NCBI RefSeq assembly: GCF_000354175.2
Contig: NC_022359.1
Coordinates: forward strand, 1,500,001-1,532,000
Direction: 5' to 3'
Source of the DNA: Vibrio alginolyticus NBRC 15630 = ATCC 17749
GTDB taxonomy: Bacteria > Pseudomonadota > Gammaproteobacteria > Enterobacterales > Vibrionaceae
DNA length: 32,000 nucleotides
In this document: in pieces, positions 1-32,000 of the stretch
How positions within the stretch are numbered: the stretch's first letter is position 1
How the letters are laid out: each line of letters starts with the position of its first letter
Notes under the pieces: generated by a model
The model's input: only the letters and a program-made list of their open reading frames with translations
Database searches by the model: none
What the model was told of the DNA's origin: nothing
Made by a program: the position numbers and the translations under genes

Positions 1-330
1 TTTAAAGTTTTGCAGGGCAGCCTCTTCCAATTCTCTTATATATTTTCCACTCACACTTCAAAACCTCTCTCCTATTTCTGGCGTACGCCTCATTAAAGCT
101 ACGTCTGATTTAATGCTTTTTCTTTGCTAAGAAGGCACACATATTTATTTAAATAGACAAAGCATCAGGTTTGGGGTGTAAAGTGTAAACACGGCGTGCA
201 AAGAAAGTTAGATTGCTTTTTCGCTTTAGGCTGACGACTCTAATGTGAATATAGTCGCACCTTATTGGGAGTTCCCCAATACAACGAATAACAACAAACG
301 ATGCGCCACGCTTTCTCAGTCAGCTTGATC

Positions 331-366
331 AAAAAATCCCACGGCTTTAACACCGCGGGATTTTTC
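331..366 (-). terminator. Rho-independent terminator downstream of the symporter gene 388..2145
   Basis: Hairpin ATCCCACGG-loop-CCGCGGGAT with one mismatch. On the minus strand it is followed by a T-run, and it lies about 20 nt after the stop codon. Confidence 0.7.
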
Positions 367-387
367 ATTGAGAGTCTTTAACTTTGG

Positions 388-2145
388 TTAGCTTTTCGCG
401 TTAGCTAACTTTGGGCTTTTAGGCCCTCGGGCTGCGTTCACCAATAGAACACCCACCGAGAGAACAATCGCACCACACAAGATAAACAGTAGTCGACCAG
501 ATGGTTCATTTGGAATTAGAGCCATAGCTAGGATACCGAAGCCCGCTACGCTGATAAGCTTACCAAGCATGCCGCGCTGTTTTGTATCTAGGTTCTGCTG
601 CTCTTCGCTGTCAGCCACAAGTGGCGTATTCCAGTTCTCGAACAATTGGTCCACTTCTTTCTCACGTTCAAGTGATAGACCTTTGTAGAAGCGCGTTGTC
701 AGCAAGAAGAAACCACCGGTGAAGATAACGTGTGCCGCTAAGCTCAAGCCAACTTTTAGGTCTGCCCACTCACGTCCTGTAAACGCTTGCTCTAGACCGA
801 ATAGGCGCTCTACATCTTCTGCTTGTAGTGAGATACCGAAGATGTAAGAAACAAAGCCACCAACAACCAGTGTTGCCCAACCAGCCCAATCCGGCGTCTT
901 ACGAATCCACATACCAAGTAGTACAGGAATCAGCATTGGGAAACCAATTAATGCACCGACGTTCAGTACGATATCGAACAGGCTCAAGTGACGTAGTGAG
1001 TTAATGAATAGACCGATACCAATGATGATGAAGCCCATCACGATAGTCGTTGCTTTACTCACGATAACCAGTTCTTTTTGCGACGCTTGTGGACGCACAA
1101 TCGGGCTGTAGAAGTTCATCACAAAGATGCCCGCGTTACGGTTAAGACCAGAGTCCATTGAAGACATGGTCGCCGCAAACATTGCTGACATCAGAAGACC
1201 CACCATACCTGCTGGCATTACGTTTTGTACGAATGCTAGGTAAGCTGCATCACCACCTACTGAGCCGTATTGCTCTGCGAAATCAGGCATAAATGCCGCA
1301 ACGTACCAAGGTGGTAGGAACCAGATGATAGGACCAACAATCATCAGCACACATGCAAGACCTGCAGCTTTACGTGCGTTTTCACTGTCTTTTGCACATA
1401 AGTAGCGGTAAGCGTTGATGCTGTTGTTCATGACACCGAACTGTTTAACAAAGATGAACACAACCCAAAGGATAAAGATACTGAAGTAGTTCAGGTTGTT
1501 ACCCAGCATGAAGTCGCCGTGGAAGTTCGACACGATGTTGCCAATACCGCCACCATGGAAGTATGCCGCCACCGCACAAGTGATCGTCACTGCCATGATA
1601 ACCAGCATCTGCATAAAGTCAGATGCAACAACTGCCCAAGAGCCACCCGTTACCGCCATTAGCATTAGCACTAAACCCGTAACGATGATGGTCGCTTCCA
1701 TAGGAATGTTGAAGACCGCTGCCACGAAAATCGCAAGACCATTCAACCAAATACCGGCTGAGATCAAGCTGTCTGGCATACCAGCCCAAGTGAAGAACTG
1801 CTCTGAAGTCTTACCAAAACGTTGACGAATTGCTTCAATCGCCGTCACTACACGTAACTGACGGAACTTTGGAGCAAAGTAGAGATAGTTCATGAAGTAG
1901 CCAAATGCGTTGGCTAAGAATAGGATTACAACAACGAAACCGTCATTGAACGCGCGTCCTGCGGCACCTGTAAACGTCCATGCTGAAAATTGCGTCATGA
2001 AGGCGGTAGCACCTACCATCCACCATAACATCTTACCGCCCCCTCGGAAGTAGTCACTGGTTGAGGTAGTGAACTTACGGAACATCCAACCAATTGCAAC
2101 TAAGAAGAAGAAGTAGGCAAGAACAACAAGAGTATCAATAGTCAT
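388..2145 (-). CDS. toaA: Sodium:solute symporter family (SSF) transporter, probable oligoalginate/unsaturated uronate importer
   Basis: 585-aa ORF that is hydrophobic throughout. The N-terminal block SDYFRGGGKMLWWMVGATAFMTQFSAWTFTGAAG is typical of SSF transporters. It is a close paralog of 24962..26743. The symbol comes from recollection of the V. splendidus alginate cluster, where toaA sits next to eda/kdgK. Confidence 0.9.
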   Translation of the reverse strand: MTIDTLVVLAYFFFLVAIGWMFRKFTTSTSDYFRGGGKMLWWMVGATAFMTQFSAWTFTGAAGRAFNDGFVVVILFLANAFGYFMNYLYFAPKFRQLRVVTAIEAIRQRFGKTSEQFFTWAGMPDSLISAGIWLNGLAIFVAAVFNIPMEATIIVTGLVLMLMAVTGGSWAVVASDFMQMLVIMAVTITCAVAAYFHGGGIGNIVSNFHGDFMLGNNLNYFSIFILWVVFIFVKQFGVMNNSINAYRYLCAKDSENARKAAGLACVLMIVGPIIWFLPPWYVAAFMPDFAEQYGSVGGDAAYLAFVQNVMPAGMVGLLMSAMFAATMSSMDSGLNRNAGIFVMNFYSPIVRPQASQKELVIVSKATTIVMGFIIIGIGLFINSLRHLSLFDIVLNVGALIGFPMLIPVLLGMWIRKTPDWAGWATLVVGGFVSYIFGISLQAEDVERLFGLEQAFTGREWADLKVGLSLAAHVIFTGGFFLLTTRFYKGLSLEREKEVDQLFENWNTPLVADSEEQQNLDTKQRGMLGKLISVAGFGILAMALIPNEPSGRLLFILCGAIVLSVGVLLVNAARGPKSPKLANAKS

Positions 2146-2207
2146 TTTTTCAGCCTTTCAAGTTTGATCATTTTCTAACGTCTAGACTACTCTTCTCATA
2201 ACCCCAT

Positions 2208-2218
2208 TTGTACTACAA
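2208..2218. promoter_or_regulatory. Predicted GntR/FadR-type operator (site A) TTGTACTACAA
   Basis: Palindrome fitting TNGTNNNACNA, 63 nt upstream of the symporter ATG. The extended match TATTGTA[G/C]TACAAAT is shared with site L at 24893. Confidence 0.55.
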
Positions 2219-2229
2219 TAGGCTTTAAT

Positions 2230-2245
2230 TGTGATCTAAAGCATA
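2230..2245. promoter_or_regulatory. Possible CRP-binding site
   Basis: TGTGATCTAAAGCATA. The left half TGTGATCTA matches the CRP consensus TGTGA-N6-TCACA well; the right half matches 3 of 5. Confidence 0.3.
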
Positions 2246-2337
2246 AGTTATTCAACGAAAAAAACACGTCAAATCCCTTACTTTCTTAGACCAATGGCTT
2301 TCTAGGAGATAATTGCCACTCAGAACACCTCAACATA

Positions 2338-2348
2338 TTGTAATACAA
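2338..2348. promoter_or_regulatory. Predicted GntR/FadR-type operator (site B) TTGTAATACAA
   Basis: Perfect TTGTA-N-TACAA palindrome with an ATA flank. A degenerate copy TTGTCTAATTG follows directly at 2350..2360. It lies in the 450-bp region upstream of the symporter. Confidence 0.5.
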
Positions 2349-2531
2349 ATTGTCTAATTGAAATTTATTAGAGTATGGAATATTTTTCTTCTTCGCGCTT
2401 TGTCTGAAGATCAAAAATGCGCGGCATTTCTTTGAAGGAAACGTAATGAGATGTTTCGAAAAAATTGGATAGAAAGTAGGATTTATATGAATGCGATTCT
2501 TAACTCTCGCCTCTTTCAAACTTTCAAACAC

Positions 2532-2559
2532 AAAAAAGCGAGCACTGATGCTCGCTTTT
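2532..2559 (-). terminator. Rho-independent terminator after eda (roughly bidirectional shape)
   Basis: Stem GCGAGCA, loop CTGA, stem TGCTCGC, flanked by A6 and T4. On the minus strand it gives hairpin plus T6, about 37 nt after the eda stop. Confidence 0.8.
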
Positions 2560-2595
2560 CATTCTTTCGCTAGTTTTATCGGGGTGTTACGACAC

Positions 2596-3219
2596 TTATG
2601 CTACGTGAGCTACTGCGTCGCGAACCAGTGTCCCTAGTTCATCCCACTTACCTTCATCGATAAGTTTTGTTGGCACCATCCAAGTGCCGCCACATGCCAG
2701 TACTGAAGGGATAGACAGGTACTCGTCTACGTTACCTAGGCTCACGCCACCTGTTGGCATGAATTTCACTGGGTAAACCGCCGTTAGTGCTTTAAGCATA
2801 CCAACGCCGCCAGATGGCTCAGCAGGGAAGAACTTAAGTGTACGCAGACCCATTTCCATCGCTTGCTCAACTAGGCTTGGGTTGTTTACGCCAGGTACGA
2901 TAGCCACGCCTTTGTCTAGGCAGTATTGAACCGTGCGAGGGTTAAAGCCAGGGCTTACGATAAAGTCCACACCAGCTTCGATCGCTTGGTCAACTTGCTC
3001 GTTAGTTAGGATCGTACCTGCACCGATCAGCATTTCTGGGAACTCAGCGCGCATAGCACGAATCGCTTCTGCAGCACACTCTGTGCGGAACGTGATTTCT
3101 GCGCAAGGCATACCGTTTTCAACCAACGTGCGGCCTAGAGGGATCGCATCTTCTGCTTTGTTGATGGCAATAACAGGAATTACTTTTAGGTTTGCTAATT
3201 GTTCGTTTAATGTCGTCAT
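2596..3219 (-). CDS. eda: 2-dehydro-3-deoxyphosphogluconate (KDPG) aldolase
   Basis: 207 aa. The blocks LKFFPAEPSGG (Schiff-base Lys region), FMPTGGV and CGGTWMVP are collinear with E. coli Eda. Confidence 0.95.
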   Translation of the reverse strand: MTTLNEQLANLKVIPVIAINKAEDAIPLGRTLVENGMPCAEITFRTECAAEAIRAMRAEFPEMLIGAGTILTNEQVDQAIEAGVDFIVSPGFNPRTVQYCLDKGVAIVPGVNNPSLVEQAMEMGLRTLKFFPAEPSGGVGMLKALTAVYPVKFMPTGGVSLGNVDEYLSIPSVLACGGTWMVPTKLIDEGKWDELGTLVRDAVAHVA

Positions 3220-3261
3220 AAGAGTGTACTCGTCGTCGTTAACTTGAGTTCAATAAATCAC

Positions 3262-3291
3262 TGCGGAGCGCCGATTACTCAACGCTCCGCA
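3262..3291 (-). promoter_or_regulatory. Intercistronic hairpin between kdgK and eda
   Basis: Perfect 9-bp stem TGCGGAGCG/CGCTCCGCA with a 12-nt loop in the 78-nt kdgK-eda spacer. On the minus strand only a weak U-rich tract (GUGAUUUAUUG) follows. Confidence 0.35.
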
Positions 3292-3297
3292 AAAGAA

Positions 3298-4230
3298 TTA
3301 CAAAGGAAGATCTGGCATCACTTCACGTGGAATGATGGCACCTTTATGTTGAATTACCGCGCCAGCCATACAGTGGCCAGAGTAAGCCGATTCCGCTGCA
3401 TTGCCGCCAGTCAAGCGCTTCGCCAAGAAGCCCGCACTGAAAGAATCACCAGCCGCTGTTGTATCAATCACGTTGTCGACTTTGTTTGACGCCACGTATT
3501 GCGCTTCGCCATTCGCCACAACCAAGCAATCTTTGCTACCACGTTTGATGATGATTTCATCCACGCCCAGTGCAGAGGTTCTCTCGATGCACTGTTCTAG
3601 ATGCTCGTCACCGTAAAGCATTTGCTCATCTTCAAATGTGAGCAGTGCGATATCTGTGTGCTTAAGGATCTTAAGGTACCAAGACATGGCATTCTCGCGG
3701 CTTTCCCACAATTTAGGACGGTAGTTGTTATCGAAAATAACCTTACCACCTTGTGCCTTGAAGCGCTCAAGGAAGCCAAACAGTTGTGTCTTACCTTCTT
3801 CAGTAAGGATCGCTAATGTAATACCGCTCAAGTAAACCGCATCGTACGAGTAAAGTTTGTCAACTAATAGCGGAGACTCGTTTTGTTCGAATAGGAACTT
3901 AGCGGCCGCTTCGTTACGCCAGTAGTGGAAGTAACGCTCGCCAGTTTCATCGGTTTCGATGTAGTAGATACCTGGTTGCTTTTCTTTAACGGAAAGAACC
4001 AGACTAGTATCGATGCCCTCTTCTTGCCATGCTGATAGCATTTCTTGGCTAAAAGGATCGTTACCCAGAGCCGTTACATAGCTGGTTTTGATATCGTGAG
4101 CTTTGGTCAAACGAGATAAATACAGTGCGGTATTCAACGTATCACCACCGAATGACTGCTTTAGCTGACCTTCCTTTTTCTGTAGCTCAACCATACATTC
4201 GCCAATGACCGCGATGTTTAATGATTTCAT
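3298..4230 (-). CDS. kdgK: 2-dehydro-3-deoxygluconokinase (KDG kinase), PfkB family
   Basis: 310 aa. Collinear with E. coli KdgK (IAVIGECM, FGGDTLNT, YWRNEAAAKF, GGKVIFDNNYRP, DTTAAGDSFSAG). The RBS AAGGTG precedes the ATG. Confidence 0.95.
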   Translation of the reverse strand: MKSLNIAVIGECMVELQKKEGQLKQSFGGDTLNTALYLSRLTKAHDIKTSYVTALGNDPFSQEMLSAWQEEGIDTSLVLSVKEKQPGIYYIETDETGERYFHYWRNEAAAKFLFEQNESPLLVDKLYSYDAVYLSGITLAILTEEGKTQLFGFLERFKAQGGKVIFDNNYRPKLWESRENAMSWYLKILKHTDIALLTFEDEQMLYGDEHLEQCIERTSALGVDEIIIKRGSKDCLVVANGEAQYVASNKVDNVIDTTAAGDSFSAGFLAKRLTGGNAAESAYSGHCMAGAVIQHKGAIIPREVMPDLPL

Positions 4231-4264
4231 GTTGTCACCTTAGCAACTGAGGTTGCGCTATAGA

Positions 4265-4606
4265 TTATTTTAAGAAGTCTTCACGAGCTGGGTTGAAGAT
4301 GTCTAGAAGAATGCTGTCTTGCTCTAGTGCAACCGCACCGTGCATCATGTGCTTACGAGCAAAGTATGCATCGCCTTCTTTAAGTACTTTCTTCTCGCCT
4401 TCGATTTCTGCTTCAAAGCTGCCACGTACCACGTAACCGATTTGATCGTGAATTTCGTGAGTATGCGGAGCGCCAATCGCGCCTTTGTCGAAACATAGGT
4501 GAACCGCCATTAGGTCATCTGTGTAAGCAACAATTTTACGTTTGATACCGCCGCCTAGCTCTTCCCACGGGTTCTCATCTAATACAAAGAAAGAATTCAT
4601 CGTCAT
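4265..4606 (-). CDS. kdgF: Cupin-domain protein KdgF (linearisation of unsaturated uronate to DEH)
   Basis: 113 aa with the cupin motifs GAPHTHEIHDQIGYVVRG and GDAYFARKHMMHG. It sits upstream of kdgK-eda. The AGGAG position suggests the true start may be the third codon (ATG at 4600). Confidence 0.85.
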   Translation of the reverse strand: MTMNSFFVLDENPWEELGGGIKRKIVAYTDDLMAVHLCFDKGAIGAPHTHEIHDQIGYVVRGSFEAEIEGEKKVLKEGDAYFARKHMMHGAVALEQDSILLDIFNPAREDFLK

Positions 4607-4767
4607 ACTCCTAAAAAGTCTCTATTAAAGCGAACCCTACGGCACTTCATTCTTAACCATGCTTTATTAAAAGGTCCTCTTAAAAAAGCGTCGTATTGAT
4701 AAAAGTGAAACGCGAAGCGAAAGGGTCTGCTGTCGAATTGGTAACGAGCATATCCGATCTTCTTTAA

Positions 4768-4778
4768 TTGTCATACAA
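4768..4778. promoter_or_regulatory. Predicted GntR/FadR-type operator (site C) TTGTCATACAA
   Basis: Palindromic TTGT-N3-ACAA in the divergent kdgF/oalB control region. ATTGTCATACA is shared with site G at 17907. Confidence 0.5.
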
Positions 4779-4792
4779 TATATCTAAAAATA

Positions 4793-4808
4793 TGTGATAT
4801 TCATCAAA
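4793..4808. promoter_or_regulatory. Possible CRP-binding site
   Basis: TGTGATATTCATCAAA, which reads TGTGA-N6-TCAAA. It is nearly identical (13 of 14) to TGTGATATTAATCA at 14406. Confidence 0.4.
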
Positions 4809-4960
4809 CGGTGCTCGTTAAAGCATTCCACTTAACGATTGATAACGCCGAAACATCAGTCACAACAAGGATTATCACAACAATACAAATCAATGGGTTA
4901 GCTAAATTCGCGTGATTTCACTCTCCCTTTTTGCCACAAAAACTACACCCAAACTTAATA

Positions 4961-4971
4961 TTGTATTACTT
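4961..4971. promoter_or_regulatory. Predicted GntR/FadR-type operator (site D) TTGTATTACTT
   Basis: ATATTGTATTAC is shared with site E. It lies 50 nt upstream of the preferred oalB start, and the right half-site is imperfect. Confidence 0.4.
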
Positions 4972-5020
4972 TATAGAAAGTTTAAGAAAACAACACACTT
5001 CATCTGAGGGTGGTAAAGAA

Positions 5021-7186
5021 ATGACTACACAACCGATTTTGTTGACTGAAGCAGAAGTCGAACTACTAAGAAAGGAAGTCGGAAAGCCGAGCTTAATGGG
5101 CAAATCCATTGAAGCGAATCGCAAGGAACTTGAAGCCTTCATGCGTCTGCCTCTAGACGTACCAGGTCACGGCGAAGCGGGTGGCTACGAGCACAACCGC
5201 CACAAACAAAACTATACCTACATGAACTTAGCGGGTCGTTTGTTCTTGATCACTCAAGAAGAAAAGTACGCGCAGTTCGTTAAAGATCTTCTCGCTATTT
5301 ACGCAGAGAAGTACCTCACTTTTGATTTCCACGTACAGAAAAACACTAACCCAACAGGTCGTCTTTTCCACCAGATCCTTAATGAACACTGTTGGTTAAT
5401 GTTTACTAGCCTTGCTTACTCTTGCGTGGCATCAGTGATGACAGAAGAAGAGCGCACAGCCGTTGTTGAGCGCATTTTCGAACCAATGCTAGACATGTTC
5501 ACAGTGAAATACGCGCACGATTTCGACCGTATTCACAACCACGGCATCTGGGCAGTTGCGGCTGTTGGTATTTGTGGTCTAGCTATTGGCAAACCTGAAT
5601 ATCTAGAGATGTCGGTATACGGTCAAGACCGTGATGATACTGGCGGCTTCCTAGCGCAAATCTCGCAACTGTTCGCCCCTTCTGGTTACTACATGGAAGG
5701 TCCGTACTACCATCGTTATGCGATTCGTCCAACTTGTGTATTTGCAGAAGTAGTACACCGTCACATGCCTGAAGTAGACATCTACAACCACAAAGACAAA
5801 GTGATTGGCAACACAGTACAAGCGATGCTGGCAACGGCTTACCCGAATGGTGAGTTCCCTGCCCTAAACGACGCATCTCGTACCATGAGCATTACCGACA
5901 TGGGTGTTCAAGTTGCAGTGAGCGTTTACAGCAAACACTACGGTATGGATGACAACATCCTAGGCATGGCGAAGATTCAAAACGCCGTTTGGATGCACCC
6001 TTGTGGTCTTGAGCTTTCTCAAGCCTACTATAAAGCCATCGCAGACCGTGAAATCGGTATGCCTTTCTGGCCAAGTGTGGAACTAAACGAAGGTCCAACT
6101 GGTAACAACGGAGCACAAGGCTTTATCCGCATGCAGGATAAAACCGGTGATGTGTCACAGCTTGTGATGAACTACGGTCAACACGGCATGGGACATGGTA
6201 ACTTCGATACGCTTGGCATTACCTTCTTCAACCGTGGTCAAGAAGTGCTGCGTGAATACGGCTTCTGTCGCTGGGTAAACGTTGAGCCTAAATTCGGCGG
6301 GCGTTACCTAGACGAAAACAAATCGTACGCACGTCAAACTATCGCGCACAACGCGGTAACGATTGATGAGCAATGTCAGAATGGTTTCGATGTAGAGCGC
6401 GCTGATTCGGTACACGGTTTGCCTCACTTCTTCAAAGTAGAAGGCACTGAAATCAATGGTATGAGCGCGTTTGCGAACGACCATTACCCAAATACAGACA
6501 TGCAGCGCAGTGTGTTCATGCTTAGCCTAGATGAGCTTGAAGCACCGCTACTGCTAGACCTTTACCGCATCGAAGGTGAAGGCGAACATCAGTACGACTA
6601 CTCTCATCAATACGATGGTCAAATCGTACGTACTAACTTTGATTACCAAAGCTTTGGTGAACTGAGCACGCTTGGCGATGACTTCGGTTACCAACACCTT
6701 TGGAAAGTAGCAAGCGGCAAAGTGCAAGATACGGCGCTGGTTAGCTGGCTACAAAACAACACCTACTACACTTGGTTAGGCACAAGCAGCAGCGCGAAAC
6801 AGAACGGCGATAATGAAGTGATCTTCACTCGCACTGGCGCCAATGACCCAAGCTTTAACCTACGTAGCGAGCCAGCATTCATTCTGCGCAGCAAGGGCGA
6901 ATCGACACTATTTGCTTCTGTGCTAGAAACACACGGCTACTTCAACGAAGAGTTTGAGCAATCGGTGAATGCACGTGGTCAGGTGAAAGATATCCGCGTC
7001 GTGGGTTACAACGCCGTTGGCAGCATCGTAGAAATCACGACTGAAAAATCACTGGTTACTGTGATGATCAGCAATGTGCTAGGCGCTGACGACCAAACCC
7101 CACACCAAGTAGAATTGAACGGTAAAACCTACAGCTGGAATGGCTTCTACTCTCTAGAAGTGAACGCATTCGGGCAGGAGAAATAA
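5021..7186 (+). CDS. oalB: Exolytic oligoalginate lyase, PL17 family (alginate-lyase N-domain plus heparinase II/III-like C-domain)
   Basis: The ORF track starts at TTG 4931. I prefer ATG 5021 (RBS GAGGGTGG), which gives 721 aa, the same length as the paralog downstream. Motifs seen: GHGEAGGYEHNRHKQNY, HNHGIWAVAAVG, YYMEGPYYHRY. No signal peptide, so the protein is probably cytoplasmic. Confidence 0.9.
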   Translation: MTTQPILLTEAEVELLRKEVGKPSLMGKSIEANRKELEAFMRLPLDVPGHGEAGGYEHNRHKQNYTYMNLAGRLFLITQEEKYAQFVKDLLAIYAEKYLTFDFHVQKNTNPTGRLFHQILNEHCWLMFTSLAYSCVASVMTEEERTAVVERIFEPMLDMFTVKYAHDFDRIHNHGIWAVAAVGICGLAIGKPEYLEMSVYGQDRDDTGGFLAQISQLFAPSGYYMEGPYYHRYAIRPTCVFAEVVHRHMPEVDIYNHKDKVIGNTVQAMLATAYPNGEFPALNDASRTMSITDMGVQVAVSVYSKHYGMDDNILGMAKIQNAVWMHPCGLELSQAYYKAIADREIGMPFWPSVELNEGPTGNNGAQGFIRMQDKTGDVSQLVMNYGQHGMGHGNFDTLGITFFNRGQEVLREYGFCRWVNVEPKFGGRYLDENKSYARQTIAHNAVTIDEQCQNGFDVERADSVHGLPHFFKVEGTEINGMSAFANDHYPNTDMQRSVFMLSLDELEAPLLLDLYRIEGEGEHQYDYSHQYDGQIVRTNFDYQSFGELSTLGDDFGYQHLWKVASGKVQDTALVSWLQNNTYYTWLGTSSSAKQNGDNEVIFTRTGANDPSFNLRSEPAFILRSKGESTLFASVLETHGYFNEEFEQSVNARGQVKDIRVVGYNAVGSIVEITTEKSLVTVMISNVLGADDQTPHQVELNGKTYSWNGFYSLEVNAFGQEK

Positions 7187-7188
7187 TA

Positions 7189-9354
7189 ATGAGCTACCAA
7201 ACCCAGTCTTACCAACCGCTATTAATGAACTTTGAAGAAGCGGCAGAACTAAGCAAAGCACTTGGCACGGATAGCCTATTAGGAAATGCACTAGCACGTG
7301 ACATCAAACAAACTGACGCTTACATGGCCGAGGTCGGCATTGAAGTTCCAGGTCACGGCGAAGGCGGCGGTTACGAGCACAACCGCCACAAGCAAAACTA
7401 CATCCACATTGATCTAGCGGGTCGCCTATTCCTTATCACTGGCGAACAGAAATACCGCGATTACATCGTGGACATGCTAACGGCTTACGCGAAGGTTTAC
7501 CCGACGCTAGAAAGCAACACCAGCCGTGACTCTAACCCTCCGGGTAAGATCTTCCACCAAACTCTGAACGAGAACATGTGGATGCTATACGCCTCTTGTG
7601 CGTACAGCTGCATTTACCACACATTGGAAGAAGAGCAAAAAACACTGATTGAAAACGATCTGTTCAAACAAATGATTGAGCTGTTCGTAGTCACTTACGG
7701 TCACGACTTTGACATCGTACACAACCACGGTCTGTGGGCTGTAGCAGCAGTCGGTATATGTGGTTACGCAATTAACGATCAAGATGCAGTAGACAAAGCG
7801 CTTTACGGCTTGAAACTGGACAAAGTGAGCGGCGGCTTCCTAGCTCAGCTAGACCAACTGTTCTCACCAGATGGCTACTACATGGAAGGTCCTTACTACC
7901 ACCGTTTCTCGCTGCGTCCAATCTACCTATTCGCAGAAGCGATTGAACGTCGTCAGCCTGAGCTTGGTATTTACGAGTTCAACGACTCGGTCATCAAGAC
8001 CACGTCTTACGCGGTATTTAAGACGGCATTCCCAGATGGTACTTTGCCGGCATTGAACGATTCATCGAAGACGATTTCGATTAACGATGAAGGCGTAATC
8101 ATGGCAACGTCAGTATGCTTCCACCGTTACGAGCAGTCTGAAACGCTACTTGGCATGGCAGACCACCAACAAGACGTTTGGGTTCATATCTCAGGCAAAA
8201 CATTGTCTGATGCGGTTGCAGCCGCAGATAACATCAAACCATTCAACTGGGGTAGCCCATTCGTTACTGACGGCCCTGAAGGCGAAAAAGGTGGCGTAAG
8301 CATTCTTCGTCACCGTGATGAACAAGACGACGACACCATGGCGCTTATCTGGTTTGGTCAACACGGCAGCGATCACCAATACCACTCAGCGCTAGACCAC
8401 GGTCACTACGATGGTCTGCACCTGAGCGTATTTAACCGCGGTCATGAAGTGCTGCACGATTACGGCTTTGGTCGCTGGGTAAACGTTGAGCCTAAATTTG
8501 GCGGTCGTTACATCCCAGAGAACAAGTCTTACTGTAAGCAGACGGTCGCTCACAACACAGTAACGGTTGACCAAAAGACACAAAACAACTTCGACACAGC
8601 GCTAGCAGAAACCAAGTTCGGTTCTAAGCACTTCTTCAAAGCTGATGACGAAAAACTGCAAGGCATGAGCGGTCGCATCTCTGGTTACTACAATGGCGTA
8701 GACATGCAACGCAGCATTATTCTTGCTGAATTGCCAGAATTCGAAAAACCACTTGTGATTGATGTTTACCGCATCGAAGCAGATCAAGAGCACCAATACG
8801 ACCTGCCAGTGCACTACTCTGGTCAAATCATCCGTACGGATTTTGAATACGATGTAGAAAGCACGCTGCGCCCAATGGGTGAAGACAACGGCTACCAACA
8901 TCTATGGAATGTAGGTTCAGGCCAAGTTCAAGGCAGCTCGCTTGTTAGTTGGTTGCACGACAACAGCTACTACTCGCTAATCACAAGCGCAACAAACGGC
9001 GGCAAAGTGTTCTTCACTCGCACAGGCGCAAATGATCCAGACTTCAACTTGAAGAGCGAACCAGCACTGATCTTACGTCAATCTGGTCAGAACCACGTGT
9101 TTGCTTCTGTTCTAGAGACACACGGTTACTTCAACGAGTCTATCGAAGCATCGGTTGGCGCTCGTGGTCTAGTAGAGTCAGTAACCGTCGTTGGCAACAA
9201 CGAAGTGGGTACCGTGATTCGTCTGCAAACTACCACAGGCAACGCTTACCACTTCGCTATCTGCAATCTAGATGAAGACAAGCAGAACGCCGCACATCGC
9301 GTTGAGTTCGACGGTGTGACTTACACTTGGGAAGGCGCATTCGCACAAATTTAA
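7189..9354 (+). CDS. oalC: Exolytic oligoalginate lyase, PL17 family, tandem paralog
   Basis: 721 aa. AGGAG RBS; the ATG begins 2 nt after the oalB stop. Collinear with oalB over its full length (GHGEGGGYEHNRHKQNY, HNHGLWAVAAVG, YYMEGPYYHRF). Confidence 0.92.
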   Translation: MSYQTQSYQPLLMNFEEAAELSKALGTDSLLGNALARDIKQTDAYMAEVGIEVPGHGEGGGYEHNRHKQNYIHIDLAGRLFLITGEQKYRDYIVDMLTAYAKVYPTLESNTSRDSNPPGKIFHQTLNENMWMLYASCAYSCIYHTLEEEQKTLIENDLFKQMIELFVVTYGHDFDIVHNHGLWAVAAVGICGYAINDQDAVDKALYGLKLDKVSGGFLAQLDQLFSPDGYYMEGPYYHRFSLRPIYLFAEAIERRQPELGIYEFNDSVIKTTSYAVFKTAFPDGTLPALNDSSKTISINDEGVIMATSVCFHRYEQSETLLGMADHQQDVWVHISGKTLSDAVAAADNIKPFNWGSPFVTDGPEGEKGGVSILRHRDEQDDDTMALIWFGQHGSDHQYHSALDHGHYDGLHLSVFNRGHEVLHDYGFGRWVNVEPKFGGRYIPENKSYCKQTVAHNTVTVDQKTQNNFDTALAETKFGSKHFFKADDEKLQGMSGRISGYYNGVDMQRSIILAELPEFEKPLVIDVYRIEADQEHQYDLPVHYSGQIIRTDFEYDVESTLRPMGEDNGYQHLWNVGSGQVQGSSLVSWLHDNSYYSLITSATNGGKVFFTRTGANDPDFNLKSEPALILRQSGQNHVFASVLETHGYFNESIEASVGARGLVESVTVVGNNEVGTVIRLQTTTGNAYHFAICNLDEDKQNAAHRVEFDGVTYTWEGAFAQI

Positions 9355-9403
9355 TCTTTAGCTAGTCACTAAAAATTAATGTAAAAATCGGGAACTAATT
9401 CAA

Positions 9404-9430
9404 AGCCGGACGTCATGTTCGGCTTTTTTT
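9404..9430 (+). terminator. Rho-independent terminator after oalC
   Basis: Stem AGCCGGA/TTCGGCT (one G-U pair) with a 7-nt loop, followed by T7. Confidence 0.8.
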
Positions 9431-9636
9431 GATTGTTTACATGACTCTACATGAGCTTATCAATTAGCGTTTAATCATAGTAAAACCGTTAATAACTCTT
9501 AGGAAAAACAGACATAACTTAACCTTACGCCTTATCAAAGACACCACTTATAGATATAGAACTCTTCTGAGATTTAATTAACACTTTTACTATTTAACTT
9601 ATGACTAAACTACTCCCCAATAACACTAAAATGATA

Positions 9637-9647
9637 TTGTATTACAA
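9637..9647. promoter_or_regulatory. Predicted GntR/FadR-type operator (site E) TTGTATTACAA
   Basis: Perfect palindrome about 30 nt upstream of the GTG start of the tandem-PL7 lyase. The flank ATGATATTGTATTA is shared with site J. Confidence 0.55.
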
Positions 9648-9676
9648 ATATTAAATGGTGTAAGAGACGTACTACT

Positions 9677-11428
9677 GTGTTTATAAAATCAACTAAATTG
9701 CTTCTAATAAGCTTCTCTGGGCTTGGATTAATAGGGTGTGGAGGAAATACCTCCCCTACAAGCCAAGATGATAAACCAAATATTCCACACCAAGAGCATG
9801 TAGCACCATACTCAATAGCAAAATTTCAAAACATATTGAGTAATTCAGATTTACAAGTATCAGATCCCAATGGGGAGGAGGGAAACAAAAACAGTGACGT
9901 CAAAAATGGAGCATTCTCGGATTATAAGAGTGACCACTTTTACGCAGAAAAGGATTCCAATTACCTTGTCTTTAAAATGTCGAACTACAAAATGCGCTCA
10001 GAAGTTCGTGAGCGAGAAAACTTTAACATTTCAGAACAAGGCGTCTTTAGAACTTTGTATGCAGATGTTCGATTACCAGAGATTAACCTTGCAATGGCTA
10101 GCTCCCCTGCAAACCACGATGAAGTCACTTTCCTGCAAATTCATAACAAAGGCACAGATACTTCTGGTATAGGTGCTATCCCACACCCTTTGTTACGGAT
10201 CGTTTGGGAACAAGAGCGAAACAGTATCACTGGTCATTACTGGGCGGTAGTAAAGAACAATGCCATAGATTGCAGTCTACCTTCTAGCGCATCAGATTGT
10301 TATGCAACATCATATGATCGTTATGATTTAGGAAAAGCCGATCTCAACGCATTCACGCGATTCGAAGTAAAAATCGGAGAAAACACATTAACCATTAAAG
10401 AGAACGATGAGCAAAAGGTAAATGTAGATGTATCCTACTGGCAGCACCTCCTGAGCTACTTTAAAGCCGGAGTTTACAACCAGTTTGAAAACGGTGAAGC
10501 AAAGGTACAATTTAAGCAGCTAGGACTAACCAAAACTGACCATACTGATTCAATAGCCTGGAATATTGACGATTGGAAATTAACCATTCCTGCAAGCAAA
10601 AATGATTGGTATGGTTTTGGCGGTGACAGCGCGGCTGAATTAGAGCCTGAGCGTTGTAATTCAAGTAAAGATCCTCTGTCTAACGAAGAGAGCGTTTACC
10701 AACGCGAGATTGATTTATCATACTTCAATGTTATTGACGGTAGCATGCATTTCCGTGCCGATATGGGTTACGGCACGTCAACGGCCAACTCCAGTTACAT
10801 CCGTTCAGAGTTGCGAGAGCTCTACATCAGTACTAACTCCCCGGATTGCAGCACCAGCGATGAAGAGACAAGTTGGTATATTGAAGATAGTCGTACCGGT
10901 GCAACTTCGCATACGCTAAACGCAACACTAAGAATCAACGAATACCCTAAAATCGACGGTCAATTACCAAAAGTCGTGGTAGGCCAGATACATGGTTGGA
11001 AAATCAGCCAAGCACTCGTGAAGCTACTTTGGGAAGGTGACAATAAGCCAGTCCGAGTTATTCTGAACGATAACTACAAACTTGATAACAACAAAGACTG
11101 TACTGATTGCAACGCATTCAGTGTTAAGCTTGGTACCTACGCGGTAAACGAAGACTGGCAATATACGATCCGTGCCGATAAGGAAGGACTGTTTTTAGCC
11201 ACCTACGATGCAGATGGCAGTAATATGGCCTCGCACACACTGAAGTGGGGAGAAGCATACTCAGACACCGCTAACAACAAGTCCTATACTCTTACTGAAA
11301 GATGGGCGTCGCCTGATATTGCGTTTTACTTCAAAGCCGGAATTTACCCTCAGTTTAAACCTGATAATGCATATCGAGGAGAAATCTTTGATGTGAGCTT
11401 TAGTGCTTTGAGCACTCTTCATCAATAG
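9677..11428 (+). CDS. Secreted lipoprotein alginate lyase with two tandem PL7 catalytic domains
   Basis: 583 aa with a GTG start and the lipobox LIGC. The PL7 signature set occurs twice: RSEVRE/LQIHNKG/YFKAGVYNQF, then RSELRE/GQIHGW/YFKAGIYPQF. Confidence 0.88.
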   Translation: MFIKSTKLLLISFSGLGLIGCGGNTSPTSQDDKPNIPHQEHVAPYSIAKFQNILSNSDLQVSDPNGEEGNKNSDVKNGAFSDYKSDHFYAEKDSNYLVFKMSNYKMRSEVRERENFNISEQGVFRTLYADVRLPEINLAMASSPANHDEVTFLQIHNKGTDTSGIGAIPHPLLRIVWEQERNSITGHYWAVVKNNAIDCSLPSSASDCYATSYDRYDLGKADLNAFTRFEVKIGENTLTIKENDEQKVNVDVSYWQHLLSYFKAGVYNQFENGEAKVQFKQLGLTKTDHTDSIAWNIDDWKLTIPASKNDWYGFGGDSAAELEPERCNSSKDPLSNEESVYQREIDLSYFNVIDGSMHFRADMGYGTSTANSSYIRSELRELYISTNSPDCSTSDEETSWYIEDSRTGATSHTLNATLRINEYPKIDGQLPKVVVGQIHGWKISQALVKLLWEGDNKPVRVILNDNYKLDNNKDCTDCNAFSVKLGTYAVNEDWQYTIRADKEGLFLATYDADGSNMASHTLKWGEAYSDTANNKSYTLTERWASPDIAFYFKAGIYPQFKPDNAYRGEIFDVSFSALSTLHQ

Positions 11429-11815
11429 TCATTTCAATCTCTTAGCAATAGGCTTGCTACTTTGCTCTAAAGCAACGAACAAAGCTCATACTGCCGCCAC
11501 GGGAAATTTTTAGAACACCACAATTCAACTCGCTTCACGCATAGTGTTTCCTTCTACGATAATTATATAAATCAACCTCCACTTAGGCAGCTTAAAAACA
11601 GCTTCTATAGTTTCATGAGATATTTATCTACCCTAACGCTGAGTTATTTTAAATTTAACCAATTAAACTACTCTAATATACATTCGCACTTAAAAATAAA
11701 CATTGTCAGAAGATAAAAGCAATCAATAATTATTACCTATCTATGGTGATAAATTTTTAAATTAATTTATCTATGTCAATTAAAATAATATTTGAGCTGT
11801 TTTATTCTTCTATAG

Positions 11816-11847
11816 AAAAAAAAGCCCTCAGCTACAAAGCTGAGGGC
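11816..11847 (-). terminator. Rho-independent terminator after the CBM32-PL7 lyase gene
   Basis: Perfect 9-bp stem GCCCTCAGC/GCTGAGGGC with a 6-nt loop, followed on the minus strand by T8. Confidence 0.85.
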
Positions 11848-11878
11848 AAAGGACTTCAATCAACTAAAAGTGATAGAA

Positions 11879-13444
11879 CTAGCCTTGGTACTTACCAAAA
11901 GATTGTTTTAATTTATAGAAAGTAGCTTGTGCGTAATCATCTGGATTACCGTACATATTCTGGTTATAGACACCGGCTTTAAAGTACATATATCTGCCAC
12001 CTTCGTCATAGCCACTGTCACTCATATCTACGACTTGAACAACATCATCTTTACCATCACGTTTTACCGTAACTGTCATTGTGTTGCCTTTCACATCAAT
12101 GATGTAGCTGAATTTTTCACCTAGCGCGATGCCATCGTCACCGATTTCACCAGTCATATCACCCACTAAGCTGTAGTAATCCTCTGTTCCAGTTTTGGTT
12201 TTTTCGTGAGCAAAGTAAACTGTACCTGTTGGTTGGTCTGGTAGCTTACGATAATAAAGACGAATTGGCTCATCATCTTTGTCATGAATCTGGCCGATAA
12301 TAAAGCGGCCAACTTCATGCGACTGACCAGTTGTGGTTGCGTGGTCAATCTTCAGAGTCGCTTCAAGCGTACCGTCTACACCACCCGCTTCTTTTTGATC
12401 TTCAACTGGTGCAGAACTGAATACCCAGTTATTAGGATTTACACCTTTTGTGCTGTAAGACTTATCACCAGCACGAAGCATGGTACGTAACTCAGTTCGC
12501 GCGTATTTAGTGTTTTCAGAAGTTCGAGCGCCTTTCACATAGCTCTTGAATACCATTCCGCCATCATCTGCTGTGTAGAATATATCAGAGTGTTGGAAGC
12601 CGTTAGCCAAGTCCCACTCATCAATATCATCAGCACGACCATCTTTGTCATGGTCGAAAGGTGTCGTCAGTTTCCAACGTGTTAAGTCAAAGTTTTCACC
12701 CGGTGCATTTGTAGCGAGTGGCTCTTTCGGTAACGTAGGGTAAGGCATCGCTTTAGAAAGATCACACGTCACAGTCGTTTCACAAGGACGGACGATTGGT
12801 GCTCCAAAGTCTCCTTTACGATTCTTTTTGAGTAAATCCTTTTGTGCCTTTTGCTCCGCTTTCATTTGCGCAATCATAGCCGCTTCAGCGTTAACGACGT
12901 CATCAGTAATGATGTGACTTGCCGGACAGGCATTAATTCCGCAATTAACTGCAGCTAACTCAGTAACTGAGTTCCATTGGTTTTTGCTATTACCGTGGCC
13001 AACGTAACGAACATAACGTGCTTTTACTGCAGGCTCAAACTGGAAGCGCTCTAAGCCAAGTGCGCGACCAGAGCTTTGCGCACCCTCAATAACCGTCACC
13101 CAGTTTTCACCATCAGTACTAAACTGAACATCAAATTTGCTGACGCGTTCGTTACCTTTGCTGAACGAGGCTTGAATTGCGTCGAACTCATAAACCGAGC
13201 CGTAATCCAACATCGCCCACTCACCATCACCATTTGCTGACCAACGTGTCATAATATCTTGGTCAAACAACTGCTCTGGAACATTACCATCATGACTACT
13301 CGCCGTTATCGTAACGGGAGTCAGAATATCAGCACCAGTTTCTTGGTTGTTTGGAAATGGATCTACCATGGTCGCCGTACTATTACAGCCCACAGCAAGT
13401 AAAATAGAAGAAGCTAACAAGCTTTTGAAGAAAATATGCTTCAT
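11879..13444 (-). CDS. alyB: Secreted alginate lyase, CBM32 (F5/8 type C) domain plus PL7 catalytic domain, probable lipoprotein
   Basis: The ORF track starts at GTG 13456. ATG 13444 is preferred (AGGTG RBS 9 nt upstream), giving 521 aa. Features seen: signal peptide ending AVGC, a discoidin-like block (TRWSANGDGEWAMLDYG...FSTDGENW), and PL7 motifs RTELRTM, GQIHDKD, YFKAGVYNQN. The symbol is by analogy with the CBM32-PL7 AlyB of V. splendidus and is tentative. Confidence 0.88.
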   Translation of the reverse strand: MKHIFFKSLLASSILLAVGCNSTATMVDPFPNNQETGADILTPVTITASSHDGNVPEQLFDQDIMTRWSANGDGEWAMLDYGSVYEFDAIQASFSKGNERVSKFDVQFSTDGENWVTVIEGAQSSGRALGLERFQFEPAVKARYVRYVGHGNSKNQWNSVTELAAVNCGINACPASHIITDDVVNAEAAMIAQMKAEQKAQKDLLKKNRKGDFGAPIVRPCETTVTCDLSKAMPYPTLPKEPLATNAPGENFDLTRWKLTTPFDHDKDGRADDIDEWDLANGFQHSDIFYTADDGGMVFKSYVKGARTSENTKYARTELRTMLRAGDKSYSTKGVNPNNWVFSSAPVEDQKEAGGVDGTLEATLKIDHATTTGQSHEVGRFIIGQIHDKDDEPIRLYYRKLPDQPTGTVYFAHEKTKTGTEDYYSLVGDMTGEIGDDGIALGEKFSYIIDVKGNTMTVTVKRDGKDDVVQVVDMSDSGYDEGGRYMYFKAGVYNQNMYGNPDDYAQATFYKLKQSFGKYQG

Positions 13445-13520
13445 GTAATCTAACACCTACAATATAAAAATGAATTAACAGCTCTTTTGCTGTAACAACA
13501 ATTAGGCAATAACACTCGGG

Positions 13521-14294
13521 TTAAAAGCTGTATTTAAGGCCAAGGCGTGTTCTCAATTGGCGGTCATCCGTGGTTGAACCATCCTTACCTTTGACATTCC
13601 ACAATTCAAAGTAAGGACGGAAATCTCCCATTTGGTAACCAACAATTAAGCCAGCATCCCACTCAGAATCTTTCCAATCAGATAAACGCACTTCGTCATA
13701 GTTTTTGTTGTAGTTGATCTCATAGCTCAGCTTGACGTTATCAAGGTACTCGTTATCAAACTGACGCATATCGTAAGAGCCTGTCAGTGTCCACTTACCT
13801 TGTTCAACTGTTTTCCCAGCAACGCTTACCGAAGTACCATCCGTTAGTGTTTTGTTACCTGCACCATCTGAATAAACTTGAAATTCGTGTCGGTAACGTA
13901 AAGCGGTACTTAAGCCAAAAGAGGATTTGTAACCAACACGAACTTGTGGTTTATAAGTGGTTTTTTCGTCATCATCACCAAAAGTAATAGGCATCCCTGG
14001 TTGGATAAACCATTGTTTATTTATTTGGTAGCGAACTCCCCAATCAAACTCAGAATCACCAGCAACGAGTTGATCCCAAAAATGCGAGTTGTCGTAACTA
14101 TGGAATTTTTGTTCTACACCAAAGTTCAGTTTGGTCTGATCGTTAATTTTAGAACTACCACTAATTTTGATACGTTGGGCATAAGTTTCACTCTCATGCT
14201 TATATTCTGCGCGATAGTCTAAAGTTGCTGCGGAAACCGCTCCCGCCATTAATGTGGAAGCAACGAATAGGGACATTGTTGTAACTGCTTTCAT
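13521..14294 (-). CDS. kdgM: KdgM/KdgN-family oligouronate-specific outer-membrane porin
   Basis: Preferred start is ATG 14294 (MKAVTT..., signal peptide ending VSA-AT), giving 257 aa. The sequence shows alternating beta-strand character, ends in aromatic ...LKYSF, and has the size typical of the KdgM family. The ORF-track start at 14378 adds 28 residues without a signal-peptide look. Confidence 0.85.
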   Translation of the reverse strand: MKAVTTMSLFVASTLMAGAVSAATLDYRAEYKHESETYAQRIKISGSSKINDQTKLNFGVEQKFHSYDNSHFWDQLVAGDSEFDWGVRYQINKQWFIQPGMPITFGDDDEKTTYKPQVRVGYKSSFGLSTALRYRHEFQVYSDGAGNKTLTDGTSVSVAGKTVEQGKWTLTGSYDMRQFDNEYLDNVKLSYEINYNKNYDEVRLSDWKDSEWDAGLIVGYQMGDFRPYFELWNVKGKDGSTTDDRQLRTRLGLKYSF

Positions 14295-14405
14295 GATTAT
14301 ATCTCTCTGTATATATTTTTTGGGATACCACTTAAATCCCTGGATTTGATTCAACACTATTGAATTAATGTATGACAAATACTAGTTAATTCATCATGAG
14401 AGTTC

Positions 14406-14421
14406 TGTGATATTAATCATG
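14406..14421. promoter_or_regulatory. Possible CRP-binding site
   Basis: TGTGATATTAATCATG. It is the near-twin of the 4793 site, and lies in the porin/lipoprotein divergent region. Confidence 0.35.
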
Positions 14422-14443
14422 TAAGTGCCCCTCAACTGACAAT

Positions 14444-14454
14444 TTGTATTATTA
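14444..14454. promoter_or_regulatory. Predicted operator variant (site F) TTGTATTATTA
   Basis: The 15-mer TTGTATTATTATATA is identical to the reverse complement of site H at 20506. The right half has AT instead of AC. It lies 150 nt upstream of the porin start. Confidence 0.4.
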
Positions 14455-14815
14455 TATATTCAAAAGTGTTAGCTATGTCTGATTCTAAAACGACCTTTGT
14501 ATACATCACTTACAGAGAAATGTTTTAACTCGTTTCATATGATAAAGAAGAAGATTAAAAAAACATAAAAAACAATAAATTCAATAACTTAAAGCCAAAA
14601 ATCTTGACATAAAATCAAAATTCCCTTGCTAAATCACCTTTAGTTTTTGCTGTTCCTCTATAAAGAAAGCTGTCAACCTCATAAAGGTTCAGCTCTTATT
14701 GATGTTGATATTCAACTATTTTGTGTGACTTATTCATCACTTCAGTGAGCAATCATTGTATCTAGTGTGAGTCGGATCATTCTATTGATAAAACCATCTA
14801 GATGACAGAAATTAT

Positions 14816-14826
14816 TTGTCTAACAA
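14816..14826. promoter_or_regulatory. Predicted GntR/FadR-type operator (site N) TTGTCTAACAA
   Basis: Perfect TTGT-N3-ACAA palindrome 40 nt upstream of the lipoprotein ATG. Confidence 0.5.
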
Positions 14827-14865
14827 TATTACATAAATAAAAACACATAGAAGTGAGTACCTACC

Positions 14866-16611
14866 ATGCAAGTAACAAAAATTGCAGCAGCAATTGCTAT
14901 TTCCACAGGTTTGTTAACCGGATGTAACACTGATTTAAGGGATGCACCATCGGCTCCCCCACCAACAGAAACTGAGTCTGAGTTGAGCCAAGGTATGTGG
15001 GATATTTCAACACCAGCCACTGTGGCGAAATCCGATGATGAGCACGACCTGCCAAACGTCTATGTCTTTGAAGACGGTACGCAAAAGTATTATAACGATG
15101 ATGATAACTTCGGTACTTACACAATCTACACTTCAACTTATACCGAAGATAAAGATACAGAGACGCTTACATTCAACCTTTATGACGAGAGCGATCTAAG
15201 TAACCCTACCGAGTTAACAGGGACTTATGAAGTTTCAAACGGCATGTTAACCATCTCAGGAACAAATGACGGAAACTTCACCGGTAACGATGAATCAGAA
15301 AACGATGCGGTGAAAGATGCAGTTGCAGCGGCAAATAATGACGCTGGCGATAACAACGTCGTACAAATTTTGGATACCAATAAAGGTGGAACAGAAGAAG
15401 ACACCGGTGAGTTACGAATCAAGCTGTCTGATTCAACGAGTGTTTCAGAAATTTCAACAGGCCGACTAACTGTAGATCTAACTTACCAGCATCATGAAGA
15501 AACAGAACAGGAAGCCGACGGTTCTGGTGACAATGCTTACATCTCATTTTATGCAGCAAAAACCTCGAATTCCAACTTGCATGGCGAAGTGGCATTTGAA
15601 AACGGCAAAATCAAATACCGCGATGCAAGTGGAAACTTGACGGAAACAGGCGACACGTTTGAGTTAGGTGAAAACCTCGCGATAGAAGTCAGTTGGGTAG
15701 AAAACTTCTTCTCTTTTTCGGTTAACGGTAAACAAATAGGTGAAATGTTACCTGTCGCTGATGGCACCGCTGTAACTTATGTATCACTGAGACTAGGTGA
15801 TAATGGCAACACTACAAACTTTGAATTAAATGCAGACAACTTGAAGATTTACTCTAGTGATTCGGGCTCTGAAGTGTTGGTTCTAGAAGAGGATTTTGAC
15901 AACTACATTCCAGGCTTAGACCTCGCGACAATTTACAACAGTGCATCAAGCGAAGCGGTTGTCATTTCAGACGGAAGTTCTAATCCTGATAAACCGTCAG
16001 AAGACGTGAGTGAAAACTTTGACTCATACCCAGTAGGAACAAATATCAGTTCAGCAAACTCTAGTTGGAAAGAATACAATACGGTTGCTGATGACTCCTC
16101 CACCTTGACGTCCGTGGCTGTAGTAAGTGATGATGTATCAAAGAGCGGCGCTAACTCTCTGCTAATATCCGACACAGATACGACCAACAAACCATACGTT
16201 ACGCGCGAGTTTTCAAACGGAGCAACATCAAACGGTAGCGTGTCATTCGATGTTTACATTCCGTCAGACAACGAAAAAACTACATACATTAATGTTGGCT
16301 CAGGTAAAAACAACTCAGATCGTTACTACGAATTGAGAATTTCGGGCAGTGGTAAAGTTGAAGCCGAAGCAGGATCAGATGACGTAGAAATAGGCACTAT
16401 TACGACTGACGCTTGGAACTCAATGTCCCTAGCTTGGGATGGTGATGAGATTAACGTTTCTATTAATGGAAAAACGGTTGATGCGCCAAGCCAGTCCGAA
16501 ACAGGCTTAGACGCAACGAATACACCATCACAACTGACTATTTATGTAGGGGACACAAGTGGTGCTTCAACAAAAGCATATTTCGATAACATCGATTCAA
16601 AGCAACTCTAG
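14866..16611 (+). CDS. Acidic surface lipoprotein of unknown function with repeated beta-sandwich (LamG/ConA-like) modules
   Basis: 581 aa with the lipobox LTGC and a D/E/S/T/N-rich composition. Two modules are each introduced by (E/D)xFDxY (EEDFDNY, SENFDSY). Each ends in a similar pattern (FSFSVNGKQIG...NADNLKIY and LAWDGDEINVSINGKTV...AYFDNID). No PL7 catalytic motifs are present. Confidence 0.8.
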   Translation: MQVTKIAAAIAISTGLLTGCNTDLRDAPSAPPPTETESELSQGMWDISTPATVAKSDDEHDLPNVYVFEDGTQKYYNDDDNFGTYTIYTSTYTEDKDTETLTFNLYDESDLSNPTELTGTYEVSNGMLTISGTNDGNFTGNDESENDAVKDAVAAANNDAGDNNVVQILDTNKGGTEEDTGELRIKLSDSTSVSEISTGRLTVDLTYQHHEETEQEADGSGDNAYISFYAAKTSNSNLHGEVAFENGKIKYRDASGNLTETGDTFELGENLAIEVSWVENFFSFSVNGKQIGEMLPVADGTAVTYVSLRLGDNGNTTNFELNADNLKIYSSDSGSEVLVLEEDFDNYIPGLDLATIYNSASSEAVVISDGSSNPDKPSEDVSENFDSYPVGTNISSANSSWKEYNTVADDSSTLTSVAVVSDDVSKSGANSLLISDTDTTNKPYVTREFSNGATSNGSVSFDVYIPSDNEKTTYINVGSGKNNSDRYYELRISGSGKVEAEAGSDDVEIGTITTDAWNSMSLAWDGDEINVSINGKTVDAPSQSETGLDATNTPSQLTIYVGDTSGASTKAYFDNIDSKQL

Positions 16612-16636
16612 TGTTATTTTGTAGCACTTGATACTA

Positions 16637-16667
16637 GGCCAGGCTTTCGAGCCTGGCTTTATTTTTT
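16637..16667 (+). terminator. Rho-independent terminator after the lipoprotein gene
   Basis: Stem GGCCAGGCT/AGCCTGGCT with loop TTCG, followed by TTTATTTTTT. Confidence 0.85.
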
Positions 16668-16770
16668 ACCTCTTCAGAAGAACAAAATTCAACACAATAC
16701 TCTAAATTCAAGCCAGTCCCAGTGATTGCTTGCTCTATCTTGTTTCTTACCTTTTAAAGAATTCCACTGA

Positions 16771-16801
16771 AAACAAAAGCCTCATCAAATCGATGAGGCT
16801 T
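16771..16801 (-). terminator. Rho-independent terminator after the single-domain PL7 lyase gene
   Basis: 10-bp stem AAGCCTCATC/GATGAGGCTT with a 5-nt loop, followed on the minus strand by TTTTGTTT. Confidence 0.8.
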
Positions 16802-16838
16802 AAGTAGAAATCGAGTAGCTCTTAGTTTTCTATTAGTT

Positions 16839-17882
16839 TCAATTTTGATTTAGCTTGAGCTTAGAAAATGTCACGCTGTTATAGTCACCGTTTTTCTTGT
16901 CGACTGAAAAATCACCGGTGCCCGCACATCCTGTACCCCACACAGGGTGAGACTCACTGACGCTACATTGACCATAAGCTCCTGCTTTAAAATAGAACAT
17001 GTCTTCTGCGTAGCCATGCTCAAAGTCCTTACTATCAATCCCCTTACTGAGATCTATGGAATAATTCACTGTCTCGTGGCGTTCTGTTTCAAACGTCAAG
17101 TTCATCATAGTTCCTTGAACTTCTATCTTGTAGCTGAACTCTTCACCAAGAGCGATACCAGCTTGGCCTGGTTCTTCAAGGTTATCCCAAGTATTTCCCC
17201 ATACTGGATATGCAATATCAATACGATTTGGATCTTCCTTCGCTAGGTTACGCTCGTAGTTCCAAAATACAGAGCCCATTTTGTGTTCTGGGAATTTTTT
17301 ATAGAAGATTTTAATGGGTTCATTTCCATGTCCATAACCTTTACCCTCTTTTATTCTTGCATCAATTTTTTTCGCGTGGATTTGACCGACAACAACAGAA
17401 TGAGCAGGCCCTTTTTCTGGAAATTTGGCGTGTTCAGAAACATGGTTCACTTTCAAGGTCGCTTCCAACGTTCCACCTACGCGACTGTGTTTAGCAGCCT
17501 GAGGGTGGCTCGATAAAGCCCAATGGTTTGCTAAATCATCGGTTTGAATAGAAAAGTCAGCGCCACGAGGCATTTCACGTAGTTCAGAGCGAGCATTCTT
17601 CGAGTTTTTTGTCGTTACCGCTTTATTCTGCACTTCAAACACCAAGTTGCCTTCTTCGTTCAAGAAGAAGAAGTCTTTGTGTGAATAACTCAGCATCGCC
17701 ACACCCTCGATTTCGTCCACTTTTCCGTCTTCATTGATATCGGAAGGAATAGTGATCTTCCAGTTTCGCATATCAAATTTATCGGCAGGGACTGGATAAT
17801 CAACGCCATTATTTAAATCAGAAGCGATAGCAAGAGTTGGTAAGGTAACAGCCATTGCGGCTACGAGTAGATTGAGTTTCAT
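16839..17882 (-). CDS. Secreted single-domain PL7 alginate lyase
   Basis: The ORF track starts at TTG 17888. ATG 17882 is preferred (MKLNLLVAAMAV..., cleavage at AIA-SD), giving 347 aa. PL7 motifs seen: RSELREM, VGQIHAKK, YFKAGAYGQ. Confidence 0.9.
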   Translation of the reverse strand: MKLNLLVAAMAVTLPTLAIASDLNNGVDYPVPADKFDMRNWKITIPSDINEDGKVDEIEGVAMLSYSHKDFFFLNEEGNLVFEVQNKAVTTKNSKNARSELREMPRGADFSIQTDDLANHWALSSHPQAAKHSRVGGTLEATLKVNHVSEHAKFPEKGPAHSVVVGQIHAKKIDARIKEGKGYGHGNEPIKIFYKKFPEHKMGSVFWNYERNLAKEDPNRIDIAYPVWGNTWDNLEEPGQAGIALGEEFSYKIEVQGTMMNLTFETERHETVNYSIDLSKGIDSKDFEHGYAEDMFYFKAGAYGQCSVSESHPVWGTGCAGTGDFSVDKKNGDYNSVTFSKLKLNQN

Positions 17883-17885
17883 GTT

Positions 17886-17930
17886 CAAACCTTATTATAT
17901 GTAATATTGTCATACATATAATAAGGTTTG
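17886..17930. repeat. 18-bp perfect inverted repeat (9-nt spacer) covering the RBS of the PL7 lyase
   Basis: CAAACCTTATTATATGTA (17886..17903) and TACATATAATAAGGTTTG (17913..17930) are exact reverse complements. On the minus-strand mRNA the 3' arm contains the SD UAAGGU and ends 3 nt before the AUG. Confidence 0.85.
17907..17917. promoter_or_regulatory. Predicted operator (site G) TTGTCATACAT
   Basis: It lies in the spacer and right arm of the 18-bp inverted repeat. ATTGTCATACA is identical to site C at 4767. Confidence 0.45.
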
Positions 17931-18079
17931 CAAAGGAATGATTCGAGGAAAGAAGTTATGATGTGCTCTATTGATCACAATTTATAAACTCGATAAACCC
18001 CAAAATGATAAGCTATACATACTCCTCTTTAGTCCATACCATCTACGAATCTTTTCGACCTAATCCGAAAGTCATAGGA

Positions 18080-19438
18080 TCAATCGTACATTAGCTTGTC
18101 TGCCTTATTAATATCGAAATCTTTCAGAGACTTACGTGCTAAATGCCTAAATGGCCATGCCTTAACAATTTCTTCAAACGGCATGATTGCAAACACCCAA
18201 AACACTGAAAGGTCCAAGTATAAAATCATCAAAGCACATAACGGTATTGAGATTACCCACTGACCGGTAAAGTTAATCTTAAACACCTCCGTTGTTTTAC
18301 CTAACGCTCTCAAAATATGACCATGAACGGTGTTATAGCCACGTACTATCGGTAGCAGTATGTAAAGTGGAGCAATCGCGGATAACGCTTTGTAAGTACT
18401 CGGGTCTAAGTCGGGATACAAATCAGGAAGAACGAAACTAAGTGCAAAAAAGAAAAATGCTGAAACGAACGAGATCATCACGGCCATATCAATACTAATA
18501 TCGACATTGTTACGCAGCTCATCCATTTTTCTTGATCCAATTGCTTGGCTAATCGTGATTGCCGATGAATGCGCCCAAGCAGTAATGAACTGAGTACCCG
18601 CTTTGATCCAAGGCATCACGATAGTCATAGCGACATAAGCATTTAAGGTCAGTTGCGAGTACAGCAACATGTATATCGTTGCGCCAGTTTGTAACATTGT
18701 GACGTTCGCCGCGACGGGGAAAATCTCTTTAAAATGCTTATGTATATTGCTTTTCAATGACGCATCAAGCTTCTTAATAGACAAGATGATAGAATCATCA
18801 AGCTTAATGCACATGGTTAAATATAACAGCCGAATACTAATAGCAACCAAACTACCCGCCGCGGCGCCTTGAACGCCAATACCTTCAAAATTAGTCAGGC
18901 CGTGAATCAGAACATAAGACATCGCCACGTTGACTGGCAATTCAATCAAATAGCCTTTAAATGGAACTTTGGTCCGTCCAAGCGCATTGAACACCGCAAT
19001 CATAACCTGAGTAATGGCATTGAATATGACGATGAACTTAGCAATTGCAAGGTAGCATTTTGTCTCCGCATAGAGATCAACGTTATCCGTCAACTTACTG
19101 ATTAACGCTTCATCAAAGACAGTAATCAACAGCCAGAATAAGGATGCGACTAGAACGTTGATAACTAAAGCTGCCCAGAAACCTTTATTTAACGATAGAT
19201 AATGACCAGAGCCTACGGCACGGCTAAGTACCAATTGAGACCCATTTGCTAGAGCCATTTGGATGCCTAAAACGAAAGAAACTATTGTTGTAGCAATCCC
19301 CATAGCAGCAAGTGAAACTTCACCTAATGGCGTAACAAGCAGCGTATCAATCATAAGCATTGATTGCATCAACAAAGCATTAAGAGCGAGCGGCCAAGCA
19401 AGAGATAAATTTTTCTTTATATATGGTTGGGAAAACAT
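18080..19438 (-). CDS. MATE-family efflux transporter
   Basis: 452 aa and about 12 TM segments. The N-terminus LSLAWPLALNALLMQSMLMIDTLLVTPLGEVSLAAMG is typical of the MatE/NorM family. The gene is 120 nt downstream of the GntR gene on the same strand. Confidence 0.85.
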   Translation of the reverse strand: MFSQPYIKKNLSLAWPLALNALLMQSMLMIDTLLVTPLGEVSLAAMGIATTIVSFVLGIQMALANGSQLVLSRAVGSGHYLSLNKGFWAALVINVLVASLFWLLITVFDEALISKLTDNVDLYAETKCYLAIAKFIVIFNAITQVMIAVFNALGRTKVPFKGYLIELPVNVAMSYVLIHGLTNFEGIGVQGAAAGSLVAISIRLLYLTMCIKLDDSIILSIKKLDASLKSNIHKHFKEIFPVAANVTMLQTGATIYMLLYSQLTLNAYVAMTIVMPWIKAGTQFITAWAHSSAITISQAIGSRKMDELRNNVDISIDMAVMISFVSAFFFFALSFVLPDLYPDLDPSTYKALSAIAPLYILLPIVRGYNTVHGHILRALGKTTEVFKINFTGQWVISIPLCALMILYLDLSVFWVFAIMPFEEIVKAWPFRHLARKSLKDFDINKADKLMYD

Positions 19439-19558
19439 TAGTAAACCTTTGTAATGAGGTTAAACGTTTAAACTAAAGAGCTCGGTCATTAGGCAAAGTT
19501 CATGACAAAAAGAAACGACAGAAAAATCTTTTTAGTCAATAAAGGTGTACGCAAGCTC

Positions 19559-20275
19559 TTAACTATTCACGGCGTCGGAAAGCCTCTGATTCTCATCATT
19601 TAACAGCGTTTGAGAGGCTAAACGAGCTTGAAATGAGTTTCCGACCATAATTGCATCATAAATTGCACGGTGCTCATTAAGGCAGAACCTCCCTCCTTCA
19701 ACTGACTTGTCAATAAACACCTTAAATATGGTCGAAAGTATATTGCTGAAGGGAACGTAGAATTGATTATCGGTACAAAGGAATATCGTTTGATGAAACA
19801 AATGATCGTTAGCAATCCACTCGTCATAATCGTGACATCGTGCTGCCATCGTCATTCTTTGAAATACAATTGACAACAGCTTTCTTTGCTCAGCATTGGC
19901 ATTTTGGGCTGCCAGCGCACACGCCTCTGGTTCTATGGCTTTACGCAATCCTAAAAACTGAGATAGAAACGGCTTAGTATCTTCTAAATCTTGGATCCAC
20001 TCTAAGAGTTGAGGATCAAGAAAATGCCAATAGTTTCTTGGTAGTACCGTAGTTCCAACTTTTGGTTTAGAGATAATTAAGCCTTTAGCAGACAGCAACT
20101 TCGTCGACTCTCGTAGTGCTGTCCGACTAACACCAAACAACTTACACAGTTCTATTTCACTCGGGAGCTTCTCATTTTGACTTAATTCTCCTGACAATAT
20201 TTTGCGAGAAATCTGTCTTGCTACTTGTACATGTATCTTGTGATTTGAATTCCCGAGAAGTGAAAACTCTGCCAT
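19559..20275 (-). CDS. GntR-family transcriptional regulator, FadR subfamily (FCD effector domain), paralog 1
   Basis: 238 aa with an N-terminal winged HTH (LPSEIELCKLFGVSRTALRESTKLLSAKGLIISKPKVGTTV) and an all-helical C-terminal domain. GAGGAA RBS. Confidence 0.92.
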   Translation of the reverse strand: MAEFSLLGNSNHKIHVQVARQISRKILSGELSQNEKLPSEIELCKLFGVSRTALRESTKLLSAKGLIISKPKVGTTVLPRNYWHFLDPQLLEWIQDLEDTKPFLSQFLGLRKAIEPEACALAAQNANAEQRKLLSIVFQRMTMAARCHDYDEWIANDHLFHQTIFLCTDNQFYVPFSNILSTIFKVFIDKSVEGGRFCLNEHRAIYDAIMVGNSFQARLASQTLLNDENQRLSDAVNS

Positions 20276-20505
20276 CTATATTCCTCATTGCCAGCAGCCT
20301 AAACGACTTGTTTAGCTAATAATTAGAAAAGGCCAAATGAAACACGCTTTGAAGGCGGAGACTTTCTGTGTAAATGTAAAGCACTGTTATTTAGCGTCTA
20401 AAATCTAACGATCTTATGAATATGATTTTTACTCGCGAGGTATATTGGCCAAACTCAATATTGAATGGTCGAGTAGTAACATCATGCACACCGATCTTTA
20501 GTATA

Positions 20506-20516
20506 TAATAATACAA
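20506..20516. promoter_or_regulatory. Predicted operator variant (site H), reverse complement TTGTATTATTA
   Basis: It lies in the 560-bp divergent region between the two GntR genes. It shares GATATTGTATTATTA with site J and a 15-mer with site F. Confidence 0.4.
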
Positions 20517-20804
20517 TATCACTTTATTTAACAAGAAACCTGATCTTCTATTCAAATTGTGTGCTGTGTATTGAAAATCAGTGAGTACAATAAGTAGGCG
20601 CGACTAGAGTTAACTAACATATTGAGCTAACAAATAAATAAGGAATGATGTAAGAATCGGTGGCCTCATCTGTTATACGCTAAGTATCATAATCATGAAG
20701 GCTTCATAAAGCAGTCGGAGACTCAAAATGGATTTGTGAAGACAGCTGTTATTACGTAAACATCTTCTTGGTGAGCTACACTTTGGATGATATAGTCCAA
20801 GCTT

Positions 20805-20815
20805 AAATAATACAA
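20805..20815. promoter_or_regulatory. Predicted operator variant (site I), reverse complement TTGTATTATTT
   Basis: It lies 21 nt upstream of the ATG of GntR paralog 2, a position consistent with autoregulation. Confidence 0.4.
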
Positions 20816-20835
20816 TTTTAACGATAAGTGATTTT

Positions 20836-21555
20836 ATGTCTGGTGAATTTCATTCTATCTCCGGTTCCAAGCGCAGCTTACATGTACAAGTAGCTCGCGA
20901 AATTGCTCGTAGCATTTTGTCAGGCAAGATCCCTCAAGGGTCCATTCTTCCAGGAGAAATGTCCCTGTGTGAACAGTTTGGTATCAGTCGCACAGCTTTG
21001 CGTGAAGCCGTAAAACTTTTAACATCAAAAGGTTTACTCGAGTCACGTCCAAAAGTTGGTACTCGAGTCATCAACCGAGCGTACTGGAACTTTTTAGACC
21101 CACAATTAATTGAATGGATGGACGGTCTAACAGAGATAGATCAGTTCTGTCATCAATTTTTGGGGTTACGACGCGCGATAGAGCCTGAAGCTTGTGCACT
21201 AGCAGCGAAAAATGCCACTGCGGAACAGCGAATTCAGCTATCAGAAGCATTCCAAGATATGTTGGAAGTCGCTAAAGCAGACGAACTGGACAAAGCGCGC
21301 TGGATGGATGTAGATATTCGTTTCCATAGCATTATTTTTAACTCAACCGGAAACGACTTTTTCTTACCGTTTGGGCATGTTCTGACTACAATGTTCATTA
21401 ACTTTATTGCTCACTCATCTGAGGAAGGCAATACGTGCATCGAAGAACATCGTGAGATTTATGAAGCAATAATGGCAGGCAATGCTGAAAAAGCACGTCA
21501 AGCTTCGGCTAACCACTTGTTGGAGTCAAAACATCGCTTACCCGAAGCCAGTTAA
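20836..21555 (+). CDS. GntR-family transcriptional regulator, FadR subfamily, paralog 2
   Basis: 239 aa, collinear with paralog 1. Matching blocks are LHVQVAREIARSILSG, FGISRTALREAVKLLTSKGLLESRPKVGTRV, LDPQLIEWM and LRRAIEPEACALAA. Confidence 0.92.
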   Translation: MSGEFHSISGSKRSLHVQVAREIARSILSGKIPQGSILPGEMSLCEQFGISRTALREAVKLLTSKGLLESRPKVGTRVINRAYWNFLDPQLIEWMDGLTEIDQFCHQFLGLRRAIEPEACALAAKNATAEQRIQLSEAFQDMLEVAKADELDKARWMDVDIRFHSIIFNSTGNDFFLPFGHVLTTMFINFIAHSSEEGNTCIEEHREIYEAIMAGNAEKARQASANHLLESKHRLPEAS

Positions 21556-21586
21556 GCTTAGGGCTTGGGCGATCTAATAACTAGGC

Positions 21587-21613
21587 AAAAGCACGCATCT
21601 CGCGTGCTTTTTT
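21587..21613 (+). terminator. Rho-independent terminator after GntR paralog 2
   Basis: Stem AAAAGCACGC/GCGTGCTTTT with a 5-nt loop and a T-run. Confidence 0.75.
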
Positions 21614-21663
21614 AATTTCGTTTCCTCCAATTCTTTATGGCACACCATCAATATTTTGATATA

Positions 21664-21674
21664 TAGTAATACAA
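21664..21674. promoter_or_regulatory. Predicted GntR/FadR-type operator (site K) TAGTAATACAA
   Basis: It fits TNGTNNNACNA. It lies 24 nt upstream of the ATG of the nucleotidyltransferase gene and downstream of the preceding terminator. Confidence 0.45.
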
Positions 21675-21697
21675 ATGTATTTTGAGAATGTTGTGTT

Positions 21698-23560
21698 ATG
21701 ACCGACTCGCTACTGCCAAATATCATACAGTTTATCAGCCAGATTGATCCGTTTGACAAGGTACCTAAAGGTGCACTTCGCGAGCTTGCTTCATCTGTTA
21801 AGATCACTTATTTAAGCAAGGGGGATGTTGTTGATCAATGTTCTTCTAAGAACGAAAAGTCACTTTATATTATTAGAACTGGCTCTATCGAACAGCGTAA
21901 ATCTGATGGCATATTGAGAGCTAAACTTGGTCCGGAAGATTTGTTTGGCTTCACTTTTCTTGGTAACGAAGTCGAAAGCGGGAAAGAATACAAAGCAATT
22001 GCAATCGAAAATTCATTAGTTTATGTAATTCCAAATGCTGCGCTGAAAAAGTTGTGCACTTCTCATCCTGAATGTGCTGAACATTTTGCATCACAAGCTC
22101 AGGTACGGCTAAAGTCAGCATTAGATGTCGTGTGGTCTAACAAAGAAAAAGGGTTGTTTATTCGGCGTGTAGAGGAAGTTGCTAGTGGTCGAGTTGCAAT
22201 TGTAACCGCTGAGCAATCCATTCAGTCAGTCGCCAACGAGATGATCGATAAGTGCTCTCCCTGCGCTGTCGTTTATCGTGATAAAAAAATAGTTGGACTG
22301 ATTACCGACCGAGATATGACAAAGCGAGTCATCGCCAAAGGATTAAGCATCTCAACACCAGTCGTCGAAGTCATGTCGCCTGATCCTAAAACAATTCATC
22401 CTGACGATTTAGTTCTGCACGCAGCCTCCATTATGATGCAGCACAACATAAGAAATTTACCCCTAGTCAGAGACAATAACGTCGTTGGCGTTTTGACAAC
22501 AACGCACTTGGTTCAAAACCATCGAGTCCAAGCAATATTTTTAATTGAAAAGATCAAATATGCTGGCAGTGTCAAAGCTTTGTCTAGTTTTACGTCTGAG
22601 CGCCAAGCTATTTTTGAAGCATTAGTCGAAGGACGGGTTTCACCAGAAATCATTGGTAAAGTGATGACCATGATTATGGATGCGTACACTCGTAGGTTAA
22701 TACAAATAGCCATTGATAAGTTGGGAACACCTCCCTGTGACTTCTCTTGGATTGTGGCAGGCTCTCATGCTCGCCAAGAAGTACATATGCTGTCAGATCA
22801 AGATAGCGCCATCGTATTAGATGATTCGGCAACAGATAACGACCGTATCTACTTCAAACATTTAGCAATGATAGTAAGTAATGGCCTGAATAAATGTAAC
22901 TATCCATTGTGTCCAGGGAAGTTTATGGCAGCGACCCCTAAATGGTGCCAGCCTCTCTCTGTTTGGAAAAAGTACTATAAGAAATGGGTGGCAAATCCTG
23001 AATACGAGCGCCTCCTCAATATCAGTGTCTTTTTAGAAATCCGAACCGTTTATGGAAACAAAGACTTTGAACAGATACTTCGCGATGAGCTTCACTCTAA
23101 CATCAACGCTAATAGAGAATTCCTTACGATGTTAGTTAACGATGCGGTGAAAACAAACCCACCGTTAGGAATATTCAATAGCCTAGTATTACAAAAATCG
23201 GGAGAGAACAAGAAAACGCTCGACGTAAAAAAACACGCGATTAATCTAATCATTGATCTTGCAAGGATTTATGGTCTGGCAGTTGAATGTGACCTCACTG
23301 CAACTGATGAGCGTTTTAAAGCAGCTAACGAAAAAGGACTGCTCAGCCATGACGCGTACAAAAATATAATAAACGCATATCAATTCATCTTGTCGTTTCG
23401 ATTTGCCCATCAATTAGAAGCACTAAAAAGTGGAGATGAGCCAAATAACCACATTGACCCCAATACGTTCGGTAGTTTTGAACGTCAACATTTAAAAGAC
23501 GCGTTCCGCATCATTGCAGATCTACAAGAAGTCGCCAAACTCCGTTTTGGGAGCCGATAA
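21698..23560 (+). CDS. Putative signal-sensing nucleotidyltransferase: cNMP-binding domain, two CBS domains, DUF294 Pol-beta-type NTase and a C-terminal helical domain
   Basis: 620 aa. It has an N-terminal cNMP-binding-like block (FDKVPKGALRELA...YIIRTGSIEQRK...GPEDLFGF). Two CBS repeats follow (IVGLITDRDMTKRVIA and VVGVLTTTHLV). The NTase signature G-S-x(n)-D-x-D reads AGSHARQEVHMLSDQDSAIV. Confidence 0.85.
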   Translation: MTDSLLPNIIQFISQIDPFDKVPKGALRELASSVKITYLSKGDVVDQCSSKNEKSLYIIRTGSIEQRKSDGILRAKLGPEDLFGFTFLGNEVESGKEYKAIAIENSLVYVIPNAALKKLCTSHPECAEHFASQAQVRLKSALDVVWSNKEKGLFIRRVEEVASGRVAIVTAEQSIQSVANEMIDKCSPCAVVYRDKKIVGLITDRDMTKRVIAKGLSISTPVVEVMSPDPKTIHPDDLVLHAASIMMQHNIRNLPLVRDNNVVGVLTTTHLVQNHRVQAIFLIEKIKYAGSVKALSSFTSERQAIFEALVEGRVSPEIIGKVMTMIMDAYTRRLIQIAIDKLGTPPCDFSWIVAGSHARQEVHMLSDQDSAIVLDDSATDNDRIYFKHLAMIVSNGLNKCNYPLCPGKFMAATPKWCQPLSVWKKYYKKWVANPEYERLLNISVFLEIRTVYGNKDFEQILRDELHSNINANREFLTMLVNDAVKTNPPLGIFNSLVLQKSGENKKTLDVKKHAINLIIDLARIYGLAVECDLTATDERFKAANEKGLLSHDAYKNIINAYQFILSFRFAHQLEALKSGDEPNNHIDPNTFGSFERQHLKDAFRIIADLQEVAKLRFGSR

Positions 23561-24276
23561 TGAAGCGCTTACTTGAGTACTTTCATCCATTGACACGAAA
23601 AAATCGTCAGAGACAAAAGCACTATAAAAAGAAGCACATCCCTCTTTATCTTAAAAAGCTGCTTCGCTCGCCAAATCTGGACGTAAATCAACGAGCTTTT
23701 GACACTGAGTTCATCGTTCTAGATCTTGAAACAACTGGCTTAGACAGTGAGGAAGAAGTCATTCTTTCCATGGGCTGGGTAGAGATTCGACAAGGCCATA
23801 TTGACTTAGCAACAAGCCAACACCTTTATGTACATAGCGACTCAAAAATTAAGCCCGAAACCATAGTTGTTAACCATATTACCCAACAAATGCTGACTGA
23901 TGGAATCTCTATTCATGAAGCAATGCGGACATTCTTTAAAGCAGCAGAAAACAAAGTTATTGTTGCGCACGGATGTATAGTCGAAACTAGCTTTATTAAT
24001 CAATATTTACAGCGAGTTTTCAACATAAAAGAGTTGCCGCTCATTTGGATAGACACCTTGCGAATAGAAAAAAGGTTACAAAGAGCTATCAATGCTTCCG
24101 ATGAATCAGATGTGACTCTAGCAGCGACAAGGGAACGTTACGGGTTACCCGCTTACAACGGCCATAATGCACTTGCAGATGCAATTGCAACTGCAGAGTT
24201 ACTATTAGTTCAACAAACCCGTATCGCACCTCAGACAAACGCGACAGTCGGGCCCCTTTATCGGCTTAGCCTGTAA
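23560..24276 (+). CDS. DEDDh-type 3'-5' exonuclease (DnaQ/epsilon-like domain)
   Basis: 238 aa. Exo I is FIVLDLETTGLD and Exo III is GHNALADAIATAEL (H-x4-D). The start codon overlaps the upstream stop (TAATG), which implies translational coupling. Confidence 0.85.
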   Translation: MKRLLEYFHPLTRKNRQRQKHYKKKHIPLYLKKLLRSPNLDVNQRAFDTEFIVLDLETTGLDSEEEVILSMGWVEIRQGHIDLATSQHLYVHSDSKIKPETIVVNHITQQMLTDGISIHEAMRTFFKAAENKVIVAHGCIVETSFINQYLQRVFNIKELPLIWIDTLRIEKRLQRAINASDESDVTLAATRERYGLPAYNGHNALADAIATAELLLVQQTRIAPQTNATVGPLYRLSL

Positions 24277-24349
24277 TCATCCAGATCACAGGCCTATTTG
24301 CTAAACATGTTCTCTGTCACAATTTGGTATCATCAGCATTTACCTTAAT

Positions 24350-24360
24350 TAATAATACAA
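24350..24360. promoter_or_regulatory. Predicted operator variant (site J), reverse complement TTGTATTATTA
   Basis: The reverse complement reads AATGATATTGTATTATTAATT. It shares 14-15 nt with sites E and H. It lies 74 nt downstream of the exonuclease stop, in a long spacer. Confidence 0.4.
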
Positions 24361-24636
24361 TATCATTAATGGAGCGACGTTAGCAAAATGCAGCGAATAG
24401 CCATTGTCACTTGCCAACATCAGAGCGAGTGTAAACTGATTAGTTGCTCCATATCATAACTACATTTTAGAGAGCTTAGCATTGCATGTGCGCAATGATT
24501 GTCGAAGATCTAGCAGTGTTACATAAACAACCGAATTCAGGTGATGTCCCCTCGAACGTCATCTTCAGTGGTTAGTAATCATGTAAAGCCGCTGTTGCGA
24601 ACTTCAGCCGACAGCTCGCGGTACTAGTACCGTTTG

Positions 24637-24671
24637 GCCCATGCAGTACAGGCTTGCATGGGCTTTTTTTT
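24637..24671 (+). terminator. Strong orphan Rho-independent terminator in an intergenic spacer
   Basis: Perfect 9-bp stem GCCCATGCA/TGCATGGGC with a 9-nt loop and T8. A 14-nt perfect palindrome CGGTACTAGTACCG (24619..24632) precedes it. It is 360 nt from the nearest upstream stop codon. Confidence 0.8.
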
Positions 24672-24823
24672 AACAATCCTACATCAATCGATGTTAAATC
24701 CCTCTGCCAGATATGCATAAATCCGCGTCCATTCTTATTAGAGGACTTAAGATTCTTTATAAGTATATTCATAGAACCCATACCTAAACTCTACACTTTT
24801 AGCAGCTTCAGAGAAAAGCAATA

Positions 24824-24839
24824 TCTGACACCGATCACT
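24824..24839. promoter_or_regulatory. Possible CRP-binding site
   Basis: TCTGACACCGATCACT, which reads TCTGA-N6-TCACT and matches 4 of 5 in each half-site. Confidence 0.3.
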
Positions 24840-24892
24840 TGTATGATTAATTAAAGGGTTTATTACGCCTTACTGGTCACGGTTTTGAGTTA

Positions 24893-24903
24893 TTGTACTA
24901 CAA
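24893..24903. promoter_or_regulatory. Predicted GntR/FadR-type operator (site L) TTGTACTACAA
   Basis: Its core is identical to site A. It lies 59 nt upstream of the second symporter ATG (site A is 63 nt upstream of the first). Confidence 0.55.
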
Positions 24904-24961
24904 ATAAGAGGGGCGAACGTTACTATTACTTGGGACAATAAACTACTTCAAAGGTCTAAAG

Positions 24962-26743
24962 ATGGAACTCAATACTCTCATTGTGGGCATCTATTTTCTA
25001 TTCTTAATCGCAATAGGTTGGATGTTCAGAACTTTTACTAGTACTACAAGCGACTACTTCCGAGGTGGCGGCAACATGCTTTGGTGGATGGTTGGAGCAA
25101 CGGCATTTATGACTCAATTCTCTGCTTGGACATTTACTGGCGCCGCTGGTAAAGCCTACAATGATGGTTTTGCTGTCGCTATTATTTTCCTTGCAAACGC
25201 GTTTGGTTACTTCATGAACTTCGCTTACTTTGCACCGAAATTTCGTCAGTTACGCGTCGTAACTGTCATAGAAGCCATTCGTATGCGTTTTGGTACAACA
25301 AACGAACAAGTATTTACATGGTCTTCGATGCCAAACAGTGTTGTCTCTGCAGGTGTATGGCTTAACGCTCTTGCTATTATAGCTTCAGGTATTTTTGGTT
25401 TTGATATGACAGCAACCATCTGGATTACCGGTTTAGTTGTACTTGCGATGTCGGTAACTGGCGGCTCTTGGGCGGTTATCGCCTCCGATTTCATGCAAAT
25501 GGTCATCATCATGGCGGTAACGATCACATGTGCAGCCGTTGCTATTGTTCAAGGTGGTGGCGTTACTGAAATTATCTCTAACTTCCCAGTCGCAGAAAGT
25601 GGCAGCTTTGTTGCAGGTAACAACCTGAACTACTTAAGCATCTTTAGTATTTGGGCGTTCTTTATCTTCGTTAAGCAGTTCTCTATTACAAACAATATGT
25701 TGAACTCTTACCGTTACCTAGCTGCAAAAGACTCTAAAAATGCAAAAAAAGCAGCTTTGCTAGCATGTGTATTGATGCTGGGTGGGGTTTTCATTTGGTT
25801 CATGCCTTCTTGGTATATTGCAGGCCAAGGGGTTGATTTAGCGGCAGCTTATCCAGATGCTGGTAACAAAGCAGGCGACTTCGCGTACCTATACTTCGTT
25901 CAAGAGTACATGCCAGCAGGTATGGTTGGACTTCTGGTCGCTGCAATGTTTGCTGCTACGATGTCCTCTATGGACTCTGGTCTTAACCGCAATTCAGGTA
26001 TTTTCGTAAAGAACTTTTATGAACCGATCGTTCGTAAAGGCCAAGCATCAGAGAAAGAGCTAGTCGCAGTTTCTAAAGCAACATCGGCGGTATTTGGCGT
26101 TGCAATTATTCTAATCGCGCAGTTTATAAACTCTCTAAAAGGTCTGAGTCTATTCGACACTATGATGTACGTTGGTGCGCTCATCGGATTCCCAATGACA
26201 ATTCCAGCGTTTTTAGGCTTCTTTATCAAGAAAACTCCAGACTGGGCAGGTTGGGGAACTCTAGTCGTGGGTGGCATCGTTTCCTACCTTGTTGGGTTTG
26301 TTATCACAGCTGATATGGTGTCATCGGCGTTTGGCCTTGAGGAGTTGACTAGCCGAGAATGGTCTGATGTGAAAGTAGCAATAGGTCTAATCGGACACAT
26401 GACGCTAACTGGTGGCTTCTTCATGTTGTCGACTCTATTCTACAAGCCTCTAACTGACAAACGTCAAGCAGATGTCGATAAGTTCTTTGAAAACCTATCA
26501 ACGCCTCTTGTAGCGGAATCAGTGGCACAGAAAAAACTCGATAACAAGCAACGTCAAATGCTGGGTAAACTTATCGCGGTCGCAGGTATAGGTGTCATGT
26601 TTATGGCTCTGCTACCTAACCCAGTATGGGGGCGCTTAGTGTTTATTCTATGTGGTGCCATCGTCGGAGGTGTTGGTCTACTACTCGTAAAAGCTGTGGA
26701 TTCAAGCGCTGAACAAGCCTCTGAACCTGTGACAGAAAGTTAA
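24962..26743 (+). CDS. Sodium:solute symporter family transporter, paralog of 388..2145
   Basis: 593 aa, collinear with the first symporter from N- to C-terminus. Example blocks are SDYFRGGGNMLWWMVGATAFMTQFSAWTFTGAAG and MPAGMVGLL.AAMFAATMSSMDSGLNRN. Confidence 0.9.
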   Translation: MELNTLIVGIYFLFLIAIGWMFRTFTSTTSDYFRGGGNMLWWMVGATAFMTQFSAWTFTGAAGKAYNDGFAVAIIFLANAFGYFMNFAYFAPKFRQLRVVTVIEAIRMRFGTTNEQVFTWSSMPNSVVSAGVWLNALAIIASGIFGFDMTATIWITGLVVLAMSVTGGSWAVIASDFMQMVIIMAVTITCAAVAIVQGGGVTEIISNFPVAESGSFVAGNNLNYLSIFSIWAFFIFVKQFSITNNMLNSYRYLAAKDSKNAKKAALLACVLMLGGVFIWFMPSWYIAGQGVDLAAAYPDAGNKAGDFAYLYFVQEYMPAGMVGLLVAAMFAATMSSMDSGLNRNSGIFVKNFYEPIVRKGQASEKELVAVSKATSAVFGVAIILIAQFINSLKGLSLFDTMMYVGALIGFPMTIPAFLGFFIKKTPDWAGWGTLVVGGIVSYLVGFVITADMVSSAFGLEELTSREWSDVKVAIGLIGHMTLTGGFFMLSTLFYKPLTDKRQADVDKFFENLSTPLVAESVAQKKLDNKQRQMLGKLIAVAGIGVMFMALLPNPVWGRLVFILCGAIVGGVGLLLVKAVDSSAEQASEPVTES

Positions 26744-26759
26744 ATCTCTTATTCTAATA

Positions 26760-26788
26760 AACGCGGCTATTCTTTGGCCGCGTTTTTT
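26760..26788 (+). terminator. Rho-independent terminator after the second symporter
   Basis: Stem ACGCGGC/GCCGCGT with a 9-nt loop and T6. Confidence 0.85.
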
Positions 26789-27093
26789 AATTCTAAGTTC
26801 CCAGTACGAACACTTCACCCTTTTACGAAGACATATCATCTTGTCTAGGGTTATCGAATTGCAGCTTTATTTTGTCATTCGATAAGGCTAAACCAGAACG
26901 TGATAATCTGATCGAGTTAAAAGTGCAGCCTACCTTGCTTAAGTAAACGCCCCAAAGCCATCCAAATACCTGATGAAGTAAAGATCTCGGCTCGTATACT
27001 TTGTTGCCGCTTCGTGATTTAGACTGGCTAGACCTTTACATCACTACCTAGTCTACAAGCCAAACTATTCCCTCTGAACAAACCATCTCGGGA

Positions 27094-27720
27094 TTACTTA
27101 GGTACACTATTTTCTCTTTTTGCAGATGGCACAACAACCGCTACCAATAAAGCTAACAGCAGGAACACAGGGCTAAGCATTAATCCATGCCAGATTGAAT
27201 ACCCATCATGGAACAGCCAGAATATACCAAGCGTCAGTAGGTACGAAAAGTAGCTGCAAAACACCAAGCTAATCGCGACAAAGCGCTTTTGATTAATAAT
27301 AAGAATCCGCACTAGATACTGGCTAAGAATACCAGAGCAGCGCATGGCAAGTTGCCAATTAATGATAAAGAAAGCAAGCGCAATAAACCCAGCTACGACC
27401 AGTGCATCATGCGTGCTTAAAATGAAGTAGCTACCAAATCGGCTTATGATGACCGGATAATCGCCTTCGTATATCGTTGACCAAGATATTGCGTTCGCTG
27501 CTGCTACGTAATTGGCAAAATAAGCAATAGCGTAGAAAGTCGTTTGAGAACTGAACGGCTGAAATACATCCCTACAAAATCCTCGCCATTCTTCTTTGTT
27601 GGCGGTAGGCCCTACCCAGTCACGTTTTTTTGGGGCGGTACGCCCGGCAAACGCAGGCCCGTTGCGAAACAACAGCCAAAATATATAGAGTGCAAGTATA
27701 ACCAAGAGTATTGAAAACAT
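27094..27720 (-). CDS. Integral membrane protein of unknown function
   Basis: Preferred start is ATG 27720, because the 5 codons before it spell a strong RBS (AGGGGGAAGGG); this gives 208 aa. The protein has several long hydrophobic segments. I recognise no motif. Confidence 0.7.
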   Translation of the reverse strand: MFSILLVILALYIFWLLFRNGPAFAGRTAPKKRDWVGPTANKEEWRGFCRDVFQPFSSQTTFYAIAYFANYVAAANAISWSTIYEGDYPVIISRFGSYFILSTHDALVVAGFIALAFFIINWQLAMRCSGILSQYLVRILIINQKRFVAISLVFCSYFSYLLTLGIFWLFHDGYSIWHGLMLSPVFLLLALLVAVVVPSAKRENSVPK

Positions 27721-28046
27721 ACCCTTCCCCCTCATAAATTATCGGCGCCACTGCCAATGGCGTTGGGGTCGTAAACTGCACTTCCCTGCTATACCTATTT
27801 GATTTATCAAAGACTTATTATTTTATTACCACCAAAATTCATTTAATGGCATGCTAAACAGCAACATTTTCACGCTTTGTGCGTGAAGTTCGAAAGCCTA
27901 CTTTTAGGTTTAGCACAAAAATAACTACAGCAAAGCGTAAGAGAGGGATTCCTCACCCATCAATGAAGATGAGGCGTTAAGCAGAAGCTGCGACCGCAAT
28001 GAGAAGAGAAGGATTCAAAGCGGTCATGCATGGGCGAGAAGAGCAA

Positions 28047-28367
28047 CTATTTCTCTAACTTTTCTTCAAATACACCAATCTCTCTGCCCAACCAAATCGC
28101 GCGTTCTGTGTGATCGAGCAACTCTTCTTCGCTTACTGGGTGAATAAGCACAGAAAAATCGCCTCGAATCGTATCAAGCCACGCCAAGAACTCTTCACTC
28201 AATGATTCTAGGTGAATTTCAAACATCGGCATCTTGTGTGGGCCAACTAACCTTCCAACTAATGGAAACACACGCAGCACATCTTGACGCTCTTGACGGA
28301 TGATCTCGTTCAAGGCTTGCGCTTTATCTTGTTCTCTTAGGGGAAAATAAACATGAGCGTGGTACAT
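28047..28367 (-). CDS. Small DOPA 4,5-dioxygenase-family-like protein (function uncertain)
   Basis: 106 aa with a GGAG RBS. As far as I recall, the N-terminal MYHAHVYF and the size resemble the bacterial DOPA-dioxygenase-like family. The coding call is stronger than the functional call. Confidence 0.6.
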   Translation of the reverse strand: MYHAHVYFPLREQDKAQALNEIIRQERQDVLRVFPLVGRLVGPHKMPMFEIHLESLSEEFLAWLDTIRGDFSVLIHPVSEEELLDHTERAIWLGREIGVFEEKLEK

Positions 28368-28940
28368 AACTTCTCCATAATCACTTCCACTTGAGCACCA
28401 CCTACTTTGGATAAGCTCAAGGACTGCCGAGGGTATACATTTGTAATGCCGTCACCCTACCTTGATTCCACTCAGTTGGGAAGAAGTTATGCATTCTCAT
28501 AAGGTCGAGGCTTCGAGCACAACAAAAATTTGCAATTCATCATATAGCAACTGTTTGAGTTGATTCATTAATAATGACTCACTTTGTCAAATTTTACAGC
28601 CAAATTTTGTTGCAAATATGTTTCATTAACCAGTAATTAAATTCGAGTTTAAAAATACCACCAACAAAATGGCAGCATATTACTCTGCAAAATCAGGGTG
28701 TAAGCAAAACTTTACTACTGAGCGAAAGTCAAAATGAAGCATAATTTAACAATTTGTTTACACTTATTGTATCTGGCTATACCACGATTTAGTTAGAGGG
28801 TTAGATACAGAAAAGCCTTTCTCTGTATCTTGCGGTGAAATAGTCGCAGCGATGTTATCGACAAATAGTTTAAGGGACGAACAGATGCCTACCGCTATCG
28901 AAAGCACACGCAACCTTAGGTATGGCCTTTGCGCTGATAT

Positions 28941-28975
28941 CAGAGTTTGAGTACCCATACAAACTCTGGTTTTGT
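28941..28975 (+). promoter_or_regulatory. Terminator/attenuator-like hairpin in the leader of the 2-oxoacid dehydrogenase operon
   Basis: Perfect 9-bp stem CAGAGTTTG/CAAACTCTG with a 10-nt loop, followed by GTTTTGT. It lies about 50 nt upstream of the E1alpha ATG. Confidence 0.35.
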
Positions 28976-29023
28976 ATGAACAGCTGCAGTCCAAAAGACC
29001 CGCAGCGTCAAAAGGAGCTTGAG

Positions 29024-30118
29024 ATGAACGTTCAGGCATTACCCATGCATCGGTTTATCGACCATCGTGGGGACCTAGTCGGCCAACTACCCAACTGGGC
29101 TGACACTGAAACATTGGTCGGGTTTTACCGAGATATGGTATTAACTCGCACTTACGACAACAAAGCAGTTGCCTTGCAACGCACCGGTAAGCTAGGGACC
29201 TATCCCTCACACTTAGGCGCGGAAGCCATAGGCATTGCGGTCGGCAGAGCACTTAAAGCCGATGATGTGTTTGTCCCTTACTACCGCGATATGCCTGCGA
29301 TGTGGTGTCGTGGCATTGGCATGGAAAAGAACCTTCAATACTGGGGTGGCGATGAGCGCGGGAGTGATTTTGCTCCTGAAGGCAGTCCGGTTCCTAGCCG
29401 AGACCTTCCCTACTGTGTACCCATAGCGACGCAATGTACGCATGCTGTCGGGGTGGCTTCCGCGCTAAAAATTCAAGGTAACCATGAAGCTGCGCTAGTC
29501 ATGTGCGGCGATGGTGGTACATCCAAAGGGGACTTTCTTGAGTCAATAAACTGCGCAGGTACTTGGAATATTCCACTTGTTTTCGTCGTAAACAATAACC
29601 AATGGGCAATTTCAGTGCCGCGTAGTCTCCAATGTGCCGCCGATTTCTTATCAGAAAAAGCGCAAGGTGCAGGTATACCGGGTATTACTGTCGATGGTAA
29701 CGATGTCGTCGCCGTTTATGATGCAACTAAAACCGCCCTTGAGAGAGCAAGAAAAGGGAAAGGCGCAACACTCATCGAAGCGGTGAGTTACCGACTGAGT
29801 GACCACACTACGGCCGATGATGCGACTCGTTATCGTAAAGAAGATGATGTTCAAACTGCATGGCAATACGAACCTATCGCACGTCTTAAAACGTACCTCC
29901 TTAATCAAGACGCTTGGAGCGACGAACAAGAACAGCAATGGCTAGATTACTGTAAAGAGCAAGTAGAGTTAGCTGTTGAACGCTATCTGAGCTTACCGCC
30001 ACAAGCACCAGAAACCGGTTTCGATTATTTGTATGAATCGCTACCTCAAGAGCTTCATGCACAAAGAGATGAACTCATCAACAAGGCAATGAGAATGCAG
30101 GGAGGCAGACATGGCTGA
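29024..30118 (+). CDS. 2-oxoacid dehydrogenase E1 component alpha subunit (heterotetrameric PDH/BCKDH type, TPP-dependent)
   Basis: The ORF track starts at 28922. ATG 29024 behind AAGGAG is preferred, giving 364 aa. The TPP-binding motif reads GDGGTSKGDFLESINCAGTWNIPLVFVVNNNQWAIS. Confidence 0.9.
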   Translation: MNVQALPMHRFIDHRGDLVGQLPNWADTETLVGFYRDMVLTRTYDNKAVALQRTGKLGTYPSHLGAEAIGIAVGRALKADDVFVPYYRDMPAMWCRGIGMEKNLQYWGGDERGSDFAPEGSPVPSRDLPYCVPIATQCTHAVGVASALKIQGNHEAALVMCGDGGTSKGDFLESINCAGTWNIPLVFVVNNNQWAISVPRSLQCAADFLSEKAQGAGIPGITVDGNDVVAVYDATKTALERARKGKGATLIEAVSYRLSDHTTADDATRYRKEDDVQTAWQYEPIARLKTYLLNQDAWSDEQEQQWLDYCKEQVELAVERYLSLPPQAPETGFDYLYESLPQELHAQRDELINKAMRMQGGRHG

Positions 30119-31094
30119 GCTAACGTTGGTTGAAGCAGTAAACCTTGCCCTGCACCACGAAATGCAACAAGACCCCAATGTTGTCGTACTAGGTGAAGAC
30201 GTGGGCGATAATGGTGGTGTATTTCGTGCCACTGTTGGACTCAAGCAAGAGTTTGGTCTTAAACGAGTCATCGATACGCCACTCGCTGAAGCCTTAATCG
30301 GCGGGGTTGCGGTCGGTATGGCAACGCAAGGATTACGACCTGTCGCCGAATTTCAGTTTCAAGGTTTCGTTTTTCCTGCGATGGAGCACTTAATGTGCCA
30401 CGCGGCTCGAATGCGTAACAGAACTCGCGGTCGGCTCACTTGTCCCGCGGTTTTTCGTGCGCCATTTGGCGGCGGTATCCACGCTCCGGAACACCACTCA
30501 GAAAGCGTGGAAGCGCTATTTGCTCACACTGCTGGATTTAAAGTGGTGATTCCTTCTTCTCCACAACGCGCATACGGCTTACTTCTCGCTGCAATTAGAA
30601 GCAATGATCCCGTCATGTTCTTCGAACCGAAGCGCATATATCGCACCGTTAAATCTGAAGTCGTCGATAACGGCGAAGCACTCCCACTCGACACCTGCTT
30701 CACCTTACGTAAGGGGCGAGATATCACGCTCGTTACTTGGGGCGCATGCGTCGTAGAGTCACTTCAGGCCGCGCAAACCTTGTCTAGTCAGGGAATTGAA
30801 GTCGAGGTGATTGATTTGGCGAGTATTAAGCCAATTGATACCGCGACGATTTTCAGCTCACTAGAAAAAACTGGACGTTTACTCGTTGTTCATGAAGCGA
30901 GTAAAACTTGTGGTGTGGGCTCTGAGCTATTAGCTCGAACCGCTGAACATGCCATGTGCTTACTTAAAGCCCCACCTAAACGAGTAACTGGAATGGACAC
31001 CATTATGCCTTATTACCGTAACGAAGATTATTTCATGGTTCAGGAAGAAGACATTGTGACCGCGGCGCGCGAACTCGTGGAGGATTGGAAATGA
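30111..31094 (+). CDS. 2-oxoacid dehydrogenase E1 component beta subunit
   Basis: 327 aa with a transketolase-like pyrimidine-binding block (VVVLGEDVGDNGGVFRAT, IDTPLAE) and a C-terminal domain. The start overlaps the E1alpha stop by 8 nt. Confidence 0.92.
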   Translation: MAELTLVEAVNLALHHEMQQDPNVVVLGEDVGDNGGVFRATVGLKQEFGLKRVIDTPLAEALIGGVAVGMATQGLRPVAEFQFQGFVFPAMEHLMCHAARMRNRTRGRLTCPAVFRAPFGGGIHAPEHHSESVEALFAHTAGFKVVIPSSPQRAYGLLLAAIRSNDPVMFFEPKRIYRTVKSEVVDNGEALPLDTCFTLRKGRDITLVTWGACVVESLQAAQTLSSQGIEVEVIDLASIKPIDTATIFSSLEKTGRLLVVHEASKTCGVGSELLARTAEHAMCLLKAPPKRVTGMDTIMPYYRNEDYFMVQEEDIVTAARELVEDWK

Positions 31095-32000
31095 AGACGT
31101 TTAATTTACCCGATCTCGGTGAAGGTCTCGCTGAGTCAGAAATTGTCAAATGGCACGTTAATGTCGGAGACATGGTTAAATTAGATCAAGTGATCTTAAC
31201 CGTAGAGACAGCAAAAGCGACGGTAGACGTCCCTGCCCCCTATTCGGGCCGTGTGGTCAGCCGTCATGGTGAGGAAGGTGAAATCGTCAATATTGGTGCA
31301 TTACTGCTAGAGATTGATGAAACAGGTGCCGGGAGAGAAGTAACGGCAGAGAAAAAAGCCACTGCTGACGCCGCAACCGTCGTCGGTAGCGTTTCTCACC
31401 AAGCGCATCATGTTAACGTTGATGATTTCTGGATTGGTGGCAACCACAACACGACAGAAAGTAACCTCGTTACCGCCCTGCCTTCGGCTCGCTTGTTGGC
31501 ACAAAAACTTGGGGTAGATCTTAACCTCGTGTCAGGTAGTGGCCCGAACGGACTTATCGTAGATGCCGATATTTACGACGAAGCCGGAAAACAGCGTCCA
31601 GGCACCGAAGTTTTGAAAGGCGCTCGACGTACCATGGTATCGTCTATGACCGAGTCGCACGAACATGTTGCCGCCGTAACCATTACGGAAGAAGCGTTGT
31701 TGGAAGATTGGCTGCCAAACGAAGATATCAGTATCCGCCTTGTTCAAGCGATTGTTCATGCGTGTCAAGAAGAGCCTGCTTTAAACGCTTGGTTTGATGC
31801 CGAAACCATGACACGCTGTGTACACACAACGGTCAATGTAGGAATTGCAGTAGATAGCCGTCATGGATTGTACGTACCAGTTTTGCGCCACGCAGATGAA
31901 TACGAGCCACAAGATGTCCGTCGTTGGCTCGATCAAACCGTTGAAGGGATCAGAGAGAGAAAAATCGGTCGTGAGCAATTGCAGCACGCGACGATTACGC
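31091..32000 (+). CDS. Dihydrolipoamide acyltransferase E2 component (5' part; continues beyond the window)
   Basis: This gene is absent from the ORF track because there is no stop in the window. The frame is open from ATG 31091 (ATGA overlap with the E1beta stop) to 32000. It encodes a lipoyl domain (MKTFNLPDLGEGLAESEIVKWHV...TVETAKATVDVPAPYSG), an E3/E1-binding domain (PSARLLAQKLGVDLNLVSGSGPNGLI) and the start of the catalytic domain. Confidence 0.9.
   Translation, partial: MKTFNLPDLGEGLAESEIVKWHVNVGDMVKLDQVILTVETAKATVDVPAPYSGRVVSRHGEEGEIVNIGALLLEIDETGAGREVTAEKKATADAATVVGSVSHQAHHVNVDDFWIGGNHNTTESNLVTALPSARLLAQKLGVDLNLVSGSGPNGLIVDADIYDEAGKQRPGTEVLKGARRTMVSSMTESHEHVAAVTITEEALLEDWLPNEDISIRLVQAIVHACQEEPALNAWFDAETMTRCVHTTVNVGIAVDSRHGLYVPVLRHADEYEPQDVRRWLDQTVEGIRERKIGREQLQHATIT

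Follow-up and report, generated by a model that had tools for sequence, protein, structure and literature searches.

A sensor nucleotidyltransferase and a DEDDh exonuclease encoded as a pair in the alginate locus of Vibrio alginolyticus: a possible nucleotidyl module for modulating symporter uptake

The window analysed here, a stretch of 32,000 nucleotides from Vibrio alginolyticus NBRC 15630 = ATCC 17749 (contig NC_022359.1, positions 1,500,001 to 1,532,000), carries in its alginate locus two overlapping genes for a sensor nucleotidyltransferase (NTase) and a DnaQ-like exonuclease, which lie with their neighbours as follows.

20836..21555, + strand, gene for a GntR/FCD regulator (paralogue 2, gntR2; Pfam), the upstream neighbour of the pair
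21698..23560, + strand, gene for the sensor NTase, 620 aa (ORF, Pfam, AF2 and Foldseek)
23560..24276, + strand, gene for the DnaQ-like DEDDh 3'-5' exonuclease, 238 aa (ORF, Pfam, AF2 and Foldseek)
24962..26743, + strand, gene for the SSF (Na+/solute) symporter SSF2 (Pfam SSF, 144 bits), the candidate partner or target of the pair

Reading of the ORFs, the Pfam matches and the junction bore out what the earlier note had reported of this arrangement, namely the coordinates of both ORFs, their TAATG overlap and the position of the pair between GntR paralogue 2 and the SSF symporter. At the junction, GGAGCCGATAATG, the TAA of the NTase gene (23558-23560) overlaps the ATG of the exonuclease gene (23560-23562), and a GGAG Shine-Dalgarno sequence is located 6 nt 5' of this ATG. 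Through the TAATG overlap, the exonuclease gene is translationally coupled to the NTase gene. The gap between the exonuclease gene and SSF2 is 685 nt long and includes a terminator-like hairpin. The regulatory features around the pair and elsewhere in the window are listed below.

14438..14462, - strand, operator motif copy 3, the strongest (26.6 bits), 60-84 nt 5' of the gene for the KdgM porin
20498..20522, + strand, operator motif copy 2 (18.8 bits), between gntR1 and gntR2
21587..21611, + strand, intrinsic-terminator-like hairpin after gntR2 (terminator scan)
21656..21683, + strand, promoter-like -35/-10 (TTGATA-16-TATTTT; promoter scan), overlapped by the operator motif
21656-21680, + strand, operator motif TTGATATATAGTAATACAAATGTAT (15.8 bits; weight matrix from other species)
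21668-21681, + strand, palindrome AATACAAATGTATT, inside the promoter region of the pair
24636..24664, + strand, intrinsic-terminator-like hairpin with 11 pairs and T8, about 360 nt 3' of the exonuclease stop

Given the hairpin after gntR2, the pair should be transcribed from a promoter of its own, and the hairpin at 24636-24664 separates the pair from SSF2. The operator-like site proposed earlier for this promoter held as a conserved motif (15.8 bits) but not as an exact palindrome, since AATACAAATGTATT is not significantly repeated in the window (8 matches with up to 3 mismatches vs 5.8 expected) and was rejected as a repeated operator. A weight matrix trained solely on sites 5' of orthologues in other species was therefore used instead. 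Besides the site of the pair itself, only two matches above 12 bits were found in the window, both at alginate-locus promoters; seven matches exceed 6 bits vs 1.8 in shuffles, the weaker ones being located at other alginate promoters. The copy in the gntR1/gntR2 intergenic region overlaps a promoter-like site (20485-20512), and 37 of the 80 species loci keep the motif 5' of their orthologue. A putative GntR/FadR-type operator is common to the promoters of the pair, kdgM and gntR, and GntR paralogue 2 is likely its reader. In addition, the 685-nt non-coding region before SSF2 contains a promoter-like site, an operator-like motif and the intrinsic terminator; its folding z-score is modest (-2.35), its conservation is partial, and comparison of the flanking non-coding regions with Rfam gave nothing above chance.

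The Pfam profile search confirmed that the 620-aa protein combines a cyclic-nucleotide-binding (CNB)-like domain, two CBS domains and an NTase signature, and that the second protein is a DEDDh exonuclease. In the first protein, the CNB-like domain (about residues 12-137) is followed by the CBS pair (about residues 157-275; 65.5 bits), DUF294 (residues 303-436; 141.3 bits, cut-off 21) and the helical domain DUF294_C (residues 474-617; 143.1 bits, cut-off 22.5), which places it among the DUF294 sensor NTases (PF03445 + PF10335, COG2905-type architecture). Across 50 homologues, with identities as low as 27%, the signature G355-S356...D367-Q368-D369 does not vary, and a third carboxylate is retained at position 447 (44 D, 6 E); the catalytic residues are conserved. 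In Foldseek searches with the AF2 model (pLDDT 85.8), the structures nearest to the NTase module were DrrA (6yx5_B, E 9.2e-8, TMt 0.68) and both domains of GlnE (3k7d and 1v4a, each with E near 1.5e-7). DrrA and GlnE are protein AMPylators, and DUF294_C is assigned by Pfam to the same clan as the GlnE-type helical domain (KNTase_C), while no Pfam match of the protein to GlnE or GlnD_UR_UTase was found at E<=0.01. A GlnE-like nucleotidylylation chemistry would be consistent with the modelled fold. Moreover, both PDB sequence and structure comparison match the CBS pair to CBS proteins that bind adenine nucleotides, among them AcuB, whose structure was determined with AMP/ADP. The family comprises 1544 clusters (50% identity) at E<=1e-30, and the best 150 of these 1544 clusters are nearly all about 600-650 aa long and match end to end; the NTases of the alginate clade share some 30-34% identity with the broad family. 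The architecture is rigid across the family, in which no domain fusion was found that could serve as a Rosetta-stone clue, and the homologue alignment has no invariant Tyr able to serve as a primer.

The earlier note had described the protein as cNMP-sensing, and this label did not survive closer comparison. The Pfam domain cNMP_binding matches residues 53-123 only marginally (31.6 bits vs a cut-off of 27.5), and the CNB-like domain is homologous to E. coli CRP (hhalign probability 91.7%, E 7.9e-7), both of which would favour a cAMP/cGMP-responsive regulator that ties cyclic-nucleotide signalling to the alginate transporter. However, hhalign aligns Phe85 and Ser94 with the cNMP-contacting Glu72 and Arg82 of CRP, these two columns are unconserved in the 50 homologues, many family members do not reach the Pfam cut-off for cNMP_binding, and the best PDB sequence matches of the CNB-like domain are the CNB-homology domains of KCNH channels, which are not known to bind cyclic nucleotides. 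Since the contacting Glu and Arg are absent, cNMP sensing is not supported and we hold a regulator of this kind to be very improbable.

In the exonuclease, the RNase_T domain covers residues 52-215 (74.7 bits), and the motifs Exo I, II and III (D-x-E, D, H-x4-D) are represented by D55, E57, H137/E142, H202 and D207. D55, E57 and H137 are present in all 91 aligned sequences, and H202 and D207 in 90 of the 91, the last row being gapped. The active sites of both enzymes of the pair are intact. The closest structures to the AF2 model (pLDDT 92.6) in Foldseek are DinG-exo, PolC-exo, Pol III epsilon and ExoX, with RNase T also matched, and the best PDB sequence match is 2p1j (E 1e-17). The protein shares the DEDDh fold and the catalytic residues with DnaQ/Pol III epsilon, PolC-exo, DinG-exo and ExoX, but differs from these enzymes in its Exo II acid, which is Glu142 and not the usual Asp (87 E and 4 D; n=91), and in an N-terminal helical extension of about 45 aa, which is family-specific and confidently folded in the model. 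Furthermore, it is encoded with a sensor NTase and not with a polymerase or helicase as DnaQ-type enzymes are, and a distant homologue (37% identity) is likewise paired with DUF294. It reaches no curated cut-off among the named NCBIfam DEDDh families (dnaQ_proteo, 54.4 vs 222.7 bits; PRK05711, 53.5 vs 196 bits; PRK09146, 132.9 vs 266; PRK09145, 95.5 vs 189). Some database records call the protein 'DNA polymerase III subunit epsilon'.

One genome scan, limited to the close clade, covered 80 species from about 9 genera, in 74 of which the alginate locus hosts the pair. The two genes are adjacent in 77 of the 80 clade loci, mostly with an overlap of 1 or 4 nt, and the exonuclease gene is relocated to directly after SSF2 in three Vibrio genomes. 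Of the 74 species loci that could be evaluated, 60 have a GntR gene immediately 5' in the same orientation, while an SSF gene occurs within 10 kb in 52 of the 80 loci and is rarely adjacent, the symporter gene usually lying 2-7 kb off the pair and being separately transcribed. The most conserved neighbour of the pair in the alginate clade is therefore the upstream GntR gene, and the tight linkage to the symporter suggested earlier was not recovered. We found no literature on the pair in alginate loci, and in the paper on the alginate locus of Vibrio sp. C42, which has an SSS transporter, the pair is not among the genes described; the alginate clade of the pair and its shared GntR/FadR-type operator are new here, as are the link of the whole family to transporters, the fold assignments of both enzymes and the lack of a cNMP pocket.

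For the broad family, metagenome contigs were sampled with a hand-made degenerate DNA pattern, the sample being the first 120 matches, which is arbitrary and includes many incomplete contigs. In this sample, an SSF gene was found within 2 kb of the pair in 22 of 56 lineages (about 60% are without one), and SSF genes are 6-fold denser up to 2.5 kb from the pair than farther away (8.6 vs 1.5 per 100 kb); at this scale, the association with symporters that had been expected is enriched. The exonuclease gene is adjacent to the NTase gene in 66 of 100 evaluable loci and missing from this position in about one third. Some acetate loci contain DUF4212-SSF-NTase-exo operons, an inositol locus has the order SSF-NTase-exo, the order GntP-NTase-exo-SSF occurs beside zwf-pgl-gnd, and a marine clade of the pair is linked to BCCT transporters. 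The statement that such pairs occur beside acs/actP was confirmed both by the literature and by four loci (L087, L088, L092 and L217). Across the family, the pair adjoins Na+-coupled secondary transporters for chemically unrelated substrates, and this recurrence beside sodium-coupled nutrient transporters suggests that it probably tunes uptake. Some family members have neither a transporter nor acs nearby, and one NTase paralogue stands solitary beside an RND pump.

The alginate pair is the same two-gene module as PP_0354/PP_0353 of P. putida and PA3233/PA3232 of P. aeruginosa, which are published targets in the CrbR/ErdR acetate regulon with mild phenotypes. Domain architecture and operon order are identical to those of the pairs in the CrbS/R (MxtR/ErdR) regulon of Pseudomonas (PP_0354/PP_0353, PA3233/PA3232 and Pflu5625). 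In Pseudomonas, ErdR targets the pair directly, and the two genes rank with those that depend on ErdR most strongly (10.64898/2026.09.07.749794). The pair can therefore not be called an undescribed system, as the earlier note had it, because it has been described, deleted and identified as a direct ErdR target in Pseudomonas; that it has no assigned function is still correct as of the 2026 preprint (10.64898/2026.09.07.749794). The surroundings are different: the Pseudomonas pair often adjoins yjcH-actP (the latter for an SSF symporter) or acs and carries the CrbR 'ACTU' inverted repeat, whereas the alginate pair is located in the alginate locus with a GntR/FCD gene and a GntR/FadR-type operator 5', the motif taking the place of the ACTU consensus in its promoter (ACTU was compared by eye only). 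The window contains no acs, actP or DUF4212 gene and hence no acetate-type location as under CrbR, and the alginate-locus symporter, unlike the acetate partner, is without a DUF4212 or YjcH small subunit. In P. putida, deletion of the exonuclease gene impairs growth on pyruvate, as deletions of actP-I or yjcH do, while deletion of the NTase gene has little or no effect (10.64898/2026.09.07.749794; PMC9927547). This asymmetry is as expected if the product of the NTase is inhibitory and the exonuclease removes it. On propionate, both deletions reduce growth (10.64898/2026.09.07.749794), which does not fit a simple scheme of inhibitor and eraser.

We tentatively propose, in a reading that falls a little short of even probability, that the pair is a module for adding and removing nucleotides, controlled by adenylates through the CBS domains, which modulates symporter uptake and of which the alginate locus holds an alginate-regulon copy. 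The NTase would add a nucleotidyl group, be it one NMP or a short chain, to a hydroxyl on either a protein or a 3' end, with its activity set by adenylate ligands on the CBS pair, and the exonuclease would take this group off again, so that the two enzymes oppose each other. The level of the mark or signal may restrain uptake by the neighbouring symporter, here the alginate-type SSF, and the import of a rapidly catabolised carboxylate would be matched to the energy state of the cell. The NTase resembles GlnE, GlnD and DrrA (SidM) in its Pol-beta-type core, the helical domain of the KNTase_C clan and the G-S...D-x-D motif, but its one NTase module is joined to CNB-like and CBS sensors, and the candidate eraser is a separate DEDDh exonuclease, whereas a second NTase domain in GlnE, an HD domain in GlnD or the PP2C-like SidD takes this role elsewhere. 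Adenylate control of this kind has a parallel in AcuABC of B. subtilis, where the CBS-pair protein AcuB, encoded beside acs, helps to set a reversible covalent modification according to adenylates; that modification, however, is lysine acetylation by a GNAT acetyltransferase and a deacetylase, in which no NTase or exonuclease is involved. The modelled folds also point to a clash within the proposed scheme, the NTase resembling enzymes that act on protein hydroxyls and the exonuclease those that act on nucleic-acid 3' ends. Also weighing against the scheme are the family members with no exonuclease gene next to the NTase gene or no SSF gene within 2 kb, the distance and separate transcription of the symporter gene in the alginate clade, and the Vibrio alginate locus described without the pair.

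This clash would be reconciled if the NTase, despite its AMPylator-like fold, made a second messenger in the form of a short oligo(deoxy)nucleotide, either free or primed on tyrosine, which would gate the transporter or a regulator by binding to it and would be degraded by the exonuclease. The DnaQ-like nature of the exonuclease, whose nearest relatives are DNA-directed DEDDh enzymes, the membrane transport proteins adjoining the pair and the asymmetry in P. putida, which fits an inhibitory signal, all agree with such a product. There is also a precedent in Hailong, where Tyr-primed oligo-dA made by HalB keeps the membrane channel HalA closed and an exonuclease releases it (PMC13434031). This likeness is an analogy of working only, in that an NTase product gates a membrane protein and an exonuclease resets it: Hailong is anti-phage, with a phage-encoded exonuclease and an ion channel as partner, whereas the alginate pair has a symporter as neighbour and no detectable homology. 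The NTase has no sequence relationship to HalB or CD-NTases and no PADLOC match, its alignment is without an invariant primer Tyr, and SSF and BCCT transporters have no known receptor domain, which leaves a messenger of this type rather unlikely. In the PADLOC defence models the exonuclease matches generic DEDDh models only, and a defence-system reading of the pair was rejected on this outcome.

Alternatively, the substrate might be RNA, with the NTase adding non-templated 3' nucleotides to the transporter mRNA, a leader or an sRNA and the exonuclease trimming them, so that RNA stability or translation would be set as by the CCA-adding enzyme and RNase T at tRNA ends. The RNase_T domain and the matched RNase T structures, the non-coding region before SSF2 with its promoter-like site, operator-like motif and terminator, and the action of the P. 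putida module in trans on ActP-dependent phenotypes could be explained in this way. Nevertheless, the nearest structures of the NTase are protein AMPylators, with no CCA-adding enzyme or poly(A) polymerase in the top 50 structural matches, an RNA-binding domain is absent, and the non-coding region has no Rfam match, a modest z-score and partial conservation; we regard tailing and trimming as quite unlikely. A passenger or housekeeping pair unrelated to alginate or transport, for example a DNA-repair or proofreading accessory, might be suspected from the epsilon name in some records, the mild deletion phenotypes in Pseudomonas and the one Vibrio alginate locus described without the pair. This is hardly credible, however, in view of the alginate-locus placement in 74 of 80 species, the operator that the pair shares with its locus, the direct and strong dependence on ErdR in Pseudomonas and the dnaQ_proteo score far under the cut-off for a true epsilon.

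In a wider form of the add/remove proposal, which we consider unlikely, the pair would be a general housekeeping switch that gates Na+-coupled LeuT-fold transporters (SSF, BCCT) by adenylate status, with a nucleotidyl mark or possibly a protein-primed oligonucleotide from the NTase gating the transporter and the exonuclease erasing it. Such a switch, if real, would establish a new kind of reversible control over transporters; it would include either the first 'de-nucleotidylylase' of the DEDDh type or the first counterpart of Hailong-type oligonucleotide gating outside defence. Transporter loci for alginate and inositol, and others of gluconate type and betaine type, have recruited one and the same module under different regulators, which focuses the question on "control of Na+-coupled uptake" in place of "acetate metabolism". 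The genetic prediction is that deletion of the exonuclease gene causes a defect that deletion of the NTase gene suppresses. The preferred add/remove reading, if correct, would explain the throttled uptake of abundant carboxylates in marine heterotrophs and could uncover a new reversible nucleotidyl modification or signal in a DUF294-exonuclease module that is very widespread, as its 1544 clusters indicate, and strongly regulated in acetate metabolism. Where alginate use is engineered with pathways taken from Vibrio, the pair may act as an unnoticed brake on uptake.

The nucleotidyltransferase (NTase) gene and the DEDDh exonuclease gene of the alginate-utilisation locus form a real, intact and conserved pair, which is a known but biochemically uncharacterised module in a new regulon. 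Both ORFs were found where the earlier note had placed them, and the TAA of the NTase gene overlaps the ATG of the exonuclease gene (junction GGAGCCGATAATG), with a GGAG Shine-Dalgarno sequence 6 nt 5' of the exonuclease start.

Features of the pair and its flanks
21587-21611, terminator-like hairpin in the 5' flank of the pair (hairpin scan)
21656-21683, promoter-like site of the pair (promoter scan)
21698-23560, + strand, NTase, 620 aa (ORF call)
23560-24276, + strand, exonuclease, 238 aa (ORF call)
24277-24961, non-coding gap of 685 nt between the exonuclease gene and the symporter gene SSF2
24636-24664, terminator-like hairpin in the 3' flank of the pair (hairpin scan)

Because terminator-like hairpins and the promoter-like site bracket the pair, it looks like a bicistronic unit of its own, separate from the downstream symporter gene. 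The domains that had been read from the sequence recur in the Pfam search, clearly for two CBS domains, DUF294 (141 bits) and DUF294_C (143 bits) in the NTase and for RNase_T (74.7 bits) in the exonuclease, and marginally for cNMP_binding in the NTase (31.6 bits, cut-off 27.5). According to Pfam and the protein annotation, the surrounding window is an alginate-utilisation locus, whose proteins share 99% identity with Vibrio alginolyticus entries. It encodes two SSF symporters (SSF1 and SSF2), Eda, KdgK, two PL17-like and three PL7 lyases, the porin KdgM, MatE and two divergent GntR/FCD regulators (GntR1 and GntR2).

Judged from sequence alignments, the active sites of both enzymes are intact. 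The earlier note had allowed for a loss of the NTase catalytic residues in orthologues; instead, 50 homologues with identities as low as 27% all retain G355, S356, R359, D367, Q368 and D369, and the third carboxylate at position 447 is D in 44 and E in 6 of them. In the exonuclease, D55, E57, H137, H202 and D207 are essentially invariant among 91 sequences, and the Exo II acid, Glu142 in 87 of them and Asp in 4, is a family signature. Moreover, the exonuclease carries an N-terminal extension of about 45 aa, the conserved pattern of which is also found in distant members and which AlphaFold modelled as confident helices (whole model pLDDT 92.6, pTM 0.91). The NTase model is also good (pLDDT 85.8). 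Its best PDB matches besides CBS and CNB structures are the AMPylation domain of DrrA (E 9.2e-8, TMt 0.68) and then both domains of GlnE, in agreement with the clan assignment of DUF294_C, and the GlnE-like chemistry considered before is consistent with this fold. The exonuclease is under the cut-off of every curated NCBIfam model, the NTase has no PADLOC match, and no informative domain fusions were found in the family.

As for the sensor domains, the N-terminal domain of the NTase is homologous to the CNB domain of CRP (hhalign probability 91.7%). The equivalents of CRP Glu72 and Arg82 contact the cyclic nucleotide in CAP and PKA; in the NTase these positions are Phe85 and Ser94, and neither column is conserved across the family. 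In a sequence search of the PDB, this region matched best the CNB-homology domains of KCNH channels, which are not known to bind cyclic nucleotides. Sensing of cNMP by this domain is not supported, and the label 'cNMP-sensing' proposed earlier does not hold. Adenylate sensing by the CBS pair is plausible from its sequence, which retains the G-x-x-T-D-R-D ribose-phosphate motif and resembles CBS proteins that bind adenylates, among them AcuB, whose structure was solved with AMP/ADP.

In many Vibrio species a motif, TATATAATAATAC(A/T)AAT, is conserved 25-45 nt before the start codon of the NTase gene. Its core is TTGTAATACAA or ATAATAATACAA, which fits the GntR/FadR pattern T-x-G-T-N3-A-C-x-A. 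A weight matrix built from the sites of other species only was then scored on the window and gave three matches above 12 bits, one of them at the operator-like site that had been noticed upstream of the pair.

Operator motif matches above 12 bits in the window
14438-14462, - strand, 5' of kdgM, 26.6 bits
20498-20522, + strand, gntR1/gntR2 intergenic region, 18.8 bits
21656-21680, + strand, 5' of the NTase gene, 15.8 bits

Another four matches, at 2330, 4762, 4955 and 24342, are weaker; three are intergenic in the alginate locus, and that at 4955 falls shortly after the point (4931) at which the first PL17 lyase ORF is annotated to begin. Altogether, seven matches exceed 6 bits in the window, compared with 1.8 in shuffles. 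The promoter regions marked in this way are those of kdgM, gntR, the NTase gene, SSF1 and kdgK/PL17. In the window the motif overlaps predicted promoter elements, and in other species it is also present 5' of gntR2, gntR1, kdgM, PL17, PL7 and SSF genes. This distribution suggests that the pair belongs to a GntR-controlled alginate regulon, whereas the acetate version in Pseudomonas is under the control of CrbR.

The earlier note had pointed to an association of such pairs with acetate permease/acs loci, and the Pseudomonas literature bears this out; to call the pair an undescribed system was too strong. The CrbS/R regulon of P. fluorescens includes Pflu5625, the deletion of which has no phenotype (PMC5715377). 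In P. putida, PP_0354 (NTase) and PP_0353 (exonuclease) form an operon that ErdR binds directly (PMC9927547), and in P. aeruginosa growth on propionate induces PA3232-PA3235, yjcH-actP among them, together by about 16-fold (PMC9765439). A 2026 preprint lists the P. putida operon among the genes most strongly ErdR-dependent and suggests protein modification and energy sensing (10.64898/2026.09.07.749794); it still calls the function unclear, as had been supposed.

The alginate clade of the pair is new. Our literature search found no published discussion of the pair in alginate loci, and the alginate locus of Vibrio sp. C42 has been described without it. In a scan of genomes, close relatives turned up in 181 species, and the 80 best loci (58-87% identity) were retained and annotated with the window's own proteins as reference; they belong to Vibrio, Aliivibrio, Photobacterium, Shewanella, Psychromonas, Agarivorans, Motilimonas, Alginatibacterium and Reinekea. 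Among these best 80 loci, the exonuclease gene is directly 3' of the NTase gene in 77, mostly with a 1- or 4-nt overlap, a GntR/FCD gene is directly 5' on the same strand in 60 of the 74 evaluable, alginate genes are within 10 kb in 74, and an SSF gene is within 10 kb in 52 (median distance about 2.8 kb, rarely adjacent). Separate look-ups in Shewanella and V. mediterranei, with neighbours annotated by Pfam, gave the same arrangement. The two genes have come apart in the V. algivorus group, where that of the exonuclease lies directly 3' of SSF2: in L065, L066 (Vibrio algivorus SA2 chromosome 2) and L076, 4.6-8 kb with KdgM and SSF2 separate it from the NTase gene, with LamG and PL7 genes also present in L066 and L076. 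The exonucleases of these three loci are only 36-37% identical to that of the window, compared with 67% for the NTases. The exonuclease diverges far more quickly than its partner and neighbours, as seen from the median identities to the window across species (exonuclease 51%, NTase 74%, GntR2 78%, SSF2 82%), and exonuclease and NTase identities are correlated (r = 0.91). In addition, the order MatE(-), GntR1(-), GntR2(+), NTase, exonuclease (window 18080-21555) is kept in 33 of the 80 loci. The MATE efflux gene is a stable, unexplained member of the alginate loci, which a published description of a Vibrio alginate locus lists as 'not apparently related'.

The family as a whole comprises 1544 clusters at 50% identity (E<=1e-30), and its members occur in various contexts.

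Contexts of family members outside the alginate clade
L087, L092 and L217, DUF4212-SSF-NTase-exonuclease(-acs) operons
Allochromatium, NTase-exonuclease-acs
Longibacter, acs nearby
Two loci, no transporter or acs nearby
Photobacterium L094 (GCA_004104355.1), SSF-NTase-exonuclease in a myo-inositol catabolic cluster, paralogue, 43% identity
L096 (Logan SRR28602243 contig), GntP-NTase-exonuclease-SSF, then zwf-pgl-gnd, paralogue, 46% identity
Psychromonas sp. SA13A L095, NTase alone, then an RND efflux pump (MFP and AcrB-type), DUF294 paralogue, 40% identity

The Photobacterium cluster encodes Aldedh, a TPP enzyme, GFO_IDH_MocA, PfkB+DUF2090, AP_endonuc_2, KduI and an RpiR-type regulator; in L096 the GntP permease gene is upstream and the SSF gene downstream of the pair. 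The Psychromonas paralogue has no exonuclease gene, and the genus also carries the alginate-type pair. Furthermore, a degenerate DNA pattern for the invariant NTase motif gave 120 metagenome loci among the matches listed, all with DUF294, and the exonuclease gene directly follows in 66 of the 100 evaluable. Collapsed at 60% identity, these matches represent 56 lineages, with SSF within 2 kb in 22 and a betaine/choline/carnitine transporter (BCCT) in 3. One BCCT lineage is a marine clade of the pair with 24 members at >=60% identity (L097, L100, L104, L106, L113 and about 20 further metagenome loci), consistently BCCT-adjacent, either as BCCT-NTase-exonuclease on one strand or with BCCT convergent with the exonuclease gene. 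Among the matches listed, the immediate 5' neighbour is SSF in 14, BCCT in 9, an RND pump in 4 and an amino-acid permease in 2 of 88, and the immediate 3' neighbour is BCCT in 10 and SSF in 4 of 89. The recurring association with symporters proposed earlier is supported by an enrichment, SSF genes numbering 8.6 per 100 kb up to 2.5 kb from the pair vs 1.5 per 100 kb further out, and widens to BCCT and others. Since the substrates differ among loci, the common denominator is a Na+-coupled secondary transporter; SSF, BCCT and APC transporters all have the LeuT fold.

We tentatively propose, as a serious possibility that falls short of being probable, that the two enzymes are an opposing add/remove pair: the CBS-regulated NTase, perhaps under adenylate control, would nucleotidylylate a hydroxyl group, the dedicated exonuclease would remove the product, and the level of this mark or signal would restrain symporter-dependent uptake, the transporter being the putative output. 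Antagonism is suggested by the asymmetry of the P. putida deletions on pyruvate, where loss of the exonuclease impairs growth like loss of actP-I or yjcH and loss of the NTase has little or no effect (10.64898/2026.09.07.749794). Against any simple model, growth on propionate is reduced by either deletion (same preprint), the adjacent exonuclease is missing in one third of family members among the metagenome matches listed, and most of the 56 lineages have no SSF within 2 kb.

The folds disagree on the substrate, that of the NTase pointing to a protein and that of the exonuclease to a nucleic-acid 3' end. They would be reconciled if the NTase made a free oligonucleotide signal or a short nucleotide chain primed by a protein. 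There is a precedent in Hailong, in which a Tyr-primed oligo-dA made by an NTase gates a membrane protein and an exonuclease resets the system (review PMC13434031), but the two share no homology and the pair is likened to it by analogy only. The nearest relatives of the exonuclease are DNA-directed DEDDh enzymes (DinG-exo, PolC-exo, a CRISPR-associated DnaQ domain, Pol III epsilon and ExoX), behind which RNase T ranks, and tailing and trimming of RNA is a weaker alternative to the opposing add/remove pair.

Judged from its sequence features, the 685-nt gap 5' of SSF2 may encode an sRNA or act as a leader that attenuates the symporter gene. It holds an intrinsic terminator (24636-24664) and a promoter-like site (24339-24366) on which a weak copy of the operator motif (24342-24366, 8.6 bits) is superimposed, has an RNA folding z-score of -2.35, and contains no ORF >69 aa and no Rfam match; 24441-24522 and 24819-24961 are conserved 5' of SSF2 in V. 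harveyi and V. jasicida. Elsewhere in the window, a 581-aa protein with a weak LamG-like match (14866-16611, +) recurs beside KdgM in the alginate loci of other species, a multi-pass membrane protein of 213 aa (27094-27735, -) has no Pfam match, and the overlapping E1 alpha and beta genes of a 2-oxoacid dehydrogenase (28922-31094, +) mark the end of the alginate locus.
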